Shown: in pieces, positions 1-64,000 of the stretch
Numbering within the stretch: position 1 is the first letter of the stretch
Layout of the letters: every line of letters begins with the position of its first letter
Assembly (NCBI GenBank): GCA_002778455.1
Contig: PFCD01000001.1
Coordinates: forward strand, 53,445 to 117,444
Length of the DNA stretch: 64,000 bases
Direction: 5' to 3'
DNA from: Candidatus Micrarchaeota archaeon CG10_big_fil_rev_8_21_14_0_10_45_29
Lineage (GTDB): Archaea; Micrarchaeota; Micrarchaeia; Anstonellales; Anstonellaceae
Program-made: the position numbers and the translations under genes
Notes under the pieces: model-generated
Seen by the model: only the letters and a program-made list of their open reading frames with translations
Database searches by the model: none
Told to the model about the DNA's origin: nothing

Positions 1-451
1 TGCCACCATGCACGCAGACAATGCGCAGGAGACAATAACCCGCCTCACAACTCCGCCAATAAACATACCGCGCGAGACGATAGATTCTCTTGCAGGAATT
101 GTGGTGCAATTCCGGCACAGGCGCCTTAACATCCGCCGCACACTCGAATTTGCGGAAGTGAGAAAAGGAGGGGGCTTAAACGTGCTCTCGCGCTGGGACC
201 TTAAAAAAGACAAAATAATGGATGTGGGGGAAATGGACGTTCTTGCAAGCACCCTAAACCTTTACTCAGGGCTCACAAAAAAGGAAATAGATTCTGACAT
301 TGCCGAAAAATCAGACATACTAAAATGGATGGTAAGGAAAAAATACAGGGGCGTAAATTCTGTCGGCTCAATCGTTTCCCACTATTACATGAATCCGGAA
401 GAAGTGGTTGCCGCCGCCGCAAAGGACGTTAACTGGGCTTTTGAGGCATAA
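1..451 (+). CDS. C-terminal fragment of a FlaI/TadA/GspE-family type IV pilus/archaellum assembly ATPase (5' end lies outside the window)
   Basis: The ORF is open to the window edge. The C-terminal tail ('ETITRLTTPPINIPRETIDSLAGIVVQ...ILKWMVRKKY...SHYYMNPEEVV') resembles FlaI/GspE C-terminal regions. The next gene starts 6 nt downstream. Confidence 0.55.
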   Translation, partial: ATMHADNAQETITRLTTPPINIPRETIDSLAGIVVQFRHRRLNIRRTLEFAEVRKGGGLNVLSRWDLKKDKIMDVGEMDVLASTLNLYSGLTKKEIDSDIAEKSDILKWMVRKKYRGVNSVGSIVSHYYMNPEEVVAAAAKDVNWAFEA

Positions 452-456
452 TCGTT

Positions 457-3045
457 ATGGGTGATGAAGAGGGGGGCGCATTCCCTGAAATCGGGGCTAA
501 TTCAGCCGGAATAAAAAAAGGCAATCTTGATGCAAAGGCAGCCGATGCCGCGCTTGATGACAAGCGACTTGGCAGCTCTATCTCCCTTCCCCTCACCCAG
601 CTCATACGCGAGGCAAAAACAATTGAAAAAAACGCCTTCGCGCCGCAAACTCCCTCTTTTGACTTTCACGCATCCCCTTCTTTGCCGGAGCAGCCATTTG
701 AGCAAATGGAATTTAATTCCGCATTCGCAATCGCAATGCGCATGGAAGGCGCATCAAAAAAGCGCGGCTCAATAATAAGCACCGCCCCGCCCGTAAAAGA
801 GGATAGCGGAATAGAGCAGGAGCTAAAAGTTTTCGGCAAAATGCCTGCAAAAGACGCGGGCAGCGAAATAGGGATGAGCCCGCAGCAGGCATCCCAATAT
901 TCGCCGCAAAAAAAGCCGGGAATGTTTTCCTCCTTTTTGCAAAAATTCAAATTCACAAAAAAGAAAAAGCCAAACATCGCGCCTCCCCCGTTTACTCCTC
1001 TTGCGCCAGCCTCAAAAGCGCAGGCGCACGGCTCGCCACAGCAAACCTCGTGGCAGCCATCCACATCAACCCCATTATCAAAAACCCCTTCAGCCTCTTC
1101 CTCTTCCATGCAGAAAGCCGGTGAAGCTGAAAATTCGCAGCAGATGCCAAAAAAGAAATTATTCGGGCTTTTCGGGGCAAAAAAAACCCCTCCCCAAAAA
1201 CAGGCAGAGCAAAAAGATGCACCACCACCTTCCCCCAGCCCTTCTTACCCTCCCCAAATTCCCCAATATAAAAACATGGGAGAGCCTGCCGCAAAAGGGC
1301 AGCAAAGCGATTTTTCAGAGGAAAAAAACAAATCTCAGCAAGCAGGCGTGCAAGAGAAGCCAGGCTCCCCTCCGCCGCCTCCAGGCATTTATTCTGGCCC
1401 GCATTATTCCCCTTCCCCCGCGCAAATGCCGAAGCCTTCGCAAAAATTAAGAAAAGAGCTTGAGCAGATTGACCCAAAGAAAAAGGCAAAGGCATCAATT
1501 TTCGGAGGGCTTGGCACCCCTCCCAAAAGGAAGATGCCTGAAAAGAAGCAGGATGATGGGGATGATGACACTGGTGATGATGAGGGGGGAATGCGCGAAT
1601 ACGACGAATCAAATGCGGAAAAAGCGCAGAATTCAGGCTTCTCATCCCCGATAATAACCCCCAAGCCTGCAGGGCGCAAAATTTATTCTTCCCAATCAGT
1701 CTCGCAGATGGGAGCAGGCTCTTCACAGGGAGAAGATTCCTCCTTTGCAGAGGCAAGCGGCGGGCAAAAAATGCAGGGCGCAGCCATTAACAGGGAAAGC
1801 GGCTATGAAAAAGAAATCTCCCCCCCTCAAAAAAGCGCGCAAGAAAAAACCAAGCAGGATTTCGGGCTTTCCACCCTCTCAAACGCGCTAAAGGCCGCAA
1901 CAAGCCCTGCAAAAGGGAAAAGCGAAATTTCAGAGCAGCCAAAAACGCCCGCAAGCGCGCAATTAATGCAGCAAAAGAAAACTTCAAAGCCGCGCTTAAG
2001 CGGATATGGGACTCCTTCCGACTCATTTTCTCCCATAAGCGAGATTGAAACCCATTACAGCTCAAGGGAAAGCGCAGCTTCTGCTAAAAAAACGCAAACG
2101 CCTGCCTCAAGCGGCGTTCCGGCTACACCTGAGGCGCGCGAAGAGGGAATTTCCGAAAAAAATAAAGGCACATTAAAATTCTCGCAAAAAAGAAAAATTT
2201 CTCCCCTTCCAAAAAAGAAAACTTTGGAAGCCGAGCAAACGCAAGGCAAGGAAAACATTTCAGAAGCGCCCGAGCCTCCGAAGAAAAAAGCAAAAATTTC
2301 CCCGCCCGCGCAAAAGAGCCAGAAAGCAAAAATTCCCCCCCGCGCAAGCCAAAGCGCCGAAGATGATGAGGGGGGCGCCTCCTCATTGGATGAGCTTGAG
2401 CAGGCGGCAGGCGAGCTTGGGGGAGATGAGAAAAAACAAGCCGCGCCTTCCCCTCAAAAAACAAACAAGGTTTCCCCTCTTGCAAGCAGGCTTGGAATTT
2501 CCCGCACCTCGCAAAAGAAAACTCTTGCGCAGCCGCAGGAGCAAACAGCAAAAAAAGCCGTGCAACCGGGGAAGGAAAACCCCCCTTCCGCAAGAAAAAA
2601 GCCGCAGCAGGAAGATGAGGATGAAGATGAAGGGGATGGCGAAGGCGGAGGGGCTTCCGCCCCCGCAAGAAAAAAAACACTGCGCCCAGCGCAGCAGGAA
2701 GATGAGGATGAAGATGAAGGCGGCGGAGAAGGCGCGCATGCTGTAAGCTCGCGCATCTCGCAAAAGGCGGACGACATCCTCTCTGCCCCGAAAAAAGAAA
2801 AAGAAAAAGAGTCTGCTTCAAAAAACGACGACATCCTCTTTGCATACGCAAAAGAGAGGCACAAATGGATTTATGAAATTTACAAGATGGGCGGGATGAC
2901 TTTGGAGGAATTCCGCTCAAAAATGAATGAGAAAATGTCTCAGGATGAGAGCGGCTCAAAAGGCGATAATGAGAGGGAAGATGAAAAAGACAACTCTGCT
3001 TTTTCAAATCTTGACGCTGCCGCAAACAAGAAGTTTAAAAAATGA
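457..3045 (+). CDS. 862-aa low-complexity K/P/S/E/Q/A-rich protein, predicted intrinsically disordered, with internal acidic DEDEDEG repeats
   Basis: There is one continuous 2.6-kb ORF that starts 6 nt after the upstream ATPase stop. The composition is strongly biased: PPPSPSPSYPP, KKK runs, and two copies of 'PQQEDEDEDEG(D)GEGG'. It has no TM segments and matches no recognisable domain. The opposite-strand ORFs in this span are shadow ORFs. Confidence 0.5.
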   Translation: MGDEEGGAFPEIGANSAGIKKGNLDAKAADAALDDKRLGSSISLPLTQLIREAKTIEKNAFAPQTPSFDFHASPSLPEQPFEQMEFNSAFAIAMRMEGASKKRGSIISTAPPVKEDSGIEQELKVFGKMPAKDAGSEIGMSPQQASQYSPQKKPGMFSSFLQKFKFTKKKKPNIAPPPFTPLAPASKAQAHGSPQQTSWQPSTSTPLSKTPSASSSSMQKAGEAENSQQMPKKKLFGLFGAKKTPPQKQAEQKDAPPPSPSPSYPPQIPQYKNMGEPAAKGQQSDFSEEKNKSQQAGVQEKPGSPPPPPGIYSGPHYSPSPAQMPKPSQKLRKELEQIDPKKKAKASIFGGLGTPPKRKMPEKKQDDGDDDTGDDEGGMREYDESNAEKAQNSGFSSPIITPKPAGRKIYSSQSVSQMGAGSSQGEDSSFAEASGGQKMQGAAINRESGYEKEISPPQKSAQEKTKQDFGLSTLSNALKAATSPAKGKSEISEQPKTPASAQLMQQKKTSKPRLSGYGTPSDSFSPISEIETHYSSRESAASAKKTQTPASSGVPATPEAREEGISEKNKGTLKFSQKRKISPLPKKKTLEAEQTQGKENISEAPEPPKKKAKISPPAQKSQKAKIPPRASQSAEDDEGGASSLDELEQAAGELGGDEKKQAAPSPQKTNKVSPLASRLGISRTSQKKTLAQPQEQTAKKAVQPGKENPPSARKKPQQEDEDEDEGDGEGGGASAPARKKTLRPAQQEDEDEDEGGGEGAHAVSSRISQKADDILSAPKKEKEKESASKNDDILFAYAKERHKWIYEIYKMGGMTLEEFRSKMNEKMSQDESGSKGDNEREDEKDNSAFSNLDAAANKKFKK

Positions 3046-3065
3046 TAAAGGGCTGGTAGAAGGGT

Positions 3066-3995
3066 ATGAAGATGCGAAAAAAAACACAAAAGCAAAAAGA
3101 CGAGGCGCCTGCCCCGTATGTGAGCACGCCGCTAAGGCATTCTTTTTCCGATTCCTCCCCGTTTGCAAACCTTTTCAAGTCAATAGCCTCGCGCCTTCCT
3201 TCCCTGCAGCGCAACCTTGACATGGCGGAAATGGACGCGCATGCGCCAGAGTTTGTAAAAAAGAGCCTCATAAGCGCCCTCTTTTTCACAATAGTGCTTG
3301 AGGCGATAATTCTCTGGGCAGCCATATCTGCCGGAACAAGCGCCCTTTTGCTAATAGGCGCCGCCCTTCTCACAACCGTTGTTATATTTTTGACAATGTT
3401 TAACATGGGCATAAACCAGCCCAAGCTCAAAATAATAAGGCGCGGAAAAGAAATAGACAAGGAAATAGTTTTTTGCGGCCGCCATCTTCTAATAGAATTG
3501 CGCTCGGGGGTAACCCTATTTGACGCCATGCTCGGAGTGTCCGAGGATTACGGGGAGGTAAGCAAGGAATTTAACAAGATAGTTGAAAAAATAACGCTGG
3601 GGGTTCCCTCCTCCGTCGCGTTGCATGATGTCGCCTCCCAGTCTCCCTCCTCCTATTTCAAGCGCGTTGTATTGCAGATAGCAAACTCCATAGCATCCGG
3701 CTCGGACATAGGGGACTCTTTGGAGGCGGTCCTTAACCAGGTTGCAAAAGAGCAGATAATACAGCTAAAGGAATATGGGCAAAAGCTAAACCCGCTTGTT
3801 ATGTTTTACATGCTTTTTGGAATAATTATTCCCTCAATAGGAGTCGCCTTCATGATAATAGTTTTCTCTGTAGTGGGCGCCGGCTTTGAGGCAATCGGAA
3901 CAACTCTTATTGCAGGCGTATTCGCCCTTGTGGCAATAATGCAGTTTCTTTTCCTTACTGTGGCTGAAAACGCAAGGCCCAACTTTGACTTATAG
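3066..3995 (+). CDS. TadC/FlaJ-like membrane protein with a T2SS-F domain (pilus assembly platform subunit)
   Basis: It has N-terminal and C-terminal TM helix clusters flanking a cytoplasmic T2SSF-like helical segment ('GVTLFDAMLGVSEDYGEVSKEFNKIVEKITLGVPSSVALHD'). It sits between a secretion ATPase gene and a pilin gene. Confidence 0.55.
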   Translation: MKMRKKTQKQKDEAPAPYVSTPLRHSFSDSSPFANLFKSIASRLPSLQRNLDMAEMDAHAPEFVKKSLISALFFTIVLEAIILWAAISAGTSALLLIGAALLTTVVIFLTMFNMGINQPKLKIIRRGKEIDKEIVFCGRHLLIELRSGVTLFDAMLGVSEDYGEVSKEFNKIVEKITLGVPSSVALHDVASQSPSSYFKRVVLQIANSIASGSDIGDSLEAVLNQVAKEQIIQLKEYGQKLNPLVMFYMLFGIIIPSIGVAFMIIVFSVVGAGFEAIGTTLIAGVFALVAIMQFLFLTVAENARPNFDL

Positions 3996-4003
3996 GTGCG
4001 ATT

Positions 4004-5074
4004 ATGGCAAACTCATCATACGAAATAATAGGGCGCGGCTTTGGAAGGGAGAAAATAAAGGCTTTCGGAATCTTCCTAAAAAGCGGGGGCTTTAAGGTTG
4101 CCCCTGAAAAATTTGCAGGGCTTTACATTGTGCTCGGCTTTCTTGCCGCACTGCTTGCATCTATTCTTTTCCTTACGCTTGATTCGCTTCGCGCATATAT
4201 ATTCAAGCTGGCGCTCTTTACCATGCGCCCGCTGGCAGTGGATTTCTCATTCACCGTGCCTGCCCTTACCCTAATCTTATGCTTTGCAGGGGTATTCACC
4301 TTTTTCGCCCTTCTCATATATGTGGTGGTAATACTTTCCGCAGATTCTAGGCGCAACAAGGTGGAGGCGGTATTGCCTGACTTTCTTATTTTGGCAGCCG
4401 CCAACTCACGCGCAGGCATGACGGTCGACCAGGCGCTCTGGCATGCGGCAAAGCCAGAATTCGGGCTTCTCTCCGATGAGGTGCAAATAGTTGCAAAAAG
4501 GGCATTCGGAGGAGTCCCATTCGGCGAGGCGATAGACCATCTTGCATACAGCTTTAATTCCAAAATAATAAGGCGCACAGTATCCCTCATAAAACAGGGG
4601 CTTGCCTCAGGCAGCCAAATAGCCGTAATACTTGACCGCACAGCCGCAGACGCGCGCGACATGCAGATAATAAGGCGCGACATTGCCGCCTCCCTCCTTA
4701 TGTATGTAATTTTCATAGTATTTGCAGCCGCAATAGGCACTCCTTTCCTTTTTGCAGTTGCGGCAAAGCTTGTTGCTTTGATGGAAAACGTTTTTGCAGA
4801 CATCCCTACTGCGGATGAGCTCTCCTCATTCGGCGGCTCCACATTTATCCAGCCCCAGCCGCCAATAGTTACAAGCGAGCAATTTTTCATATTCGTGCTT
4901 CTCTCACTTGTGCTCACATCCATTACCGCCTCTCTTCTCATAGGCGTAATACAAAAAGGCAAATCCCGCGAAGGGGTAAAATATTTGCCATTTATACTGG
5001 TGGTGGGGCTTGTGCTTTTCTTTGTGGTAACCGAGCTTGTCACCTCCGTAATGGCAGGGCTTGGCGCGGGGTAG
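4004..5074 (+). CDS. Second TadC/FlaJ-like T2SS-F domain membrane protein
   Basis: It has multiple TM helices and a T2SSF-like segment ('SRAGMTVDQALWHAAKPEFGLLSDEVQIVAKRAFGGVPFGEAIDHLA'). It is tandem with the previous gene. Confidence 0.55.
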   Translation: MANSSYEIIGRGFGREKIKAFGIFLKSGGFKVAPEKFAGLYIVLGFLAALLASILFLTLDSLRAYIFKLALFTMRPLAVDFSFTVPALTLILCFAGVFTFFALLIYVVVILSADSRRNKVEAVLPDFLILAAANSRAGMTVDQALWHAAKPEFGLLSDEVQIVAKRAFGGVPFGEAIDHLAYSFNSKIIRRTVSLIKQGLASGSQIAVILDRTAADARDMQIIRRDIAASLLMYVIFIVFAAAIGTPFLFAVAAKLVALMENVFADIPTADELSSFGGSTFIQPQPPIVTSEQFFIFVLLSLVLTSITASLLIGVIQKGKSREGVKYLPFILVVGLVLFFVVTELVTSVMAGLGAG

Positions 5075-5127
5075 GCATATGTTTTTATACTTCGGCTCGT
5101 TTAACGGGGTTAATATATTGAGGTGGT

Positions 5128-5652
5128 ATGGTGTTTAATTCTCTAAAAGGCCAATCAGCCATGGAATATTTGATGACTTATGGCTGGGCTTTGCTTGTAA
5201 TTGCAATTGTTGTAGCAGTATTGTGGGTAATCTGGCCCGGCGGGGCAATCGACTCCTGCCTTTTCCAGGACCCCGGCTTCACATGCGAGGGGCACAGGAT
5301 AACAAGCGGCGACATTCTTTATGCAAAAATAACTAACGGCAACCACAAGACAATAAAGAATGTGCAGGTTGCATGCATAAAGGGAAGCGCAAGGCCTGAC
5401 AAAACAAGGTATGTCCCGCTTGCAAGCACCACTCTTCCAAACGGAGAATCCTTTAACACTGGCACAGGGGTAGGAACAACAGACGGCGCAATAAAATGCG
5501 TTAATTCTGACGGCACTTCTCTTGATTTGCAGCTTGGAGAGAGCTTCAACGGCAGGCTTTACATAATGTTCAACTATGCCGACGATGACTCTGACATCCC
5601 AGGAAAAGTGGCTGTTGCAAACGTGCTTGGCACAGTGCAGGAAGGCAAGTAA
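5128..5652 (+). CDS. Archaeal type IV pilin-like protein with a class III (prepilin) signal peptide
   Basis: The N-terminus 'MVFNSLKGQS|AMEYLMTYGWALLVIAIVVAVLWVI' has a KGQ-S/A prepilin-peptidase site followed by a hydrophobic helix (the DUF361-type archaeal pilin N-terminus). An SD-like 'gaggtgg' lies 1 nt before the ATG, and a T-rich tract follows the stop. Confidence 0.6.
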   Translation: MVFNSLKGQSAMEYLMTYGWALLVIAIVVAVLWVIWPGGAIDSCLFQDPGFTCEGHRITSGDILYAKITNGNHKTIKNVQVACIKGSARPDKTRYVPLASTTLPNGESFNTGTGVGTTDGAIKCVNSDGTSLDLQLGESFNGRLYIMFNYADDDSDIPGKVAVANVLGTVQEGK

Positions 5653-5828
5653 TTTTTTTCTTTTAATTCTTTTTTTCTTTTGTTTTTTCAGTTACCTTAG
5701 CTTTTTTATTTTATTTCTTTTTTCCAGTTACTTTTCTTTGTTTATTCTTCTTCCCCTAATTTTTTCTCTTTCTACTTTTATTTCAAAACAAGCTTTCTCT
5801 GCCTAGGCTCATCATTTTGCCAAATTAT
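5653..5828 (+). terminator. ~170-bp almost pure polypyrimidine (T/C) tract between convergent genes; likely archaeal oligo-T terminator region
   Basis: The sequence 'taatttttttcttttaattctttttttcttttgttttttc...' contains multiple T5-T8 runs immediately after the pilin stop. Confidence 0.45.
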
Positions 5829-7382
5829 TTATTTTCCTTTTTTCACTTCCTTATAAGTCCTATACTTTCTTATACCCCGCCTCCCATGCCTTCTCTCAAG
5901 CGTGGCGCCTATGAGCAGCACCACCATTATGGAGAGAAGCGTAATTATCATTGTGGGGTTATACCTATAAACAGGAAAAGTGGTTGAGAGCGCCTCAAAC
6001 CCGTCCATTATTGCCGTAATATTAAATATCGAATGAAGCACTATTGCGGTGGCAACCCCTGGGACAAATATTACCGCAGACAATTTGCCCCAGCTGTGAT
6101 GCTCTTTTGCCCACCCCAGCGTCGCTCCCAGCGTTCCGCTAAAGCATGCGTGCGCAATTGAATTGAAAAAGCTTCTATAAATTATTATCCCTGCCCATGC
6201 CCCAATTCCCATTTGCAAAGGGTCTGTTTTTGAGGCAAAATAAAGCCAATTCTCAACAAAGGCAAACCCAAGCCCTGTGGCAAGCCCCAAATGAAGCCCG
6301 TGCAAAGTATCGCAATATTCATGGTGGGTTGAGAGCCCAAGAAGCCCCAGCCCTTTTAGCACCTCTTCAATAACCGGCGCAATTACAGCCGTTGTAAGAA
6401 GTATTGCCCCCGCGCTTCCAAGCCCGAAAAATTCGCTTAGCGCCTGCGCCTGATATGAATTTATAATAAGGGACGCAACTGCGGCGCTTATGCCCCACAC
6501 AAATGCGCCCCCCAAAAACCGCAAAGGCATCTTCTCCACAAGCTCATTATATATCCAAATGAGGGCAAAATACACCACAGGCATGAAAAGCGCGCCCAAA
6601 AACGTCAGCGCCATTATCGCAACATTCTCACCTTGGGCGGATTTTGCTATTATTGCCGCTATTATGATAAGAAGCAAAACCTCAAGCGCCCAAAAAAGAG
6701 GATTTATCAAAACCCCCGCGATTATCTGCCCTATATCTTTTCCCTTAATAACCGGCAAAAAGAAAGTTTTCATAGTATATTCTTTTTTGTATTTTGAGTT
6801 CGCCTTGCTCCTATATGCCCATTCCGAGAGTACAAGAAGCAAAAATATGATAAAGCCTGCCAAAGCAGGTATGATTACCTGCGCCCCTTCAAACAAAATC
6901 CTATTTTGCTCCTTCTCATACTCGCCCCAATTTTCATCAACATCAAAATATTGCCCAAGCGGCACCGCTCCCCCGGTGGCAACAACCGCGTATTGGGTGG
7001 AAGAGCGGCTTTTTCCAGCATAGCTTGCCTCAAAATAAACAATATATTTCTCGCTTCCCCCCGGCTGCACAAGCCCGAGCACTTTTTGCGCCCTCCACTC
7101 TCCGTCATCCTCTTTTTTAAGCAAATAAACTATCAAGTCATTATCATAATAATTTGAAACCCATATGCGCGCAGTTATTTTCGTGGGGGTGTAATTAAGC
7201 GCATTTTGCTCCACTTCAATATTTGCAGGCAATCCGTATGCAAAATCCTCCAAATTTGTAATATTTGCAGCATGCGCAACACTCACCGCCTGCAAAAAAA
7301 GAAAGATAAAAAATAAGGCTGGCAGAAGCGGCGCGCCAGAGCGCCCATTCTTCCCACTTTTCAAAAGCATAATTTCCCTCAT
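5829..7382 (-). CDS. PrsW-family intramembrane metalloprotease-like protein with an N-terminal extracytoplasmic domain
   Basis: It has a signal/TM segment plus about 8 TM helices. PrsW-type motifs are present: 'APVIEEVLKGLG' (EExxK), 'FAFVENWLYF' and 'NSIAHACFSGTLG' (HxxxxxxG). The likely start is the ATG at 7380-7382, which overlaps the upstream stop as ATGA; the ORF track extends it to 7460. Confidence 0.5.
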   Translation of the reverse strand: MREIMLLKSGKNGRSGAPLLPALFFIFLFLQAVSVAHAANITNLEDFAYGLPANIEVEQNALNYTPTKITARIWVSNYYDNDLIVYLLKKEDDGEWRAQKVLGLVQPGGSEKYIVYFEASYAGKSRSSTQYAVVATGGAVPLGQYFDVDENWGEYEKEQNRILFEGAQVIIPALAGFIIFLLLVLSEWAYRSKANSKYKKEYTMKTFFLPVIKGKDIGQIIAGVLINPLFWALEVLLLIIIAAIIAKSAQGENVAIMALTFLGALFMPVVYFALIWIYNELVEKMPLRFLGGAFVWGISAAVASLIINSYQAQALSEFFGLGSAGAILLTTAVIAPVIEEVLKGLGLLGLSTHHEYCDTLHGLHLGLATGLGFAFVENWLYFASKTDPLQMGIGAWAGIIIYRSFFNSIAHACFSGTLGATLGWAKEHHSWGKLSAVIFVPGVATAIVLHSIFNITAIMDGFEALSTTFPVYRYNPTMIITLLSIMVVLLIGATLERRHGRRGIRKYRTYKEVKKGK

Positions 7383-9073
7383 ACGGGAATAAGCCCCCTT
7401 ACCAAAAGCATTGCAAGCCCGGCATATTTCAAGAAATATACTATCCCCTTGTCCCACCACTCATTTTTTCTTTTGATTACTTTTATAAGCGGCTTGAAAG
7501 CATCTCTTTCCGCAACTCCTAATTTGCTGTCGCTGATTTTTGTGTGCTCTTTGCCGTCCACTACTGATTTTTCCTCAATTTTGCCAATCTGCTTGTTTGC
7601 CTGCGCATACCAGGGGGGCAAAGTGGACTGCTTTTTCATAATTGCATTAAAGTAATCCATTGCTGTAATTTTTCTCTGCTTTCCGGTTTTAAACGCAATT
7701 CTCCAGGGAATTGCAGCCGCCTCTTCTGTAAGCGCTTTTAGGTCTGCCGCGGCATACCCCAAAGTGGCAAAAGCCATAAAGCTCCATGGCATCACGCCTG
7801 CCAAAGGAAGTTTTTTTGCATGCAGCTTAAGTATCTCTTTTCTTGAGGTAAAATCCGGCTCGGGAATATAAATGGTTTTTCCAAACCTTCCCGAGCGGCG
7901 CAAAGCAGGGTCAACATCCCACGGAGCGTTTGTGGCTCCGATAACAAGCACATTGGCGTTGTCTGCCTCCATTCCGTCCATCTCGTATAAAAGCTGGTTT
8001 ACCGCCATTTTCATATACTGCGCCGAGCCGCTCATCTCCTCACGCCTTCCCCCCAGCGCCTCAACTTCGTCAAAGAAAATAATGCATGGCGCGTTTTTTC
8101 TCCCAGTCTCAAAAATATTGTGCAAATTTTTCTCAGTCTGCCCAACATACATGTCAACAATGTCCGAGACTTTTGCGTTAATAAAAGCCGACGAGCACTC
8201 CCCCGCCGTCGCCTTTACAATAAATGTTTTTCCGCATCCTGGGGGGCCGTAAAGCAATATTCCCCCTCCTCCCATCTTGCCGTATTTTCTTGCCAGCTCC
8301 GGCTGCACAAGCGGATAAACCGCAGCTTCATTAATTTCCTCTTTCATTTTTCTCATGCCTGCAACATCCTTGAAATTCATTTTCGGCTTTGAGAGTAATT
8401 TCACGGGGTTTATTCCCTGTGGCTGCTGCCCCGGCGCACCGCCTGCGGGGTTTTCAGGCCCGCCCGGCGCCCCCGGAGCCGGCCCTCCTGCGCTTTGCTT
8501 TGCTTTTGCAATTTCAAGATGGTTTTTCGCCTCGTCAAAGCCGGGATTCAGCTCTATCGCCTTCTCATAATCCTTTATCGCATCATCAAGCTTATTCTGG
8601 TAATCAAAGGCAAGCCCGCGAATATGGTATGCTTCTGAAAAAGAGGGATTTATTTCCACTACCTGGGTAAAATCCTCAACCGCCTTCTCATATTCCTGCT
8701 GGCAGGCGTATGCAAGCCCCCTGTTGTAAAATGCTTTCAAATATTTCTTATTTAGCGAGAGCGCCTTGTCATAATCTGATATGGCGTTTGCAAAATCCTG
8801 CTTTCTGTAATACGCATCTCCCCTGTTATTGTAAATTACGGGGTTTTTCGGGTCCAATTCCGCGGACTTTGAATAATCGTCTATGCTTTTGTCAAATCTT
8901 TTTAAATTATAATAGCAAAGCCCCCTGTTGAAATAGCTTTCGCTAAAAGTGGGGTTAAGTATAATAGCCATATTATAATTTTCAATCGCCTTATCATACT
9001 CCCCTTTCTCAAAAAGCTGGTTGCCTTTATGGTAATACGTCCTTGCGTCTGTAGGGTTCGGCTTATCTACCAT
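7379..9073 (-). CDS. TPR-repeat protein fused to a single AAA+ ATPase domain
   Basis: The N-terminal region has repeated TPR motifs ('YYNRGLCYYNLKRFDKSIDDYSKSAELDPKN', 'AYHIRGLAFDYQNKLDDAIKDYEKAIELNP'). Walker A 'LLYGPPGCGKTF' and Walker B 'IIFFDEVEAL' are present, followed by an SRH-like segment. Confidence 0.8.
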   Translation of the reverse strand: MVDKPNPTDARTYYHKGNQLFEKGEYDKAIENYNMAIILNPTFSESYFNRGLCYYNLKRFDKSIDDYSKSAELDPKNPVIYNNRGDAYYRKQDFANAISDYDKALSLNKKYLKAFYNRGLAYACQQEYEKAVEDFTQVVEINPSFSEAYHIRGLAFDYQNKLDDAIKDYEKAIELNPGFDEAKNHLEIAKAKQSAGGPAPGAPGGPENPAGGAPGQQPQGINPVKLLSKPKMNFKDVAGMRKMKEEINEAAVYPLVQPELARKYGKMGGGGILLYGPPGCGKTFIVKATAGECSSAFINAKVSDIVDMYVGQTEKNLHNIFETGRKNAPCIIFFDEVEALGGRREEMSGSAQYMKMAVNQLLYEMDGMEADNANVLVIGATNAPWDVDPALRRSGRFGKTIYIPEPDFTSRKEILKLHAKKLPLAGVMPWSFMAFATLGYAAADLKALTEEAAAIPWRIAFKTGKQRKITAMDYFNAIMKKQSTLPPWYAQANKQIGKIEEKSVVDGKEHTKISDSKLGVAERDAFKPLIKVIKRKNEWWDKGIVYFLKYAGLAMLLVRGLIPV

Positions 9074-9229
9074 AGAATATCACTTAATTTATTACTCCTC
9101 TATCCTCTGAGCATTTAAAAATCTAATCAGTAACCCCCTCGCGGGCTATTCTTATTATAGATATGTCTCATAATAAGCTTAACTCAAAGAAAAAGGGGCG
9201 TTCACCCCAAAGAATTAACTTAATTTCCC

Positions 9230-10336
9230 TTGTTGATGCATATGAAAACAGCCGATATTCATGTAATAGGCGCCGGCCCTTCCGGAATTTTTTCATCCAT
9301 TACGGCGTTAAGGGAAGGAAAAGAGGTTATTTTGAGCGAAGAGCACACATCCGCAGGCGCCCCTGTGCACTGCTCAGGCCTTGTCTCTGCATCAGGGCTT
9401 GAGCAGCTAAAAGACGTTGTTGACTATAAAAAATGCACCCTAAACTCCATAACCAAGGCAAATATGCACGGCAAAGCAGAGAAATTCACCCTCTCATTTC
9501 CATTGCCAAAAGCATATGTAATAGACAGGGGAAAATTCGACTCTCTTGCAATGCAAAAATATGCTGATGAGGGCGGAAAATGCGTTTTTGGCGAGAAAAT
9601 AACCTCTTTTTCCCAATTAAAATCAACAAATATAATAGGCGCAGACGGCCCCATCTCCTCAATAGCCCGCCTCTTTAATTTTCCCCCCATCACCTCTTAT
9701 TGCGGCTGCTGGCAAGGCGAATTCAAATATTCCTGCCCTCAAAAAGACGCGGTAGAGGTGTATTTTAACCCCGAAATTTCCCCCGGCTTTATCGGCTGGG
9801 CAATTCCAATAGATGAGACACACGCAAAAATAGGCTTAGGGGTGGGAAAAAACGAAAACCTCTCACACGCAAAAAAATCCCTTCTCTCCAAGCTGGAAAT
9901 AAAAGATGCCCCAACCCACGAATTTGGCGCCCTTATTCCCCTCTCCCCACGAAAAAAATGCGCACTCTCCCCCATAGTTGCAGGAAAAAAATTCAATATC
10001 TCACTTTGCGGCGACGCCGCCGGGCAGGTAAAAGCCACCTCCGGAGGCGGCATATTCTTTGGCGCCATGTGCGGGCGCCTGGCAGCCATGCACGCGCAAA
10101 ACCCTGCTCTCTATGATAAAGAATGGAGAAAAAAATATGGCATGGATTTGCTTTTGCACCGCTTTTTGCGCCTCGGATTTGACTCCCTTAGCGCGGATGG
10201 CACTGATTTGGGAATAAAGGCGCTAAAACTGATGAAATTCGATTCCCTTCTCATGGAAGCGGGGCAAATGGATGAATATTCCAAAATGCTTTCCTTAAAT
10301 ACCTTAAATGCGTATATGCGTGTGCTCACAAGGTAA
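9230..10336 (+). CDS. FAD-dependent geranylgeranyl reductase family oxidoreductase
   Basis: The N-terminal 'IHVIGAGPSGIFSSITAL' is a GxGxxG Rossmann motif. A 'GDAAGQVKATSGGGI' motif is typical of GGR/digeranylgeranylglycerophospholipid reductases. Confidence 0.75.
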   Translation: MLMHMKTADIHVIGAGPSGIFSSITALREGKEVILSEEHTSAGAPVHCSGLVSASGLEQLKDVVDYKKCTLNSITKANMHGKAEKFTLSFPLPKAYVIDRGKFDSLAMQKYADEGGKCVFGEKITSFSQLKSTNIIGADGPISSIARLFNFPPITSYCGCWQGEFKYSCPQKDAVEVYFNPEISPGFIGWAIPIDETHAKIGLGVGKNENLSHAKKSLLSKLEIKDAPTHEFGALIPLSPRKKCALSPIVAGKKFNISLCGDAAGQVKATSGGGIFFGAMCGRLAAMHAQNPALYDKEWRKKYGMDLLLHRFLRLGFDSLSADGTDLGIKALKLMKFDSLLMEAGQMDEYSKMLSLNTLNAYMRVLTR

Positions 10337-10657
10337 TTTTTATGCGGGCAAATACTTCCAAAATGCTCTCATTAAATACCTTAAATGCGTATATGCGTGT
10401 GCTCACAAGGTAATTTTTATGGCACGAAAATTTGATTTGCACCGAAACCGCGGAGGGGGGCAAACCCCCCTGCTCAAAGCGCCTCGCGCTTTGGCATCCC
10501 AAATCGCAGTGGCGATTTGTAGGATCCCCAGTTTTGAGGTCCTACAAGACGCTCCGCGTCTTGGGATCCCAAAGTGCGTAGCACTTTGTAGGATTCTTTC
10601 CTGCCCCTCCCCCCGTTATACAAGGTAATTTTTATGGCAAGAAAATTTGATTTGCAC
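10280..10657 (+). repeat. Complex local duplication: a 77-bp tandem repeat (10280..10356 / 10357..10433) covering the GGR 3' end plus the PHP-gene start, a 37-bp direct repeat (10406..10442 / 10621..10657), and a 178-bp insert carrying three perfect hairpins
   Basis: Seen directly in the sequence. 'tccaaaatgct(t/c)tc(c/a)ttaaataccttaaatgcgtatatgcgtgtgctcacaaggtaatttttatg' occurs twice. 'caaggtaatttttatggca(c/a)gaaaatttgatttgcac' occurs twice. The hairpins are gggggg-caaa-cccccc, caaatcgc-agtg-gcgatttg and caaagtgc-gta-gcactttg. Confidence 0.8.
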
Positions 10658-11323
10658 ATGCATTCCTCATATTCGCTTGATGCCATAGCCTCGCCCGCCT
10701 CAATTGCAGAGAAATGCTACAATGAGGGGCTTGCCGGCTTTGCAATAACAGACCATGGCAGCATGAAAGGCTATGAAAAAGCAAAAGCATATGTAAAAGA
10801 GGCAAAGCTTCCTATACAGGTAATAGGGGGGTGCGAATTTCTTAGCAATGCGGGAGAGGTAATAGGGCTTTTTATTGAATCAATGCCTCCTGCGCACACA
10901 ATAGCCGACTTTGGCTCTTTATGCGACGCCATACATGATGAAGGAGGCTTTGCAATCCTTCCCCATCCCTTTGATTCTTTTAGAAAACACGTATGCCGCC
11001 CTGACAAGCTTCCATCCGATTTGCTTCGCTTAATAGACGGAATAGAAACATTTAACGCCCGCTCGCGAAAAGTCGAGGACAATTTAAAGGCGCAGGAATG
11101 GGCGCACGGGAAAAATTTGTGCCTCACAGGAGGAAGCGACGCCCACTTCACATTTGAGTGCGCCTCTGCATACACTTGTGTTGAGGGCGATATGCCACTT
11201 GACATTGCTTTGCGCCGAAAAAAAACCTCCCCGGCAGGGGGAAGAACCCCTTTTTATTCGCAAGGGCTGCCAACAATTGCAAAATTCTTGAAAAAGCACG
11301 GCATAATAAAAATGCCAAAATAA
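10634..11323 (+). CDS. PHP (polymerase/histidinol phosphatase) domain metal-dependent phosphoesterase
   Basis: 'DLHMHSSYSLDAIASPASIAEKCYNEGLAGFAITDHGSMKGY' matches the HxH...DH PHP motifs, and the C-terminal 'GGSDAHF' is also PHP-like. Confidence 0.7.
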   Translation: MARKFDLHMHSSYSLDAIASPASIAEKCYNEGLAGFAITDHGSMKGYEKAKAYVKEAKLPIQVIGGCEFLSNAGEVIGLFIESMPPAHTIADFGSLCDAIHDEGGFAILPHPFDSFRKHVCRPDKLPSDLLRLIDGIETFNARSRKVEDNLKAQEWAHGKNLCLTGGSDAHFTFECASAYTCVEGDMPLDIALRRKKTSPAGGRTPFYSQGLPTIAKFLKKHGIIKMPK

Positions 11324-11423
11324 AAATTCTTCAGCCAAAAATATTTCTGCGCATTTTAAAGCACATTTTTCCCTCTTCGTAGTTTTCCCCAGAGTTTTTA
11401 AACAACCTCTCTTTAATTAGCGC

Positions 11424-14400
11424 ATGGGCGTTTTTGCGCAAGCACCCAACAGCCAGAGGGAAGACCATGCTTTTGAGGGCGAGCCGTTGGCAGAAGCTTC
11501 CCCTGCTTTGCGCAATTCTCCAATTTCGCGCACAGACCACACATATGTGAATTTAGAGATGGCATATGCGCGCGCGCAAGCAAAGCAAACCTCTATAGAG
11601 AATAAGCAGCAGGATTTCACAATGCTCTCGCGCCAGCTCTCCCTTTCGCGCTTTTCCCCAGAATCTTCATTTCCCGCGCAGGATGAGAAATCCATAATAG
11701 AGAAAATGAATTTGCTTGCCATCTCCTCAATTTCCAGCACAAATATTCCAGAATTTATTTCCCAATACGCGCAGCCCTTTATAAAAATAGCAAAAGATGC
11801 CGGATTAACCGACATCGCGCAAAAAATTGAAAATTATGCAAAAATTCTTGCAGAAACCACGCGCATAAATATCTCCTCCTCCCCGCGCCTTCAAAACCTT
11901 GGCAATTTGCTCTCTTTCAGGCCCGCCGACGTTTTTGAGGCAATAAAATATTGCACATTTCTCACTTCCGAGAAAAAAGTATCCCTTCTCTCCTCCCTCT
12001 CACAGTTCTCGCCAGAATATCTGCCCCCTTCCCAAAATTTTGCAACAGAGGAGGCGGCGCTAAAGCAAATAGAGCTTGCCTCAAATATCTCAACAGCGCG
12101 CACCTTTGCCCAGGATTACACAATCGCAAGCATAGGCGGCATAAAATCATTGCGCTTTCTTGGCACAGAAATCTGGTTTTCCCCGCAAGAAAAGAATTCC
12201 TTAATAGAGAAAATATGGGATGAAAATAAGCTTGCGCGCGAAGGAAAAGAATTGCAGGAGGAAAACATTCCTGAAAATATTGCCCAATGCTCGCTTGATT
12301 ATTGCAATTCCGCCCTCGCATATGCAAATTACATCTCTGTCACAACCTCAAGCAACGACATATTGGGCTTTGTATCCGACTTTGCAGTTGAGGCAAACGA
12401 TGCCATAAACAATATAGCCAAATTGCAGCTTGAGGGCGCGCCAAAGCTTGAAATAGTGGAAGAGCTGATAAAATTCGAAGAATTTTTCCAAAACTGCCAG
12501 TCCCTTGTGGCAGAGCAGGCGCACTATGAATCCCTTTACAAGCAGGCAGGCAACAACCCATTTCTCAACGCCCTTGTATGGGCAAACAGAAACGGGCACA
12601 CCGCCAACCTGTGGATGGCATTCGGGATGTCACTTTACAATCCTGTATTAGGGCAGGCGGCATTTGGGATGCTTGGTGCGCGCGACATAAAAGAGGGAAT
12701 AGAAACAAAGGATTTTAACCGAATAATATTCGGAACCGCAATGCTTGCAGGCATGTCCCAAAACCCGCTCATATCCGGCGCCTCGCACTCTTACATCCAG
12801 CTCTCAATAGGAAAAGACGCGCTTTACCTGGCAGATGACATAAACATAAACGGGGTAAATCCGCGCAACCTCCAATCTCTCCTTGACCTCTCAATCCTAT
12901 CTTTGGGGGTGCTCAACTCGCGCGCACAGGAAAAATATTCTCCCCATGATTTTCGCTATGGGGGGCCGCGAGCGCAATTCTCCGCCCCCGCGCAGCTGCC
13001 GTGGTTCACAGAGCTTTTTAACCTGGAATATTTTCGCAACAAAAATTTTGCTGCTTTGGCAGACGCAATAAAAAAGAACACCGAAATAAAATCCCCCCAA
13101 AACGACGAGGGAATAGTGCGCCACATTGCAATCCTCTCAAAATCCTTTAATGAACAGGAAATATCTCAAATTTGCTCGCGCATCTCACAAGATAAAAACA
13201 CCTCCTGCCTTATGGATGCGAACTTCCTTCTTTCCGTGGAGCTGAAAACTCAGGGCATGCACTGGGAAAACGCAGGGGGGGTAAATTATTTGCGCCCCGG
13301 CAAAGAGCCCGCCCCCCGCGAGCCGGTAGGCGGCACGGCATTTATCCCGAAAAAAAGCGGCGGCGAGCAAAAGCCCCGCATTGAGGAAAATTCTTCCCTA
13401 CTGCAAGATGAAACTATTGCAAAAAAGCTTGCAGATGCCGGGATAACAGAGAAGGCAATGCAAAGAATAGAATCGCTTGAAGGATACACTCCCGAAGCAA
13501 AAGAAATATTGCGGGAAATTATCTCAAAATCCCCTCAAGAAAGCCTAATGGTAAACTTTTATGCATTTGAATCCATCCTTGGGAAAGGCCCGCTTCCCGA
13601 AAATGTAATTTCTGCCCTAAAGACACAAATCTCAATCTGCCCTGCAGAAAATCTCCTAAACTTTCTTGTTATGGTTGAGAAGGCGCACCCTCTTCTCATA
13701 GATGAATACGGCTCAGAGCTTTCCTTCCCCATCATGGAGATGCTCCAAAACCCGAACCTATCCTCATATCCGCTCTGGAGGGATTTCCTCTTCTCCCTAA
13801 AACAGGGGGAATCATACCTCTCTCATGCCTCTGCTTTTCTTACGCTCAGTTCTATCCTAAAGAGCAGTTATTTCAAGCCCGAACACTGGAGTTTGCTTCA
13901 CAAACTGCACAATAAAACCGACATCAAGCAAAATGCAGATGTTCTCAAAGAGTTTTTCAAACTGCTTGAGGGGGGGCATCTCTCGCCAGAAAATATTCAA
14001 AATTTAAATTCTTTTCTGGATTTTATGCCCCGCATCAATAAGCTCTCTATGATAGAATTCAGGGAAAGGGCGGAAAGGAGCGGATATGACTTTGACAACT
14101 CCTTCCAATTGGCGCAAAGCTACAGGGAGCGTTTTTCTTTGGGAAAAGATGTGTGGGGGGACTGGGCATTAAACCTTCTATCTAATGTGGATGCCATCAA
14201 GCAGCTTGATGCTCTGAACCTGAAGGCAGCCGACTTTCTTTGCAAAAACCAGGGAATCCGCTTTTTTGGAAGGTATGATGCAGGCGTTCTTTTGAGGCAG
14301 TATGAAAATTACGGAAAACGCGATTCCTCAAAGCCGCTGATGCTTGCCATCAATGCCCTTTCGGATTACAGCGGAGCCATTTCCCTTGTCAGAAACAACA

Positions 14401-17400
14401 TAAGCTACCTTGACCAAAACCTTGACATTAAAATTTATGAGGCAAGCTCGCCTTTTTCAGCCGCAAGAAGCATTGTTGATACATACAACAACTACGGCCC
14501 TATATCTACTCTCTGGGTAGGCGGGCACGGAGATGTGGGAAGCATAAGGTTTGGGCACGCCTGGCCTGCCGGGCTCATAACCGCGCAGCAAATCGCAAGC
14601 GGATCAGATCTTGGGCGCTATTTCATCTCCCATCCCTCGGTTATTTTTGTGAGCTGCAGCACAGGCATTGATTTACCGGGAGGATTTGCAAATACAGCCA
14701 GTGGCAGGTATAATGGAATTTTCTATGCGCCACAGGGAGAAACCCTTCTTGACAACATAACCTACAAAGGGTTAGATGAAAATTCTACTCCCCTATTTGA
14801 CATAAGATGGTCAGTTTCTCCAGGATCAATATTTTCCGAAGGAAAGCCCTCTTCCCCAAAAACACAAAATCCAAACATCCAATTCCCTGTAGGCGGCACG
14901 GCATTTGTGCCCGCCCCGCCAAAAAGAATTTCCGCCCCGATAGATTTTGAGCGCACTTTAGCCCCAAAAAGCGCGGACGACATAAAATTTGAGCTTAATA
15001 CCCTTCTTTCCAATTTGCGCTCGCTTGAGCAAACGGCAAAAGATTTTTCAGATGATTTTAAAATGGGGCAATTAAACCAAAACATGCTCAATTCCCTTCA
15101 AAAGCAGCTAAAAGCCCTTGAGCAGGACGCAAAATTCGTACAAGAGCCGGCAGAATCCGCCCTTATCGCATCCAAAATAGCCAACGCAAAGCTGCTAATC
15201 GCAAATACGCAATACCATCTCTCACATGAGCCTGTCGGCGGAGTTGCAAAAAAGCCCCCCTCGGCAATTGAAATAGGTTTAGACGGAAAGCCTACTGGCA
15301 GAAATATAAATTTAGAAACTACTTATACTCCAGAATATTTTGAAGGAAGATTGGCAATAGACCAAACCACTCCATACATAGAGCTTGCAGAAGGAAAAGC
15401 GTTAGAAATATACAGGCGAAGCGACTTTAACGATTATTTTCTTTTGCAAAGAAAAGGAAATGAGCTTGAAATAAGCTGCATCTCGCAAAATTTCAGCCCA
15501 GAGCAATATATGGAAAACCTTGGCTACCAAAAAACATCGATATATGTATACAGGGCGCAAGAGCCGTCTGTACGACAAGTAATTGATGGCGCAACAACTC
15601 TAAAAAAAGGCGACAGAGTAGTATTTAGCTTCGGAGCCCCGGAAGGACAATCCCCCTCATTTATATTTGACGGCAAAAAGCTTGTAAATTCTGCAGAGCA
15701 GGGCTGGAAAGCAAGCCAGCCTGTCGGCGGAGTTGCACACAAGCAGAATGTGCAGCCAACAAAAATAATCCCTCTACAGGCAAAAATGGAAAATTTCTCA
15801 AACAGCCAGGAAAAGCTAAAACTTCACCTCCATGACTGGAAAAGCTCTGCATATAATGCATATAACTCCAGCAAGTTAATTCTTGATGACATATCCCGCC
15901 TAAAAAACTCCGGGGTAATGGATGCGCGCCTTGATTTGCTTGAGCAAAAATTCAAATCCCATTTGCAGGTGCTTGATGCCCCCTCAAACACCATAAAAAA
16001 CGAATTTGAGTCAAGAATGCGAGAGCCGACACAGGAGGGCACGCAGGAGCTTTTGGGCATAATGAAAAAAAACACCTCCCAAATCCTTGATTATATCAGC
16101 AACTCAACCCTTAAGGCAGACATAAAAGAGCTTGAGTTAATATTGCGCGACAATTCCAAAACAAGCGCAGAGGCAAAAACAATCCTTGAGGAAACCGTGC
16201 AAAAGAGCAAAAATACAAACCTCTCCGCAATTGATGAGATGGGCTCAACCCTTCCATCCTACCTTGAGCCAACATACGACGTTTCTCAAATATCTTTCGG
16301 AGGGGTAAGCCAACTCTCGCTTGAGAGCACGCAACTCTCCCCGCTTGTAGAGAAAGCAATAGCTTCCCAGAGTGCATCCTATCCCAAAATAAAAATAAGT
16401 GTGGAGGGGCTCTCCCCCGAAATTTATGCGATGGTTGATGCGCAGGCATTCTCCTCAATTGTGGGAAACATGCTTGCAAATTCCCTCAAATACACCGCAG
16501 AATATGCCTCCAAAAACCCGGGCGCATTTCCCGATGGGCAGGAAATAAAACTTTCCTTGCGGCAAAACGATTATGGAAGCGGCTTTCGCACCCTTGAGAT
16601 AACTGTTGAGGATTTTGCCTCCGGCATGACTTATGAGCAGGCGGCAAGCGCATTTGAGGGCAAGCCAAGCACAAACGCGGTCGGCTCCTCAACAGGGCTT
16701 GCGATGAGCACTTCGCAGAAGCTTGCGCAAATGATGGAAGGGGATTTGCGCATCGACTCGCGGGGGCGAGCTTCAGGGGAGCCCTCAACAAAATTCACTT
16801 TTGAGATTCCGCTCAAATCCCAAGAAGCCCTCAACATAGAATCTGACATGGGCATAAGCATTGAGCCGTCCCAAAAACCCGGAAAATTTGATATTTATAT
16901 CGGAGAAGGGCAATCAAAGGCGTATGCCGGCTCTTTTTCGCAAGAGCGCGCCGCCCTTTTCAAATCCCAGTTCCTCATATACCAGCAAAACTTTCCAGAT
17001 ATTCTTCTCCCGGAAATATCTCATAGCATACAAAGCATTGACGGGCTAATGTCTGCCTTTGGAAAATGGAGGGTAAAGCAGAGCAGCGGGGACATGGCGA
17101 ATTACCTCGAATACCTTAATTCCAATTCCCTGCACCACTCTTTTGAGCCGTATTTTGAGCAAATAAAATCAACTCTCAATTCCATGGGATACGAATACAC
17201 TAATGGGCAGATTCCTGTCCGCTACCAGGGAAGCGCCCCAGTCTTTATGTTTAGCACGGATGGAAAGCTTGGAAAGAAAGAGTTTGTCCTAAAAATAAAA
17301 GACGGGCTGGAGGAGGAGATTGCCTCTAAAGTTCTAAACCTTTTCGGGAGAAATACCCATGCCATTTACTCCCCTTCAAAAGATTTTTGCATAATGGAAA

Positions 17401-17972
17401 AGCTTGACATATCCACCCCTGAGGAGGTATTTCTCTCAGGAAGGCCAGCAGAACTGTCCGGCTTGCTCTCCGAAGGGGAGGAAAAATCAGAATACCTAAA
17501 GCAAAGGGGCTCATGGGCGGCAGATGAACTCTTCTTTGCCCTTGGCGACGGGCACACGAGAAATTACATGCTTCTGGATTCAAAAGGCACTCTTGCAAGG
17601 ATAGACTTTCAGGCATTCGGATATTCAAATCCCTCTCCCCTGCATTCCATGGAGCTTAATCACCTGTGGGGATATTTTCGTTCTGAGGGCTCTATACGCC
17701 CAGAGCTTAAAGGAGCCTTCATGGAACGTTGGACAGAGTTGCAGCTCATGCTCTCAGAACCTTCTGTCCGACAGGAGCTTCTCTCAATATATGAGGGATA
17801 TTTCTCAAATCCGAATTACAAGCAGCGCCTTCTGAGCATAGCACCCGAAAACGCCTACTCGCGGCCTTTTTATAATCTAACTCCAAAACAAATAGTGGAC
17901 AACCTCTCCAAAAACCTGCAGTTTGATGCAGAGATTGCATGGGAGAGATTTTCAGGTGAATATGCAAGATGA
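11424..17972 (+). CDS. Giant (2182 aa) multidomain protein with four PVGG(T/V)A motifs, a putative clan-CD (caspase/CHAT-like) His-Cys dyad, a GHKL/HATPase_c domain and a possible kinase-like C-terminus
   Basis: It is a single uninterrupted 6.5-kb ORF. The HATPase_c N-box is 'IVGNMLANSLKYT', the G1-like motif is 'EDFASGM' and the G2 motif is 'GSSTGLAMS'. 'WVGGHGDVGS...VIFVSCSTG' looks like a His/Cys protease dyad. The C-terminal 'LGDGHTRNYMLLDSKGTLARIDFQAFG' is reminiscent of kinase catalytic and DFG loops. No H-box was found. Confidence 0.65.
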   Translation: MGVFAQAPNSQREDHAFEGEPLAEASPALRNSPISRTDHTYVNLEMAYARAQAKQTSIENKQQDFTMLSRQLSLSRFSPESSFPAQDEKSIIEKMNLLAISSISSTNIPEFISQYAQPFIKIAKDAGLTDIAQKIENYAKILAETTRINISSSPRLQNLGNLLSFRPADVFEAIKYCTFLTSEKKVSLLSSLSQFSPEYLPPSQNFATEEAALKQIELASNISTARTFAQDYTIASIGGIKSLRFLGTEIWFSPQEKNSLIEKIWDENKLAREGKELQEENIPENIAQCSLDYCNSALAYANYISVTTSSNDILGFVSDFAVEANDAINNIAKLQLEGAPKLEIVEELIKFEEFFQNCQSLVAEQAHYESLYKQAGNNPFLNALVWANRNGHTANLWMAFGMSLYNPVLGQAAFGMLGARDIKEGIETKDFNRIIFGTAMLAGMSQNPLISGASHSYIQLSIGKDALYLADDININGVNPRNLQSLLDLSILSLGVLNSRAQEKYSPHDFRYGGPRAQFSAPAQLPWFTELFNLEYFRNKNFAALADAIKKNTEIKSPQNDEGIVRHIAILSKSFNEQEISQICSRISQDKNTSCLMDANFLLSVELKTQGMHWENAGGVNYLRPGKEPAPREPVGGTAFIPKKSGGEQKPRIEENSSLLQDETIAKKLADAGITEKAMQRIESLEGYTPEAKEILREIISKSPQESLMVNFYAFESILGKGPLPENVISALKTQISICPAENLLNFLVMVEKAHPLLIDEYGSELSFPIMEMLQNPNLSSYPLWRDFLFSLKQGESYLSHASAFLTLSSILKSSYFKPEHWSLLHKLHNKTDIKQNADVLKEFFKLLEGGHLSPENIQNLNSFLDFMPRINKLSMIEFRERAERSGYDFDNSFQLAQSYRERFSLGKDVWGDWALNLLSNVDAIKQLDALNLKAADFLCKNQGIRFFGRYDAGVLLRQYENYGKRDSSKPLMLAINALSDYSGAISLVRNNISYLDQNLDIKIYEASSPFSAARSIVDTYNNYGPISTLWVGGHGDVGSIRFGHAWPAGLITAQQIASGSDLGRYFISHPSVIFVSCSTGIDLPGGFANTASGRYNGIFYAPQGETLLDNITYKGLDENSTPLFDIRWSVSPGSIFSEGKPSSPKTQNPNIQFPVGGTAFVPAPPKRISAPIDFERTLAPKSADDIKFELNTLLSNLRSLEQTAKDFSDDFKMGQLNQNMLNSLQKQLKALEQDAKFVQEPAESALIASKIANAKLLIANTQYHLSHEPVGGVAKKPPSAIEIGLDGKPTGRNINLETTYTPEYFEGRLAIDQTTPYIELAEGKALEIYRRSDFNDYFLLQRKGNELEISCISQNFSPEQYMENLGYQKTSIYVYRAQEPSVRQVIDGATTLKKGDRVVFSFGAPEGQSPSFIFDGKKLVNSAEQGWKASQPVGGVAHKQNVQPTKIIPLQAKMENFSNSQEKLKLHLHDWKSSAYNAYNSSKLILDDISRLKNSGVMDARLDLLEQKFKSHLQVLDAPSNTIKNEFESRMREPTQEGTQELLGIMKKNTSQILDYISNSTLKADIKELELILRDNSKTSAEAKTILEETVQKSKNTNLSAIDEMGSTLPSYLEPTYDVSQISFGGVSQLSLESTQLSPLVEKAIASQSASYPKIKISVEGLSPEIYAMVDAQAFSSIVGNMLANSLKYTAEYASKNPGAFPDGQEIKLSLRQNDYGSGFRTLEITVEDFASGMTYEQAASAFEGKPSTNAVGSSTGLAMSTSQKLAQMMEGDLRIDSRGRASGEPSTKFTFEIPLKSQEALNIESDMGISIEPSQKPGKFDIYIGEGQSKAYAGSFSQERAALFKSQFLIYQQNFPDILLPEISHSIQSIDGLMSAFGKWRVKQSSGDMANYLEYLNSNSLHHSFEPYFEQIKSTLNSMGYEYTNGQIPVRYQGSAPVFMFSTDGKLGKKEFVLKIKDGLEEEIASKVLNLFGRNTHAIYSPSKDFCIMEKLDISTPEEVFLSGRPAELSGLLSEGEEKSEYLKQRGSWAADELFFALGDGHTRNYMLLDSKGTLARIDFQAFGYSNPSPLHSMELNHLWGYFRSEGSIRPELKGAFMERWTELQLMLSEPSVRQELLSIYEGYFSNPNYKQRLLSIAPENAYSRPFYNLTPKQIVDNLSKNLQFDAEIAWERFSGEYAR

Positions 17973-18673
17973 CAAGCAAACATCCAATACGAGCAATAAA
18001 TTCGGACCTTGTGCATACAATAGTTTCTCATATGCCTGCAATAACAAATTTGGGCAAAGCATTTGAAAAACTGGGGCCGCTGGAGCACAAGGTAAGCAAT
18101 CGGGGCTGGACCCAGCTGCGCACCGACTTTCTGCTTCATCAGGGGCCGTATCCATGGCAAGGGGAGCAAAAAGCCCAAGGCATAGAGGAGGCCGATCTTG
18201 CCTCCAGCATCAAAACACTGGCAAAATCCCTTGACATGAAAGAAATTATTATAGGAAAAACTCTTGCATATAATAATGAAAAAAATTCATTGCTTCTCTC
18301 CCCTGACGGGGCAGCCGCAGCCGCAATAATGCAATATTACATGGGAGAAGAAATCTCCCTTGCAAAGTCTCTCATAAAAAGCATAGTAAAAGGAAATACG
18401 GGATATCTCCTCCTACAAGAGCCAAGAAGGGCAGCCGCTGCGTATTTCTTTTTGCACATAGCCGCCAACGGAATAGACGGCGCCCTTTGTGATTTGCGGG
18501 TTTCTCAAGCATACTCTGCAGAGCTGCACTCAAAATCTCTTTACCTTCCAAAGAATTTCTATTTTGAGTTAAATCGCATCCACCTAAACTTTTTGGAATC
18601 CCTGCTGCGCGGGGACGGGGCAACCTTTTATGAATACCTAACCTCTACCTCAAGCCCCTCTTTCAAATCATAA
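17969..18673 (+). CDS. Hypothetical protein, translationally coupled (ATGA overlap) to the giant gene
   Basis: It is a 234-aa ORF with no recognisable domain. Its start overlaps the upstream stop by 4 nt. Confidence 0.4.
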   Translation: MTSKHPIRAINSDLVHTIVSHMPAITNLGKAFEKLGPLEHKVSNRGWTQLRTDFLLHQGPYPWQGEQKAQGIEEADLASSIKTLAKSLDMKEIIIGKTLAYNNEKNSLLLSPDGAAAAAIMQYYMGEEISLAKSLIKSIVKGNTGYLLLQEPRRAAAAYFFLHIAANGIDGALCDLRVSQAYSAELHSKSLYLPKNFYFELNRIHLNFLESLLRGDGATFYEYLTSTSSPSFKS

Positions 18674-18797
18674 AACGCAAACCCTCAGCAAGGGCATAAC
18701 TATCCTCGTTTCCATATGTACCTTCTCCATTAAACTCCGCACCCTTCAGCGGATTTCCGCCCCACCTCTTTTAAATCTGGTTTTCCATTATCCCCTT

Positions 18798-19496
18798 ATG
18801 CAAAAGTCTCTCTCCCACATAGCATTTATACCTGACGGCAACCGCAGGTGGGCAAAAAAGCACGGGTTAAATATATTGCGCGGGCATGAGAAGGGAATAG
18901 ACAGGATGGGAGACGTGCTCACATGGTGCCGCGAGGAGGGCATAAAAATGGCCTCCTTCTGGGCTTTTTCCACCGAAAATTTCAAAAGAGACACGCAGGA
19001 AGTAAGCGGGCTTTTCGAGGCATTTGAAACCCGCCTCTCAAAAGTTTTAAGGGAAGCCGAATTTCAAAAACACAAAGTAAGGGTGCGCTTTATAGGAAAC
19101 ACCTCCCTTTTTCCCAAAAAAATACAATTGGGAATAAAAAAAGTGGAGGACGAGACAAAAAAGTATGACAAATACTTCCTTAACTTCTTTATAGGCTACG
19201 GAGGGCGAGCCGAATTAATAGCAGCGGCGCAAAAACTGGCAAAGGATTTTCCAGGCAACAACGCTTCCAAAATAGGGGAAAAAGAATTTGAGTCCTGCCT
19301 CTGGACGGCAGGGCTGCCCGACCCTGAGCTGATAATCCGCACCTCCGGAGAATCGCGCATATCCGGCTTCATGCCTTTTCAATCCACCTATTCCGAGCTA
19401 TTATTTTGCAAAAAGCTCTGGCCGGATTTTTCGCGCGCCGATTTTAACAAGGCAATAGACGAATTTGCAAAAAGAAAAAGAAGATGGGGAAAATAA
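18798..19496 (+). CDS. uppS: Undecaprenyl/dolichyl-diphosphate synthase (cis-prenyltransferase, UppS family)
   Basis: 'HIAFIPDGNRRWAKKHGL' is the hallmark UPPS motif. 'IRTSGESRISGFMPFQSTYSELLF' is the C-terminal RxG region. Confidence 0.85.
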   Translation: MQKSLSHIAFIPDGNRRWAKKHGLNILRGHEKGIDRMGDVLTWCREEGIKMASFWAFSTENFKRDTQEVSGLFEAFETRLSKVLREAEFQKHKVRVRFIGNTSLFPKKIQLGIKKVEDETKKYDKYFLNFFIGYGGRAELIAAAQKLAKDFPGNNASKIGEKEFESCLWTAGLPDPELIIRTSGESRISGFMPFQSTYSELLFCKKLWPDFSRADFNKAIDEFAKRKRRWGK

Positions 19497-19910
19497 ATGG
19501 AAAAAAACATTTCCAAAATATTAAATTTATCAACTTCAAAGTCTATTGAAATTAATTTGGAAATCTGCAACACTCCCTCCTCGCGCACAAGAGGGTTGAT
19601 GTTTCGCAAAAAATGCATCCCTCTCCTCTTTACGTTTGATAAGGAAGGCATTTATCCCATCCACTCGTTTTTTGTCTCCTTTTTATTTGACGCAATTTAT
19701 CTTGATGAAAATTTTATAATAACTGATATTTTCCGGCAAATAAAGCCATTTACAAAATATGTTGCAAACACCAAGCCCGCAAAATATTTGCTTGAGCTTC
19801 CCTGCGATTTTCCGCTTCAAATGAAAATAGATGAGAGGATAAAAATAGATTTGCCTGCAAAAAGCCGGGAGATGCAAAATAAGAAAAATCATAGCGGGTT
19901 ATTCCCATAG
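19497..19910 (+). CDS. DUF192 (COG1430)-like small protein
   Basis: 'CNTPSSRTRGLMFRKKCIPLLFTF ... DAIYLDENFII' matches the DUF192 'RxxGLMxR...GMLFxF...D..F.D' pattern. Its start abuts the UppS stop. Confidence 0.45.
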   Translation: MEKNISKILNLSTSKSIEINLEICNTPSSRTRGLMFRKKCIPLLFTFDKEGIYPIHSFFVSFLFDAIYLDENFIITDIFRQIKPFTKYVANTKPAKYLLELPCDFPLQMKIDERIKIDLPAKSREMQNKKNHSGLFP

Positions 19911-19940
19911 CCGCGTGGGATTGAAAAAAATTTAGCGCTT

Positions 19941-21323
19941 ATGGATGAAAAATTGCTTGGCTGGGAAGCAAAAAGGCAAAAAGGCGCCTACAACTGCCAG
20001 CTTTCCCCCTTAAGCGAGGAGGAGCAAAAATTCCTCTCCCTTTTATGCGCCGAATTCTCTGAATTTAGCAAAACAAGCGAAATCTCCTCCGAGGCGCAGG
20101 CAAAAGAGGCGATAGAGAAAATATTTCTCAAATTAACTAAAAAAGAGGGAATAGACGCCGACGAGGAGCAAAAGGAATATCTGCAAAAGGCGGCCCTCTC
20201 GCATTTGCACGGCTTTGCGCCCCTTGATGCCATGCTCTCAGACAATGAAATAGAGGAAATAGCCGCCATAGCAATAAACGAGCCGATTCGCGTGTATATA
20301 AGAAAAAAGGGCTGGCAAGACACAAACGCATATTTCACAACGCATGAACATTTAATCCACCTGATAAACAAGATGTCCCGCCCGCTAGGCAGAAGAATCA
20401 CAAGCCAGAGCCCGCGCATAAACGCGCTGATGCCCAACGGCTCGCGCCTTCACGCGACAATTCCCCCTCTCTCTGCAGGGGAGCTTACCATCCGGCTTCA
20501 TGGCGCAAAAAAATGGGGCGTTTGCGACTTATTGCAAAGCCAGTGCATAAGCGCCGACGCGCTCGCATTTCTCTGGCTAGCATTTCAGTCCGACTCCTCT
20601 GTCCTTATTTGCGGCAACACCTCATCAGGCAAAACAACTTTGCTAAATTGCCTTCTCTCCTTTGTGCCCCTGCGCGAGCGGCTCATAATAATAGAGGAAA
20701 CGCCAGAAATAACCCCTCCCCACCCCCACCGCGCCTCCCTTGTATCAAACGACGATTTGAAAATAAATATGTGCGATTTGGTGCGCGACTCTTTGCGCAT
20801 GCGCCCGGACAGGGTGATAGTGGGGGAGGTGCGCACCCCTCCCGAAGTTGAGGCATATGTTGAAACCCTTCTCTCAGGGCACGCGCGCGGCTCATATGCG
20901 ACTTTTCACTCAAATTCCGCTTCCGAGGCAATAAGGCGCATGTGCAATTTGGGCGCAATGCCCGACGATTTGGCATCCCTTGATTTTTTAATATTGCAAA
21001 GGCGCATCTCCCGCTACTGCCCCTCCTCAAAAAAGCAAACAGAGGCAAGGCGCATGATAGGAATTTTTATGCCAAAAAGGCATGAGAGGGGGGAGCTTTT
21101 TGGCTTTGATTTGCTTCCAATATTTGAATACAGTGAAAAATCCGATTCTTTGCAAAAAGCCCGCGGCTTTGAGGATGCGATGCAAAAAATATCGCAAAAG
21201 CTCGCAATTCCCTCCGCAGAGGCAAGAAAAATATTTGTTGAGAGGGAGAAATTCCTCGCCTCCTTGACATGCAAGGACGCGGCAGAGGAATGCAAAAAAA
21301 TCCAGAAATTCGCATATGGGTGA
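19941..21323 (+). CDS. Type II/IV secretion system ATPase (FlaI/TadA/CpaF family)
   Basis: Walker A is 'LICGNTSSGKTTLLNCLL'. 'RMRPDRVIVGEVR' is the Asp box/Walker B region. 'GHARGSYATFHSNSASEAIRRM' is the His box. Confidence 0.8.
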   Translation: MDEKLLGWEAKRQKGAYNCQLSPLSEEEQKFLSLLCAEFSEFSKTSEISSEAQAKEAIEKIFLKLTKKEGIDADEEQKEYLQKAALSHLHGFAPLDAMLSDNEIEEIAAIAINEPIRVYIRKKGWQDTNAYFTTHEHLIHLINKMSRPLGRRITSQSPRINALMPNGSRLHATIPPLSAGELTIRLHGAKKWGVCDLLQSQCISADALAFLWLAFQSDSSVLICGNTSSGKTTLLNCLLSFVPLRERLIIIEETPEITPPHPHRASLVSNDDLKINMCDLVRDSLRMRPDRVIVGEVRTPPEVEAYVETLLSGHARGSYATFHSNSASEAIRRMCNLGAMPDDLASLDFLILQRRISRYCPSSKKQTEARRMIGIFMPKRHERGELFGFDLLPIFEYSEKSDSLQKARGFEDAMQKISQKLAIPSAEARKIFVEREKFLASLTCKDAAEECKKIQKFAYG

Positions 21324-21326
21324 ATT

Positions 21327-23048
21327 ATGCTGCAAAAAATAATCTTATTTATTGAAACCCTCCCCTTTCACCGCATTTACAAAGGGGAGAGAAGAATTCA
21401 AATAAATGAAAATTTGCAAAAATCCCAAGCCCCCCTCCCCCCAAGCGCATTTCTTAACATAATTGCCCTTCTCTCGCTTGCCTCTCTCCCCCTCTCATTT
21501 TTTGCAGGGCTTTTCCTTTTCCCCTCATTTGAGGGCGCGGCAGGCATCTCTCTCATAATTTTTTCCCTCTGCCTTTATTGCGGCTTTCTTATTCCCAAAC
21601 TGCTCTCAACCCGCCAAGCGCAACTTGCTGAAGCTGATTTGCCGCTTGCATTGCGCGCAATCTCGCTTCATTTGCGAATAGGCGTTTCTTTTGAAAAAGC
21701 CATCGAGCATGTTGCCATCTCAAATTACTCATGCTCCAAAATATTTGCGGATGCCATGCGCCAAATAGGTTCCGGCGCATCTGTTCCTTCCGCCCTCTCA
21801 AAAGCCGCCGCAAGCATCTCATCAGTTCCAATAATGCGCGCCTTTCACCAGCTTTGCGCGGTATATGAGAGCGGCGCAAAGCCGGACGCCCTTGACTCCC
21901 TTGCGCAGGAGCTTATTTCCCGCCAGCACACGCAAATAAAATTGCAGGCATCGCGGGCGGCAATTTTTTCCCTTCTCTTTGTTGCCGCCTCCTCCCTTCT
22001 CCCCGCCTTTTTCCTTATCCTCAACATCTCGGCCGGCCCGCTGCTTGGCTTTAAGGGCGAGCCATTTCAAATATGGGCATTTTACCTTCTTCTTCTCCCT
22101 GCAATAAACATCCTTGCCCTCGCGCTTGTAATCGCCTCCGCCCCCTCCCTCGCCTCATCGCAGAAGCAAAAGCAAATATTAAATGAGGCAAAAATTTTGT
22201 GCGAGAAGGCCGGCTTTCCTCCCTTTAGCACAACCCACCTTATTCTCTCAAGCATTTTGCTCTGCGCCGCCGGCTTTATCCTCCCCTCTTTGCTCGGGGT
22301 TTCCTCCCTCTCCCCCCTTTTTGCCCTTCTCTTTGCATCCCTTCCCTCCCTCTCAAAAGCATATTTTGAGGGAAAAGCAACAGCAGACGCCTCCTCAATA
22401 GAGCAGGAGCTTCCAGGCATGCTTTTTTCAGGCGCAACAAGCCAGAGTTTCTCTTTGGAGAAAATGCTCTCCTCCGCGCGCGCCGGCTCTCCTTTGGCAG
22501 AGCAGTCAAAAAAGGCATTGCGCCAAATAAATGCAGGCGCCAACCCATTATTCGTGCTTGAAAAATGGGCAAATTCAACCTCTTCCCCCTCACTTGGGCG
22601 CGCCCTTCTTTTGCTGATGATTGGCTACAAAACAGGGGGAAGCATGCAAAAGGCGCTCTCTTGCGCGGCAGATGATTTGCTCTCCTCACTTGCGCTTGTG
22701 AGGGAGAGGGCGGCGCTTCTTTCTATTCAAAATTACACAATCTTAGCCGCTTCCGCCTTCCTCATCCCGGCAATTTTGGCGGTTTCCCTCTCATTTTCCT
22801 CCCAAATATCGCAAATAAGCGCGCCTTCGGCAACAGGGGAAAATTCCATTTATTCTATTTTTGATTTCTCCTCCTCATCCTCCCTCATAGCCGCCGCCCG
22901 CGCCGCCATTCCCGCCTATCTTATTATAAACGCGGCCCTTGCCGCCTTTTTCATCGCCCTCTCGCAGGGCGCCCGCGAGAAATTTTTATATTATTTCTCC
23001 ATTTTGGCAATAGTTTCCCAAATAGTGTGGCTGATAGCATCCGGGTAA
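21327..23048 (+). CDS. FlaJ/TadC-like polytopic membrane protein with two T2SS-F-like domains
   Basis: It has many TM helices. The T2SSF-like segment is 'LALRAISLHLRIGVSFEKAIEHVA ... SALSKAAASISSVPIMRAFHQL'. It lies immediately downstream of the ATPase with a 3-nt gap. Confidence 0.55.
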   Translation: MLQKIILFIETLPFHRIYKGERRIQINENLQKSQAPLPPSAFLNIIALLSLASLPLSFFAGLFLFPSFEGAAGISLIIFSLCLYCGFLIPKLLSTRQAQLAEADLPLALRAISLHLRIGVSFEKAIEHVAISNYSCSKIFADAMRQIGSGASVPSALSKAAASISSVPIMRAFHQLCAVYESGAKPDALDSLAQELISRQHTQIKLQASRAAIFSLLFVAASSLLPAFFLILNISAGPLLGFKGEPFQIWAFYLLLLPAINILALALVIASAPSLASSQKQKQILNEAKILCEKAGFPPFSTTHLILSSILLCAAGFILPSLLGVSSLSPLFALLFASLPSLSKAYFEGKATADASSIEQELPGMLFSGATSQSFSLEKMLSSARAGSPLAEQSKKALRQINAGANPLFVLEKWANSTSSPSLGRALLLLMIGYKTGGSMQKALSCAADDLLSSLALVRERAALLSIQNYTILAASAFLIPAILAVSLSFSSQISQISAPSATGENSIYSIFDFSSSSSLIAAARAAIPAYLIINAALAAFFIALSQGAREKFLYYFSILAIVSQIVWLIASG

Positions 23049-23203
23049 CGCCAACCCCCTCTCGAAAGATTAGGCGGTTTTCTCTCCCCTTTTTTCTAAT
23101 CAAAATGGCAAATGGCCCAAAATAAGCATATTCAACATGGGCATAGCGGCGGATTAACCGAAAGTCCCAAAGCCTTATAACTTTCCTGCACCCTACACTT
23201 TTC

Positions 23204-23422
23204 ATGAAGACATATAGCGCCATCATACTAAAAGATGAGGACATGTATGTGGCAAAATGCCCGGAAGTCGGCACAGTCAGCCAAGGCAGTACAATAGAGG
23301 AGGCGCTTGCCAACCTCAGGGAAGCCACCGAGCTCTATCTTGAGGAATTCCCGGCACAATCCTTTTTCCGCCCGCTTATGACTACCTTCGAGGTGCGCGA
23401 GCATGCCCCCTCCCCTTCTTAA
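23204..23422 (+). CDS. hicB: HicB-like antitoxin (UPF0150 family)
   Basis: 'MKTYSAIILKDEDMYVAKCPEVGTVSQGSTIEEALANLREATELYLEE' matches the HicB N-terminal domain consensus. Confidence 0.6.
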   Translation: MKTYSAIILKDEDMYVAKCPEVGTVSQGSTIEEALANLREATELYLEEFPAQSFFRPLMTTFEVREHAPSPS

Positions 23423-23639
23423 GAAAATCTCAGGGATGGAATGCGCCAAGATACTTTGCAAGCACTTCGGTTTCCAAATCGTGCGCCAGAGGGGCAGCCA
23501 CATAATTCTTGCAAAAGGATACGGAGCTGAGCGCAAAGGGACGGTCGTCCCGGCGCATCGCGAACTCAAAATAGGCACCCTCAAGGGCGCCCTGGAGCTT
23601 GCCGGAGTGGACGAGGAGGAATTCTCAAAGCACCAATAG
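23403..23639 (+). CDS. hicA: HicA-like mRNA interferase toxin (YcfA family)
   Basis: 'CAKILCKHFGFQIVRQRGSHIILAKGYGAERKGTVVPAHRELKIGTLKGALELAGV' fits the YcfA/HicA fold motif (GSH...P.H). It overlaps hicB by 20 nt. Confidence 0.65.
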   Translation: MPPPLLKKISGMECAKILCKHFGFQIVRQRGSHIILAKGYGAERKGTVVPAHRELKIGTLKGALELAGVDEEEFSKHQ

Positions 23640-23659
23640 ACTCAGCAAGGGGCGAATGA

Positions 23660-24418
23660 ATGGACATAAACGACGCGTGGAAAGACACGTGCAAAATAGT
23701 CCTTGGCGGAGAAATAGGCGATTTGCAAAAATATGAAAAATATCTTCAAACCTATGTCGAGCCAATATATGAGAAAAACTCCTCCCTAAGCCAAAAGAAA
23801 GTAATAATCTCACGTCCGGACTTTTGCAAAAATGCAAAATTCATCTCATTTGACGAGCAGGAAAAATACAACAAGCAAATTTCGGATATAAAACTAAACT
23901 TAAACCAGATAAAAGACATAGATTCAATTCTCTCCTCAATAAGCGAGCAATTTTATTATGCAGGCAACCAGATAACCGGCAACTGCTCAAACATAGAAAA
24001 TTCGGACAATGTGATGGATTCGCATTATGTAATAAATTCAATAGAAATCGCGGGGGGAAAATTTATCGCCTACTCCTCAATGGCGCGCTTTGACGAATAT
24101 TTATTCGGAGTAAACTGGTCGGGGCAGGCAAAATACTGCATAAAATGCTTTGAAACATACAAGCAAAGCCGCTGCTTTGAGACTTTGAGCGTCTGGACAT
24201 CCTCCGACTGCTATTATTCTGCCCGCCTTGAGGGATGCGGCGACTGCATATTCTCATTTAACCAAAAGCACAAAAACAACCTTATAGGCAACCTGCAATT
24301 TCCAAAAGAAGAATATGCAAAACGCAAAAAAGCGCTTCTTGATCAGATAAGAAGCACTCTTGAGAGCAAGAAAAGAATACGCTCAATACTTGAGATAATG
24401 GGGGGTGTCAATGGGTGA
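23660..24418 (+). CDS. Cys-rich paralogue, A-module only (252 aa), unit 1 of the array; unknown family
   Basis: The N-terminus is 'WKDTCKIVLGGEIGDL..YEKYL', followed by 'KSSLSQK', 'IKDIDSI' and 'FYYAGNQITGNCSNIENSD'. Then come Cys ladders ('SSDCYYSARLEGCGDCIFSFN') and an 'IGNLQFPKEEY' tail. It is homologous to the other seven genes. Confidence 0.7.
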   Translation: MDINDAWKDTCKIVLGGEIGDLQKYEKYLQTYVEPIYEKNSSLSQKKVIISRPDFCKNAKFISFDEQEKYNKQISDIKLNLNQIKDIDSILSSISEQFYYAGNQITGNCSNIENSDNVMDSHYVINSIEIAGGKFIAYSSMARFDEYLFGVNWSGQAKYCIKCFETYKQSRCFETLSVWTSSDCYYSARLEGCGDCIFSFNQKHKNNLIGNLQFPKEEYAKRKKALLDQIRSTLESKKRIRSILEIMGGVNG

Positions 24419-25175
24419 GCAAATAGAGGGCGCATTCTCCTCGGTCACTTCAATTCTTTTCGGCAAAGCCCTCCAAAAAATTGACGACTACGGGGATTGG
24501 CTTTTGAAAAATCGAAGAAAGATAAGAACCGTAAAATCCACAATAAGCGGCAAAGAGGAGCTGATACCTCCGCTGGAGTTTCACCACGCAATCGACAGGG
24601 TATATGTTACAAACGAAGAGGCATTCAAACTCGGGGAAACAAAAGCAAAAAAAGAGGACATAGAAAAAACCACCATCCAAAACGCGGACAAAACACTCAA
24701 AAACATCCTTTATTACTCTCCCGACGTGCAAATGGGAAAAAATCAGGAAATGGAATTTTGCGCCCACTACATTGACTGCCAATTTTGCTACAAATCCGTC
24801 TCCATGGGGCATGTAAAATATGCTGCTTACTCTTTTTGGCCCCGCGACTCGGAATACATGTTTGGAGTGGACACCGTATTCTCCTCAAAATTCTGCATAA
24901 AATGCTACAATTCGGTAAATTTAACCCGCTGTTTTGAAACCTCCCACTCCTCCCATTGCTCTGACTGCTATTTCTGCCACAACTGCGACGGCTGTTCCGA
25001 GTGCATGTTTTGCACAAACGCAAAAAGCCTTCGCTATGCAATATTCAACAAACAATATCCAAAAGAGGAATACTTAAAACTCAAAAAGAAAATACAGGAA
25101 GAAATCTTCGCAAAATTGGAAAAAGATAAAAAATTAGACTTAAACATATTCAATTTAGGGTGCTATAAAAAATGA
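24405..25175 (+). CDS. Cys-rich paralogue, B-module only (256 aa), partner of 23660..24418
   Basis: 'FGKALQKIDDYGDWLL', 'YSFWPRDSEYMFG' and 'HCSDCYFCHNCDGCSECMFC' (7 Cys spaced CxxC) are present. The tail is 'YPKEEYLKLKKKIQEEIFAKLEKDKKLDLNIFNLGC'. It overlaps the upstream gene by 14 nt. Confidence 0.7.
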   Translation: MSMGEQIEGAFSSVTSILFGKALQKIDDYGDWLLKNRRKIRTVKSTISGKEELIPPLEFHHAIDRVYVTNEEAFKLGETKAKKEDIEKTTIQNADKTLKNILYYSPDVQMGKNQEMEFCAHYIDCQFCYKSVSMGHVKYAAYSFWPRDSEYMFGVDTVFSSKFCIKCYNSVNLTRCFETSHSSHCSDCYFCHNCDGCSECMFCTNAKSLRYAIFNKQYPKEEYLKLKKKIQEEIFAKLEKDKKLDLNIFNLGCYKK

Positions 25176-26767
25176 AATACTCGCAAGCCTACGAAGGGCT
25201 CAGCAAGGAATGGAAAAACACCTGCCGAATCCTGCTAAAAGAAGAGATAGGGGAGCTTAGCGACTTCAGTGGCTATCTCCAAAAATATATAGAGCCAGTA
25301 AGGGCGCAGAAATCATCGTTAAGCCAAAAGAGCATTACTCTCTCCAATGACGCCGCCTGTCCCCCAAAGAGAGTCATCGGAATGGAAGAGCTTGGCGTTT
25401 ATGCCAAAAAAACAGAAAAAATAAAGCTGGATATTAACCAAATCAAAGACATAGACTCCATTATCTCTTCTTTAGAGGAGAAATTTTATTATTGCGGAAA
25501 CGTCGTGCTCGGAAACTCAAGCAACGTGGAGAATTCCCACAGATGCACAAACACCAATTACGCACTAGCATCCCACGAAGTCGCGGATTGCCAGTATATC
25601 TCAAATTCAACAATGGCGAGATATTGCGAGTACATATTCGGTTCAAGCATTATGGGTGAGACAAAATACCTCATAAACGTCCTCTATTCTACAAAATCCG
25701 TGCGCTGCATGGAATGCACCCACCCCCTCCGTTCTTCCGACTGCTATTTCGGGGCAAACCTTGAGGACTGCTCCGACTGCATGTTCAGTTTCAATCTCAA
25801 GAATAAGAACAATTCCATCGGCAATCTGCCTCTTGAGAAAAGTAAATATATGCAAATAAAACAGAAGCTCTTATCCGAAATCGCCCGGAAGCTAAAAAAG
25901 GAGAAAAACATGCGTGGAATAATCGAGCTTATTGCCGGAATTCCAAGCCCTTCAACGCCAAAAGAGCGCCCCGAATACGTTTTCAAAACACAACACCCGC
26001 CTTCCAAGGAGGTGGAGGAGGCATTTCAAGCCACAACCAAGGTGCTTTTGGGAAAGCCCCTTTCAAATCTCCAGACATATGAGAAATATTTGCTTGCAAA
26101 CACGAAAAAACCCATCTCAGCCAAATCAGCCATAAGTTCAAAGCCCCTGCACGCAATCCCCATGCTCTTTAACCGGGAGCTGAAAAACTCCTTTGTAAGC
26201 CGGGATGAAGCTGCAGAGCTGTCCTCAAGGCGCATAAGCCCGCAATCCGCCGATGAACTAAGCCTTGAAAACATGGATAAAATCCTTCATGAGATCAAAT
26301 ACACTTGCCCTCAGGTAATTCTTGGAGAAAATGAGGATGTTGAAGAAAGCGTGGTTTACAACACATCAAGGCACTGCTACGGGGGCTCGGTGTATTATTT
26401 TGCAAAATATTGCGCCTATTGTTTCTGGCCGCGCAATTCCGAATACATCTTTGGTTCCACCTCCGTATTCTCATCAAAATTCTGCCTCGCTTGCCACTAT
26501 TCAAGCTCCCTTACCCGATGTTTTGAGCTTAGCGACTGCAACAACTGCTCCGACTGCTATTTCTGCCACAACGTGGAAAATTGCACAGAATGCATGTTCT
26601 GCTTCAATACAAAAGCCAAAAGATACGCAATCGGGAACGTGGAATATCCAAAGGAGGTATACTTAAAACTCAAAAAGAAAATACAGGAAGAAATCTTCGC
26701 AAAATTGGAAAAAGATAAAAAATTAGACTTAAACATATTCAATTTAGGGTGCAAAAAAAATGGATAA
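25172..26767 (+). CDS. Cys-rich paralogue, fused A+B form (531 aa)
   Basis: The N-half matches 23660 ('WKNTCRILLKEEIGEL', 'IKDIDSI', 'FYYCGN'). The C-half matches 24405, and its last 31 aa are encoded by 93 bp identical to 25071..25163. There is an ATGA overlap with the upstream gene. Confidence 0.75.
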   Translation: MKYSQAYEGLSKEWKNTCRILLKEEIGELSDFSGYLQKYIEPVRAQKSSLSQKSITLSNDAACPPKRVIGMEELGVYAKKTEKIKLDINQIKDIDSIISSLEEKFYYCGNVVLGNSSNVENSHRCTNTNYALASHEVADCQYISNSTMARYCEYIFGSSIMGETKYLINVLYSTKSVRCMECTHPLRSSDCYFGANLEDCSDCMFSFNLKNKNNSIGNLPLEKSKYMQIKQKLLSEIARKLKKEKNMRGIIELIAGIPSPSTPKERPEYVFKTQHPPSKEVEEAFQATTKVLLGKPLSNLQTYEKYLLANTKKPISAKSAISSKPLHAIPMLFNRELKNSFVSRDEAAELSSRRISPQSADELSLENMDKILHEIKYTCPQVILGENEDVEESVVYNTSRHCYGGSVYYFAKYCAYCFWPRNSEYIFGSTSVFSSKFCLACHYSSSLTRCFELSDCNNCSDCYFCHNVENCTECMFCFNTKAKRYAIGNVEYPKEVYLKLKKKIQEEIFAKLEKDKKLDLNIFNLGCKKNG

Positions 26768-27518
26768 CCTAAATGGCGTATTCAAGCAAACCTGCAAAAC
26801 AATCTTCGGCAAGGAGATAGGCGATTTGAAAAACTATGAATCCTACTTCAAGGAGGCAGTTCCCGGCATGGAGGTAAAATCCGCCTTCTCAGGGGAAACC
26901 GCCTTCGCGGCGGCAGACGACTACGCAAAGGGCTCAAAATTCTACAACTACCAAAAGGAAATAGATAAAATCTCAACCCTAAACAAGCCCTTTAACATAA
27001 ATGAAATAAAAGACATAGACTCCCTCATAAACGCCACCCGCGAGCGCTACGTCTATTCCTCAAACAAGATTTTGGGGAAATTTGAGAATGTGTCTGCATC
27101 GGATGTAATAATTGACTCCATAAACATTGTCGGAAGCGCAAACCTCTCAAAATGCAAAAACGCAGCCTTTTGCTTTCTGGCAAGAGAATCTCAAAACGTA
27201 TTTGGGTGCGCTTCATTCGGCTTTGATACAAATGTGATTCGCAGCTGCTACCACAAAAACAACGCACGAACTTTTGAGTGCGCGGTTGAGGAATACTTAA
27301 GCGACTCCCTTTTTTGCTACAATGTGTTCAATTCGTCCGATTGCATATTCTGTTTCAACCTAAAAAACAAGAAAAACATGGTAGCGAATATACAGCTTAC
27401 AAAAGAGCAATACTCGTCCAAAAAGGCGGACTTAATTGAGCAAATCACCTCTGAATTGGAGTCAAAGGGCAGGCTTGACTTTAGCATAATGGGTTTGAGC
27501 GGGCGTTTGCATGGATGA
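26760..27518 (+). CDS. Cys-rich paralogue, divergent A-module (252 aa)
   Basis: 'FKQTCKTIFGKEIGDLKNYESY', 'INEIKDIDSLI' and 'SSDCIFCFNLKNKKN' are present. It overlaps the upstream gene by 8 nt. Confidence 0.65.
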   Translation: MDNLNGVFKQTCKTIFGKEIGDLKNYESYFKEAVPGMEVKSAFSGETAFAAADDYAKGSKFYNYQKEIDKISTLNKPFNINEIKDIDSLINATRERYVYSSNKILGKFENVSASDVIIDSINIVGSANLSKCKNAAFCFLARESQNVFGCASFGFDTNVIRSCYHKNNARTFECAVEEYLSDSLFCYNVFNSSDCIFCFNLKNKKNMVANIQLTKEQYSSKKADLIEQITSELESKGRLDFSIMGLSGRLHG

Positions 27519-28284
27519 ATTTGAGAAATCATTTGCACAAACGACAAAAATTCTTCTTGGGGCAGAGCTTGGCTCTTTTTATGATTATTCAAAGTGGCTT
27601 TCTGAGCATGTGTTTTTACCTTATTGCGCAAAATCAAAAAAATCGGGAAAAGAAGTGTGGCTTGCACCCTCGCGGGACTTTCTTGGAAAAAAGTTTGACG
27701 CCGCCCGCATTGTCTCAATGGAGGAGGGGGAAATAAACAAAGAGAACTCCTACTCTTACGAGGACATAAAAGATGCGGATTTGAACTCATTTAGAACTAA
27801 ATTCTGCGAGCCAATAGCCCTGTATCTTGGGAACTTTCGCTACAAAACACATCAAAATGCTCTCAAATCTTCGGGAACAGGAGATTGTGTGAATGTGTAT
27901 ATGGGGGAAGATGTTTATCACGGTGCGCGCAACATCGGCTTTTGCAAAAGCATGCTATACTGCGAAAACATATTCGGATGCCGCGAGGGCACAAACTGCA
28001 AATACTGCATAAACTGCTACGGCTCAACCTACCTCACCAGATGCTTTGAGATGGATTCATGCACAAAATGCTCTGACTCATACTTCTGCCACAACTGCGA
28101 AAATTTGGAAAACTGCCTCTTCTGCTTCAACTCAAAAGGATTGCACTACGCAATAGCAAACATAGAAGTGGGAAAAGAAAAATACATGGAAATAAAAAAG
28201 AAAATCCTCACAGAAATTTCCCAAAAGCTTGAAAAAAACAAAAAACTTGACATAAGCATATTCAACATAGGTGCAAGAAAATGA
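27511..28284 (+). CDS. Cys-rich paralogue, B-module (257 aa)
   Basis: The core is 'TNCKYCINCYGSTYLTRCFEMDSCTKCSDSYFCHNCENLENCLFCFNSKGLHYAIANIEVGKEKY', and the tail is '..KLEKNKKLDISIFNIG'. It overlaps the upstream gene by 8 nt. Confidence 0.7.
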   Translation: MDEFEKSFAQTTKILLGAELGSFYDYSKWLSEHVFLPYCAKSKKSGKEVWLAPSRDFLGKKFDAARIVSMEEGEINKENSYSYEDIKDADLNSFRTKFCEPIALYLGNFRYKTHQNALKSSGTGDCVNVYMGEDVYHGARNIGFCKSMLYCENIFGCREGTNCKYCINCYGSTYLTRCFEMDSCTKCSDSYFCHNCENLENCLFCFNSKGLHYAIANIEVGKEKYMEIKKKILTEISQKLEKNKKLDISIFNIGARK

Positions 28285-29846
28285 GCCAAATAGCAGACGA
28301 GATAAACAAATCCTGGCACGAGACATTCAGGATTCTCTTTGGAACCGATTGCAAGCACAACCTTGAAGAACTCTCTGAATGGCTCTTTCGCGACCATTAT
28401 CCGCCCATGTACGTAAAATCCTCAATTTCCGGCAAACCAGTTACCCTCTGCTCCACAAGATACTCGAAAACTTCAAAATTCATCTCGCAGGAGGAAATAA
28501 GCTATTCCAGAAAGCACCGGCTAGACATAAACAAAATCAAGGATATTGACTCAATTCTTGAGGCAATAGAAGATCGCGCATATTATGCCGGAAACAAAAT
28601 ATTCGGCTCCACAACCAACAGCGAGTCCTGCGACAACATAACCGATTGCCACTATGCATACCATAGCTCTGTATGCTCCCAGTCAAAGCAGCTGGGCTAC
28701 TCTTCATACGCGCGCGACAACAGCGAATACTCCTTCGGCTCTGAAATACACAGCAAAGGCAAATACCTAATCCGGGTTTTGGGGGCCGCCGGCCTGGCCC
28801 GCTGTTTCGAGTCATACATAATAACCAATTCCTCTGACCTTTTCTATACTTTCGACTGCTCTGGCTGCGACAACGCAATGTTTTCCTTCGGCCTGCGCTC
28901 CAAACGATATTGCATAGGCAACCTGCCCCTCGAAAAATCCAAATACCTGCCCCTGAAGAAAAAACTCACCCAAGAAGCGGCAGAATACATAAACAAGCAC
29001 AAAACCTTCCCATCAGTATATGATTTTCCACCCCCAGACAAGTCCAAAATAAAGCCGCTTTCCATAACGCCTACTCTTGCCCCAAAAATGGATTTCAAGC
29101 CCATTGACGAGGCTTTTGAAACCGCCACCAAAGTAATCCTTGGAAAGCCCCTCTCCCCTGTAAAAAATTACCGGAAATTCCTCACAAAGCGCTCGGATGC
29201 CGTGCAGATAATAAAAACTATATTCGGAAGCGAGGGCCTCTACTCCAAGTACTCATGGTATCGCGCCGTCCCCCACGAGCGCGCAATAACCATGGCAGAG
29301 GCGCGCGAGATGGAAAGCCGCCACATAACTTTGAGCGAATCCGAAAATCTGGGCTCAATACTTAAAAAATGCGAAGCCATCGCCTTTTACGCAGTGGATT
29401 TCAAGGAGGGGCAGAACACAAACAACTCATACACCCAGGTGGAATTCAATGCCATAAACTCATACATGTGCGGGGATGTTACCTACTCAAAAAACGCGGC
29501 ATTTGACACAATGGCCTTCCACAGCGAGGCGGTGTTCGGCTGCTTTAGGGCAATACACTCCAAATATTCAATCCGCTGCCATGACTGCTTCCAATTAACC
29601 GCCTGCATGGACATGGACTCATGCTCCTACTGCTCAAATTCAATGTTTTGCCACAACTGCGAAAACCTTGAGAACTGCATGTTCTGCTTCAATGCAAAAA
29701 GCCTCAAATACGCCATAGGCAACGTGGAAGTAGGGAAAGAAAAATACGCCGAGATAAAAAAGAAAATCTGCGATGAAATATTAGCCCAAATAGAAAAAAA
29801 CGGGGATTTGGGCTTTGACATATGCGATTTAGGGTGCAAAAAATGA
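28281..29846 (+). CDS. Cys-rich paralogue, fused A+B form (521 aa)
   Basis: There is an ATGA overlap with the upstream gene. The A-half has 'WHETFRILFGTDC', 'INKIKDIDSI' and 'YYAGNKIFGSTTNSESCDN'. The B-half has 'FETATKVILGKPL' and 'CSNSMFCHNCENLENCMFCFNAKSLKYAIGNVEVGKEKY'. Confidence 0.75.
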   Translation: MSQIADEINKSWHETFRILFGTDCKHNLEELSEWLFRDHYPPMYVKSSISGKPVTLCSTRYSKTSKFISQEEISYSRKHRLDINKIKDIDSILEAIEDRAYYAGNKIFGSTTNSESCDNITDCHYAYHSSVCSQSKQLGYSSYARDNSEYSFGSEIHSKGKYLIRVLGAAGLARCFESYIITNSSDLFYTFDCSGCDNAMFSFGLRSKRYCIGNLPLEKSKYLPLKKKLTQEAAEYINKHKTFPSVYDFPPPDKSKIKPLSITPTLAPKMDFKPIDEAFETATKVILGKPLSPVKNYRKFLTKRSDAVQIIKTIFGSEGLYSKYSWYRAVPHERAITMAEAREMESRHITLSESENLGSILKKCEAIAFYAVDFKEGQNTNNSYTQVEFNAINSYMCGDVTYSKNAAFDTMAFHSEAVFGCFRAIHSKYSIRCHDCFQLTACMDMDSCSYCSNSMFCHNCENLENCMFCFNAKSLKYAIGNVEVGKEKYAEIKKKICDEILAQIEKNGDLGFDICDLGCKK

Positions 29847-31426
29847 GCGAACCCCTGCAAACCCTAGAGCGCAAATTCAAGGAGACCTGCAAAATAGTCC
29901 TCGGGGAGCCAGTAGGCGATTTGCAGGAATTTCTCCCATGGCTTTCAATCCATCCGGGCCAAATCAGCGCCAAAAAATCAAGCGTATCCGGAAAGCAGGT
30001 GGTATTTACCCGGATGGAATACGAAGGCAACCGCTTTATCAGCCTAGATGAGGTTGATTTCAGCAAAAAATACCCAAAAATTAATCCGGCCAGCATGGCA
30101 GGAATTGTTTCACTGGCAAAAACTCTTTCAGACCGTTTTTATTATGCAGGAAACCTGATTCTGGGCAATTCAAATTTTGTGGAGAGCAGCACAAACATAT
30201 CTGATTGCCATTATGCCTATGAAGCAATACAGGCAACCAATTCAAAATACATATTCAAGTGCAACCACGGGCGCGAGGACGATTCCCTATTCGGGGTTTA
30301 CGGCTCCGGGGAATCCTCATTCTGCCTAAGCTGCAGCCAGCTTGTGAGGGTAAAGCGCAGCATGGAAACATGGGTGAGCAACAACAGCTCGGATTGCTAT
30401 TATTGCTACGGGCTAGACAGCTGCAGCAACTGCATCTTTTGCTTCCATCTCAAAAACCGGCGCTATTGCGTTGGAAACGTGCAGCTTGAGCCAGAGGAAT
30501 ACGACCGGATAAAGCAAAGGCTATTATCCGAAATCAGGGGAATTCTAAAAAAGGAAAAAAAGATTCCCAGCCTTGTAGACGTTGCAAGAAAATGCAGGCT
30601 TTCAATACCCCCCCTATCCCAAACACGCCGGGACGAGAATTCAACTGAAGTTACAAACAAGAGGAGAATCGAGAACGAATTCGCGCTAACCTTTCTGGTA
30701 TTGTTTGGGCATGCCCCGGAAAGCATAGACAAATACGAGCAATTCCTCAGGCGCCACGTGAGGCTCAGCCAAACATGCAAGTCGGCGGCAAGCGGCAAGA
30801 GCATTGAGATGTGCACCCATGCCCTATTCAGGATAAACCTCCCGCCAGAGAGAATCCTCTGCATGGCAGAGGCGGAAGAACTGGGGGAGAAATACGACAT
30901 TGGCAAGGATGCGGCGCAAACCATATCAATGCAAAATGCTCATGAGAAAATATCCAAAATCGCCTTTTTCGACGCCGATTTCTGGGAGGGGCAAAATTCA
31001 AACATAATAGACTGTGTAGTGCCAGTAGAATCCTCCGACTGCTACAAATCCGTAGCCATGGTATATTCCAAAAACTGCGCATACACCTTCTGGCCTGTAA
31101 ATTCCTCAAACTGCTTTGGCTGCGACACCATCTTCCATTCCTCCAGCTGCATAAACTGCTACCACTCCGTAAAACTCTCCCGCTGCTTCGAGCTGGACTC
31201 CTGCCGCGACTGCTCAGACTCCCTTTTCTGCCACAACATAGAAAACTGCTCAAACTGTCTTTTTTGCTTTAACGTAAAAGCCAAAAGATACGCAATAGGC
31301 AACGTGGAATACCCCAAAGAAGAATACCTAAAACTCAAAAAGAAAATACTCATGGAACTTTCCCAAAAGCTTGAAAAGGATAAGAATCTCGATATATCCA
31401 TATTCAACATAGGGTGCAAAAAATGA
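29843..31426 (+). CDS. Cys-rich paralogue, fused A+B form (about 527 aa from the ATG at 29843)
   Basis: The likely start is 'MSEPLQTLERKFKETCKIVLGEPVGDLQEF', which overlaps the upstream stop as ATGA; the ORF track extends it to 29822. The B-half has 'YTFWPVNSSNCFGCDTIFHSSSCINCYHSVKLSRCFELDSCRDCSDSLFCHNIENCSNCLFCFNVKAKRY'. Confidence 0.75.
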   Translation: MSEPLQTLERKFKETCKIVLGEPVGDLQEFLPWLSIHPGQISAKKSSVSGKQVVFTRMEYEGNRFISLDEVDFSKKYPKINPASMAGIVSLAKTLSDRFYYAGNLILGNSNFVESSTNISDCHYAYEAIQATNSKYIFKCNHGREDDSLFGVYGSGESSFCLSCSQLVRVKRSMETWVSNNSSDCYYCYGLDSCSNCIFCFHLKNRRYCVGNVQLEPEEYDRIKQRLLSEIRGILKKEKKIPSLVDVARKCRLSIPPLSQTRRDENSTEVTNKRRIENEFALTFLVLFGHAPESIDKYEQFLRRHVRLSQTCKSAASGKSIEMCTHALFRINLPPERILCMAEAEELGEKYDIGKDAAQTISMQNAHEKISKIAFFDADFWEGQNSNIIDCVVPVESSDCYKSVAMVYSKNCAYTFWPVNSSNCFGCDTIFHSSSCINCYHSVKLSRCFELDSCRDCSDSLFCHNIENCSNCLFCFNVKAKRYAIGNVEYPKEEYLKLKKKILMELSQKLEKDKNLDISIFNIGCKK

Positions 31427-32148
31427 AAAAAAAGAAACAGCCCCAAGAAATTCAAAAAACCGACTCAAAGCTCAAAGCCGCAACCATTGGCTTCTACCAC
31501 CAAAACTGCCAGACAAGCATAAGCACCGAAAAATTCCCCCACATCACTTTGGAGCAGGTAAGCCCGGTGGTATATTTCAGAAGGGAAAAGGACTGGATGG
31601 ACTACAGCCTCATATGGAACGTAAAGGCCGAAAAAGAGTCCGAATTAGAAGAATACTTAAATTATATAAAAAAGCGAAACGACACAAAGCGCCTCTCCAT
31701 ACTGAACAAATCAGGCACAGAAGCCCTCATCCTCCTGCGCTTCAAATCCCCCTCCTCAAGCTATGAAAAAGTCCTTGAGAGCGGCACAATCCCCACCTCC
31801 CCTGTAATAGCAAAAGAGGGCTTTGAGACATATAATTTGCTTGCAATAAATCCGAAGGGAATCAAAAACCTCTCAAAAGAGCTTGACGCCATAGGGGACG
31901 TGAAAATGATGCGCGTGGGCGAATACAAAAATTCCGGCGACTTGCCATCCCTTACCCACAAGCAAAAAGACGCGCTCATAATGGCGATGATAAACGGCTA
32001 TTACAAATGGCCGAAAAGCACAAATCTTGAAAAGCTCTCAGAGCTTGCAAACATATCCAGAAGAAGCATGCAGGAGAGGCTGCGCCGCGCCGAATCCAAG
32101 CTTTTTCCCCATTTAATCAAAAAACACGTAAAAAAGGGCGAAAAATAG
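31423..32148 (+). CDS. HTH_10 (bacterio-opsin-activator/Bat-type) helix-turn-helix transcriptional regulator embedded in the Cys-rich gene array
   Basis: The C-terminal 'LTHKQKDALIMAMINGYYKWPKSTNLEKLSELANISRRSMQERLRRAESKLF' matches HTH_10 strongly. The probable ATG at 31423 overlaps the upstream stop (ATGA). The ORF track start at 31414 would require a GTG start. Confidence 0.7.
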   Translation: MKKKKQPQEIQKTDSKLKAATIGFYHQNCQTSISTEKFPHITLEQVSPVVYFRREKDWMDYSLIWNVKAEKESELEEYLNYIKKRNDTKRLSILNKSGTEALILLRFKSPSSSYEKVLESGTIPTSPVIAKEGFETYNLLAINPKGIKNLSKELDAIGDVKMMRVGEYKNSGDLPSLTHKQKDALIMAMINGYYKWPKSTNLEKLSELANISRRSMQERLRRAESKLFPHLIKKHVKKGEK

Positions 32149-32160
32149 GGCATATGCCCT

Positions 32161-33783
32161 ATGCAAGTTTATTACATTAAACTCCCTTATCCATATATGC
32201 CTGAACCCCTAGACACGCTGCAACAAAGATGGGATGCCACATGCAAAATATTGCTAGGCGAGCCGATAGGCGCTTTGCAGGATTACAGGGAATGGCTTCT
32301 GGAGCTCACCGAACCCCTCCACCACACCGCCTCCTCAATTTCCGGCAAAAAAACCACATACTACGTAACCAAATACGAAAAAAATTCAAAAAGAATCTCA
32401 TTTGAAGAGATAGATTTTGCCAAAAATTACCCTGCCCCAAATATGGATGCAAAAAATATACAAGAGCTTCTTAACTCAATCTCCGGCCGTTTCCACTACG
32501 CTGGAAACATAATTCTTGGAAAATGCGGCGCAATAGAAAAATCCTCAAATTTGCAAAACTCGTTTTACATGCTTGAGTCCGGCAACTACGACGGCTGCAA
32601 ATACACGGCATACTCTACGGTGGGCAGATTCTCCGAGGACTCATACGGGGGAAACGGCATAGGAAACTCATCCATAGTGCTAAAGTGCAAAGAAACTTTT
32701 GAGAATAAACGCTGCCTTGAGGCATGGATGAGCCAATATGTATCTGACTGCTACTACTCGTACGCTCTTGCAAACTGCTCTGACTGCATGTTTTGCTTCC
32801 ACCTAAAGGGCAAAAAGCACTGCATAGGCAACCTGCAATTAACTCCTGAGCAATACAAGCAAATTAAGAAAAAACTCCTCTCCCAAATGCTCTCCTACTT
32901 AAAAGAGCACAAGCGCCTTCCCTCTTTGGCGGAAATTGCCAGAAATTCAAAATTGGACAAATCCATAATAGAAAAAATAAAATTGCCAGAGTCAAAAAAA
33001 GAGAAAAAAGATTTGCAGGAAATAGAATCTGCCTTCAAAAAAGCCTGCAAACTCATTTTCGGAAAAGAGCTTCCTGGCAAAATAGACGATTATGGCAAAT
33101 GGCTCTCCACAAACAAGAGGGAAATAAAATCATACAAATCCGCAATTTCGGGAAAGCCAGTATTCATTGGTGACTACTGCGCCCTCTTTGATTTGCCAAA
33201 AGACCGCCTCCTAGGGGCGGATGAAGCCCCAGCATTCGCGCAGGCGGCGCATCTCTCTTTAGAAGAAGTGCAAAGCCTTGAATTTTCCAAAATAACCCAA
33301 ATACTTGGGAAAATCGCCTATTTCTCCCCAGAATATTACGAGGGCGCAAGCGCGAACATAATAGACACTCCAACGGCAATGGATTCCTCCAACTGCTACA
33401 AAACATTTGCAACCGTATGGGCAAAATATTGCGCCTATGGCTTCTGGCCGCGAAGCTCCGAATACATTTTCGGCTTTGACACCTGCCTCTCCTCCTCCTT
33501 TTGCATAAACTGCTACAATTCCACCAGCCTCACCCGCTGCTTTGAGATGGACGGGTGTGCAAACTGCTCGGATTCATACTTCTGCCACAACTCAGAATCA
33601 CTCTCAAACTGCCTCTTCTGCTTCAACGTAAAGGCAAAGCACTATGCAATTGGAAACGTAGAGGTGGGAAAAGAAAAATACGAAAAAATAAAAAAAATGG
33701 TTTTGGAAGAAATTGCGAAAAAGCTTGAAAAAGAGAAAAAGCTAGAATTAAATATCTACAACATCGGCTCTTTAAAAAAATAA
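32161..33783 (+). CDS. Cys-rich paralogue, fused A+B form (about 528-540 aa)
   Basis: The N-terminus is 'LQQRWDATCKILLGEPIGALQDYREWLL'. The B-half has 'FKKACKLIFGKELPGKIDDYGKWL', 'YGFWPRSSEYIFG', 'CANCSDSYFCHNSESLSNCLFCFNVKAKHYAIGNVEVGKEKY' and the tail 'KLEKEKKLELNIYNIG'. The true start may be the ATG at 32197. Confidence 0.75.
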   Translation: MQVYYIKLPYPYMPEPLDTLQQRWDATCKILLGEPIGALQDYREWLLELTEPLHHTASSISGKKTTYYVTKYEKNSKRISFEEIDFAKNYPAPNMDAKNIQELLNSISGRFHYAGNIILGKCGAIEKSSNLQNSFYMLESGNYDGCKYTAYSTVGRFSEDSYGGNGIGNSSIVLKCKETFENKRCLEAWMSQYVSDCYYSYALANCSDCMFCFHLKGKKHCIGNLQLTPEQYKQIKKKLLSQMLSYLKEHKRLPSLAEIARNSKLDKSIIEKIKLPESKKEKKDLQEIESAFKKACKLIFGKELPGKIDDYGKWLSTNKREIKSYKSAISGKPVFIGDYCALFDLPKDRLLGADEAPAFAQAAHLSLEEVQSLEFSKITQILGKIAYFSPEYYEGASANIIDTPTAMDSSNCYKTFATVWAKYCAYGFWPRSSEYIFGFDTCLSSSFCINCYNSTSLTRCFEMDGCANCSDSYFCHNSESLSNCLFCFNVKAKHYAIGNVEVGKEKYEKIKKMVLEEIAKKLEKEKKLELNIYNIGSLKK

Positions 33784-33792
33784 GAAAAAAAA

Positions 33793-35538
33793 CTACTCCA
33801 GCGGCCCCCTGCCCTTAAAATACGTCTTCTCGCCGGTATAAGGGTCATGCTTTATGCCCAAATCAACATTTATCCAATCCTGCGTATCAACCGTGCGGGT
33901 TATCATGGGGATAATATATTTTTTGCCGTCATATAGGCGGGCAATGCATTCGCGGGTATGCAATTTCACAAACATTTCCCTCTTGGAGGCATCAAGCTCG
34001 GAAGGACTGACGCTTCGCTTGAAAAATTCCTCCACCTTTATATCCATCATGGATGAGAGAAGGCGCGCATCCTCTTTTGTAACGCGAAAAGCGAATATGT
34101 TGCGCGCATTTGAAATAAGGGCATCAAGCACCTCTTTTGAGAGTTGCCCCAAATACTGGGCGGCGGCATAAGTGTATAAATTAAACTTGCGCGTCTCTGC
34201 CAAAATGTCTTTTACAACCTTTGTCTCAACAGTGGGAAATTCATCCACTATAAGCATGGTTTGCATTTTTAGCTTCTCGCTAATCGCCATCATATACATC
34301 TGATTCACTATGGCGCCAGCAAAAAATTTGATTATCCTGCGCCCGAAAAAGTGGGGGTTGAAAGAGACGATTGTAAGCCTCTCGTTTTGCACTATTTTTC
34401 CCAAATCTTCCAAATGCTTTGCCTTTCCCAAATAAAGCATGTATTCGCCTATGAAATTTGTGACGGGCAATATGGCGTCGTTGAAATGGTGCATATAAAT
34501 GTCCTGAAATTCCTTGTCAAAAAACCGCTTTACCTCGTCATTTTGGCTCATGGCGGTGAATTCCATTCTTTTTGAAGAGTCGGTAAGAAGCAAATTAATA
34601 TTCTCAAGGTTCAAATCGTTGATGTCTGCCAAAAGGTGCACAGAGTAAAACACCACTCTCTCCGCGTATTTTGACTCCTGCGCTATTGTGGAGGTAATAA
34701 GCTGAGCAACCAATTGGGTGATAAGCGGGCTTTTTCCTGTGCCCACGTCAAAGGGCTCCACATAATTGTTGCGAAAGTCAATTATTTTCGCGTCAGGGAA
34801 ATATTTTGCAAATTCTCCGTGCGGGTCCACAACAACTATTCGCACATCTTTGTATTTTTGCAAAACCGCTTTTATGAGTATTTGTATAAATTTGGATTTT
34901 CCGCTTCCCGAAGTGCCTACAATGATGCCGTGCTGGAAAACGTCAAAATTATTTACCCCTATGCGCGCGCTGTCGCTCACAAGCACGGGGTTTGGCGACT
35001 CCAAATAAACCGCCTTGGGAATAGGGTCAAGCAATTCTATGTAAAAGAGGGGGTTGTTCTCAAGGTCTATCTCCAAAAATTTCATGGGGTTTGTAAGCGC
35101 AAGCATCCCGCGCCTCCCCCCGTAATCCACAAAATTTCCAAAGCCGTAGTAAATGCCAAAGAATTTTATGACTCTAATCCTTATCTCCTCAACATTTTCC
35201 TTTATCAAAAAGTTGAAGAAATTTGTGCCGCCTACAACTTTTGTTCCAAGGGAAAATTTGCTTTTTGAGAGCTCGAGGGGCGCCGGGTCGTTTATCCTGA
35301 AAGGAAACATCAATGCCGACTGCCCGTATATGTTGTCTTTGTCCTTGATAAACATCTTTATGGTGTTGTTATACCTTTTTATTACAAATTCCACTCCGCG
35401 AAAAGAGAAAGCGCGCGATAGGTCTATTGCCTCCAGGAGCGGTATATGCTTTTTTGTAAGCATGTCAAATGTGCGCTTGTAATCCTCCGAAGTTATTTTT
35501 GGAGCGTAAATGGAGAGCTCTGCGTATTTTTTTGCCAT
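33793..35538 (-). CDS. HerA/VirB4-like (DUF87/AAA_10-type) P-loop NTPase
   Basis: Walker A is 'GIIVGTSGSGKSKFIQIL'. 'VVVDPHGEFAKYF' is a HerA/VirB4-type motif and Walker B is 'MLIVDEFPTV'. 'RKFNLYTYAAAQ' is an arginine-finger/Q motif. No NurA partner is seen nearby. Confidence 0.65.
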   Translation of the reverse strand: MAKKYAELSIYAPKITSEDYKRTFDMLTKKHIPLLEAIDLSRAFSFRGVEFVIKRYNNTIKMFIKDKDNIYGQSALMFPFRINDPAPLELSKSKFSLGTKVVGGTNFFNFLIKENVEEIRIRVIKFFGIYYGFGNFVDYGGRRGMLALTNPMKFLEIDLENNPLFYIELLDPIPKAVYLESPNPVLVSDSARIGVNNFDVFQHGIIVGTSGSGKSKFIQILIKAVLQKYKDVRIVVVDPHGEFAKYFPDAKIIDFRNNYVEPFDVGTGKSPLITQLVAQLITSTIAQESKYAERVVFYSVHLLADINDLNLENINLLLTDSSKRMEFTAMSQNDEVKRFFDKEFQDIYMHHFNDAILPVTNFIGEYMLYLGKAKHLEDLGKIVQNERLTIVSFNPHFFGRRIIKFFAGAIVNQMYMMAISEKLKMQTMLIVDEFPTVETKVVKDILAETRKFNLYTYAAAQYLGQLSKEVLDALISNARNIFAFRVTKEDARLLSSMMDIKVEEFFKRSVSPSELDASKREMFVKLHTRECIARLYDGKKYIIPMITRTVDTQDWINVDLGIKHDPYTGEKTYFKGRGPLE

Positions 35539-35725
35539 TTTCTTTACCTTATGCGGTTGTATTTATTTCCCCAACGTTTTTATTTAAGCTTAACAATGCT
35601 AATTTTACATTATCGCCTATATATTAACACTTCTAATCCTTAAAAATCTTATCAAAGCATGCAAAACCCCTGTTGCGTTGGCAGCAATGTTAATGCCTTA
35701 AATATTATGCCATTTATATATTCCT

Positions 35726-36862
35726 ATGGGACAAACAACACAAAACGCAAAAGAGGCGGCTTCAAATTATTCCAATCCCACACTTAGCGTGCTGGGCTCC
35801 CATTCCGCGCTCGACATCTGCCACGGCGCAAAAGCGCACGAGATTCCAAACCTTGTAGTATGCCAAAAGGGGCGGGAAAAAACATATTCCCAGCATTACA
35901 AGGCGCGCGAAAACGCCATAGGAAGCCAGGGATGCGTTGATGAGATTCTTCTTCTTGAGAAATTCAAAGACATTGCAAACTCGGACTCGCTGGAATTTTT
36001 GAAAAAAAAGCAGGCAATATTTGTGCCTCACCGCTCTTTTTCCGTATATGTGGGGTATGATAAAATAGAGAATGAATTTGAAATCCCTATATTTGGCAAC
36101 CGCTATTTATTGCGCGCAGAAGAGAGGGGTGAGAAAAACAACCAGCGCGATTTGCTTATAAAAGCCGGAATAAAGGTGCCAAAAACCCTCGCCTCGCACG
36201 GGGAAATAAACTCTCTTTGCATAATAAAGGCAAGCGAGGCAAAGCGAAGCTATGAGCGGGCATTCTTTTTTGCATCCACTCCTGCGCAATACGAGGAAAA
36301 ATCAAAAAAAATGGTAGAAAAAGGAATAATTACAAAAGAGGGGCTTGAAGGGGCGCTAATAGAGGAATTTGCACTGGGCGCACCCTTTAACTTCAATTAC
36401 TTTCTCTCTCCCCTCACAGGCGAGCTTGAATTATTGGGAATAGACACGCGGCGCCAGACAAATTTGGACGGCTGGCTTCATCTGCCTGCAGAACAGCAGC
36501 TTGAAATCTCCAAAATGGCAAAAGTAAACAATATAGAGGCAGGGCACATCGCCTGCACAATAAGGGAATCTTTGCTTGAGCAGGTATTTGAAATAGGCGA
36601 GAAATTTGCAAAAACATGCAAAGAAGAATATTCTCCGGGCCTAATAGGGCCCTTTGCATTGCAGGGCGCGCTCGTGCCGGGCGAGAAGGGCGAGGAAATT
36701 ACAATATTTGACGTATCCTTCAGGGTGCCCGGCTCACCGGGCACAAGATTCACTCCATATACCGAATATTTATTCGGCAAATCCGCCTCCGTGGGCTCGC
36801 GCATAGCACTGGAAGTTTCCCAAGCGCTAAAAACCGGCAAAATAGAGAGAATAATAACATAA
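35726..36862 (+). CDS. PurP paralogue (ATP-grasp, FAICAR synthetase-like, DUF1246/DUF1297)
   Basis: It aligns along its whole length with PurP-type proteins: 'LSVLGSHSALDICHGAK', 'VPHRSFSVYVGYD', 'IFGNRYLLRAEER', 'IDTRRQTNLDG', 'IRESLLEQVFEIG', 'IGPFALQ' and 'SFRVPGSPGT'. Confidence 0.7.
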   Translation: MGQTTQNAKEAASNYSNPTLSVLGSHSALDICHGAKAHEIPNLVVCQKGREKTYSQHYKARENAIGSQGCVDEILLLEKFKDIANSDSLEFLKKKQAIFVPHRSFSVYVGYDKIENEFEIPIFGNRYLLRAEERGEKNNQRDLLIKAGIKVPKTLASHGEINSLCIIKASEAKRSYERAFFFASTPAQYEEKSKKMVEKGIITKEGLEGALIEEFALGAPFNFNYFLSPLTGELELLGIDTRRQTNLDGWLHLPAEQQLEISKMAKVNNIEAGHIACTIRESLLEQVFEIGEKFAKTCKEEYSPGLIGPFALQGALVPGEKGEEITIFDVSFRVPGSPGTRFTPYTEYLFGKSASVGSRIALEVSQALKTGKIERIIT

Positions 36863-36983
36863 GAAAAGGCAATGGGCAGCAAATAAAGAAAAAAGCGATT
36901 GCTTAATATAGCGCAAAAGCGCAAGAAAATATAAAAAATAAAAAGCAGGCGCAAAAAATTCAAGGCAAGATTGGTGCATTATA

Positions 36984-38036
36984 ATGATAAGCAGAAAAGA
37001 AATAGAAAAAGTGCTTAAAAGCTATGACAAGAAAAACCTCTCGCTCGCAACTTTGTGCTCACACTCCTCCTTGCAAATTTTTTACGGCGCAAGAAAAGAG
37101 AAGGTGCACACAATAGGGCTAGTTACAAATGAGGCGCAAAAAAAGCTTTATGACGCATTTCCAAAGGCAAAGCCGGATGAATTTATAGAAGTGGAGGATG
37201 CAGAGGATTTTCCTGAAAGCGAGCTTCTCTCAAAAAACGCGCTTATCATCCCGCACGGCTCAATAGTGGAATACACCGGCGACCTTTTGGATGGGCTAAA
37301 GGTGCCTGTGCTTGGAAACCGATTGTCTTTGCTATGGGAAAAAGACCGCACAAAAATGTTTGAATGGATGAAAAAGGCAGGATTGCGCACCCCTCTAATA
37401 TTTAACCCCGATAAAATAGACCGCCCATGCGTTGTAAAGCATTTGGGGGCAAAAGGGGGGCGCGGATACGCCATAGTGCACTCGAGCGAGGAATTTCATT
37501 CAAAATTTGAAAATGTAAAAGGGGTAATGGTGCAGGAATACCTCACAGGGGTGAGAGTATATCCGCATTATTTCTACTCCCCTCTCTCAAAAAAAGGATA
37601 CAGGGCATCCGGCGGGCATCTTGAGATGATGTCAATTGACAGGCGCTTTGAGTCAAACATTGATGAGAGCTACCGCACCATGATGGCGGGGGTGCCCATA
37701 AAGGCATCCTTCACCGTAGTAGGAAACGAGCCGCTTGTGTTGCGCGAATCCTTATTGCCTGAAGTGCTTGAAATGGGAAAAAACACTGTTGAGGCGGCAG
37801 ACAAATTATTTGGCGGCATACCCGGGCCCTTCTGCCTTGAGCTGATAGTGGACGAGACTTTGCAATTTTATGCCTTTGAAATAAGCGCGCGAATAGTTGC
37901 AGGCACCAACATATATCCCGAAGGCTCGCCCTATTCCGTGTATTCGTTTGATGAGAATATGAGCACTGCGCGAAGAATTGCAAAAGAAGTAAAAGATGCT
38001 GCCAAAAAAGATATGCTTGAAAAAATTGCCTACTGA
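36984..38036 (+). CDS. purP: 5-formaminoimidazole-4-carboxamide ribonucleotide (FAICAR) synthetase PurP
   Basis: It is similar to archaeal PurP throughout: 'ATLCSHSSLQIFYGA', 'GNRLSLLWEKDR', 'GAKGGRGYAIV', 'YPHYFYSPL', 'IDRRFESNID', 'LRESLLPEVLEMG', 'PGPFCLE', 'EISARIVAGTN' and 'SPYS'. Confidence 0.85.
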   Translation: MISRKEIEKVLKSYDKKNLSLATLCSHSSLQIFYGARKEKVHTIGLVTNEAQKKLYDAFPKAKPDEFIEVEDAEDFPESELLSKNALIIPHGSIVEYTGDLLDGLKVPVLGNRLSLLWEKDRTKMFEWMKKAGLRTPLIFNPDKIDRPCVVKHLGAKGGRGYAIVHSSEEFHSKFENVKGVMVQEYLTGVRVYPHYFYSPLSKKGYRASGGHLEMMSIDRRFESNIDESYRTMMAGVPIKASFTVVGNEPLVLRESLLPEVLEMGKNTVEAADKLFGGIPGPFCLELIVDETLQFYAFEISARIVAGTNIYPEGSPYSVYSFDENMSTARRIAKEVKDAAKKDMLEKIAY

Positions 38037-38452
38037 GTTTCTTGCGAAACCGATGCCCTTGCATTTCCCAATATCTTTTTTTGCGCCTCAAAGAAAAATT
38101 CGGTGTTGTTAAGGCTGCGGGCAATAACTATATATTGTTCCATCTCGCTCTCAGGGCGCCTGTTGTTTATGCACTCATCTACCTTTTTCACTACCCATCT
38201 TCCAACCGTTGTTTCTGTTTGAAGCTTTATGCTGGGGAGAATATCTTTCTCTCCCATTATTTTAGAATAATATTGCAAAACATTATTTGCATCTCCTGCA
38301 TTAAGCGTCTGTGCAAGCTGGCTTAGCATATCCTTTGGGCAGATTCTCACAATGCAGGCATCCTGCCCATTGCCGTTGCCTGAGAATTCTTTTGCCACGC
38401 CGTTCTTTGTTTGCGGCTTCCACCTAGCAAATACTTTAAATATGTTATTCAT
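38030..38452 (-). CDS. Hypothetical small protein (140 aa)
   Basis: This ORF fills the gap between purP and the PLP enzyme gene. It has no recognisable motif, and its coding status is uncertain. Confidence 0.3.
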   Translation of the reverse strand: MNNIFKVFARWKPQTKNGVAKEFSGNGNGQDACIVRICPKDMLSQLAQTLNAGDANNVLQYYSKIMGEKDILPSIKLQTETTVGRWVVKKVDECINNRRPESEMEQYIVIARSLNNTEFFFEAQKKILGNARASVSQETQ

Positions 38453-38487
38453 AATCTAATTATGTGTATTTATATTTATAAACTTGC

Positions 38488-39687
38488 CTATTTTACCAAC
38501 CCAATATTTTTGCCCACTTTTTCAATGGCTTCAAGCGCAAAATCCAAATCCTCTTTTGAAAAATCTGCCCTTATCTGGGTGCGCACGCGCGCTTTGTCCT
38601 TTGCCACCATGGGGAATACGATTGGCACAGCAAACACTCCCTCCTCATAAAGCCCTGCAGAGAGCTGTTTTGCCTTTGTTGAATCCCCTGTCATTATAGG
38701 CACAATGGGCGTCTGCGAATTTCCTGTATCCAGCCCCATTTTCGAGAGCTTTTCTTTGAAATATTCTGTGTTTTCCCACAATTTCTTGACAAGCGAATCG
38801 TCTTTCTCAAGTATTTCAAGCGCTTTTGTGCATGCCGCAACAGTTGCGGGGGGTGCGCTTCCGGAGAGCAAATAAGTCCTTGCTTTGTTGTGCATATATT
38901 CCTTCATCACGGATGAGCATGAGACAAGCCCGCCAACAACGCCGAATGCTTTTGAAAATGTGCCCATTTCCGCCTCAATTTTCCCGTGCAAATTAAAATG
39001 GTCCACTATTCCTCTTCCATGGCTTCCAAGCACCCCGTCGCCATGCGCATCATCCACCCAAATATATGCGCCATATTTTGAGCAGACTTCCTGTATCTTG
39101 CCAAGGGGCGCAATATCCCCGTCCATTGAAAATACTCCATCTGTAATTACCCAAATTTTCTTGTGTTTTCCGCTTTTTTGCGCCTCTTCCAATTTAGCCG
39201 CCAAATCCTGCACCTCACAGTGCTTGTAAATTCCCTTTTCAGCTTTTGAAAGCCTTACTCCGTCAATTATTGAGCCGTGGTTTAATTCATCAGAGAGTAC
39301 AAGCGTTTCCTTGTCAAGCAATTGCGGAATTCCCCCCGCGTTTGCGGCAAAGCCTGTCTGAAAATACACTGCAGCCTCTGATTTTTTGAACCTTGCAATC
39401 GTCTCCTCAAGCTTTATATGCAAATCCATGGTGCCTGCAATAGGGCGCACCGCGCCCGAGCCTGCGCCGTATTTTTTAGTTGCCTCAATTGCCGCCTCCA
39501 CCATTTCAGGGTGGTTTGAGAGCCCCAAATAATTGTTTGTGCCAAACATCAGCACTTTTTTGCCGTTAACCACTCCGTGCGCACCGGAGTTTGACTCCAA
39601 TTTATAGGTTTTCCAGTAAATATCCTTTGCCTTCAAATCATCAATCACTGGTTTTAAAATAGAATCAAGGGATGCCATATATCTCAC
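38488..39687 (-). CDS. PLP-dependent alpha-oxoamine synthase (2-amino-3-ketobutyrate CoA ligase / 8-amino-7-oxononanoate synthase family)
   Basis: 'KKVLMFGTNNYLGLSNHPEMVEAAIEA', 'GTMDLHIKLEETIARF', 'FQTGFAANAG', 'SDELNHGSIIDG', 'WVDDAHGDGVLG' and 'GTFSKAFGVVGG' (PLP-binding lysine) are diagnostic of the Kbl/BioF family. Confidence 0.85.
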   Translation of the reverse strand: MRYMASLDSILKPVIDDLKAKDIYWKTYKLESNSGAHGVVNGKKVLMFGTNNYLGLSNHPEMVEAAIEATKKYGAGSGAVRPIAGTMDLHIKLEETIARFKKSEAAVYFQTGFAANAGGIPQLLDKETLVLSDELNHGSIIDGVRLSKAEKGIYKHCEVQDLAAKLEEAQKSGKHKKIWVITDGVFSMDGDIAPLGKIQEVCSKYGAYIWVDDAHGDGVLGSHGRGIVDHFNLHGKIEAEMGTFSKAFGVVGGLVSCSSVMKEYMHNKARTYLLSGSAPPATVAACTKALEILEKDDSLVKKLWENTEYFKEKLSKMGLDTGNSQTPIVPIMTGDSTKAKQLSAGLYEEGVFAVPIVFPMVAKDKARVRTQIRADFSKEDLDFALEAIEKVGKNIGLVK

Positions 39688-39834
39688 CAGCCCCTCTCAT
39701 GTTTGCCGACATTTATAATATTTGCCAGCCAAACTGCATTATATTCGCTAAAAAGCGTAAAAATCAAGCAACTTTGCCCACGAGGCTAAAGAATTGATTT
39801 AAATCACGCGGAAAAACACCCCTTAGGTAAATTT

Positions 39835-40677
39835 ATGCAAAATAACAGCGACATAGAGAATATGCAGCATATATTGCAATTCTCCTCATCAGAGGACACC
39901 CCTATAATGCTTTTGCGCGAAAAGGGGGAAATAACCTCCCGCCCCCTAAAAGGAGAGCAGAATTTTTCCTTCTCTCCCATCAAAGCCTGCGTAGGCTACA
40001 AAAAAATGGGGGAAAAATGGGAAAAATGCACCCACGGCTCGCTAAATGTGCGCCAATGCCCCCAATGCCAATTCAAGGATATTGCCCGCTGCTACACAGT
40101 AGGCGACTTTTCCCTCTATCCGGAATTAAAAGAAGAGCTTGATTCCCACAAATACATAATATATTTGGCGCAATTTGGCGAGGACATCACAAAAGTGGGA
40201 TTAACGCGGCGCAGCCGCTATATGCAAAGATGGCGGGAGCAGGGGGCGGATTTTGCAATAGCATTGCTTGAATTTGACGGGCCTGACCAGGCATACCCCG
40301 CAGAGCAGTTTATCTCATATAAATTTCATTTCACTTCGGCGGTGCGCGCATCTCAGAAAATAAAAAGAATTAATTTTGATTCCAAAAAAGCAAAAGAAAA
40401 ATTGCAACAGGCAGCCGACGAGGTTCTCTGCGCCCCCCAGACAGAGCAATTTCGCACAGATGAGAAAATAGTTGACCTGTCAGAATTTTACCCGAAAATA
40501 AAAAGCCTTGAAAAATCCGATTTTGTGGGCGGCAAAATTTTGGGCGCAAAAGGGCAATGGCTTTTTTATGAAAATCCCTCAGGGCAGCATTATGCATCCA
40601 ACATAAACTCGCAAATTTCCCGCTTTTTGCAGGAGAGGGAAAATAGCGGCGATTTATTTAGGCAAGCAGGGCTTTAA
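39835..40677 (+). CDS. Hypothetical protein with a CxxC pair; possibly a T5orf172/GIY-YIG-like domain
   Basis: 'YIIYLAQFGEDITKVGLTRRSRYMQRWREQGADFAIALLEF' loosely resembles T5orf172-type domains; 'CPQCQ' is also present. The domain assignment is weak. Confidence 0.35.
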   Translation: MQNNSDIENMQHILQFSSSEDTPIMLLREKGEITSRPLKGEQNFSFSPIKACVGYKKMGEKWEKCTHGSLNVRQCPQCQFKDIARCYTVGDFSLYPELKEELDSHKYIIYLAQFGEDITKVGLTRRSRYMQRWREQGADFAIALLEFDGPDQAYPAEQFISYKFHFTSAVRASQKIKRINFDSKKAKEKLQQAADEVLCAPQTEQFRTDEKIVDLSEFYPKIKSLEKSDFVGGKILGAKGQWLFYENPSGQHYASNINSQISRFLQERENSGDLFRQAGL

Positions 40678-40694
40678 CCGCCAAAAAACACACA

Positions 40695-41078
40695 TTATTT
40701 TTTCTCAAATTTTAAGCTAACCGAATTTATGCAAAACCTTTTTCCGGCAGGCGCCGGCCCGTCATCAAACACATGCCCCAAATGAGAGCCGCACTTTGCG
40801 CACAACACTTCAACGCGGCGCATGCCGCCGCTGTTATCCTGCTCCAGCCTCACTCTATTTTCAGAGAGCGCCGCGTTAAATGAGGGCCAGCCGCAATGGG
40901 AGTCAAATTTGGCACTTGAGGCGAACAATTCATTGCCGCATGCGGCGCATTTGTAAATTCCCTTCTCTTTATGCGAATTGTATTTTCCTGAAAAAGGCAA
41001 TTCCGTCCCCTTCTCTCGCAGCACATGATACTGCTCTTCTGTAAGCTCTTTTTTCCACTCTTTATCCGATTTTTGCAT
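40695..41078 (-). CDS. msrB: Peptide-methionine (R)-S-oxide reductase MsrB
   Basis: 'GIYKCAACGNELFASSAKFDSHCGWPSF' and 'VLCAKCGSHLGHVFDDGP...RFCINS' carry the two CxxC zinc sites and the catalytic Cys of SelR/MsrB. Confidence 0.9.
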   Translation of the reverse strand: MQKSDKEWKKELTEEQYHVLREKGTELPFSGKYNSHKEKGIYKCAACGNELFASSAKFDSHCGWPSFNAALSENRVRLEQDNSGGMRRVEVLCAKCGSHLGHVFDDGPAPAGKRFCINSVSLKFEKK

Positions 41079-41262
41079 ATAAACGCCCCCAAGCCATTTA
41101 TAAAAAAACTCTTTTGCCCTTTATTTGCTTTTGCCCAAATTCTGCCCCCATCTGCCCAAAAACCTTTTTTGCTGTTTTGCACCAGCGCCCCAGAATCTTG
41201 TTCTCCCTTATTCTGCCGGTTTTTTCTTTATTGCCTTTTTGCGCATTATATAATTGCTTTTC

Positions 41263-41850
41263 TTATTTTGTCCCCTTCTCCTTAACCCCTGCCCTCTTAT
41301 TCTCAAGCCGGGCGCGCACAAAAAAGTAAGAGGATAGCCTGTTTAAATAAATCAAAACGTTTGCAAGCCCCCCCTCATCCAATTCCTGCACCCTTCTTTC
41401 AGCGCGCCTTGCAACCGCGCGCGCCAAATGCAAATAAGAGGCGCCAACGCTTCCCCCCGGCAAAATAAATTCATGAAGCGGCTCAAGGGAAGCGTCAATT
41501 TTTTTTATGCTCTCCTCAAGCTCCTCCACCTTTTGCTTAAATTCCGCATCTTTTAGCTTTGAATTATACCCGCTTATTATGGAATTTGCAAAAAACAAAT
41601 TTTTCTGCACTCCCTCAATTTCATTATCCTCTTTTTCCAAATGCGCCCTCACAACCCCAAGCAGCGAGCACAGCTCGTCAACCGCGCCGACCGCCTTGAA
41701 AACTTTGTCGCTTTTGGGGCGGCGGCTCCCGTCTCCAAGGGAGGAGTGCCCGTCATCCCCTTTTCTTGTAAATGAGCAATGCTCCATATATTTATTTTCG
41801 CTTTTCCCCCTTTTAACCCTAACTTCATGAATCACCGCCCAAGCTTGCAA
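41263..41850 (-). CDS. ATP:cob(I)alamin adenosyltransferase, PduO/MMAB type
   Basis: 'FTRKGDDGHSSLGDGSRRPKSDKVFKAVGAVDELCSLLGV' matches the PduO N-terminal 'TxxGDxGxTxL...S...VEAxGxxDELN' motif. Confidence 0.8.
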   Translation of the reverse strand: MQAWAVIHEVRVKRGKSENKYMEHCSFTRKGDDGHSSLGDGSRRPKSDKVFKAVGAVDELCSLLGVVRAHLEKEDNEIEGVQKNLFFANSIISGYNSKLKDAEFKQKVEELEESIKKIDASLEPLHEFILPGGSVGASYLHLARAVARRAERRVQELDEGGLANVLIYLNRLSSYFFVRARLENKRAGVKEKGTK

Positions 41851-41893
41851 ACCCGCCGATAGCTTCTCTCCCCGCAGTTCAAAGAGCTTATGC

Positions 41894-42829
41894 TTGTTTT
41901 TTATTCCTATTCACCCAAAACAATTCATGAAAAGATTGCCATTATTTCAAAATCCTATCCTTATGATAACCCTCATGTTTGCAATAACGCAAATAATCGG
42001 GCTAATTTCGGGCATTCTGCTAATTTCCTCCGCGCGCGGAAACGAATATGTAAATATGATGAGCATCTCGGTAGTTGATGATTCCAACAGCATATTAAAC
42101 GCATTTTTGCTGATTTTCTACGTGCTTATCGGCGCAGGAATTGCACTTTTAATAATGAAATTTTTCAGGACAAAAATTCTTTTCCGCCTTATGGAGCTTG
42201 CGGTGGTGGGCGGCACGGTATCGGTGCTTCTCTTCTCATTTATATTCGCACTCTCCGGATTTGGATTTTTTGAATCCCTTTTCTCCTCCATTTTGGCGGG
42301 GGGCGCATTCTCGATTATAAAATTCTTTACCCCCTCCCTGAAAAATCCTGCCGCTATCCTCTCATCCGCAGGGGTTGCCGCCCTTTTCGGCTTCTCATTA
42401 GGCTTTATACCCGCCCTTGCATTCATACTCCTTCTCTCGCTCTATGACTATATCGCGGTATTCAAAACACGCCATATGCTAACTTTGGCAAAAGGGCTTG
42501 GCACGCATGACATGTCATTTACAATTACCGCAAAGGCAAAGCCTCCCTCAAAAGCAAATATAAAAATCGAGAAAATTCCTGAAAAAGAATTAATGCGCCT
42601 TGATTTGGGAAGCGGGGATTTGGCGGTTCCGGCAGTATTGGCTGTTTCTACTTATTCCTCTTTCGGGCTTGAGGGCGCAATAGCGGTAGCAGTTGGCGCA
42701 ATAATCTCAATTTACTTTACCCTTGAATTTGTTATAAAAAGGCATGTGGTTTTGCCGGCTCTTCCTCCAATTTGCTTAGGAAGCCTAATAGCCTTATTTT
42801 TAGCGGAATTAATAAAACTGGCAATTTAG
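41894..42829 (+). CDS. Presenilin/signal-peptide-peptidase-like (A22 family) intramembrane aspartyl protease homologue
   Basis: It has about 8-9 TM helices carrying the three family signatures in the correct order: 'LSLYDYIAVF' (YD), 'LDLGSGDLAVPAVLAV' (GxGD) and 'VVLPALPPICLG' (PAL). Confidence 0.55.
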   Translation: MFFIPIHPKQFMKRLPLFQNPILMITLMFAITQIIGLISGILLISSARGNEYVNMMSISVVDDSNSILNAFLLIFYVLIGAGIALLIMKFFRTKILFRLMELAVVGGTVSVLLFSFIFALSGFGFFESLFSSILAGGAFSIIKFFTPSLKNPAAILSSAGVAALFGFSLGFIPALAFILLLSLYDYIAVFKTRHMLTLAKGLGTHDMSFTITAKAKPPSKANIKIEKIPEKELMRLDLGSGDLAVPAVLAVSTYSSFGLEGAIAVAVGAIISIYFTLEFVIKRHVVLPALPPICLGSLIALFLAELIKLAI

Positions 42830-42913
42830 GCAAAGCCGAAAAAGTAATTTAGAAAAAGAATTAAAATAAGAAAATAAAGAAAAATAAAAAGAGAAAAAAG
42901 TTAAGCTATTCGC

Positions 42914-43225
42914 TTAACCAAAGAGTGATGCAAGCCCTTCAGCCGCAGCCTCTTCTTTCTTTGCAGAGTCCTCTTCCTTCTTCTCCTCTTTCTTTCCCTC
43001 TGCAGGGGCAGCAGCCGCCGGTGCCGCAGCAGCAACAGGCGCCGCAGCGGCTTTTAGCACTTCTTCAAAGTCAACGTTTTTGAGAGCCTCTGCCAATACT
43101 TTGGCTTTAGCCGGGTCAACATCAGCGCCGGATGCTTTCACAACTGACGAAATGTTTGCCTCGTTTATCTCCTTGTCCGCACCTTTTAGCAAAAGCGCGG
43201 CATGCAAATACGGGTCTATTTTCAT
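42914..43225 (-). CDS. rpl12: 50S ribosomal stalk protein L12 (aL12/P1)
   Basis: 'YLHAALLLKGADKEINEANISSVVKASGADVDPAKAKVLAEALKNVDFEEVL', an Ala/Pro hinge, an acidic 'EEKKEEDSAKKEE' tail and a C-terminal 'GLASLFG' are all present. Confidence 0.85.
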   Translation of the reverse strand: MKIDPYLHAALLLKGADKEINEANISSVVKASGADVDPAKAKVLAEALKNVDFEEVLKAAAAPVAAAAPAAAAPAEGKKEEKKEEDSAKKEEAAAEGLASLFG

Positions 43226-43245
43226 ATATCTCTCCTCCTAAAATA

Positions 43246-44250
43246 TTATTTTCTCTCTCCCTCGCCATCTGGCGATTTTTCCTCAGGCTTTCCCGCATCG
43301 GCTTGGGCCTCTGAACTCCCTTCCGATGCCTCCGCGGATGCGGAGCTGCCTGCCAAATTTCCCACGCGCGCTTCAAGCGCATCCTGCATTCTCATCGCCG
43401 GCGCCAGCACAAGCTGGATGTGGGATTCCGAGTATGCGCCGCTCTCTCTCACAAGCCCGACTGCCTGCATAATGGAGCCTGAGAGGAGATGAGAAATATT
43501 CATCTCTGTCGGGTAAATGCAATTTACCGAACAATTGTAGCATTGTGCGCAGCTTGACACCAAGTCATCAAACAGCTGCTTCTCATCAATGTCCAGAACT
43601 TCCGCCATATAAAGGGTGCTCTCGCGCACTCCCGCTACCATGCTAATTCCTGCCATAAAGGGCAGAATGTTGAGCTTTTGCAAAGCCTTGCAAACATTTC
43701 CGCTTATCTTCTCTCCCTTTTTGGCAACAGTCGAATCCTTTGCAACGGCTATTTTTCCGCCTGCAATTCTTGCGTTTATTCCTGCCAGCTTTAATTCCGA
43801 GAGCGCAGGGCCAGGAGGCAAATCAGTCTCGCCTGCAGGCACAATGATGTCGCTCTCTGCCATCTGCCCGGGCTTTGCCGCAACTTTTTGCTTGTTAAGC
43901 TTGAAATGCCTGAATATGTCATACGGGCTCAAATCCTGTGAAATCACAACTACTGAAGGCGTCTTCATAAGCTCTGCAATTCTTTTGCCGTCTGCGCCGG
44001 ATGCCTCAAGCGCCCTTTTCAAAACGCTGTTTTTGCTCATCAAGAATTTGGTATTCTTGCCTCGCAGCTGCTTTCTTGCAGCCTGCAAAAGCCTGTCAGG
44101 CAAATTCCTGACATCAAGCAACACAACTGTTTTGGCGCTCTTTATCTCGGCTGAAAGTTCCTGCACAAGCATTTTCTTCTTCTCTTTTGCAGGGCGCTCT
44201 TTTGGCTTTTGATTTTTCTTAAATCCTTTTATTTTCGTCATAAATACCAA
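43246..44250 (-). CDS. rpl10: 50S ribosomal protein L10 (uL10/P0)
   Basis: 'VVLLDVRNLPDRLLQAARKQLRGKNTKFLMSKNSVLKRALE' is the L10 N-domain. The C-terminal Ala/Glu/Ser-rich stalk tail 'AGSSASAEASEGSSEAQADAGKPEEKSPDGEGE' is present. It lies between L1 and L12. Confidence 0.85.
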   Translation of the reverse strand: MVFMTKIKGFKKNQKPKERPAKEKKKMLVQELSAEIKSAKTVVLLDVRNLPDRLLQAARKQLRGKNTKFLMSKNSVLKRALEASGADGKRIAELMKTPSVVVISQDLSPYDIFRHFKLNKQKVAAKPGQMAESDIIVPAGETDLPPGPALSELKLAGINARIAGGKIAVAKDSTVAKKGEKISGNVCKALQKLNILPFMAGISMVAGVRESTLYMAEVLDIDEKQLFDDLVSSCAQCYNCSVNCIYPTEMNISHLLSGSIMQAVGLVRESGAYSESHIQLVLAPAMRMQDALEARVGNLAGSSASAEASEGSSEAQADAGKPEEKSPDGEGERK

Positions 44251-44907
44251 CTAGTTTTTCTCCTTCTTCGGAGGAGCTGTTATTTTCACCGCAGGGCTCA
44301 TGGTCATCTTCAGATAAACCGATGCAATGGAGGGCTCGCCAACTTTGCCTTTTATTTTCTCATACACTGCATCAAAATTCTCAAGCAAATCCTTCTCTTC
44401 CATCTTCTCGGTGCCTATGGCGCACTGCACGGTCGGCAAATACTTGCCGCGGGTCATTATCCTCACCCTGCTTTTTGCCTGCGCTATTGCAGGCTCTATT
44501 TCGCCGGCAATGGGTTTTGGAAGCCTTCCTGCAGAGCCGAGCACCTGCCCCAAATTTTTTCCAACCTCAATCATAAGCTGGGGGGAGGCGATAAACTCGC
44601 AAGCTTTTGCAAGCTTTTTGAGCTTTTTGGGATTGCTCTTTAGCCCCTCAATTTCAGCTTTGCCGAAAATATCCTTAATTCCGGCCTTTTTGGCGTCGAG
44701 TGCAAGCTTTTGCTCTGCAAACACCACGACAGGCACTTCCCGCCCGCGCCCCTTTGGCAACTGAACGTCAAGGTTAATCCTGTTCTCCGGCTTTGAGACA
44801 TCAACTCCCCTGAAGTTGAATATTGCCTCTACGCTTTGGGTAAACTTTTTTGTTCCCTTGCTTTCAAGCACTTTTTGCAATGCCTGTTTTATTTGATTTT
44901 TATCCAT
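44251..44907 (-). CDS. rpl1: 50S ribosomal protein L1 (uL1)
   Basis: 'FTQSVEAIFNFRGVDVSKPENRINLDVQLPKGRGREVPVVVFAE' and 'VRIMTRGKYLPTVQCAIGTEKM' are typical of L1. It sits in the conserved position upstream of L10. Confidence 0.9.
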   Translation of the reverse strand: MDKNQIKQALQKVLESKGTKKFTQSVEAIFNFRGVDVSKPENRINLDVQLPKGRGREVPVVVFAEQKLALDAKKAGIKDIFGKAEIEGLKSNPKKLKKLAKACEFIASPQLMIEVGKNLGQVLGSAGRLPKPIAGEIEPAIAQAKSRVRIMTRGKYLPTVQCAIGTEKMEEKDLLENFDAVYEKIKGKVGEPSIASVYLKMTMSPAVKITAPPKKEKN

Positions 44908-44985
44908 TTAAGAATCCCTCCTGCAACTTTGCAGTAATACGGGAAAATCCGCTATTTACCTTATGCTATATTCCCCTTTATAAAA

Positions 44986-45300
44986 TTAACCTTTTGCCTT
45001 GCTAAATTTTATCGAGCCCACCCTGTCCATATCGCTTATGCTAAAAACCGTCCCGCCCTTTTCATCTGCCGGAATAGCGCGAAACGCATGCAATTCTGCG
45101 CGCACCTCATTAATGTTTCCGCCCAAAAAAGCCGCATGTACTCCCTCCTCAATGCCGTTGCCTTTTATTCCCTTCTCTCCCATAAGCTTTTTGGAAAACA
45201 CTCCCGTGCCACCCGCAGCATCCGTTCCTCCCGCCCTGCCTTTTTTATTCTTCTTGTTTTCCGGGGGCGCAAGCATAATTCCAAGTTTCATAATTGTCAT
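44986..45300 (-). CDS. Hypothetical Gly-rich small protein occupying the position where L11 is expected
   Basis: It is a 104-aa ORF ('...GRAGGTDAAGGTGVFSKKLMGEKGIKGNGIEEG...') with no similarity to L11 (no 'PGPPLGPALG' motif). Its coding status is uncertain. Confidence 0.3.
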   Translation of the reverse strand: MTIMKLGIMLAPPENKKNKKGRAGGTDAAGGTGVFSKKLMGEKGIKGNGIEEGVHAAFLGGNINEVRAELHAFRAIPADEKGGTVFSISDMDRVGSIKFSKAKG

Positions 45301-45381
45301 CTCAAGTTATACTAACTACTTATTTATGTATATCCTGCCTCTGCCTGTTGTTTTTATAGTTTATCTTATTTTCTCTATTAT

Positions 45382-46243
45382 GGCATCCGGAAGTTATAAA
45401 GCAAATGCATTTTTCTCCCTTCTTCTGGCAATGTTGATTCTTTTTTCGGGATGTGTAAACATAGACACTCACGAGCAGTTTTATCCCAACGGGCGCTCGC
45501 GCGTCGTAACCCAGATTTATACAAAAAACCTTATCAGCACATTAAACCGCTCCGGCTTCCCCCTGCCGCAAAATTACACAAGCTCTGATTGGGAAACTTA
45601 TTTTAATGACGAGTGCAACTCCCTCTCCTCCCGCGCCCCGGGAGAATACTGCCACATGAGCCAGGGATGGGCAATAATAGACAAGGGAAGGGTTTCAGGC
45701 GACGGGTATGCGCTAAACTCTTATGAGGCGTTTCCATACACAATATACGAACTCTCGATTTTTGAGGTGCCTGTGCCGCACATGGAGGGGTTTGGGAGTG
45801 TCGGAAATTTCAGGGTGCCAAAAACAATAGACTTCTCAATAGCAAACCGCACCTACCTCTCCCAAATAAAGGCGGCAGGGATAAAATATGATTACACAAT
45901 ATCGGTTCCCGGGGAAATACTGGAATACAATGCAGGAGTGCAGGCGGACGGCAACATCAAAGTGGATGCAATAAGGTGGTCCTCAAGAGCCGAGGCAATA
46001 AAAGTAAAAAGCCGCGAGCTTAATTTGCAGCAGATAGCTCTCATAGCAATAAGCGCGATTTTAATATTTCTTTTTGTAGACTTCGTGCTGCTCTGGATTT
46101 ACCATGAATGGTCAAGAAGAAGAAGAAGCGCAAGAAAGCGCAAAATCCTTGAAGAGGCAAAGAAGGCAAGAAAAAGGGTGTTTAGAAAAGACGAGCGGCT
46201 AAAGGGGAGCGAAGTTTACAAGGCGCCCGGCTTCTTTGATTAG
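45382..46243 (+). CDS. Hypothetical exported or membrane-anchored protein (N-terminal signal-like helix with 'LFSGC', C-terminal TM helix plus a long basic tail)
   Basis: The ATG at 45382 gives 'MASGSYKANAFFSLLLAMLILFSGCVNID...'. The C-terminus is 'IALIAISAILIFLFVDFVLLWIY' followed by an Arg/Lys-rich tail. The N-terminal extension of this ORF in the track is rejected. Confidence 0.4.
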
Positions 46244-46355
46244 CAGCAATAACCGCAATCTTTCAGGCGCTTCTTCCTGCCCAGGCGGCAAGGGCACGCA
46301 AGGCATCAGGGGCTTCTTTGGCTAAAAAATAATTATATTTATAAGCGTAGTTTGC

Positions 46356-48563
46356 ATGCTTATGGGCGTGGAAAAAAAGCTATTCGCATCATTTGCGCTG
46401 CTGCAGTTTCTGCTCTTAATTTCCAACGCGGCCTTTTCTCAGGAAATAACTCCGCTTCTCGTGGAATCCGCGCAATACTCATTTATTGATTCACATACGA
46501 TAAGCTCCTCCTCAGGCGGGATGAGCGAGCTTCGCATAAACCTCTCAATTCCTGAGGAAATGCTTATTTCCGATTCCTCCCACTATTATACAATAGAGAG
46601 AAATTTGGAAGGCAACCGCTACCTTATAGTGGAGGCAAAAAACCCTCCGTCCCCGTTTATTTATTCGCTTAACGCGACAATACTCGCAGAAGAGCAGGTT
46701 CTCACCTCGCTTGAGGCAGACTGGCAGGTGGGCCCCAGCATGCAAAAATACGCCCGCGCCGCAGGCGCTGTAAAATCCGACGACCCGTTTTTTGCAAGCC
46801 TTGCAAAAAACATCACCAAGGGCGCGCATAGCGACTTTGAGAAAATCTCAGCTTTGGCAGAATGGGTAAACGCATATGTCGAATACGACCTCTCATATAT
46901 TGACAAGAATGCGGGGGTATATGAAATACTTGAATCAAAGCGGGGGGTTTGCGGGGATTATTCCCTTCTTTTCATAACCCTTGCGCGCTCGCTTGGCTAT
47001 CCCGCGCGCTTTGCAAACGGCTATGCGTATTCGGATGAGCAGCACATCTGGATAGGGCACGCGTGGGCAGAGGTTTATCTTGGAAAATGGGTGGGAGTTG
47101 ACCCTACATGGCTTGAGGTGGGGCACATAGACGCAACTCACATCACATTCTCGCGCACGGCAACAAACGAGTATAGCACCGCTGAAGTATCTGCCAAAGT
47201 ATCTGCGCAAGGGGCGCAACTTTTATGGGATAAATCCGGCGAGGTGAATTTGCCTGCAGAAAACCTTTTTCCAAAAAAAATAAACATGCGCGAGAAAATA
47301 TCCGGCTTCGAGCTTGAGCCATCCGCATACAATTTGCAGAAAGGGGATAAATTCATCGCCTACCTAAAATACCCTGCAGGAGATTATAGGCTTTTGCGCC
47401 TCTCCCTTCTGCCATGCAAAACAGAAGGCGAGCCCATAGTGCGCCTTGAGAGGGAAATCACCACTATCACAACCTCCCCCGCCCAGCCCTCTTATGCGAT
47501 ATGGGAAGGGGAGATATTGCAAAACATTGATTCAAACACAATATACAAATGCCCCCTCTCCCTTGGCGCGGATTATTTGCAGCCCTCCGCCATTTACCTT
47601 AACATAACAGAGAAGCAGGAGGGGAGGCTTTTGCTTGATGCAGGAACATACAAATCCCTCATACGCCCCGGCGAGATGCAGAAAATAAGCGCCACCTTAA
47701 GCCCATTCGGAGCAGGGGAGCGGGTGTTTGTAATTGAGAAAAACATGAAAATAAGCGCATTGGCAGACGCTTCCGGCTCCGTTGAATTTGAATTTGAAGC
47801 CGGCGAGAGCGGCACTCATACCGCATACGTATTTTCAAGAAATTCAAATCTTGCCACCCTTACCTACGAAGTTGATGCCGGCGCAGGAGCAGGCGAGATT
47901 GAAATAATCCCCCAAGCCCCGCTCTTTGAAGGCGAGGGCGGCAGCGTGCTTATACGCGCGCCCGATAGCTATGGCGCATCCTCCCTAAAATGGAGCTGGG
48001 ACGGGCAGAGCGGAACCTCCCAATTCTTCGGCTCAACCGCGCAGGCAAATTTCACCCCTTCCACTTACGGCACCCACCTCTTTCGCGCGGTTTTGCTTGA
48101 TAAGGGAAATGGGGAAATATACAGGCAAAGCATCCCTCTTGAGGCGATGCAAAAATCTTATGCAACAGTTGAGGGCATCCGGGTGATAAATTACAACAAC
48201 GAGAAAACCCTTGTGCTTTTGGCAGTATCTGCAACAGGCCAAATAGAAAAACTCTGGCTTGAGATAAACGGGAGCGAATTTGAGCTTATTGCCGGAACCG
48301 AAAACGAATTAATTTTGCCACTGGCAGAGCATCAGGGAACCATCTACTGGGAAGGCAAATACGGCATGAAAGGCAGCCTCCCCGTTATTGTGCGCGCGCC
48401 GGGCAAAGACGACAAGCTTGTAATAGAGCCGGGGCTTATGCAAGCGCAGGAGAAATACCCTCTCGCCCAGCTTTTCATGCAATCCATTGCCGCGCTCATA
48501 ATTCTTACAATAGCATATTTTCTTGCAAGAAAAAAATTCGGGCACAAATCCCATTTTGAATAG
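46356..48563 (+). CDS. Large secreted/membrane-anchored transglutaminase-like (Cys-His-Asp) domain protein
   Basis: It has a signal peptide, 'MLMGVEKKLFASFALLQFLLLISNAAFSQE'. The transglutaminase-like core is 'RGVCGDYSLLFITLARSLGYPARFANGY...HAWAEVYLGKWVGVDPT'. The C-terminus has a TM helix. Confidence 0.75.
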   Translation: MLMGVEKKLFASFALLQFLLLISNAAFSQEITPLLVESAQYSFIDSHTISSSSGGMSELRINLSIPEEMLISDSSHYYTIERNLEGNRYLIVEAKNPPSPFIYSLNATILAEEQVLTSLEADWQVGPSMQKYARAAGAVKSDDPFFASLAKNITKGAHSDFEKISALAEWVNAYVEYDLSYIDKNAGVYEILESKRGVCGDYSLLFITLARSLGYPARFANGYAYSDEQHIWIGHAWAEVYLGKWVGVDPTWLEVGHIDATHITFSRTATNEYSTAEVSAKVSAQGAQLLWDKSGEVNLPAENLFPKKINMREKISGFELEPSAYNLQKGDKFIAYLKYPAGDYRLLRLSLLPCKTEGEPIVRLEREITTITTSPAQPSYAIWEGEILQNIDSNTIYKCPLSLGADYLQPSAIYLNITEKQEGRLLLDAGTYKSLIRPGEMQKISATLSPFGAGERVFVIEKNMKISALADASGSVEFEFEAGESGTHTAYVFSRNSNLATLTYEVDAGAGAGEIEIIPQAPLFEGEGGSVLIRAPDSYGASSLKWSWDGQSGTSQFFGSTAQANFTPSTYGTHLFRAVLLDKGNGEIYRQSIPLEAMQKSYATVEGIRVINYNNEKTLVLLAVSATGQIEKLWLEINGSEFELIAGTENELILPLAEHQGTIYWEGKYGMKGSLPVIVRAPGKDDKLVIEPGLMQAQEKYPLAQLFMQSIAALIILTIAYFLARKKFGHKSHFE

Positions 48564-48573
48564 TTGTTTTTTC

Positions 48574-49434
48574 ATGGCAAACATAATATTTTTGGGAACC
48601 GGCGGGGGAAGATTAAACCTTTTGCGCCAAATCCGCCGCACAGGTGGCTTTTTAATAGAAATAAATTCGCTTCGCATCGCGGTGGACCCCGGCCCCGGCG
48701 CCCTCTCCTCCCTCAACGAGCTTCAGATAAATCCAATGTCAATAGACGCCATAATAATAACTCACAACCACATCGACCACATGCTTGAAGCCCCTCTTCT
48801 AATAGAAGCGATGTCCTCCTATATGCTAAAAAAAGGAGGCACTCTTATCAGCGCAAAATCGGTAGTAAAAGGGGACAAAAAAGGGGACAGGTGCATAACA
48901 TTATACCACCAAAGCAAGCTTTCGCAAAACATTATCTTTGGCGCCGGAACTGGCAAAAAAATATTAATAGAGAAAAAAGGCAAAAAAATTTCCTTTCGGT
49001 TAACAGGGGTAAAAGTAAAGCATGATGATGAGGACGGCTTCGGCTTTGTGCTGGAGGCGGGCGGAAAAAGAATAGGCTACACCTCAGATACCGAATACAT
49101 CCCTTCTTTCCATGATGCTGCTTATGAAAAAGCCGATTTGCTTATAGCAAATGTAATACGCCCAATAACAGATATTATTCCCGGGCACCTCTACGGAAAT
49201 GATGCAATAAAGCTTTTGCGCGCGGCAAAGCCAAAGCTTTGCATAATGACGCACCTTGGCTTGAAATTTTTGCAAAAAAGCCCTGAGCTTGAAGCCGCGC
49301 GAATAGAAAAAGAGAGCGCAGTGCGCACAATTGCCGCGCGCGATTTGTTTTCCTATAATTTAAATTCAGGCAAATGGGGCAAATACAAAAAAGAGAAAAC
49401 AAAAAAAGATTTGCAAAAAAAGCTAGCCGAATAG
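48574..49434 (+). CDS. Metallo-beta-lactamase fold hydrolase
   Basis: 'IIFLGTGGG' and 'IIITHNHIDHM' (the HxHxDH motif) are present. The start is taken at the ATG 48574, just after the upstream stop; the ORF track begins at 48523. Confidence 0.7.
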   Translation: MANIIFLGTGGGRLNLLRQIRRTGGFLIEINSLRIAVDPGPGALSSLNELQINPMSIDAIIITHNHIDHMLEAPLLIEAMSSYMLKKGGTLISAKSVVKGDKKGDRCITLYHQSKLSQNIIFGAGTGKKILIEKKGKKISFRLTGVKVKHDDEDGFGFVLEAGGKRIGYTSDTEYIPSFHDAAYEKADLLIANVIRPITDIIPGHLYGNDAIKLLRAAKPKLCIMTHLGLKFLQKSPELEAARIEKESAVRTIAARDLFSYNLNSGKWGKYKKEKTKKDLQKKLAE

Positions 49435-49489
49435 CATTTTATACCCTTGCCCCCCATTCTATTCATACAAACCCCAAAGCGGTATTTAT

Positions 49490-51901
49490 ATGGCAGAATT
49501 GGCACAACGGCTGGATTGCAAATGCGAGGAAAAATGGCAGGCTTTTTGGGAAAAAAACAAATGCTTCTCATTTGATGAAAAAGGCTCCTCTCTCCCAGTG
49601 TATTCAATAGACACCCCTCCCCCCTTCACATCCGGGGATTTGCATATGGGGCATGTTCTCTCCTACTCTTACTTTGACTTTGTTGCAAGATACAAAAGAA
49701 TGCAGGGGTATAACGTATATTTTCCCCAAGGGTGGGACTGCCAGGGCTTTCCAACAGAGGTGAGGGTGGAAAAAAAGCACGGGCGCAAACCCCCTGAGGA
49801 ATTTCGCGCCCTTTGCAGGCAATGGACAGAGCAATGCATTTCAAACATGAAATCCCAGATGCAGAGGATGGGCTTTTCCGCCGACTGGAAATACGAATAC
49901 CGCACAATGGACCCCTCATACCACAAAAAAGTGCAGCTCTCAATTCTTAAAATGCATTCAGCGGGGCAGGTGTACCGCGCAAAGCATCCCGTATTCTGGT
50001 GCCCGAATTGCCGCTCCGCGCTTGCAAAAACCGACACAGACGAGATGGAGCGAAGCTCAACTTTGCATGACATAAAATTCGAACTGCAAACTGGCAAGGG
50101 GGAGAAAAAAGAAGCAATAATTTCCACCACCCGCCCGGAATTGATGCACGCATGCGTTGCGGTGCTATTCAACCCCAAAGATTCTCGCTACACAAAATAT
50201 TCGGGCGCAAATGCAATTACCGCGCTAGGGAAAGTTGTGCCCCTTCTTCCTGACAATGATGTTGACATTGAATTTGGCAGCGGGCTTGTAATGGTGTGCA
50301 CATTCGGAGACAAGCAGGATGTTGTATGGATGTACCGCCACAAGCTTCCGCACATCGAGGCAATGGATGATGCAGGGCGCCTCAAAAATGCAGGCGAATT
50401 CGACGGGCTAAAATGCGAGGAGGCAAAGAAAAAAATCCTTGAAAAATTCAAAAACGAGGGAAAGCTTCTCTCTTCCAGGCCAATTGCACAGGCAGTAAAA
50501 GTGCATGATAGGTGCGGCAAAGCAGTAGAGCTTGCAAACTCATGGCAATGGTTTGCCAAAATAACCGATAAGCGCGCCCGGATAGTTGATGCGGCAAAAA
50601 AAATGAAATGGATTCCCTCTTTTGCAATTTCCCACCTTGAGAATTGGGCAGAATTTGTGGAATGGGACTGGGTAATTTCGCGCCAGAGGATATTCGGCAC
50701 CCCAATCCCTTTCTGGGTATGCGAGAAATGCTCAAAAATAATTCCTGCAAAAGAGGAAGAATTGCCGGCAAACCCCCCAACGCAAAAAAAGAAATGTTTA
50801 TGCGGAGGCGATGCAAAAGGGGAAACCTCAGTCTTTGACTGCTGGGTGGATTCCTCAATAACTCCGCTTATAATTTCCAAATGGGAGGAGGATGAGAAAT
50901 TTTTCAAGCGCACTTATCCCTCTTCGCTTCGCCCGCAGGGGGTGGAAATAATTCGCACCTGGGCATTTTACACAATTTACCGCTGCCTTGAATTGACGGG
51001 AAAGCCCCCCTTCACCGAGCTTCTGCTTAACGGAAACGTGCTTGCGCCTGACGGCAAAAAAATGTCAAAGTCTTTGGGAAACATAATAGCGCCAGATAAA
51101 TTAATTGATGAGAGCGGCGCGGATTCTGTGCGCATATGGGCCGCACTCTCGGGCGCAATGGCAAAGGACCGCCCGTTTTCCCATCAGGACATAAAATACG
51201 CAAAAAGCTTTCTTAACAAATTTTTAAATGCCGGAAAATTCGTGCAAAAAGCAAACGCGGGCTACACTTCTTCACAGGAGGATGCAAAAAATTTGCGCAC
51301 AATAGACAAATACTTCTTGCACAGGCTCAACGAGGTTATCACAACATGCGCATCTGCTTGGGAAAACTACGAATTTCACCACATAATAAAAGCATCGCAT
51401 GACTTTTTCTGGCACGAATTTTGCGACTATTATTTGGAATACGTGAAAAACCGCATCTATTCCAAAGAAGACAGCCCTGACAAGCGCGCGGCTCAATATT
51501 GTTTGCACACAATATATTCGCAAATAATTTTGCTTCTTGCGCCTATTACCCCTCACGCATGCGAAGAAGTTTGGCAAATTTTCAAAAATAAGGAAAATTC
51601 CTCGGTGCAACTTGAAAAATACCCGCAAGCATCCAAAATTTTCAGCCACCCCTCGACAGCGGGCGCCGGAAAGCTTCTTGAGACGCTTGTCTCGCAAATA
51701 AGGCAGGAGAAGGCAAACAAAAAATTATCCCTAAATTCTCCGGTGCAAAAGCTCTCCCTCGCCCTGCCAAAAGAGCAAATGCATTTCTTTGAAAAAGTGG
51801 AAGATGAATTAAAATCGGTGTGCAACATAGAAGAAATTGAGAAAAAAGACGGAAGCGAGCTTTCCATTAAACTTTCTATCCCAGAGCCCGACGCCGGCTA
51901 A
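49490..51901 (+). CDS. valS: Class Ia aminoacyl-tRNA synthetase, most likely valyl-tRNA synthetase (short form, 803 aa)
   Basis: 'IDTPPPFTSGDLHMGHVLSYSYFDFVARYKRMQGYNVYFPQGWDCQGFPTE' is the HIGH region, and 'GKKMSKSLGNII' is the KMSKS motif. The Val versus Ile assignment is tentative. Confidence 0.55.
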   Translation: MAELAQRLDCKCEEKWQAFWEKNKCFSFDEKGSSLPVYSIDTPPPFTSGDLHMGHVLSYSYFDFVARYKRMQGYNVYFPQGWDCQGFPTEVRVEKKHGRKPPEEFRALCRQWTEQCISNMKSQMQRMGFSADWKYEYRTMDPSYHKKVQLSILKMHSAGQVYRAKHPVFWCPNCRSALAKTDTDEMERSSTLHDIKFELQTGKGEKKEAIISTTRPELMHACVAVLFNPKDSRYTKYSGANAITALGKVVPLLPDNDVDIEFGSGLVMVCTFGDKQDVVWMYRHKLPHIEAMDDAGRLKNAGEFDGLKCEEAKKKILEKFKNEGKLLSSRPIAQAVKVHDRCGKAVELANSWQWFAKITDKRARIVDAAKKMKWIPSFAISHLENWAEFVEWDWVISRQRIFGTPIPFWVCEKCSKIIPAKEEELPANPPTQKKKCLCGGDAKGETSVFDCWVDSSITPLIISKWEEDEKFFKRTYPSSLRPQGVEIIRTWAFYTIYRCLELTGKPPFTELLLNGNVLAPDGKKMSKSLGNIIAPDKLIDESGADSVRIWAALSGAMAKDRPFSHQDIKYAKSFLNKFLNAGKFVQKANAGYTSSQEDAKNLRTIDKYFLHRLNEVITTCASAWENYEFHHIIKASHDFFWHEFCDYYLEYVKNRIYSKEDSPDKRAAQYCLHTIYSQIILLLAPITPHACEEVWQIFKNKENSSVQLEKYPQASKIFSHPSTAGAGKLLETLVSQIRQEKANKKLSLNSPVQKLSLALPKEQMHFFEKVEDELKSVCNIEEIEKKDGSELSIKLSIPEPDAG

Positions 51902-51946
51902 TATTTTATTTGAATTTTTTTATCAGGCAATTTAGTTTATTATGGT

Positions 51947-52215
51947 GTTTTCTATGAATGAAATTTTATTCCTAACTTCCAACAAGCACAAAATCGCAGA
52001 GGCACAAACCATTTTAACCAGAAACGCAGGGGGGAACCATCCCAAGTCCTCTGTCCCCCCTTCATTTCCTAGGTTACCTTCTGATTCCCCCCTAAACTTT
52101 AGAAAAGTGCCTCTCTTCCTCCCATTATTTTTCGGCAAGGTCGTTTTCTATGAATGAAATTTTATTCCTAACTTCCAACAAGCACAAAATAACCGAAGCA
52201 CAAACCATTTTAAAC
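51947..52215 (+). repeat. About 70-bp direct repeat duplicating the 5' end of the ITPase gene (51947..52018 and 52143..52215), flanking a 124-bp C-rich insert
   Basis: 'gttttctatgaatgaaattttattcctaacttccaacaagcacaaaat..gcacaaaccattttaa' is present twice, with about 5 mismatches. The upstream copy would encode 'MNEILFLTSNKHKIAEAQTIL' fused to unrelated sequence, so it is a pseudo-start. Confidence 0.8.
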
Positions 52216-52707
52216 AAGTATAATCTAAAGTTAGTAAGCTTCCCCGGCAAGGGAGAGGAGATACAATCCGACTCTTTGCAGGAAGTTGCAAGAATTTGCG
52301 CCAAAAGAGCATACCTGCGCATCAAAAAGCCCCTCTTTGTAGAGGATTCGGGGCTTTTCATAGACGCGCTAAACGGCTTTCCCGGGGCATATTCTGCATT
52401 TGCATTAGATAAAATCGGCTGCGAGGGAATTCTTCGCCTGCTGGGCCAAGAGCGTCTGAGAGGCGCCCGTTTCGAGTGCGCGGTTGCGTACGCGGATAAA
52501 AACGGCACCCGTATTTTCACGGGCGCCGTGTTGGGAAGCATCTCAACTCAAATATTTGAGGGAGAAGGCTTTGGTTATGACCCCATTTTCATTCCAGAGG
52601 GGCATAAGCAAACTTTTTCTAAAAATTTTGAAGTGAAAGAGAAAATTTCACACCGCTCCATTGCGCTTGAGAAGCTGGCAAAATTCCTAACAGAGAAAAA
52701 AGAGTGA
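52150..52707 (+). CDS. Non-canonical purine NTP pyrophosphatase (Ham1/RdgB/ITPase family)
   Basis: 'ILFLTSNKHKITEAQ', 'FVEDSGLFIDALNGFPGAYSA', 'FGYDPIFIPEGHKQTFS' and 'KEKISHRSIALEKL' are canonical ITPase motifs. Confidence 0.85.
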   Translation: MNEILFLTSNKHKITEAQTILNKYNLKLVSFPGKGEEIQSDSLQEVARICAKRAYLRIKKPLFVEDSGLFIDALNGFPGAYSAFALDKIGCEGILRLLGQERLRGARFECAVAYADKNGTRIFTGAVLGSISTQIFEGEGFGYDPIFIPEGHKQTFSKNFEVKEKISHRSIALEKLAKFLTEKKE

Positions 52708-52711
52708 AAAT

Positions 52712-53167
52712 ATGGCAAAACTGCATTCAAGAAAAAGAGGCACATCCGGCTCAAAGCGCCCGACGCTAAAGGTTGTGCCGGAGTGGGTGGAATACTCCCC
52801 CCACGAGGTTGAGGATTTGGTTGTAAAGCTCTCAAAACAGGGCAACAACGCAACCACAATAGGGCGCATCCTGCGGGACCAGCACGGCATTCCCCAGGTA
52901 AGGACAATATGCAACAAGCGCATCTCTGAAATTTTGGAAGAGAACGGCGTAAAAGTGCAATACCCGGACGATTTGCTTGCCCTCATAAAAAGGGCGGTTG
53001 GGATGATAAACCACCTCCAGAAGCACAAATCTGATGGCACAAACACAACAAAACTTCTTCATGTTGAATCCAAAATAAAAAGGCTTGCAAAATATTACAT
53101 AAGAAAGGGAACCCTTCCTGTAGATTGGAAGTATAAGCGCGAGAGTGCTGCCCTTATTGTGAAGTGA
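52712..53167 (+). CDS. rps15: 30S ribosomal protein S15 (uS15, archaeal/eukaryotic S13e type)
   Basis: 'MAKLHSRKRGTSGSKRP', 'PEWVEYSPHEVEDLVVKLSKQG', 'IGRILRDQHGIPQV' and 'LLALIKRAVGMINHLQKHKSD' match the family. Confidence 0.85.
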   Translation: MAKLHSRKRGTSGSKRPTLKVVPEWVEYSPHEVEDLVVKLSKQGNNATTIGRILRDQHGIPQVRTICNKRISEILEENGVKVQYPDDLLALIKRAVGMINHLQKHKSDGTNTTKLLHVESKIKRLAKYYIRKGTLPVDWKYKRESAALIVK

Positions 53168-53784
53168 TTATTATGGCTGATAACAAGCAACAACAACCAA
53201 AGAAAAAGGCGCGCGTGGTGGATAAGTGGAAGCTAAAAAACTGGTACACCATAAAGGCGCCTGAAATATTTGAAGGAAAAGAAATAGGGCAGGTTGTGGC
53301 TATTGAGGAGGATTCGCTCAAAAACCGCGTCATCCGCCTCGGGTTAGGCGAAGTCACCGGCTCATTCGGGCAGGGAGCCGCTTTCACCGCCGTCTCTTTT
53401 CGCATTACCGGAATTAGCGGCAAAACCGTTTCCACAAAATTCATAGGGCACGAACTCTCTCCCAGCTACATAAAGACGCTTTTGCGCCGCCGCCGCTCCA
53501 TAATATACAATGTGGAGAATGTGAAAACAACCGACGGGCACACCTTGCGCCTAAAATCGGTTGCAATAACCGCATTCAAAGTATCTGAGAATATCCGCCA
53601 TGATTTGCGCAAAGCAATAGGCGAGAATATCCGCACTTTGGGCGGAGAGCTTAACCTCTCGGCATTAAGCCAAGAGGTAATATTCGGCAAATTCTCCGCA
53701 AAAGTATTTGGGAAGATAAAAAACATTACTCCCATGAGGCGCCTTGAGATAAAAAAGAGCGAACTTGCCGAAAGCTTTGAATAA
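53164..53784 (+). CDS. rps3ae: 30S ribosomal protein S3Ae (eS1)
   Basis: 'KKKARVVDKWKLKNWYTIKAPEIFEGKEIGQVVA' and 'NRVIRLGLGEVTG' match S3Ae. There is an ATGA overlap with rps15, and a T-rich terminator lies downstream. Confidence 0.85.
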   Translation: MIIMADNKQQQPKKKARVVDKWKLKNWYTIKAPEIFEGKEIGQVVAIEEDSLKNRVIRLGLGEVTGSFGQGAAFTAVSFRITGISGKTVSTKFIGHELSPSYIKTLLRRRRSIIYNVENVKTTDGHTLRLKSVAITAFKVSENIRHDLRKAIGENIRTLGGELNLSALSQEVIFGKFSAKVFGKIKNITPMRRLEIKKSELAESFE

Positions 53785-53862
53785 CCGCTTTTTTTATTTT
53801 AATTTTCTTTCTATTTTTTTTAATAAGTTTTTTCTATTTTTTTATTCAGCGATGCCTATTTA
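53785..53862 (+). terminator. T-rich tract downstream of rps3ae (archaeal oligo-T terminator-like)
   Basis: 'ccgctttttttattttaattttctttctatttttttttaataagttttttctatttttttatt' contains several T6-T9 runs. Confidence 0.4.
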
Positions 53863-55290
53863 ATGCTTACAGCGGTATCTGCATTTATGCCGGCCCAAAA
53901 AAATAAGCAGGACGCTCAAAAAGGCATTTTAACAGAGGCTCAGAGTGCCTCCAAAACTGGAGGAAAGCTAAGCCAAATTATTCCGGTGCGCACCCTTCCG
54001 CAGAAAGCTTCGAAAAAAAAATATGATATAGAAAACATCCTTCCCTCCAGCGAGGCAACTTTGGGCGAATGCGAGGATGCAATAAAAAAAATAGCCCAAT
54101 CCCGTAATCTCTCATTTCTGATTCTTCTTGACACTTCGGGCAGCTTTTACAAATTTCTTGGAAAAATATCCAAAGCCGCCCGCAGTTTCAGCGGGCTTTC
54201 CCAAGAGAGCAGAAATATTGAGGGCGAGCTGGAGCTGTTTCCAAAAGACAAAGACAATGCCGACCTTGATGACAACATCTCCGCAATAGAGGAGGCGTGC
54301 GACCCCTCCTTAAAATTTCAAAATTATGTTTTTGTAACCGACGGGGGAAACCTAAATATCAGGCCCGGTTGGATTTATGAGCAGGCGCAGATTCTAAACA
54401 AGCAGGGAAAAGCAGTGCATTTTCTTTATGCAGAAGAGAACAAGTATGCAAAACGCAGCAGCAACCTCTGGGCAGTCATTTACTTATGCTATCTTACCGG
54501 CGGCTCAGCCGCGCCTCTTAACGGCGCAACAAATAACGACATTGCAAAAATGATAACTCAGGACGGAAAGGCGCAATATGAAAGCGCGGCGGACTTTGCC
54601 GCAAAAAACGGGCTTGCTGAAGGAAACTTGCTGCAAATTGCGACTTTGATAGATTCTGGCGAGCTTGAGCTCTTATACCGCGAGGGCCTGCTCCATGAGA
54701 TGCGGGACCTGCTGTTCGGCTCATATATCAATTTGGTCAGGCCAGAATATGTAGAATTTTTGTTTGAGAAGCAATTCTTAAGGTCAACCGACCGGTGGTA
54801 TCTGGGCGAACTCTTATACAACATATCCAATGCAGGAAATTCCGGAGTTGTGAAAGTTTTTGCCAGGAACGGTGCGAATATTGAATGGGAAGATGGCAGG
54901 GGGGATAGCGCCCTCAATAAAAAAGCCGCGGAAGGGAACCTGGGCATGGCAAAAACCCTTGTGAAGTGCGGTGCAAATATTCACCATAAAAACATGCATG
55001 GGGATGATGCCCTTCACATAGCCGCCATAAACGGGAATCTCGAGGTCCTGAAGTTCTTCCTTGATACTAAAAAGGCAGACATAAATGCAAAAGATAATAA
55101 CGGCAATACCATTCTTCATATAGCTGCCAAGGCGGACAATCTGGAGCTGGCGAAGATTGCCCATGAGCGCGGGGCAGGCATTAACATATTAAACGAGTTT
55201 AGTGCCACTCCTCTTGACTGGTGCAAGCGCGGCGGGCAGGTTGAGGCTTATCTGCGCTCAATAGGGGCAAAAAAGAACCTTCCCTATTGA
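53863..55290 (+). CDS. Ankyrin-repeat protein (at least 4 ANK repeats C-terminal, uncharacterised N-terminal domain)
   Basis: 'GDSALNKKAAEGNLGMAKTLVKCGANIHHKNMHGDDALHIAAINGNLEVLKFFLDTKKADINAKDNNGNTILHIAAKADNLELAKIAHERGAGIN' carries the classic ANK signature (G-TpLH-AA..G......LL..GA). Confidence 0.7.
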   Translation: MLTAVSAFMPAQKNKQDAQKGILTEAQSASKTGGKLSQIIPVRTLPQKASKKKYDIENILPSSEATLGECEDAIKKIAQSRNLSFLILLDTSGSFYKFLGKISKAARSFSGLSQESRNIEGELELFPKDKDNADLDDNISAIEEACDPSLKFQNYVFVTDGGNLNIRPGWIYEQAQILNKQGKAVHFLYAEENKYAKRSSNLWAVIYLCYLTGGSAAPLNGATNNDIAKMITQDGKAQYESAADFAAKNGLAEGNLLQIATLIDSGELELLYREGLLHEMRDLLFGSYINLVRPEYVEFLFEKQFLRSTDRWYLGELLYNISNAGNSGVVKVFARNGANIEWEDGRGDSALNKKAAEGNLGMAKTLVKCGANIHHKNMHGDDALHIAAINGNLEVLKFFLDTKKADINAKDNNGNTILHIAAKADNLELAKIAHERGAGINILNEFSATPLDWCKRGGQVEAYLRSIGAKKNLPY

Positions 55291-55318
55291 TTATCGGGCG
55301 CAAAATAATTCTTCCACT

Positions 55319-55834
55319 TTAATTCTTATGCCCGCACCTCGGGCACCTTTTCGCGTCAGGGCGAATATCTGAATTGCAAACAGGGCATTGCACCCACTGC
55401 TTTCGGCTTTTAAGAAGCCCCTCGCTTTGCCCGTTTTTTGCAAATTTATCAGGAACTTTATGGGTTTCTTCTTTTCCGGCATCCACGCCCTCGCCGCTAT
55501 CAGCGTTTCCTGCGCCTCCACCATGTGCAGGCATCCCTTGCATATTCTCTCCCATGCCTGAAAATCCTGCGCCATATCCGCCGCCATGGCTATTTTCCCC
55601 GCCTGCAAATCCTGCCCTTCCCTCATTATTTGAAAATTTGCCCTGCTCCTCGCCAACTCCCCTCGCCCCGCTAACGCTTCCAAAAGGCATTTTCCCCTTA
55701 TTCGCCTCCCCTCCCCGTCTCTCAAACCTAAACCCGCATTTGCCGCAGCTTTTCTGGGAAGTCAAATTCGAAGCCCCGCATTTGGGGCATTTTATGGTAG
55801 GGCTTTTCTCTTTTTTGTGAATATGGGTTTGCAT
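55319..55834 (-). CDS. Double zinc-ribbon protein with a central Gly/Ala-rich low-complexity region
   Basis: The N-terminus has 'CPKCGASNLTSQKSCGKCG'. The C-terminus has 'CPVCNSDIRPDAKRCPRCG'. The middle has 'GGGYGAGFSGMGENMQGMPAHGGGAGNADSGEG'. Confidence 0.5.
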   Translation of the reverse strand: MQTHIHKKEKSPTIKCPKCGASNLTSQKSCGKCGFRFERRGGEANKGKMPFGSVSGARGVGEEQGKFSNNEGRAGFAGGENSHGGGYGAGFSGMGENMQGMPAHGGGAGNADSGEGVDAGKEETHKVPDKFAKNGQSEGLLKSRKQWVQCPVCNSDIRPDAKRCPRCGHKN

Positions 55835-55847
55835 ACCTATTTTATTA

Positions 55848-56225
55848 TTGCCCCCTATTTATATTGCATTAGGTGATTTGATGATTCCGGGAATGGGAGG
55901 CATGGACCCAAAGCAAATGGCAAAAATGATGAAGCAGATGGGTATAGACACCTCGACAATAAACGCAAAAAAAGTGATAATAGAATTGGAGGAAAAAACC
56001 CTTGAAATTGCAAACCCGCAGGTGGTAAAGGTAAGTATGCAGGGGCAGGACACCTTTCAGGTTTCTGGCACAATAACCGAAGTTGCCAAAATAAGCGCAG
56101 AAGACGTGAAAATGGTTGCCGAGCAGGCGGGCGTGCCAGAGGATGAGGCAAAAAAGGCATTAGAGGGCGCAGGCGGCGACATCGCGCAGGCAATACTCAA
56201 TTTGCAAAATGAGAACACAGAATAA
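55848..56225 (+). CDS. nac: Nascent polypeptide-associated complex protein (archaeal NAC alpha) with a C-terminal UBA domain
   Basis: 'MIPGMGGMDPKQMAKMMKQMGIDT', 'VIIELEEKTLEIANPQVVKVSMQGQDTFQVSG' and 'DVKMVAEQAGVPEDEAKKALEGAGGDIAQAI' are present. The real start is probably the ATG encoding 'MIPGMGG', about 33 nt into the ORF. Confidence 0.85.
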   Translation: MPPIYIALGDLMIPGMGGMDPKQMAKMMKQMGIDTSTINAKKVIIELEEKTLEIANPQVVKVSMQGQDTFQVSGTITEVAKISAEDVKMVAEQAGVPEDEAKKALEGAGGDIAQAILNLQNENTE

Positions 56226-56435
56226 CCTCTCAACATTTGAAATTCTAACACAAAATTCCCCCCTTCTTTTAAACTTGTGTCCTCAATCCTATATTCCCCT
56301 TTATGGGGAATGTGGGAGGTGCGGGAATGGAGCCTTTATGGTGTACCACTCCCCCCTCTTTTAAAAAATTCTTTTTTAGCGAAAGCGCCATTGCAAAAAA
56401 CTCATCTTAATTAACCCCGCCTTCCCTCTCTTTTT

Positions 56436-57101
56436 ATGAAAAACTTCAAGGAAGCAAAAGCAATCCTCTTTGACATAGACGACACGCTTTTCCCCTCCTC
56501 GCGCTTCTCCTCTTTGGCAAGAAAAAAAGCAATTAACGCGATGATTAAGGCAGGCATGAGTGCAACTTATGCAAACGCATCTGCCGCCCTCTTAAAAATA
56601 ATAAAAAAGCATGGCTCAAATTCCCCGCATCACTTTGATTTTTTGGCAAAAAAATTTAAATGCAAAAATAAAGCCCGCTGCATCGCGGCTGGGGTGCATG
56701 CATACCATTGCGCCAAATCCTCATTTCATCCGTTTCCAGGCACTAAAAAAACCCTCTCTCTTTTGCGCAAAAAATACATAATATGCGCCGCATCCGAAGG
56801 AAAAGCGCTAAAGCAATGGGATAAATTAATACGCCTGCGCCTTGAGGCCCTTTTCTTGCAAGTATTTGTAAGCGAATTGCGCCACGGGGGCAAAACCCCT
56901 GCTTTTTACAAAAAAATATCAAAAAAGCTCAAAATTCCCCCCAAAAAAATAATAATGTTAGGAAACAGCCCGCAAAAAGACATTCGCGCCGCCAAGGCGG
57001 CAGGCATGATAACAATTCACATCTTGCATGGAAAAAATAAGCAAAAATGCGGCTCAAACGCAAGAATTTCAAAAATTTCCCAATTAAGCCGCCTTCTCTA
57101 A
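56436..57101 (+). CDS. HAD-superfamily hydrolase
   Basis: The N-terminal 'AILFDIDDTLF' is the DxDxT motif I. 'LGNSPQKDIRAAKAAGM' fits motif IV. Confidence 0.7.
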   Translation: MKNFKEAKAILFDIDDTLFPSSRFSSLARKKAINAMIKAGMSATYANASAALLKIIKKHGSNSPHHFDFLAKKFKCKNKARCIAAGVHAYHCAKSSFHPFPGTKKTLSLLRKKYIICAASEGKALKQWDKLIRLRLEALFLQVFVSELRHGGKTPAFYKKISKKLKIPPKKIIMLGNSPQKDIRAAKAAGMITIHILHGKNKQKCGSNARISKISQLSRLL

Positions 57102-57216
57102 ACCGCCTTGCCAAAAATCGGCTCCATGTTTTATGCCAAAATACGCCCCCTGCCTCTACTCGCGCCTTTATTAATCTCATTTTCTATATTATATTATCAT
57201 TTTTTGAGGTTATATC

Positions 57217-58176
57217 ATGTCTGTTGTAAGCGACACTTTAAGCAAAGATTTATCAAATGAAGGCGAGGAGAGGGAAAAAATAATAAAAAACTTCTGCGCG
57301 GCCGGAAAAATTGCAGAGGAAATAAGAAAAGACGCCCAAAGCCTAGTGCTTCCCGGCGAATCTCTTTTTGATATTGCAGAAACAATAGAGAAAATGATAT
57401 TTGATGCAAAGGCAGTTCCCGCCTTTCCCACAAACATCTCAATAAACGAATTGGCAGCCCATTACACCCCAAAAATAGGGGACGAATCCCTTATAGGCGA
57501 AACCGATGTTGTAAAAATAGACTTTGGGGTTGCGGTGGATGGGTGCATAGCAGACAATGCATTTACAGTAGATCTCTCGGGGGAGAACGGAAAGCTTTTG
57601 GAAGCTGCCAAATCCGCACTTGATGATGCTGTAGCATCCATAAGGCCCGGAGTTGGAAACGGGGAAATCGGCAAAATAGTTGAGGACAAAATAAAATCCT
57701 ATGGCTTCAAGCCGATAGACAATTTGACCGGGCACATGATAGAGCCATATAATTTGCACGCAGGGGTGGATATTCCCAACGTGGCAATGGATTCAGATTA
57801 CCAATTCAAGGAAGGCGACATATTTGCAATAGAGCCTTTTGCCACCTCGGGAGAGGGGCATGTTGTTGATACTGCAGACATAGAAATATTTAGCGTAGTA
57901 TCTGACGGCAAAATAAGAATGCGCTCATCGCGCGAGCTTCTCCTGAAGCTTGTAAACAAATATGTGACGCTCCCCTTTGCAAAGCGCTGGCTGGTAAATG
58001 AGATAAAAAGCAAGCTTGTGCTCTCCGCCTCCTTGCGCGAGCTTTTCAATGCCGGATGCATCCACCCCTACCCGGTATTGCGGGAGGCGAAAAAAGGGCT
58101 TGTCTCCCAATTTGAGCACACTGTTATAGTGGAAAAAGACGGCGTAAAAATAATTGACGGGGAAATAAAATTCTAA
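57217..58176 (+). CDS. map: Methionine aminopeptidase, type 2 (archaeal MetAP)
   Basis: 'AFPTNISINELAAHYTP', 'DVVKIDFGVAVDGCIADNAFTV', 'IDNLTGHMIEPYNLHAG' and 'FAIEPFATSGEG' carry the metal-ligand motifs of MetAP2. Confidence 0.85.
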   Translation: MSVVSDTLSKDLSNEGEEREKIIKNFCAAGKIAEEIRKDAQSLVLPGESLFDIAETIEKMIFDAKAVPAFPTNISINELAAHYTPKIGDESLIGETDVVKIDFGVAVDGCIADNAFTVDLSGENGKLLEAAKSALDDAVASIRPGVGNGEIGKIVEDKIKSYGFKPIDNLTGHMIEPYNLHAGVDIPNVAMDSDYQFKEGDIFAIEPFATSGEGHVVDTADIEIFSVVSDGKIRMRSSRELLLKLVNKYVTLPFAKRWLVNEIKSKLVLSASLRELFNAGCIHPYPVLREAKKGLVSQFEHTVIVEKDGVKIIDGEIKF

Positions 58177-58185
58177 GGGATAAAA

Positions 58186-58836
58186 ATGGGGGAAAATTTG
58201 TCCCAAAAAAAGGCACGCTCCAAAAAAATAATTTCTCTCTTAAAAAAAGAATACAAGGGCGCCTGGACAACTCTCAATTACTCCACTCCTTTCCAGCTTC
58301 TTATTGCAACAATACTCTCTGCGCAATGCACCGACGCGCGCATAAACAAGATAACTCCCGCGCTTTTTGCAAAATTTCCCGACGCAAAATCCCTTGCCGC
58401 GGCGCCCCTTCCCGAAATAGAATCCCTTATCCGCCCTTCCGGCTTTTATAAAAATAAGGCAAAAAACATCAAAAAAACCGCCCAAATACTTTATGAAAAG
58501 CACGGAGGAAAAGTGCCCAACACAATGGAACATCTTCTTGAATTGGCAGGAGTTGCGCGAAAAACCGCCAATATAGTGCTTTTTCACGCTTTCTCAAAAA
58601 GCGAAGGGATAGCGGTAGACACCCATTGCATGCGCCTCTCGCACCGCCTCGGCTTCACCTCAACGCGGCGCAACCAGCAAAAAATAGAAAAAGAGCTTAT
58701 GGCTCTTTTGGAAAAAAACGAGTGGGGCATGTATACAAACTGGATGGTATTGCACGGGAGAAAATATTGCACCGCCCGCTCGCCAAAATGCGGCAAATGC
58801 CCCCTGCGCTTTCTTTGCCCGAAAAAAGGGGTTTGA
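58186..58836 (+). CDS. nth: Endonuclease III (Nth), HhH-GPD glycosylase with a [4Fe-4S] cluster
   Basis: 'FQLLIATILSAQCTDARINKITPALF', 'LAGVARKTANIVL' and 'IAVDTHCMRLSHRLG' are present. The C-terminal 'C-x6-C-x2-C-x5-C' motif ('CTARSPKCGKCPLRFLC') is present. Confidence 0.9.
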   Translation: MGENLSQKKARSKKIISLLKKEYKGAWTTLNYSTPFQLLIATILSAQCTDARINKITPALFAKFPDAKSLAAAPLPEIESLIRPSGFYKNKAKNIKKTAQILYEKHGGKVPNTMEHLLELAGVARKTANIVLFHAFSKSEGIAVDTHCMRLSHRLGFTSTRRNQQKIEKELMALLEKNEWGMYTNWMVLHGRKYCTARSPKCGKCPLRFLCPKKGV

Positions 58837-58958
58837 AAAGCAGAATTTTTCCCTTTTTGGCGGAATTTCGGCCCATAGATAGCTTTTTATATACCTCCAC
58901 TAATAGTTAATTGAAACTTATTTTGCAGATAGGAAAATAAGTCAAAGAGGTAAGTGAA

Positions 58959-59294
58959 ATGAGCAAGAAACTTTTCGTAGGAAACCTTCCTTACAGTATG
59001 ACTAAGGAAGAGATGGTAGCATTGTTTGCCGACTATGGTCAAATAGACGACGCAGTGCTTATCATGGACAGAATGAGCGGCCGCTCAAAGGGCTTTGGCT
59101 TTGTAACCGTTGCAGATGATGCAATGGCAGACAAGGCAATCGCAGAGCTAAACGGCAGAGAAATGGAGAACAACATGCAGTTAAAGGTTGACGTTGCCAA
59201 GCCCATGGGCGAGAGGCCACCGCGCAGAGGCGGCTTTGGAGGCGGCGGAGGCCGAAGAGAAGGCGGATTTAGCAGGCGCGACGACGACTATTAA
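58959..59294 (+). CDS. RRM-type glycine-rich RNA-binding protein
   Basis: RNP2 is 'KLFVGNL' and RNP1 is 'KGFGFVTV'. The C-terminal tail 'RRGGFGGGGGRREGGFSRRDDDY' is RGG/Gly-rich. Confidence 0.8.
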   Translation: MSKKLFVGNLPYSMTKEEMVALFADYGQIDDAVLIMDRMSGRSKGFGFVTVADDAMADKAIAELNGREMENNMQLKVDVAKPMGERPPRRGGFGGGGGRREGGFSRRDDDY

Positions 59295-59346
59295 TCCGTT
59301 TTTAAAAGCTAGTTTTTCTTTTTCTTATTTTTTATTTTTTTTAACT
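59295..59346 (+). terminator. T-rich terminator-like tract downstream of the RRM gene
   Basis: 'ccgtttttaaaagctagtttttctttttcttattttttatttttttt' has multiple oligo-T runs. Confidence 0.4.
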
Positions 59347-59760
59347 TTAAGTGCAGTCAGGCAAAATATTTGCATCAAGCTTTTTTCCAATGCTTTTTTT
59401 CCAAAAATACACCGAAGTGAGAGGAACTCCGAGCTTTTTTGCCACAAGCTTTGCCCTCTTTCCCTCCATAAGCATTTTTTGCGCGCTTTTTCTAACATCT
59501 CCCCCAAACCTGCTTTTTCTTCCCGCGCGCCTCTCTATGCAAATTACCCGCACGCCCGCGCTTTCCACCGCCCGCACCACTTTCTTTGGCACGGTTGCAA
59601 AAATCCCTTTGCTCATATAAATATTTTTCACGCGTGTATTTTCCAAAAGAGAGAGAAAAATAGTTTTTGATGGCTTTGTTTTTATCCTCACTTCCCCCTC
59701 GCCCGCATGCGCCGCAATTTCGCGCATCATTTTCCCCCTCGCCCCTTCAAGCTCCCACAT
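59347..59760 (-). CDS. Hypothetical protein with a possible C-terminal HTH
   Basis: The ORF is 137 aa. 'KRAKLVAKKLGVPLTSVYFW' is HTH-like. It is coupled to the upstream gene by a 4-nt gap. Confidence 0.35.
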   Translation of the reverse strand: MWELEGARGKMMREIAAHAGEGEVRIKTKPSKTIFLSLLENTRVKNIYMSKGIFATVPKKVVRAVESAGVRVICIERRAGRKSRFGGDVRKSAQKMLMEGKRAKLVAKKLGVPLTSVYFWKKSIGKKLDANILPDCT

Positions 59761-59764
59761 AAAT

Positions 59765-61090
59765 TTACTCCTTTAAATTCTTTAGGAATTTCGCGCCCCT
59801 TCCATGGGGCTTTTCAATAAGCGATTTCACTATCCCGATAGCGCCCTCCACTTCCTCTTTTGGCACATTAAACTCTTTAGCAGCAAAAGAGGCACCCACT
59901 CCCTCTTTTATGCACACCAGCGCGGGCCCCCATGCGGCAGATGAGAGTGGCGGGGCATTCTCCTCCATTTTAATTTTATGCCATATGGTTTTTGCAGGGT
60001 GCGCTATGGCATACTCCGGCGGCACCAAATCCTCCATAATAGAGAGGTGCGCCTCATCAGGCTCTGCCAGCACCGAAGGAAGGGCAGAATATGCCTTTCT
60101 TGCAGCCTCATGCATGCAAACATAATACCATGAGAGAATTTTATACACAAAAAAAGCCGCCATCTGCATGCTGTCTTTTCTTTTTTGCGCGCGCCTTCTG
60201 TGAAGCAGCGCCTCAAATTCCGCATCCATTATCATGTCGGCGCCGATTTTTTGCACAAAGCCCTCCTTTTGCATCCTTTTTTTCACATTTTCAAACCTGT
60301 CTGCATGAGTTATCGTGCAATCGGCGCAAAGCCCCTCCTCCCGCAATATTTGGTTATATTTTGCAAGAGCTTTGTTTTCCCTCTCCTCTCTCAACGCCTC
60401 TTTTTGCGCCTTTTTAGAGGCATAAATGCAGGCGGCGCTAAAAAGCGCAACCTTTGTAGAATAATTTTTTATAAGCCCTGCCGCCTTTCGCATAAGCTGC
60501 ACATCTTTTACTTTTGCGCTTTTGCCAAACATTTTCTCAATTGTTTGCGCGGCATTTTTGCTTGCATCAATTTGCACCGTTCTCTCAACTTCCTCTCCAT
60601 CATGCATAAGAGAAATCAGAGCCGATGCGCTTTTCATGGGATACCTTTTTTGCTCAAAGCGCGAGAGCAGGGATTTATACCCGTCTGCGGCATACTCTCC
60701 CTCCTTTGTTAGCATTTTGCGATATTCCCCTCCGTAGGGAAGAAATTCTTTCATTTCATCCAAATTCGCATCTTCAAGCGCTTGTGCCATTTTATGCGCC
60801 GCAATTGCAACCCTTACCCTGTTTAAGGTGAATTTTTTCAGCTTTGCAACATACCTCATATAAGAGGCATGCTTTTTCTGGTCAGCCACCTCGTCAGCTC
60901 CCGGCTTCTGCGCCTCCTTTGCAGATGCCATAAGCGCCCCAAAGGGCGCATTAAAGCCGTTTGCAATCATGCGCGCCTTAAATTCATTTAATTTTTCCAG
61001 CCTGTTTGCAGCATCTCCCCTCTCCGCGCTAACCGAATCAAGGAAATTATTTGCATCAGAGACAAGGTGCAATGATTCTGACATAAGCAA
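59765..61090 (-). CDS. Hypothetical protein (441 aa, largely alpha-helical, K/E/A-rich)
   Basis: It is a long ORF in the same orientation as, and immediately downstream of, top6A. No motif was recognised. Confidence 0.4.
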   Translation of the reverse strand: MLMSESLHLVSDANNFLDSVSAERGDAANRLEKLNEFKARMIANGFNAPFGALMASAKEAQKPGADEVADQKKHASYMRYVAKLKKFTLNRVRVAIAAHKMAQALEDANLDEMKEFLPYGGEYRKMLTKEGEYAADGYKSLLSRFEQKRYPMKSASALISLMHDGEEVERTVQIDASKNAAQTIEKMFGKSAKVKDVQLMRKAAGLIKNYSTKVALFSAACIYASKKAQKEALREERENKALAKYNQILREEGLCADCTITHADRFENVKKRMQKEGFVQKIGADMIMDAEFEALLHRRRAQKRKDSMQMAAFFVYKILSWYYVCMHEAARKAYSALPSVLAEPDEAHLSIMEDLVPPEYAIAHPAKTIWHKIKMEENAPPLSSAAWGPALVCIKEGVGASFAAKEFNVPKEEVEGAIGIVKSLIEKPHGRGAKFLKNLKE

Positions 61091-61141
61091 AAATAGGGAT
61101 AGAATGAATAAAAAGGGAGGGGAAAGGAAATAAAAAAGATT

Positions 61142-62263
61142 TCAAGGCAAAAACTTCTTTGCTTCCATTTTCTCTTTCAAGTATTTGCCGACGAATGAGA
61201 GAGAGGGCCCCTGCAAAGCATCCTGCTCCAGCTTTTTCTTGGTTTTTAGCACAACTTTTAATTCCTCAACCCATTCCGGGTGCCTTGCAATCCATTCATA
61301 ATTCATCATTTCCTCGGCTCTTTTCAAATCAACTTCTTTTGCCTTAATAGTCATCTGCCCCAAAAACTCATAATCCTTAATGTCCCGCATCGTCACCCCG
61401 ACAAATTTTGCCGAAGGGGTGGCAATATCATTTGCCAAATAAGCCAAATTCATAGAGCCGGTCTTTATTGTCCAGTAAATATACCATCCCCACGCGTCGC
61501 AGTCTGTAAACACTATTACAGGCAATTTTTTTGCAGCCAATTTTGAAATAAGCCTTCTGCAGCCGCGCGATGCCTGCCCCTTGGGAGTAATTAAAATGCA
61601 ATTCTCCTTTTTCCAGAATTTATCCTCATTAAGCCTCTGCCACATAGCGTCTTTCTCCACTACTAAAACATAATCAGCATCCAAATCCTCAATTTCCATC
61701 CCATTATCAACGTCAGATGGCACCATCCAGCCGCTTCTTCCCTGCTTGCGGCAGTCTATGCGCGTCTCCTCCCCCCCAAATTTGTCCCTTAGTATAAGCG
61801 GGCCTGCCACAACCCCCTTTCTATCTGTATTTAAATTCAAATCCTCTCTTTTTACATCCAAAGAAACTTCCAAATCCTCTATAAGCGGGTTTGATTCGCT
61901 CTGCTCTGAAAATAATTCCTCATCCAAATTTTCCCCCAAAGAGAATTTAAGCTGGTAAAAAAGACCTCTGATGGAAGTATGCGCATCCTCTTTTAGAAAT
62001 TTCTTGCACTTATTCGCAATCGCAACAGTCTGCATGAATTTGCGCGCCTGCCCCACATTAACAAAGCTTCGCGTCTCATTCTTCTCCCCCAAATGCAAAC
62101 ATCCAAGCTTTTCATCATAATGCACGTTTCCCTTGCTTCTCAAAGGGGTTTGAAAAGAGGGGGTTTTTCGCGCGTCTATCTCACGAATCATTCCTTGCCC
62201 AAGCTCTTCAAGCTTTTTTATGACAACCCCTGATTCTTGCCGCCCTTTTGCTCTCTTAACCAT
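61142..62263 (-). CDS. top6A: DNA topoisomerase VI subunit A (Spo11-like)
   Basis: 'YVLVVEKDAMWQRL' and 'ILITPKGQASRGCRRLISKL' match Toprim/Spo11 motifs. It lies directly downstream of top6B. Confidence 0.9.
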   Translation of the reverse strand: MVKRAKGRQESGVVIKKLEELGQGMIREIDARKTPSFQTPLRSKGNVHYDEKLGCLHLGEKNETRSFVNVGQARKFMQTVAIANKCKKFLKEDAHTSIRGLFYQLKFSLGENLDEELFSEQSESNPLIEDLEVSLDVKREDLNLNTDRKGVVAGPLILRDKFGGEETRIDCRKQGRSGWMVPSDVDNGMEIEDLDADYVLVVEKDAMWQRLNEDKFWKKENCILITPKGQASRGCRRLISKLAAKKLPVIVFTDCDAWGWYIYWTIKTGSMNLAYLANDIATPSAKFVGVTMRDIKDYEFLGQMTIKAKEVDLKRAEEMMNYEWIARHPEWVEELKVVLKTKKKLEQDALQGPSLSFVGKYLKEKMEAKKFLP

Positions 62264-62272
62264 AAAATCAAC

Positions 62273-63967
62273 TCAAGCATCCTCTCCCATTATATGGGAT
62301 TTATACTTTGTTTCAATCAAATTCTGCAATTTTGCATTAACTTCATCCGCCTTTCCTTTTCCCGCAAGGTCTACAACGTCTTTTGAGAGCTGCTGCACAT
62401 ACCTTAATATCGCGCTTCTTCTGAGCTCCTGATCCCTCTCTTTGTTTATGCCTGAGAGGTGAAGCTGCAACCGCCTTGCCGCCTCCATTACCGCATTTTT
62501 TATTTCCTGATACACTTCCTCCTCCTGCGAGAGAGCCTGCTTTCCTGCGGATGTGTATGGCACATGCACTGATGCAACATTTACAAAAACGCTAATTGCC
62601 TCCTCCTCAAAATTTTTCATTTTATACCTTTTCCAGTCAACATCTTTTACTGCCTGCGTAATAGAGCATCCTGAAGTGTCAAATAAAAGCGGCGCCGCAT
62701 TTGCATAGCGTATAATATCCGAGCCAATTTCATTTGTAGAGCTTCTTCTCCCTGCCTGCCCTCCCCACGCAATAGCAGCTTCCACAAGAAAAGGTATTCC
62801 TCCTTTGTAAATTTTAGGGGGCCTCTCTGTAACCGCAATAAATTCAGGCGCAAGTATGTTTGCAAGCGATGCCTGTATCTGCTCGGCGCCTATGGGGCGG
62901 ATGCAATCCGCAGCCGGAGCAATCCATTTCACCATCGCAAACGCCTTTATGAGCGCCTCTCCCTCGCCCCATGTCATTTCAGGGGGCTTTTTCTCAAAAT
63001 CAATGGGCGCAAGCCCCTCTGTCCTGCCATCAAGCAACCCTTTTAGCTCATCCACCCTTGCAGAAGAAACCCTCTGAAACCCTGACTGCAAAAACTTTGA
63101 TATGCTTCTTGACTTTGCGTCCCTGTGCGCCATTTCCACAATATCGCTAACCCCAAGCCCGAGGGGGTGGGGAAGCACTTCTTTCGGCTTTGCAGGAACA
63201 ATTTCCGAAGAGCGCGTATAAGTGGTAGTTTCCCCGCTTGGCTCTGTTAATGAAATAGTTACATGCGGGTTTGCAAGCGCAATTCTCTTTATATATTCCG
63301 AGGGGCTTTGCGCAGAGCGCTCATATTTGCACTCTCCAAATTCGCCTTCAATAAAAAGCCCGTGCGCTTTTTGCGGATTTTCCTCCTCAATTTCATCAGT
63401 TATGTCCGGGCTGTTTGTTTTTATGTCAACCCCTACCTTGCACATTAAGCGCTTATCCCTGTATTCTGATACCACTTTTACCGGCTTTCCTGTAGTAATT
63501 TGCGCAAACATGGTGCATCCGGCGGCGCCTATTCCCTGCTGCCCCCTCTGCTGCGCATATCTGTGAAATTTTGTGCCTGCAAGCATCTGCCCCAATGCTT
63601 TTCCGAGGTGCTTTTTTGGAATTCCTGGCCCATTATCCTGTATTGCAACCGTATACCTCTCATTTTTGCTAATTTCTGCTATTCTTACAGTAATTTCAGG
63701 CAATATGCCCCCCTCCTCGCAAGCGTCAATTGAATTTGTCACATATTCATGCACAATCGTGGTAAGTGAGCGCACTTTCCCCGCAAAGCCGAGCATTTGC
63801 TTGTTTTTCTTAAAAAACTCTGCAACAGAGTGCTCCTTGAAGTTGGTAAATATTTTGTCTGTTTTGTCAGCCATTAAAATCACATTGCTTTTTTTGGTCG
63901 CATTTTTGTTTTTGTAGATAGAATTTAAGAAGCAATAGGGAAGATAGTTGCAATTAGTTGAACACAT
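62273..63967 (-). CDS. top6B: DNA topoisomerase VI subunit B (GHKL ATPase)
   Basis: 'VAEFFKKNKQMLGF', 'TIVHEYVTNSIDACEEG' (N-box), 'IQDNGPGIP' (G1) and 'GQQGIGAAG' (G2) are present. The transducer domain is 'ISVFVNVASVHVPYTSAGKQAL'. Confidence 0.9.
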   Translation of the reverse strand: MCSTNCNYLPYCFLNSIYKNKNATKKSNVILMADKTDKIFTNFKEHSVAEFFKKNKQMLGFAGKVRSLTTIVHEYVTNSIDACEEGGILPEITVRIAEISKNERYTVAIQDNGPGIPKKHLGKALGQMLAGTKFHRYAQQRGQQGIGAAGCTMFAQITTGKPVKVVSEYRDKRLMCKVGVDIKTNSPDITDEIEEENPQKAHGLFIEGEFGECKYERSAQSPSEYIKRIALANPHVTISLTEPSGETTTYTRSSEIVPAKPKEVLPHPLGLGVSDIVEMAHRDAKSRSISKFLQSGFQRVSSARVDELKGLLDGRTEGLAPIDFEKKPPEMTWGEGEALIKAFAMVKWIAPAADCIRPIGAEQIQASLANILAPEFIAVTERPPKIYKGGIPFLVEAAIAWGGQAGRRSSTNEIGSDIIRYANAAPLLFDTSGCSITQAVKDVDWKRYKMKNFEEEAISVFVNVASVHVPYTSAGKQALSQEEEVYQEIKNAVMEAARRLQLHLSGINKERDQELRRSAILRYVQQLSKDVVDLAGKGKADEVNAKLQNLIETKYKSHIMGEDA

Positions 63968-64000
63968 TATACACGTTTTTACACCACCAATACCCTTAAA

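Follow-up and report, generated by a model that had tools for sequence, protein, structure and literature searches.

A 177-bp palindromic insertion flanked by a 38-bp target duplication in the first codons of a Micrarchaeota gene

The window analyzed here is a stretch of 64,000 nucleotides from a Micrarchaeota genome, in which a geranylgeranyl-reductase-like (GGR) gene is followed by a gene for a PHP-domain phosphoesterase. The GGR product has weak Pfam matches (GGR_cat and FAD_oxidored), and its homologues in Micrarchaeota are annotated as digeranylgeranylglycerophospholipid reductase or NAD(P)/FAD-dependent oxidoreductase. Its start probably lies near 9242, as in the public gene call (P0001, 364 aa). 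The exact PHP protein is also present on a contig from another sample (L001). Between the bodies of the two genes, at positions 10279-10657, the junction of GGR stop and PHP start occurs three times and is accompanied by a 177-bp insert; the 17-mer ACAAGGTAATTTTTATG accordingly occurs three times at the junction, owing to a 66-nt and a 38-nt repeat. The repeats, insert, hairpins, and palindromes that an earlier note had described from this stretch were all found in place. We conclude that the region is the outcome of two separate events, an older tandem duplication and a younger insertion. Its features are as follows.

9230-10336, plus strand: GGR gene, as open reading frame (TAA stop at 10334-10336)
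10279-10344, plus strand: copy 1 of the 66-nt repeat, with the functional last 18 GGR codons, then TAA, TTTTT, and ATG
10342-10413, plus strand: uORF1, 23 codons (MRANTSKMLSLNTLNAYMRVLTR*), from the first junction ATG to the second TAA
10345-10355, plus strand: 11-nt linker CGGGCAAATAC between the tandem copies, as read from the sequence
10356-10421, plus strand: copy 2 of the 66-nt repeat, with a nonfunctional GGR end and junction; also in the sister lineage L027
10405-10442, plus strand: left copy of the 38-bp target-site duplication, with SD-like AAGGTAA, TTTTT, and decoy start
10419-10628, plus strand: uORF2, 69 codons, from the decoy ATG through the whole insert to the duplicated TAA
10443-10619, unstranded: insert, a 177-bp foldback dimer, recognized from the repeats, the folds, and comparison with contig L023
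10454-10471, unstranded: G-rich hairpin AGGGGGG-CAAA-CCCCCCT
10475-10493, unstranded: hairpin H1, CAAAGCGC-CTC-GCGCTTTG, a perfect 8-bp stem
10500-10519, unstranded: hairpin H2, CAAATCGC-AGTG-GCGATTTG, then TAGGATCC
10545-10563, unstranded: hairpin H3, CAAGACGC-TCC-GCGTCTTG, with TCCTA just before it
10570-10588, unstranded: hairpin H4, CAAAGTGC-GTA-GCACTTTG, then TAGGATTC
10600-10615, unstranded: C-rich tail CCTGCCCCTCCCCCCG, which in the predicted folds pairs with the G-rich head and thereby closes the foldback of the whole element
10620-10657, plus strand: right copy of the 38-bp duplication, with decoy GGR end ACAAGGTAA, real SD, and ATG
10634-11323, plus strand: PHP-domain phosphoesterase gene, 229 aa (Pfam PHP and PHP_C)

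The insert consists of one unit (10443-10540) and a diverged, inverted partial unit (10541-10619). In the unit, about 95 nt long, a G-rich hairpin is combined with two hairpins of the form CAAAnnGC/GCnnTTTG that have GGATCC between them and TAGGA after them; the GGATCC sites are at 10522-10527 and 10564-10569. Three hairpins had been counted previously (10454-10471, 10500-10519, and 10570-10588), and these stand, but the total is five, all of them perfect: H1 had been overlooked, and the separately listed palindrome gacgctccgcgtc is present as the core of H3. Half of the window's eight distinct perfect hairpins (stem of at least 8 bp, loop of 3 to 6) fall inside the 177 bp. The insert also provides the most stable 120-nt fold of the window (-72 kcal/mol, versus -52 for the next best), and the folding that had been suggested as a check gave z-scores of -7.3 on the plus strand and -9.2 on the minus strand, with 0 of 200 shuffles as stable. 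The termini match each other only imperfectly, in a stretch of about 16 nt that surrounds GGAGGGG. Complementarity between the foldback arms is only 79%, whereas the flanking repeats are 97% identical; a donor copy must therefore have existed elsewhere. Judging from these sequences, the dimer arrangement appears to be older than the insertion.

The tandem duplication is best understood by comparison with two other lineages. The 66-nt copies (10279-10344 and 10356-10421) differ at 2 positions, and TRF reports a period of 77 with 1.9 copies and 95% matches at 10275-10421. A 77-bp tandem repeat had been noticed before as part of the insertion; the repeat is real, but it does not belong to that event, as it is shared with a sister lineage (L027; GGR identity 84% aa and 85% nt) and absent from the more distant L028 (GGR 61% aa identity), which has neither duplication nor insert. 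The duplication is thus older than the insertion and an independent event at the same junction. Because the linker CGGGCAAATAC resembles GCGGGGCAAAT at 10259-10269, the original duplication was probably about 86 bp long and suffered a small deletion later. All 3 of 3 differences between copies are synonymous, which led us to consider that the decoy copies came from a foreign allele; L027 makes such import unnecessary. There, CTC TCA and AGA are seen to be ancestral, so the functional GGR copy has undergone two ordinary synonymous substitutions, and the remaining change arose by chance in a decoy. A template/variable repeat of a DGR was likewise rejected, since the tandem copies have only 2 differences, these are not adenine specific, and there is no RT.

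L027 also supplies the empty site of the insertion. It carries the tandem duplication and lacks the 177-bp insert, and its sequence is uninterrupted (...ACAAGGTAATTTTTATGGCAAGAAAATTTGATTTGCAC|ATGCATTC): a single 38-mer runs directly into ATGCATTC, whereas in the window this 38-mer stands on both sides of the insert. The earlier proposal that the insertion had duplicated its target is thereby borne out. The direct repeat was slightly longer than had been reported (38 nt rather than 37), and the segment between its copies (10443-10619) slightly shorter (177 bp rather than 178). The two copies, 10405-10442 and 10620-10657, have 1 difference, CGA versus AGA. Since 1 of 38 positions contrasts with 15% divergence between the lineages, the insertion must be younger than their split. 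The insertion point lies 24 nt into the PHP open reading frame of the GGR-PHP operon. What was duplicated comprises the SD-like AAGGTAA, a 5-nt spacer, the ATG, and 7 further codons, so that PHP regained a full translation-initiation region on the downstream side of the insert, with a decoy start left upstream of it. The most likely route to such a duplication would be a pair of widely staggered breaks followed by fill-in synthesis.

The right copy of the 38 bp holds the first 8 PHP codons, and the left copy's decoy start reads ATG GCA CGA AAA TTT GAT TTG CAC; translation confirmed the MARKFDLH that had been pointed out upstream of PHP, and the uORF chain was checked in the same way. An SD-like motif agrees with the occurrence of AGGT(G/A) 5 to 10 nt upstream of about 12 of the 45 starts in the window. 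uORF1 is open and in phase in L027 too. The frame of uORF2 is the only open one of six through the insert, and its stop lies 5 nt before the real PHP ATG. The decoy start would thus open a frame of 69 codons that reads through all hairpins and ends at the duplicated TAA, keeping a stop-N5-start chain from GGR to uORF1, uORF2, and PHP. PHP expression would probably persist through termination-reinitiation, and translating ribosomes would be expected to melt the hairpins. Against this reading we count the probability that phase and open frame arose by chance, about 0.17 x 1/3. The insert gave no protein match in six-frame translation (E up to 10), and uORF2 is supported by neither a protein family nor a homologue. 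Among 1.8 billion representative proteins, uORF2 had one match, P0121, which we rejected as a homologue: it is an unrelated, low-complexity tandem-repeat protein of 55 aa, encoded by DNA without hairpins. Excision of the insert as a BHB-intron-like RNA was also rejected, as there is no bulge-helix-bulge geometry and direct repeats cannot pair.

That related hairpin modules exist at other Micrarchaeota loci was confirmed. On contig L023, positions 1305-1412 are about 78% identical to window positions 10443-10540; this is a related monomer, and the homology begins at the insert's left end. The tetranucleotide profile of L023 correlates with that of the window at 0.984, the same value as between the halves of the window. 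A tandem hairpin array at L023 positions 14520-14700 was dismissed as a family member because it has no sequence similarity to the insert. Another module is in L004/L037, from the same Micrarchaeota MAG as L028, where the rpl3-rpl4 junction holds a 101-nt foldback that includes one double-hairpin module; on either side stands a direct repeat of junction sequence, 26/28 nt long (a target duplication). The gap there measures 150 nt, whereas other gaps in the operon are about 10 nt long and that of the relative L038 is 7 nt; no empty site was found, the closest rpl4 relatives being only 66% identical, so that gap length but not sequence can be compared. Also counted against the uORF2 reading is that in L004 the ORF from the decoy ATG terminates inside the module, although there a frame that begins at another ATG continues through the insert into rpl4. 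Across the nine hairpins of the four loci, 72 of 72 pairs are Watson-Crick; the stems are of six different kinds and covary at positions 4 to 6.

Copies are few. Neither the 64-kb window nor about 60 kb from other Micrarchaeota loci yielded a further copy of the insert, a relaxed double-hairpin scan included; the L004 MAG had one pattern match, and exact-pattern scans of 185,579 genomes and JGI metagenomes, with strict patterns, returned only 2 to 3 related loci. Viral contigs, scanned with two patterns, gave chance matches only, and matches to the G-rich motif GGGGGAGGGG fell mostly in coding sequence and were uninformative. Unless these patterns missed most copies, the hairpin element is therefore no high-copy repeat.

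Several of these properties are those of a MITE. The insert is noncoding and, at 177 bp, within the size accepted for MITEs (under about 500 bp); it is a foldback whose G-rich and C-rich ends form imperfect inverted repeats, a target duplication borders it, and related copies occur at unrelated loci. Presence/absence polymorphism, another MITE criterion, is seen in the intact target of L027, the sister lineage with the empty site. As for copies, there is one locus in the 64-kb window and one related unit on L023. MITE target duplications are typically 2 to 10 bp long. Those observed here, in contrast, are 38 bp and, in the L004 relative, 26/28 bp, hence not of fixed length; moreover, the termini are poorly conserved, copy number is apparently low, and no parent IS or transposase was found among the window ORFs scanned. 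The MITE-like insertion suggested in the earlier note therefore agrees with the target duplication and the related modules but not with the 38-bp length, the lack of a transposase in the window, or the lack of a further local copy.

The insert also has much in common with REP, REPIN, and BIME sequences. Its stems are perfect 8-bp stems with loops of 3 to 5 nt, within the REP range (20 to 40 nt, stem of 5 to 13 bp), subfamilies are separated by complementary stem changes, and different stems form heterodimers. The modules, each a hairpin-GGATCC-hairpin, form head-to-head inverted dimers with tags pointing outward, and their position is extragenic or intercistronic. G-TAG/CTA-C stands immediately outside 7 of the 9 hairpins; more exactly, TTTG|TAGG or CCTA|CAAA borders these seven, G/C being the last stem pair. 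The G of GTAG thus belongs to the stem, whereas the REP tag is unpaired (PMC3733652). GTAG-tagged REPs have been reported only in bacterial phyla (PMC3733652), and REPs usually number 20 to thousands of copies and are associated with RAYT genes (PMC3733652, PMC3116915); here, the host is a DPANN archaeon and copies are rare (one locus per 64 kb). Reiteration of flanking DNA is also noted for REP clusters (PMC3733652, PMC3116915). Pfam scans found no RAYT (Y1 HUH) gene in the window. To our knowledge, insertion of the REPIN/IS200-IS605 type involves no target duplication.

On balance, we think it reasonably probable that the 177-bp segment arose when a noncoding palindromic element inserted in this lineage alone, and that the element belongs to a small Micrarchaeota double-hairpin family, MITE/REP/REPIN-like and with unusually long target duplications. 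Counted against an element are the imperfect terminal inverted repeats, which differ between the window and L004, the lack of a flanking duplication around the L023 copy, and the duplication length of 26 to 38 bp, atypical for transposases. No transposase, integrase, Cas1, or HUH domain was found by Pfam scans in about 41 of the 45 window ORFs.

The rival that survives best, although we regard it as rather unlikely, dispenses with transposition and invokes templated insertion by replication template switching (FoSTeS/MMBIR-like). A nascent strand would stall at the AT-rich junction, copy an L023-type hairpin locus, and re-anneal 38 nt upstream, so that insert and flanking duplication arise in one step. 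Strong hairpins stall replication forks. The same junction has an older, insert-free tandem duplication of about 77 to 86 bp, which marks the site as duplication prone, and the insert copied from elsewhere together with a duplicated flank at a structure-prone, AT-rich site would fit such an event, as would the apparently low copy number, the unequal duplication lengths (38 versus 26/28 bp), and the lack of a transposase gene in the window ORFs scanned. Insertions by template switching, however, usually happen once, show microhomology where the pieces join, and have a donor of nearly identical sequence. In the present case, a double-hairpin foldback is combined with a junction duplication at two independent loci, each in a different genome, which argues for a property of the element. 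The junctions show no clear microhomology, and no donor turned up: L023, the nearest copy known, is only about 78% identical and is therefore not the donor.

A bolder proposal, which we advance as an unlikely one, is that Micrarchaeota (DPANN) carry an undescribed class of foldback double-hairpin elements whose machinery cuts the target 26 to 38 bp apart, yielding "self-healing" junction insertions through a new long-ruler integrase or transposase. The duplication would regenerate stop, SD, and start of the interrupted gene and leave a read-through uORF, and the putative enzyme would possibly be Cas1/casposase-like or IS1634-like. Casposons, which often sit at gene 3' ends, duplicate 14 to 15 bp and CRISPR integration duplicates a whole repeat of about 24 to 37 bp, in both cases through two widely spaced strand transfers, as is proposed here; however, no Cas1 or casposase gene was seen in the window, the insert is neither spacer-like nor casposon-like, and the duplicated sequence is an arbitrary target rather than a dedicated repeat. 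Long, length-variable target direct repeats are shared with IS1634/IS1549, for which 8 to 514 bp and no accepted mechanism are reported, and the IS1634 family is diverse in archaea (PMC2266710). Its members, though, are autonomous DDE elements of 1.5 to 2 kb with the terminal consensus C-----YT (PMC2266710), which the insert's ends (CGAAACCG... and ...CGTTAT; CGAAACCG and ATAACGGG) miss, and no IS1634-type transposase was found in the window.

It is improbable that the insert acts chiefly as a functional structured RNA or as a cis-regulatory element kept by selection, for instance as an antisense sRNA or, like REP/BIME of bacterial operons, as an intercistronic site of mRNA stabilization or processing. 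The predicted structure is very strong on both strands, the stems are perfectly kept with compensatory variation, and the L023 copy occupies a spacer of 250 nt that immediately precedes a gene start, with a T-run after the copy. Yet the Watson-Crick pairing of all 72 pairs, with no G-U in the 8-bp stems, leaves no strand signal, perfect palindromes are equally expected of DNA-level elements, and the locations are not syntenic. Nor did the small structured RNA raised in the earlier note gain support from Rfam, where no family matched at gathering thresholds and a permissive search gave chance-level miRNA matches only (E of at least 0.7). A functional RNA would, moreover, be compatible with an origin by insertion rather than an alternative to it.

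Far less credible is the remnant of a site-specific integrative element, with the 38-bp repeats as attL/attR and the hairpins left after internal deletion. Integrated elements of archaea typically have direct repeats of tens of bp on both sides of an insert at a gene end, and other parts of the window encode a HerA/FtsK-like ATPase and contain a reiterated gene block that is unannotated; however, the 38-bp repeat is plain target sequence present once in the L027 empty site, the L004 insert is flanked by a duplication of a different target whose sequence is completely unlike the 38-bp repeat, and the insert is homologous to the stand-alone L023 unit, not to an integrase-bearing element.

Least probable of all is an assembly artifact in which strain variants or palindromic reads were strung together in series. 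In its favor, two JGI contigs stop within the insert and adapter sequence stands at the start of L001; against it, the identical structure occurs in four assemblies from at least three samples and different assemblers, MEGAHIT at k=141 goes straight through the insert, and L027 shows a clean subset of the structure. Each of the four assemblies has the same sequence as far as it reaches, and only L001 spans the whole insert. L001, a MEGAHIT contig from another sample (ENA ERZ27293414) with 4 SNPs over 4.9 kb relative to the window, carries a structure identical to it, and the JGI contigs L025 and L026 match up to their ends, inside the fourth CAA-type hairpin; the assembly error that the earlier note had allowed for is thereby set aside. 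Modest as it is, the locus offers a genuine case of an insertion of unusual type.

Short-read assemblies break at this structure, and gene callers are misled by it: JGI gene calls place ORFs across the duplicated junction and insert, and in the L004 relative, rpl4 would gain 47 codons if the open frame across the insert were called from the upstream ATG. In genomes as tiny and gene dense as those of DPANN, almost any insertion strikes a gene or an operon junction. Here, an insertion with its empty site is documented inside the first codons of a gene, and the PHP gene survived because 38 bp of target, including SD and start, was duplicated. Both insertions with definable targets (2 of 2) show a long target duplication. 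If this pattern is general, it would point to insertion by a mechanism whose stagger is unusually long, a property known to date only from IS1634/IS1549 and Cas1-type integrases, and would add GTAG-tagged REP-like hairpin dimers to the archaea, from which none have been reported.

We conclude that the hairpin-rich segment between the geranylgeranyl-reductase-like (GGR) gene and the PHP-domain gene is an insertion that duplicated 38 bp of its target. The DNA is chromosomal and comes from an uncultured Micrarchaeota archaeon. All GGR homologues are from Micrarchaeota/Micrarchaeia, and the housekeeping neighbors include ribosomal proteins, topoisomerase VI, a class I aminoacyl-tRNA synthetase, and UPP synthase. 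The gene upstream of the junction encodes a geranylgeranyl-reductase-like flavoprotein and the one downstream a PHP-domain protein, and relatives keep the order PrsW, TPR-AAA, GGR, PHP, UPP synthase. The earlier note was correct in its central idea, namely that an insertion had copied its target and left a decoy start behind. The repeated GGR-end/PHP-start boundary it described is present as a 66-nt repeat (tandem period of 77 by TRF) and a 38-nt repeat; together these place the 17-mer ACAAGGTAATTTTTATG (final GGR codons, TAA, TTTTT, and the PHP ATG) at the junction three times.

Features of the junction, the insert, and the adjoining region
10279-10344 and 10356-10421: 66-nt direct repeat, 2 differences between copies
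10405-10442 and 10620-10657: 38-nt direct repeat, 1 difference between copies
10443-10619: 177-bp segment between the two 38-mers (the insert)
10443-10540: first unit of the insert: CGAAACC, G-rich hairpin, H1, GCATCC, H2, TAGGATCC...TTTTGAGG
10541-10619: second unit, diverged, inverted, and partial: TCCTA, H3, GGATCC, H4, TAGGAT, C-rich tail
G-rich hairpin, perfect: AGGGGGG-CAAA-CCCCCCT
Hairpin H1, perfect: CAAAGCGC-CTC-GCGCTTTG
Hairpin H2, perfect: CAAATCGC-AGTG-GCGATTTG
Hairpin H3, perfect: CAAGACGC-TCC-GCGTCTTG
Hairpin H4, perfect: CAAAGTGC-GTA-GCACTTTG
Within 11424-18673: 2182-aa ORF and 234-aa ORF, between PHP and UPP synthase

The three hairpins noticed earlier are real, but the insert holds five perfect ones. 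Of the eight distinct perfect hairpins in the window with stems of at least 8 bp, four fall inside it, and it forms the most stable 120-nt fold in the 64 kb (-72 kcal/mol versus -52 for the runner-up), with z-scores of -7.3 and -9.2, one per strand. It matches no Rfam family. Because the second unit is inverted and its C-rich tail pairs with the G-rich head of the first, the entire insert can fold back on itself. Complementarity between the two arms is only 79%, though each small hairpin is perfect, whereas the flanking repeats are 97% identical. On this comparison the dimer must predate the insertion, so that a donor copy must once have been present at another place.

The order of events can be read from relatives. 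L027, from a sister lineage sampled in the same metagenome (GGR 84% identical in amino acids, 85% in nucleotides), has the 77-bp tandem duplication with the same odd linker of 11 nt, C[G/A]GGCAAATAC; one 38-mer follows and leads directly into ATGCATTC, the PHP body, so that the site of the 177-bp segment is cleanly empty here. A more distant relative (L028; GGR 61% identical) has one junction with a 17-nt spacer and neither duplication nor insert. By parsimony, therefore, the tandem duplication would have arisen in an ancestor that the window shares with the sister lineage, and the insertion afterward, on the window's branch alone; the tandem repeat is a separate and older event. Between the two 38-bp repeats, 1 of 38 positions differs, against 15% between lineages, which supports insertion after the split. 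CTC TCA and AGA are ancestral, being found in L027 and in the window's nonfunctional GGR-end copy; the functional GGR copy gained two synonymous changes and the decoy PHP start one change (AGA>CGA). Across 10141-10440, the duplicated junction region is 90-98% identical to L027, against 85% overall, and the tandem copies are 92-97% alike despite a duplication that predates the split. Constraint, gene conversion, or a recombination tract is possible.

Scans for exact patterns in 185,579 species-representative genomes and in JGI metagenome contigs recovered very few relatives of the insert, and those in viral contigs recovered none. In L023 (JGI Ga0210057_1001464), positions 1305-1412 are collinear with 10443-10540 (~78% identity), the homology starting at the left end of the insert. 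This element has no flanking repeats; the spacer in which it sits is 250 nt long and lies upstream of a gene for a membrane protein. The contig (GC, 44.6%) correlates with the window in tetranucleotides at 0.984, compared with 0.985 between the window's own halves, and therefore appears to come from the same genome or a very close relative. At 14520-14700, and running off the end of the locus, units of 81-84 nt (CGCCGAGGGGGAGA-[variable perfect hairpin]-TTTTGCGC..GCGCAAAA-CCCCTGAAGGCGCGAGAGAAGAGAG) are repeated in tandem; they form a second hairpin-repeat family that is unrelated to the insert. A second family member lies at another operon junction, between rpl3 and rpl4 (L004/L037; contig JBDRNY010000028, same MAG as L028). 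It is one module, CCCTA-CAAATTGC...GCAATTTG-GGGTCC-CAAATCGC...GCGATTTG-TAGGATCG, within a 101-nt foldback, with a 26/28-bp duplication, CTTTCATAAATATC[A/G]TC[--/CA]TTATTTCTT (spacer plus rpl4 start), on both sides. The gap there is 150 nt, compared with ~10 nt at every other junction of the operon and 7 nt at this gap in a 66%-identical relative. Outside Micrarchaeota, a Methanofastidiosia MAG (L003:5119-5173; JBHIDS010000110.1) probably has the same double-hairpin architecture: a 10-bp-stem hairpin, CTGTCC, CAAAAAGC-TCT-GCTTTTTG, and TAGGAT, in a spacer between divergent genes. A direct repeat of 14 nt, a weak one, flanks this structure (at 5094 and 5293). Among nine hairpins with six different stems, Watson-Crick pairing holds for 72/72 stem pairs, and positions 4-6 of the stem covary.

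We infer that the insertion process itself made the long duplications, through widely staggered breaks and fill-in. The main rival is that replication switched templates at this AT-rich, structure-prone junction. In its favor, the site already bore a plain tandem duplication of older date, and copies appear to be few; against it, two genomes show the same outcome with one type of element, and a near-identical donor is missing. An assembly artifact is ruled out by the identical structure in L001, a contig that MEGAHIT assembled from a different sample (4 SNPs over 4.9 kb), and in two JGI contigs (L025 and L026) as far as they run. Both JGI contigs end at one and the same base inside H4, the fourth CAA-type hairpin (L025:6228 and L026:2535; ~10584 in the window), where the foldback broke the short-read assembly. 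L001:1-64 is Illumina adapter/index sequence (caagcagaagacggcatacgagat...agatct), a contamination of the public contig.

Cas1-type integrases duplicate 14-37 bp, and nothing in this analysis ties the insert to them. No transposase, integrase, Cas1, or HUH domain was found in about 41/45 window ORFs. A MITE-like reading, proposed earlier, stands as regards the noncoding foldback, target duplication, and empty site but not the short, fixed-length duplication. GTAG-tagged REP dimers/REPINs resemble the insert family in their 8-bp stems and tiny loops, in having complementary stem variants, and in forming head-to-head heterodimers; unlike the insert, they are bacterial, abundant, RAYT associated, and inserted without duplication (PMC3733652). 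The G-TAG/CTA-C tags may be a further likeness: in the insert family they stand beside 7 of 9 hairpins, with the G/C as the last stem pair. IS1634/IS1549 elements, a family diverse in archaea, make long, variable target duplications (8-514 bp) by an unknown mechanism, but the insert's termini do not match the IS1634-family consensus (PMC2266710).

UPP synthase directly follows PHP in L028 and in a relative on an ERZ1426844 contig (GGR 60% identical), so 11424-18673 looks like a lineage-specific insertion of ~7 kb; the only Pfam hit in its 2182-aa ORF is HATPase_c (aa 1672-1798). In the ERZ1426844 relative, TPR-AAA and GGR are separated by an insertion of TnpB (OrfB_IS605/Cas12f-like), a nucleotidyltransferase, and an unknown ORF, so that elements of the IS200/IS605 type are active close to this cluster within the clade. 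At 23660-35538, an ORF block is reiterated about three times; three of the ORFs are ~250 aa long, and those of 252/256/531 aa gave no hits in a Pfam scan. Genes for an HTH_10 protein (31414-32148) and for a HerA/FtsK/TrwB-like ATPase (33793-35538) accompany the block, which could be either a surface-structure locus or an integrated element. The gene at 58959-59198 encodes a small protein with an RNA recognition motif (RRM_1; Pfam E = 3.9e-21), a domain uncommon among archaea.

The duplication also bears on translation. About 12 of the 45 starts in the window are preceded, at a distance of 5-10 nt, by AGGT(G/A), which is therefore the local SD-like signal; the 38-mer contains AAGGTAA, a spacer, and ATG plus 7 further codons. 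The junction reads GGR TAA-N5-ATG, uORF1 TAA-N5-ATG, uORF2 TAA-N5-ATG, PHP, in which uORF1 (23 codons) is open in L027 too and uORF2 (69 codons) spans the whole insert in the only one of six frames that is open, the chance of an open frame in the right phase being about 0.17 x 1/3. Translational coupling may thus be kept from GGR through both uORFs to PHP, and ribosomes on uORF2 would melt the insert hairpins. The coupling argument is not general, since in L004 the ORF from the decoy ATG ends inside the module; another ATG there opens a frame through the insert into rpl4. The duplicated junction has misled public gene calls: PHP is given 33 extra N-terminal codons that read through copy 2 (L027:2213-2737), and a 92-aa ORF is called across the insert (L025:5952-6227). 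The insertion point is 24 nt into PHP, and without the 38-bp duplication the PHP start would have been lost. The insert is best described as a palindromic MITE/REP-like repeat in a DPANN archaeon, and what makes it notable is that its long target duplication regenerates a translation start.

Follow-up and report, generated by a model that had tools for sequence, protein, structure and literature searches.

MARTX and large clostridial toxins are giant bacterial polypeptides whose enzymatic modules are joined by linkers and released by an internal clan-CD cysteine protease domain, a processing that has been shown experimentally. They are secreted and contain translocation regions and repeats, and the C80 domains of TcdA/TcdB and MARTX are activated by inositol hexakisphosphate. 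Other described peptidases are the CHAT enzymes (SAVED-CHAT of CBASS-like defence, TPR-CHAT/Csx29 of type III-E CRISPR) and the DUF4347 proteins Tce1 and Tce2, putative cysteine-protease effectors of the P. aeruginosa H3-T6SS. Degenerate histidine kinases, in which a DHp-CA unit lacks the phospho-His, include DivL of Caulobacter and some plant ethylene or phytochrome-type kinases. To our knowledge, kinases of the PI3K/PI4K/PIKK type are regarded as essentially eukaryotic, with a few exceptions among bacterial effectors.

The DNA analysed here, a 64,000-nucleotide stretch from a Candidatus Micrarchaeota archaeon (the window), encodes a protein that shares several of these elements. Like the MARTX and large clostridial toxins, it is a giant polypeptide of linker-joined enzymatic modules with an internal clan-CD peptidase, whereas secretion, translocation regions, repeats, inositol-hexakisphosphate activation and experimentally shown processing are so far known only from the bacterial toxins. 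Pfam gave no match to Peptidase_C80 (PF11713) or CHAT (PF12770) in the giant protein or in 30 relatives, and none to DUF4347 (PF14252) in the giant protein even at E ≤ 10. In contrast to the CHAT systems, it has neither a SAVED or TPR sensor nor a defence-island context. We conclude that this is a multi-enzyme protein specific to the Micrarchaeota lineage. Its conserved core, a PI3K/PI4K/PIKK-like kinase domain at the C-terminus, is encoded alongside a partner of ~220 aa whose translation is coupled to it. None of the new parts, namely the peptidase family, the kinase family and the partner, has been described before.

Reading frame, peptidase domain and linker motifs

The giant ORF (11424..17972, + strand) starts with ATG and comprises 2182 codons with no internal stop. 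The uninterrupted 6.5-kb frame reported in an earlier note on this DNA was thus recovered in the assembled sequence, on which the frameshift check was performed, and all motif strings quoted there were found in place. An identical protein is deposited at NCBI as 'hypothetical protein COU37_00275' on a 372-kb contig of a Candidatus Micrarchaeota archaeon MAG. The GC content of the ORF does not stand out from the remainder of the window. The protein appears to be cytoplasmic, since neither a signal peptide nor a membrane helix was detectable. No hydrophobic segment exceeded a Kyte-Doolittle value of 1.4. A TATA-like, AT-rich element, TTTTTAAA (11395..11402, +), read directly from the sequence, lies ~25 nt 5' of the ATG, which suggests a leaderless archaeal transcript with this element as its putative promoter.

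A module within the N-terminal part (aa 220-475; 12081..12848, +), which includes Gly-rich amphipathic helices, is shared with two Micrarchaeota proteins according to local phmmer searches (P0002, aa 361-622, E 7e-28; P0153, aa 172-412, E 4e-22). It matched neither Pfam nor the PDB.

Residues 936-1143 (14229..14852, +) were assigned to a cysteine peptidase domain of clan CD (caspase-hemoglobinase fold), with predicted peptidase activity. The predicted model is an α/β/α sandwich that matches solved clan-CD members. His1035 (nt 14526), contained in 'GGHGDVGS', is followed by Gly and succeeds model strand 88-94; Cys1078 (nt 14655), contained in 'VIFVSCSTG', succeeds model strand 128-137. Together with Asp981 (nt 14364), both residues are invariant across 33 sequences sharing 25-44 % identity, which argues for retained catalysis, and His and Cys are also invariant in the 30-sequence set. 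The His/Cys dyad of clan-CD type that had been proposed for about aa 1030-1090 is therefore supported by fold and conservation alike. Ser1079, on the other hand, varies among relatives, which disfavours a Ser-hydrolase identity. Weak DUF4347 matches in four of the 30 relatives (best E 1e-4) indicate a relationship of the family to DUF4347, to which it does not belong by the Pfam criterion.

The motif PVGG[T/V]A occurs four times in the giant protein (0.05 copies expected) and nowhere else in the window. All copies are located in Pro/Lys-rich linkers at module boundaries: E-PVGGTA at aa 634-639 (13323..13340, +), F-PVGGTA at aa 1155-1160 (14886..14903, +), E-PVGGVA at aa 1270-1275 (15231..15248, +) and Q-PVGGVA at aa 1433-1438 (15720..15737, +). 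The second copy begins 12 residues past the last peptidase strand, in a low-confidence tail (pLDDT < 50) just after the peptidase fold. The DNA of copies 1 and 2, and that of copies 3 and 4, is nearly identical, so that the pairs may be recent micro-duplications without function. The motif is missing from all homologues, and autoprocessing at PVGG can thus not be a family-wide mechanism. The usual P1 residue of clan-CD peptidases is Asp, Asn, Arg/Lys or Leu, and we know of no member with Gly-Gly specificity; the corresponding domains of the toxins TcdA/TcdB and MARTX cut after Leu, which the candidate site does not fit.

Pseudo-histidine kinase unit and C-terminal kinase domain

The HATPase_c (GHKL) ATP-binding domain that had been recognised by eye was confirmed by Pfam (PF02518, aa 1672-1798; 16437..16817, +; E 6.8e-11, 43 bits against a cut-off of 26.4). 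Its boxes are intact, with the N-box 'NMLANSLKYT' (Asn1686), Asp1730 in G1 and 'GSSTGLAMS' in G2. In two-component histidine kinases, the phospho-accepting His is located in the H-box of the DHp (HisKA) domain, ~105-125 residues before the N-box. Here, alignment to histidine kinases identified a degenerate DHp-like helical region (aa ~1545-1625; 16056..16298, +), in which Asn1560 (nt 16101) or Ser1561 takes the position of this His (compared with P0086, P0071 and P0073), marking a pseudo-histidine kinase. As aa 1514-1866 do not contain a single His, no H-box His is available. The earlier statement that neither H-box nor DHp can be identified therefore holds for the phospho-acceptor, but is too strong for the DHp helix, which is still recognisable. 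Judged from these alignments, the DHp-CA unit is derived from a histidine kinase and has kept the ATP-binding motifs, but lost the phospho-accepting His. The arrangement resembles the degenerate histidine kinases in its N, G1 and G2 boxes, the preceding DHp-like helix and the replaced His, but differs in that neither a cognate two-component partner nor a sensory domain was found.

For aa 1823-2180 (16890..17963, +), the predicted model is bilobal and closer to solved PI3K/PI4K/PIKK catalytic domains than to other kinase-like families, and we assign this part to a protein-kinase-like fold, specifically a PI3K/PI4K/PIKK-like predicted kinase. The catalytic set is complete and comprises Lys1957 (nt 17292, +), Asp2042-x-His-x-x-Asn2047 (nt 17547 and 17562) with His2044 present, and the DFG-type Asp2061 (nt 17604); the segment DGHTRNYMLLDSKGTLARIDF corresponds to aa 2042-2062. 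Lys, both Asp and Asn are invariant, as is Trp2103, in a shallow alignment of 12 sequences. The family also has a conserved 'AW..F' near its C-terminus, which contains the nearly invariant Trp2173. The best PDB sequence matches of the kinase profile were PI3Kα, PI4KB and PI4KA, with 'DDsHagNfmv..dG...RIDF' aligned to 'GDRHnsNIMV..DG...HIDFG' of the PDB kinases; the catalytic residues thereby fall on the loop of PI3Kα. The kinase-like C-terminus suggested by the earlier note could thus be sharpened to a class, and both folds proposed there, caspase/CHAT-type and kinase, were matched in predicted models, on which the two structural assignments rest.

Compared with Vps34, PI3Kα, PI4KIIIβ, mTOR, ATM/Tel1, SMG1 and DNA-PKcs, the domain shows 10-15 % identity and stays under every Pfam threshold: PI3_PI4_kinase (PF00454) did not match the giant protein and reached only E ≥ 0.02, below threshold, in 3 of 12 relatives. 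Pfam detected no FAT or FATC flanking the kinase domain, and no C2 or helical accessory domains of this class were identified in the giant protein. In contrast to PI3Kα, the domain has none of the basic residues typical of PI3K activation loops in the segment past the IDF motif, and the modelled kinase fold would fit a protein, lipid or small-molecule substrate alike. Finding a caspase-like domain together with an mTOR-like kinase recalls the pairing of Raptor with mTOR, which does not imply common descent.

Partner gene, family and genomic context

The small coupled gene noted earlier (17969..18673, +; 234 aa) overlaps the stop codon of the giant ORF as ATGA and is conserved: a homologue lies directly 3' of the kinase-domain gene in all seven independent loci, but was not found beside proteins with the peptidase domain only. 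The pairwise comparison of partner proteins showed 24 % identity (E 1e-13). The partner protein matched neither Pfam nor the PDB.

Named relatives of the giant protein, and the kinase family as a whole, were found only in DPANN archaea. In P0003, P0005, P0008, P0013 and P0151, the peptidase lies N-terminal to the kinase domain; in P0011 this is partly the case. The 2380-aa Micrarchaeota protein P0151 has the order of the giant protein, that is peptidase, HATPase_c and kinase. Across the family, the N-terminal parts vary and are modularly shuffled, whereas the C-terminal kinase and its partner are constant.

The neighbours are housekeeping genes in all loci examined (among them V-ATPase, aminoacyl-tRNA synthetase, FtsZ, SecDF and UppS), and two of the loci are syntenic. 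PADLOC matched no family with either the giant protein or its partner. The suggestion that the protein belongs to a conflict system thus finds no support. Type IV pilus-like genes lie near the giant gene in the window. No viral copy of the family was found, and the best 150 matches of an exhaustive search did not include a second copy from the same genome.

Mechanism, alternative readings and significance

With a probability of roughly 0.55, we favour a multi-enzyme protein that joins a peptidase, a pseudo-histidine kinase and a kinase/partner core. The kinase would provide the output, with the partner serving as its regulator or substrate; the pseudo-histidine kinase unit would be a regulatory module that binds ATP or dimerises but donates nothing to a phosphorelay; and the peptidase would cut its own polypeptide at each of the four PVGG[T/V]A motifs in the linkers to release the modules, as the toxin cysteine protease domains do. 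A bolder version of this reading seems doubtful to us: here, the kinases would form an undescribed, catalytically intact prokaryotic PI3K/PI4K/PIKK branch, always paired with a ~220-aa partner and repeatedly fused to the peptidase, and self-cutting at the four motifs would make the protein an archaeal counterpart of self-processing multi-effector toxins.

A possible, if rather unlikely, alternative is that the protein is delivered as an effector or toxin and comes with an immunity gene, following the logic of polymorphic toxins. The large N-terminal region would then carry the protein to the host archaeon on which the Micrarchaeota cell lives, the peptidase would free a toxic or host-manipulating kinase, and the small gene would encode an immunity protein or chaperone. 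DPANN archaea live as episymbionts, which agrees with such a role, and so do the shuffled N-termini and the small gene, which overlaps the stop codon that ends an enzymatic domain at the C-terminus. The solved structure closest to the peptidase domain is moreover that of a T6SS effector, Tce1/DUF4347 (PMC13323088). Constancy of the C-terminus and partner together with variable N-termini is, however, the opposite of what polymorphic toxins show, and the giant protein yielded neither a signal peptide or membrane helix nor any known domain for secretion or trafficking. The location among housekeeping genes with two syntenic loci, the lack of PADLOC matches, of viral copies and of a second copy from this genome among the best 150 matches, and the pilus-like genes, which are not conserved neighbours at other loci, likewise speak against delivery.

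We regard it as quite improbable that the protein is a scaffold in which only the kinase works, with a non-catalytic peptidase comparable to the caspase-like domain of Raptor and functionless PVGG motifs. Loss of the key His in the histidine-kinase unit demonstrates that domain decay does occur in this protein, and the near-identical DNA of the motif pairs and their absence from homologues would fit as well, but the invariance of Asp981, His1035 and Cys1078 at such divergence and the intact GHKL ATP-binding boxes argue against this reading.

An assembly artefact or pseudogene, with several genes fused by mis-assembly or frameshift errors, is extremely unlikely: although the sequence stems from a metagenome-assembled genome and the protein lacks a close full-length orthologue, 6.5 kb run stop-free in one frame with uniform composition, and an independent Micrarchaeota genome encodes the 2380-aa protein, which agrees in domain order and in its coupled partner gene and is present on two contigs that were assembled separately. 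A conventional two-component sensor histidine kinase with extra domains, suggested by the significant HATPase_c match and many weak NCBIfam sensor-kinase matches aligning from about aa 1590 onward, is refuted by the replaced phospho-accepting His; all NCBIfam scores are far under their cut-offs (≤31 bits against 370-1995), no HisKA Pfam match or membrane sensor was found in the protein, and no receiver domain or response regulator in it or in flanking genes.

Returning to the multi-enzyme protein, a literature search combining Micrarchaeota and PI3K found no paper. With its peptidase fusion and four linker motifs, the protein allows a direct test of whether polyprotein-like self-processing may occur in archaea. 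As the peptidase family, the kinase family and the partner have no Pfam model, defining them would improve the annotation of DPANN genomes, and, should the peptidase-only proteins truly be bacterial, new models may be of use for small-genome bacteria as well. An archaeal kinase family that is structurally nearest to mTOR and Vps34 and has its own partner offers a handle on the origin of this kinase class, as well as on the signalling and host-interaction chemistry of genome-reduced DPANN symbionts.

The giant ORF and the search for its relatives

In the assembled sequence, the + strand ORF at 11424..17972 runs through 2182 codons without a break, and its base composition is similar to that of the remainder of the window. 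A sequence reading places an AT-rich, TATA-like element roughly 25 nt before the ATG start codon. The surrounding genes are ordinary archaeal ones, encoding a geranylgeranyl reductase, a PHP phosphoesterase, UppS, a DUF192 protein and a FlaI/TadA-type ATPase together with a T2SSF platform protein. A database entry identical to the giant exists, as a hypothetical protein from a Candidatus Micrarchaeota MAG (372-kb contig), and no other full-length relative turned up among 5.8 billion clustered proteins that were searched. Self-BLAST found no internal domain repeats in the giant, and PADLOC returned no match for it.

To Pfam, only the HATPase_c domain was recognizable (aa 1672-1798, E 6.8e-11); a segment-wise scan at E ≤ 10 matched no other region, and four segments, run as single-sequence queries against the PDB, produced chance matches only. 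Word-index homologue searches were nearly blind for the giant: the whole protein retrieved itself alone, the C-terminal segment nothing and the family alignment A3, used as a profile, one member that was already known. The whole giant matched none of the species-representative genomes, a scan of viral contigs found no copy, a metagenome scan added four further loci and no more, and the literature on giant proteins of DPANN archaea does not cover the family. The decisive step was an exhaustive HMMER search with aa 983-2182, resulting in three distinct match sets that cover aa ~992-1150, aa ~1822-2178 and aa ~1582-1812, the last one consisting of ordinary histidine kinases. Among the best 149 matches, re-analysed locally, 58 proteins contain domain A, a clan-CD cysteine peptidase domain (aa 936-1143; Asp981/His1035/Cys1078), and 11 contain domain B, a PI3K/PI4K/PIKK-like kinase domain (aa 1823-2180; Lys1957, Asp2042, Asn2047, Asp2061).

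A recurrent architecture and a degenerate GHKL unit

In P0003, P0005, P0008, P0013 and P0151, domain A lies N-terminal to domain B; P0011 shows this arrangement in part. P0151, a Micrarchaeota protein of 2380 aa (gene at 8001-15143 of locus L001), is present on two separately assembled contigs and has the domain order of the giant: peptidase, HATPase_c, kinase. Upstream of its clan-CD domain, at aa ~760-790, P0151 carries an HExxH-like 'HETHH' motif, which the giant lacks. At the N-terminal side, aa 220-475 of the giant are common to the homologues P0002 and P0153. Within this part, Gly-rich, moderately hydrophobic helices ('NLWMAFGMSLYNPVLGQAAFGMLGA...IIFGTAMLAGMS', aa ~393-460, window 12600-12800) are conserved in the same two proteins, and P0151 has a similar stretch; the helices stay under the threshold for membrane helices and could be membrane-interacting.

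All taxon-named homologues are DPANN archaea (Micrarchaeota/Micrarchaeia, Burarchaeum, 'ainarchaeum'). Domain A also occurs alone, at the C-terminus of many proteins of ~500 aa (P0023-P0042, including P0029, encoded at 6001-7773 of locus L006). At least one such A-only protein is encoded on a bacterial-looking 1.18-Mb contig with genes for GGDEF, Crp and peptidyl-tRNA hydrolase, so the peptidase family probably reaches into small-genome bacteria.

In three alignments with bona fide histidine kinases, which include the DHp-like helix upstream of HATPase_c (segment 'LDYISNSTLKADI'), the position of the H-box histidine is occupied by Asn1560, or by Ser1561 in one of the three, and aa 1514-1866 of the giant do not contain a single histidine. 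The ATP-binding boxes are kept (N-box Asn1686, G1 Asp1730 and the G2 loop). These residues mark the GHKL unit as a pseudo-histidine kinase, which probably can bind ATP and is predicted to be unable to start a His-Asp phosphorelay. A canonical sensor histidine kinase is ruled out because the phospho-accepting histidine is missing. P0151 keeps a histidine in an H-box-like segment ('MHNAKNLAITP') where the giant has none, and BLAST detected no similarity between the HATPase_c domains of the two proteins.

A conserved partner gene and the genomic context

The partner gene (17969..18673, + strand, 234 aa) starts inside the stop codon of the giant (ATGA). In seven independent loci, the domain-B gene is immediately followed by a homologue of 203-234 aa, which usually overlaps the stop codon of that gene; the search profile had been built without two of these loci. 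The partner was absent from the inspected neighbourhoods of A-only loci; therefore, kinase and partner are the conserved core of the system. No relatives of the partner were found in Pfam or the PDB, and its reading as a histidine phosphotransferase was set aside, since it rests on one match of a single member (E 0.24).

Housekeeping genes flank the domain-B gene in all loci, two of which are syntenic. The Micrarchaeia loci L004 and L005 have a common order of Asp/Asn-tRNA synthetase, cytidylyltransferase, kinase-domain protein, partner, a 126-aa ORF and a V-type ATPase operon, and the kinase-partner pair thus sits in a stable chromosomal neighbourhood.

The window contains two separate gene sets resembling archaeal type IV pilus/archaellum assembly: two T2SSF-type platform proteins (3066-3995 and 4004-5074), and a FlaI/TadA-like ATPase (19941-21323) with a T2SSF/UpsF-like protein of 573 aa after it (21327-23048). 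A functional link between the neighbouring ATPase and platform genes and the giant was rejected, because pilus-like genes are not conserved neighbours of its homologues in other loci. Directly upstream of the first set lies an 862-aa ORF (457-3045) without a Pfam match. The second set is directly followed by a run of about ten + strand ORFs of 252-540 aa (23660-33783), which are closely spaced or overlap; five of them were scanned with Pfam at E ≤ 0.001 and gave no match, and the group may represent lineage-specific pilus or surface components. Two adjacent genes on the - strand (5829-9073) encode a protein of 543 aa, which has a PrsW-family intramembrane protease domain at its C-terminus, and a TPR and AAA ATPase protein of 564 aa. 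As listed, the two ORFs overlap by ~80 nt, and the downstream one probably starts later for this reason.

Linker motifs and a possible mechanism

The motif [E/F/Q]-P-V-G-G-[T/V]-A occurs four times in the giant (aa 634, 1155, 1270 and 1433), each time at a module boundary within a Pro/Lys-rich stretch. Copy 2 starts 12 residues past the predicted peptidase fold, where the model has a pLDDT below 50. At the DNA level, four matches were observed with 0.05 expected, and none in the rest of the window; homologues of the giant lack the motif. The DNA of copies 1 and 2 is almost identical, as is that of 3 and 4, and the pairs differ at synonymous positions. In a simple shuffle test, 2% of the shuffles contained some 4-mer four or more times; by our own estimate, the probability of the six-residue pattern is far below this figure for 4-mers.

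We regard it as established which domains are present, that their catalytic residues are conserved, that the phospho-accepting histidine has been lost and that domains A and B are paired; the partner gene and the motif repeats are established as well. In a mechanism built on these findings, the kinase would be the output enzyme, the partner would either regulate it or serve as its substrate, the pseudo-histidine-kinase unit would have a regulatory role, and the peptidase would cut the PVGG linkers, as in the MARTX and TcdB toxins. Autoprocessing is the weakest inference of this model, because the motif is unique to the giant and a Gly-Gly cleavage site is not a known clan-CD specificity.

The main rival explanation is an effector-immunity system. 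However, the giant has no export signal, the C-terminus is constant and the N-termini are variable, and the genes lie in a housekeeping context, all of which argues against it. The earlier note, which had seen a GHKL ATPase, a possible clan-CD protease dyad and a kinase-like C-terminus in one protein, is supported in its overall reading and becomes more precise: the ORF is intact, HATPase_c comes without a phospho-accepting histidine and the small coupled gene is conserved. The giant combines known folds in a way that is specific to DPANN archaea and uncharacterised, and its system comprises two sequence families plus a partner protein, none of which is described by a curated library.

Follow-up and report, generated by a model that had tools for sequence, protein, structure and literature searches.

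The array of FAM genes and its neighbourhood

The DNA analysed here, hereafter the window, is a stretch of 64,000 nucleotides from Candidatus Micrarchaeota archaeon CG10_big_fil_rev_8_21_14_0_10_45_29. Positions 23660-33783 carry eight intact ORFs in one orientation, which constitute six units associating a module A and a module B, as given by the original prediction. Two units are split between two genes (23660+24405 and 26760+27511) and four are fused (25172, 28281, 29843 and 32161). FAM is used here as a working name for the protein family encoded by these A/B module genes. A ninth gene located within the array (31414-32148) encodes a HTH_10 regulator. The features of the locus are the following:

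23660..24418, + strand: unit 1 module A, split, 252 aa (ORF; A-module HMM, E 9e-89)
24405..25175, + strand: unit 1 module B, split, 256 aa from GTG 24405 (ORF; B-module HMM, E 3.4e-90)
25172..26767, + strand: unit 2, fused A-B, 531 aa (ORF, HMM; ATGA overlap with unit 1 module B)
26760..27518, + strand: unit 3 module A, split, 252 aa (ORF; A-module HMM, E 3.1e-62)
27511..28284, + strand: unit 3 module B, split, 257 aa (ORF; B-module HMM, E 4.3e-74)
28281..29846, + strand: unit 4, fused A-B, 521 aa (ORF, HMM)
29843..31426, + strand: unit 5, fused A-B, 527 aa from the NCBI start 29843 (100% identical to P0001, 527 aa)
31414..32148, + strand: HTH_10-family transcription regulator (PF04967, E 9.8e-15)
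32161..33783, + strand: unit 6, fused A-B, 540 aa, conserved 'post-HTH_10' ortholog group (ORF, HMM)
33793..35538, - strand: HerA/FtsK-superfamily P-loop ATPase, DUF87 + TrwB_AAD_bind (Pfam; PADLOC mad8 and HerA models)

Counted from the first in-frame start codons, the genes overlap by 14, 4, 8, 8, 4 and 25 nt. Module B of unit 1 probably starts at ATG 24411, which gives an 8-nt overlap (ATGGGTGA) with module A, and the first in-frame ATG of unit 5 lies at 29822 while its NCBI start lies at 29843; with ATG 24411 and the NCBI start, the overlaps become 8, 4, 8, 8, 4 and 4 nt. The A/B junction of unit 3 is an 8-nt overlap (ATGGATGA), and the HTH_10 gene probably starts at ATG 31423, with an ATGA overlap with the stop of unit 5. 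These overlapping junctions support the single translationally coupled operon proposed earlier, which had however overlooked the regulator gene: the array is well supported as a nine-gene, translationally coupled operon that includes six FAM paralog units and an internal HTH_10 regulator.

The array proteins have a pI of 6.7-8.5 and, using a 19-residue Kyte-Doolittle window, a highest mean of at most 1.28; as expected, this analysis reveals neither signal peptide nor transmembrane segment. The array displays no compositional anomaly, and a foreign island was ruled out by composition, absence of tRNA genes and conserved synteny. Downstream, the ATPase gene is convergent with the array, only 9 nt separating the two stop codons. 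Upstream, a HicAB toxin-antitoxin pair lies 20 nt from the array; neither this pair nor the upstream type IV pilus genes are conserved neighbours across FAM loci.

Grouping at 50% identity yields at least 342 FAM clusters; among the matches listed, the family is confined to Micrarchaeota-type genomes. An exhaustive HMM search gave about 1,580 further matches between E 1e-30 and 1e-3. The 76 FAM loci analysed include 154 fused genes, 38 A genes and 35 B genes, usually arranged in tandem, with as many as 10 genes per array and A almost always followed by B. Such arrays are common in Micrarchaeota, which could have spoken against the novelty claimed for them, but their genes are annotated only as 'hypothetical protein', so that the family is still undescribed.

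The neighbours of FAM genes recur to various degrees. Homologs of the ATPase, which are 50-71% identical across Micrarchaeota, adjoin FAM genes in 26 of the 76 FAM-anchored loci, with a median gap of 11 nt; in an ATPase-anchored sample, FAM is adjacent in six of eight genomes and no FAM gene lies within 10 kb at the two other ATPase loci. Within a single phylum, such conserved synteny can be historical rather than functional. HTH_10 homologs adjoin FAM genes in 18-20 of the 76 loci, typically just 5' of a U6-type gene. Other regulators include a divergent double-AsnC, located about 100-120 nt upstream of FAM in at least 12 loci, and TrmB, found in TrmB-FAM operonic pairs at locus L083. Among the 32 loci with full flanks, the ATPase or an HTH regulator lies 500 nt or less from a FAM gene in only 17.

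Each unit of the array has orthologs in other genomes that are 45-58% identical to it, closer than its paralogs in the window. For example, unit 1 has split orthologs (55-58% identity) at loci L001, L007 and L017, and the unit following HTH_10 is the best U6 match at L013, L042, L045, L047 and L051. Furthermore, the order of units recurs across genomes. The FAM paralogs are ancient and maintained, and these data contradict the ongoing duplication proposed previously. Gene conversion was detected as one short tract of 94 nt, present in two copies:

25070..25163, + strand: tract copy 1, 94 nt, 3' end of unit 1 module B (100% identical to 26659-26752)
26659..26752, + strand: tract copy 2, 3' end of unit 2 (coding for LKLKKKIQEEIFAKLEKDKKLDLNIFNLGC, a segment of the C-terminal helix)

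The codons flanking this tract are only 58-78% identical, with many synonymous differences. The near-identical tails attributed to the whole array are found only in B1 and B2, as the other module copies show 60-76% DNA identity; likewise, ongoing conversion is represented by this single tract and no further one.

The A and B modules and their predicted fold

The A and B modules are distant homologues, as previously noticed (blastp E 1e-16 to 1e-33, 18-31% identity). Within the array, identities reach 27-44% between A modules and 30-49% between B modules. No credible family match was obtained from Pfam, NCBIfam, PADLOC or PHROGs for the eight array proteins and ten Cys-poor homologs, PDB sequence searches using single protein and profile queries found no relatives and a fold search pointed to no family, in agreement with the absence of any recognizable family in the original prediction. 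A scan of viral contigs did not reveal any FAM relative or copy and a literature search did not find any description of the family. Three-module variants were found but no domain fusion to FAM. The apparent N-terminal extensions of the FAM proteins of L001 and L008 probably result from ORF over-calls since they overlap the upstream FAM gene, and the 338-aa extension found at L017 has no Pfam match.

The Cys-ladder solenoid suggested for the fused form was looked for in an AF2 model of unit 5 (m974889a61309; pLDDT 88, pTM 0.91), and a regular solenoid is indeed built, with 4-residue strands, one every 6 residues; the B-module coils 390-480 are of moderate confidence (pLDDT 66-74). Each module is predicted to begin with a helical/small-sheet cap (about 105 aa), to continue with a very narrow beta-solenoid built from about 10 coils of 12 residues, and to end with a C-terminal helix of about 25 residues. 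An alignment restricted to Cys-poor members is predicted to adopt the same architecture (pLDDT 78, pTM 0.78). From the periodicity, the substitution pattern and analogy, we infer that the small residue at each third solenoid position faces the interior; the helix handedness, the interface between A and B and the surface exposure of the patch conserved in B are likewise deduced and should be read as probable features of the fold.

Conservation is unevenly distributed along the proteins. The last four B coils (RCFE.D / YFCHN.EN / MFCFN.KN / IGN.E) are the most conserved, with an entropy of 1.1-1.5 bits in B coils 454-497 versus 2.0-2.7 bits elsewhere, and variability is highest in the inter-module linker (3.5 bits). 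Within a coil, the first half (positions 1-6) is better conserved than the second (positions 7-12). Several of the invariant residues, namely Gly and the Asn at turns, may be purely structural.

Cysteines and possible role of the FAM proteins

Cysteine accounts for 3.6-6.2% of the residues of the array proteins, i.e. 3-5 times the window background of 1.1%. The cores of about 113 residues carry 7-10 Cys when they belong to A modules and 10-13 when they belong to B modules, fewer than the 13-17 counted previously in the centre of each module. The periodicity reported for these residues stood: the profile autocorrelation peaks at 12 and 24, giving a repeat period of 12. Furthermore, 113 of 121 consecutive Cys-Cys spacings (93%) are divisible by 3, versus 32% +/- 4% in 2000 shuffles (maximum 47.5%). 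The number of Cys nevertheless varies from 2 to 36 across the 364 full-length FAM members, among which 26 have fewer than 12 and some low-GC relatives as few as 2-6. No ladder Cys is universal in these 364 members, the best six or seven positions being 74-92% conserved (C201, C204, C446, C455, C464, C482), and ladder Cys are replaced mainly by Ser (Ser > Val/Ala/Ile) without pair-specific covariation. The third positions of the solenoid are occupied mostly by Cys or Ser in this genome and by Ser, Val, Ile or Ala in low-GC relatives. The Cys-poor members, which derive from genomes of 28-34% GC, retain R179, E182, F208, N219, H471, N472, E474, F483, N484, K486 and N494. Since low-GC relatives carry Ser, Val, Ile or Ala at the same positions, the FAM cysteines are best read as core-packing residues of the solenoid and not as an obligatory metal site.

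The best explanation overall, which combines the operon described above with a panel of adaptors, is tentative and has somewhat less than an even chance of being right. In this model, FAM proteins would be soluble cytoplasmic A/B (pseudo)heterodimers, and the paralogs would have diversified into a set of subunits serving as binders, adaptors or recognition elements. Our best guess, made with low confidence, is that module B offers a docking surface common to these subunits: the last four B coils could form a shared docking or functional site, and each paralog could owe its specificity to the regions that vary, namely the linkers, the N-terminal coils and, in every coil, the second strand. Judging from gene context, the partner common to them all would most likely be the neighbouring and highly conserved HerA/FtsK-type ATPase. 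Expression would be set by dedicated HTH regulators, either HTH_10 or TrmB within the operon or a divergent double-AsnC.

Some alternatives give the cysteines a direct role. The CxxC ladders could chelate metals, Fe-S clusters or Zn for storage, detoxification or electron transfer, which would agree with a 3-5-fold Cys enrichment over the local background, the abundance of CxxC and CxxCxxC motifs, the proximity of the 74-92% conserved Cys to invariant His, Asp and Glu, and a regulated expression that would fit a stress protein. This reading is unlikely: FAM proteins carrying 2-6 Cys have lost neither the predicted fold nor any invariant polar residue, leaving obligatory multi-metal (Zn/Fe-S) binding, put forward earlier as a family property, unsupported, and no ladder Cys escapes replacement by Ser, Val, Ile or Ala, with no sign of covariation between pairs. 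Moreover, the array translations lack any CxxCxxCxxxCP motif, Pfam gives no match to Fer4, zinc-ribbon or another metal domain, zf-CXXC being the only zinc-finger match of the scan (E 0.75), and the structure proposed by AF2 is a regular solenoid, not a set of zinc knuckles. A variant restricted to Cys-rich lineages, including this genome, is highly improbable: interior thiols stacked at coil positions 2, 5, 8 and 11 of successive coils would coordinate a linear metal chain or an extended iron-sulfur/metal-thiolate core, and the Cys-poor orthologs would reflect a secondary loss in low-GC lineages. If true, these proteins would be protein-sheathed metal rods for storage or electron conduction.

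Other alternatives concern the partner, the conserved coils or the shape of the solenoid. FAM could belong to a system of anti-virus defence or conflict, with the HerA-type ATPase as the motor and the diversified FAM paralogs as sensors or effectors; the ATPase indeed matches PADLOC mad8 (E 4.5e-13) and many HerA defence models, and both tandem arrays of divergent paralogs and a HicAB pair 20 nt upstream would be compatible with defence. However, most of these HerA matches span the P-loop region only, no PADLOC model is convincing for FAM proteins, the ATPase looks core given its 50-71% identity across the phylum, the arrays are not patchy but show synteny and orthology between genomes, with no compositional island signal, and HicAB is not a conserved neighbour, which makes this proposal quite unlikely. 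It is very unlikely that the polar cluster of the last B coils (D459, H471, E474, K486, R454, E457) is the active site, possibly metal-dependent, of an enzyme located at the A/B interface. These invariant residues, probably outward-facing and stacked on adjacent coils, would suit such a site, and left-handed beta-helix enzymes are among the weak fold matches; in gamma-carbonic anhydrases and hexapeptide acyltransferases, active sites are formed between beta-helices. The least probable proposal of all is a cytoskeletal or amyloid-like polymer, with filaments formed by end-to-end stacking of the solenoids in the manner of bactofilin or curli: both ends are capped in the prediction, by the N-terminal domain and the C-terminal helix, the pTM of 0.91 points to a closed two-module globule, and the proteins have no bactofilin or curlin Pfam match, no signal peptide and many divergent paralogs.

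Whatever this role, Micrarchaeota maintain 6-10 or more copies of a FAM gene of about 1.6 kb although their genomes measure about 1 Mb, and the 10-kb array described here represents roughly 1% of the genome. The copy number and the phylum-wide sets of orthologs beside the ATPase and regulators strongly suggest a cellular function that is important, specific to this lineage and absent from the databases. FAM would be the first large family of cytoplasmic proteins in prokaryotes to have an ultra-narrow 12-residue beta-helix, a fold that, to our knowledge, is otherwise known mainly from beetle antifreeze proteins, and its natural series of Cys-rich and Cys-free proteins illustrates how such a core can form without disulfides. 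It also provides a defined target for structural and interaction studies in DPANN, with a predicted A+B heterodimer, a predicted conserved B face and a predicted ATPase partner.

Comparison with known systems

The only apparent relative came from PHROG 15341, which matches the B solenoid (hmmscan E 2e-8; hhalign 87% over 42 columns) and was traced to a CxxC-repeat protein of Campylobacter phage vB_CjeM_WX1 (UZV40580.1). Like FAM, this phage protein carries Cys at every third residue, but it has no cap domain, C-terminal helix or conserved polar motif. As the probability falls to 0.2% against a Cys-poor FAM profile, the match reflects periodic Cys only and kinship was rejected as an artefact. 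Among metalloproteins, FAM differs from 4Fe-4S ferredoxins and polyferredoxins by the lack of Fer4, of their motif and of invariant ligand Cys, and from zinc ribbons and zinc fingers, in which conserved tetrads of Cys/His ligands form knuckles, by AF2 strands every 6 residues and a wholesale loss of Cys in some lineages.

Like HerA-NurA, Sir2-HerA, DUF4297-HerA and MADS mad8, the FAM locus carries a HerA/FtsK-type ATPase gene beside a partner gene. However, this partner is a beta-solenoid family devoid of nuclease, Sir2 or other effector domain and the ATPase belongs to a conserved lineage-specific clade. HerA defence systems encode a recognizable effector in a variable island; here the ATPase matches their mad8 and HerA models, no effector model matches the FAM proteins, and the synteny of the arrays and the conservation of the ATPase across the phylum are unlike such islands.

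Among repeat proteins, the pentapeptide-repeat DNA mimics (MfpA/Qnr) have a 5-residue repeat, a 20-residue square coil and an acidic surface, in contrast to the period of 12 and lack of Pfam match of FAM; a DNA mimic was rejected on pI (6.7-8.5 here; family median 7.4). Bactofilins and curlins are recognized by a sequence match and uncapped solenoid ends, neither of which is found in FAM. Hexapeptide-repeat left-handed beta-helix enzymes (gamma-carbonic anhydrase, GlmU, LpxA/LpxD) are among the closest known systems, but their 18-residue triangular coils, Hexapep Pfam match and trimeric active site are not those of FAM. Curli CsgA (8C50) and the Lolium perenne ice-binding protein (3ULT), two flat two-sheet beta-solenoids, match the solenoid part only, with 1-2% sequence identity; both are secreted and lack a Cys ladder. 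Their coils are longer, about 14-22 residues.

The antifreeze protein TmAFP of Tenebrio molitor (PDB 1EZG) is a 12-residue TCTxSxxCxxAx beta-helix, secreted and disulfide-bonded. It shares no sequence homology with FAM (no Pfam AFP match at E <= 1; hhalign probability of 29% between the TmAFP sequence and the FAM profile). FAM proteins have neither a Thr-x-Thr ice-binding face nor a TCT ladder, are cytoplasmic rather than secreted, can dispense with Cys and, besides a cap domain and a C-terminal helix, have an architecture in two modules. Nevertheless, they likewise display 12-residue coils with a small residue at each third position, and their Cys spacing in multiples of 3 is the geometry of the beetle antifreeze helix.

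Organization of the array and its surroundings

The source of the window is a DPANN archaeon, Candidatus Micrarchaeota of the CG10_big_fil_rev series, and archaeal genes (PurP, topoisomerase VI B, type IV pilus ATPase) surround the array. The array, which encodes members of a protein family here called FAM, is a real and well-delimited feature, composed as follows (window positions; the ATPase gene in the last line lies beyond it):

23660 and 24405: unit 1, split A and B genes
25172: unit 2, fused
26760 and 27511: unit 3, split A and B genes
28281: unit 4, fused
29843–31426: unit 5, fused
31414–32148: HTH_10 regulator (PF04967, E 9.8e-15)
32161: unit 6, fused
33793–35538 (-): HerA/FtsK-type ATPase, convergent with the array

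The anatomy given by the original prediction is largely right. The eight FAM ORFs were all found, intact and co-oriented, but it had missed a ninth gene, the HTH_10 regulator inside the array. The array is thus a nine-gene coupled operon made of six A+B units and a regulator. Using the most plausible starts (ATG 24411; NCBI start 29843), the genes overlap by 8, 4, 8, 8, 4 and 4 nt. An ATGGxTGA junction is common to the two split pairs, and the likely ATG of the regulator overlaps the unit 5 stop as ATGA. When compared by blastp with the products of the split genes, every fused protein proves to carry an A module in its first half and a B module in its second. The proposed homology of the two modules is confirmed (blastp E 1e-16 to 1e-33 between A and B), identities in the 12-module alignment being 27–44% for A-A, 30–49% for B-B and 18–31% for A-B. 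The proteins are indeed Cys-rich (3.6–6.2%), but their cores hold 7–10 (A) or 10–13 (B) cysteines rather than the 13–17 claimed. The family member P0001 is 100% identical to the protein encoded by 29843–31426.

A HicB-like antitoxin gene (72 aa, weak Pfam matches) and a HicA toxin gene (78 aa, PF07927, E 3.3e-13) lie directly upstream (23204–23639, +) and end 20 nt ahead of the first array gene; this pair is not conserved beside FAM genes in other genomes. Elsewhere, the window carries a giant 2182-aa ORF (11424–17972, +), whose sole Pfam match is HATPase_c (residues 1672–1798), followed by a 234-aa ORF (17969–18673) without Pfam match. Two other proteins, of 862 aa (457–3045, +) and 414 aa (44999–46243, +), match no Pfam family at E <= 1e-5, and a 475-aa protein (53863–55290, +) displays several ankyrin repeats (Ank_2, E 1.6e-22), a domain uncommon in archaea.

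Distribution and evolution of the family

A word-indexed search retrieved 257 relatives, nearly all of about 520–535 aa, all labelled 'hypothetical' and none with a Pfam domain. An exhaustive profile search yielded 342 clusters (50% identity) at E <= 1e-30 and 1926 at E <= 1e-3, and when every GTDB species was represented by one genome, a scan gave 379 confirmed FAM stretches. All 76 retained loci come from Micrarchaeota, Micrarchaeia, Anstonellaceae, Bilamarchaeaceae, 'ainarchaeum' records or MAGs labelled only 'archaeon'. FAM is therefore an undescribed family confined to Micrarchaeota-type genomes. These loci contain 154 fused genes beside 38 A genes and 35 B genes. The genes often stand in tandem, with up to 10 per array, and split units are again mixed with fused ones, as in the window. 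The novelty initially claimed thus holds for annotation, which goes no further than 'hypothetical', but not for rarity: the arrays are a common, although unannotated, hallmark of Micrarchaeota genomes. Three-module variants, roughly A-B-B, also occur beside the usual two-module form (P0002, 730 aa; P0033, 822 aa). No FAM copy was found elsewhere in the window or on viral contigs, and no compositional anomaly was seen across the array.

The units of the window are closer to their orthologs in other genomes (45–58% identity) than to their home paralogs, and a same order (split unit 1 then fused unit 5; HTH_10 then unit 6) recurs in several genomes. Judged from these comparisons, the array is ancient and maintained, not recently amplified, and the ongoing duplication that had been proposed finds no support. 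The near-identical tails attributed to gene conversion are restricted to one 94-nt tract, identical in B1 and unit 2 and located at the 3' end of each (25070–25163 = 26659–26752); its flanks are 58–78% identical with many synonymous differences, and it is a clean local gene conversion. Otherwise, copies share 60–76% DNA identity.

Neighbouring genes

An unbiased census of neighbours identified three recurrent partners of FAM: homologs of the HerA/FtsK-type ATPase at 26 loci, separated by a median gap of 11 nt; at 19 loci, a 328-aa protein whose two HTH domains are of the AsnC type (Pfam); and at 18, an HTH_10 protein. The double-AsnC gene is usually divergent and located about 100–120 nt upstream of the FAM gene or array. 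Conversely, among eight ATPase homologs picked regardless of FAM, six are directly adjacent to FAM and two have none within 10 kb; one of these ATPase-anchored loci, L083, carries TrmB-FAM-TrmB-FAM operonic pairs. The main array is strongly linked to the ATPase and HTH regulators, yet this linkage is not general: of the 32 FAM loci flanked by 2.5 kb or more on each side, 17 show such a neighbour within 500 nt.

Loci from other genomes also repeatedly carry, beside the HerA-like ATPase or FAM genes, a gene encoding a PLP-dependent enzyme (PALP, PF00291) of about 460–520 aa:

L078, 8335–9726
L083, 3500–4954
L086, 8325–9743
L049, 6748–8313

Class I/II aminotransferases recur close by too (38488–39687 in the window). 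In the window, tandem PurP-type paralogs (DUF1246 + DUF1297; 35726–36862 and 36984–38036, +) lie directly past the ATPase gene. L083 includes a second DUF87-family gene (1–32, leaving the locus), encoding 1197 aa with an intein (Intein_splicing + LAGLIDADG_3), and L080/L081 a 149-aa RVT_1 reverse-transcriptase fragment (5671–6120), flanked by a ribosomal-protein operon on one side and by the ATPase/FAM locus on the other.

Predicted fold, proposed function and relation to known solenoids

The autocorrelation of the family profile peaks at lags 12 and 24, and 113 of the 121 consecutive Cys-Cys spacings in the eight window proteins are divisible by three, versus 32% +/- 4% in 2000 shuffles (maximum 47.5%). 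The AF2 model of the unit 5 protein, built on a 112-sequence alignment (mean pLDDT 88, pTM 0.91), gives each module an N-terminal part of about 105 aa with two helices and a small sheet, 4-residue strands every 6 residues (118–217 in module A) and a helix of about 22 residues (A 224–245; B 499–520); confidence is lower in the B solenoid (pLDDT 66–74, residues 390–480). FAM proteins are thus confidently predicted to form paired, capped solenoids with 12-residue coils, in agreement with the solenoid initially guessed; we infer the residue orientation, the helix handedness and the A-B interface.

The multi-metal or Fe-S reading of the cysteines fares differently. Across 364 non-identical full-length members, their number varies from 2 to 36 (<12 in 26), ladder cysteines (every third residue of the solenoid) being replaced by Ser first, then by Val, Ala, Ile or Thr, and no specific covariation was seen among column pairs. 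Members with 2–6 Cys keep the invariant residues R179, E182, F208, N219, H471, N472, E474, F483, N484, K486 and N494. Two of them come from genomes of 28% and 34% GC with a background of 0.8–1.2% Cys (1.1% in the window outside the array). For P0230, a member with 2 Cys, AF2 on 24 Cys-poor sequences only predicts the same architecture (pLDDT 78, pTM 0.78). Since the cysteines are replaceable and Cys-poor members keep both the invariant set and the predicted fold, the ladder would serve to pack the core of a very narrow helix, and obligatory multi-metal or Fe-S binding is not supported as the function of FAM; the Cys-rich lineages might nevertheless bind metal.

The most conserved stretch is the last four B coils (residues 454–497; 1.1–1.5 bits versus 2.0–2.7 elsewhere), where non-ladder residues are also fixed (RCFEvDsCrdCS / DcYFCHNCENlq / DcMFCFNvKNlR / YAIGNVEvGrE) and stack on successive coils in the 12-residue register (D459/H471/F483, N472/N484, E474/K486, N475/N487). 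Coil positions 1–6 are more conserved than positions 7–12. The N-terminal coils and linkers vary, and variability is highest, at 3.5 bits, in the inter-module linker, site of fission/fusion.

Tentatively, FAM proteins could be cytoplasmic A/B (pseudo)heterodimers whose diversified paralogs would serve as a set of recognition or adaptor subunits. The conserved face of module B would be the docking or functional site that they have in common, perhaps with the neighbouring ATPase as partner. Our confidence in this adaptor model is low; its rivals are that FAM proteins bind metal, belong to a HerA-based conflict system, are enzymes or form a polymer. The ATPase carries DUF87 and TrwB_AAD_bind domains and matches the PADLOC mad8 and HerA models; its 50–71% identity across Micrarchaeota suggests a core gene.

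Neither single FAM sequences nor the profile gave a credible match in Pfam, NCBIfam, PADLOC or PDB sequence searches, Foldseek of the model gave no match at E <= 1e-3 in PDB or BFVD, and no description of FAM was found in the literature. The PHROG match phrog_15341 (E 2e-8) leads to a phage protein in which CxxC repeats take up almost the whole sequence:

L089, 2914–3474: Campylobacter phage vB_CjeM_WX1, UZV40580.1, PHROG 15341; 186 aa

This protein matches the sequence of the beetle antifreeze protein TmAFP (1EZG; E 3.2e-5) and aligns with the Cys-rich FAM profile (hhalign 87%) but not with the Cys-poor one (0.2%), and TmAFP reaches only 29% against the FAM profile. Common descent of FAM with either is therefore rejected, the similarity resulting from periodic cysteines. 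UZV40580.1 itself, with its repeats (…NCKNCVNCFNCVDCSNCIDCFDC…), belongs to no Pfam family, is encoded next to helicase and radical SAM genes and may be another Cys-ladder beta-helix.

FAM is thus a new family, unusual in its coil geometry, in a known structural class, the beta-solenoid repeat proteins. Its 12-per-row pattern, x-C-x-x-C-x-x-(C/S/V)-x-x-(C/S/L)-x, places small residues at positions 2, 5, 8 and 11, hence at every third residue, as does the TCTxSxxCxxAx coil of the antifreeze protein from Tenebrio (1EZG).
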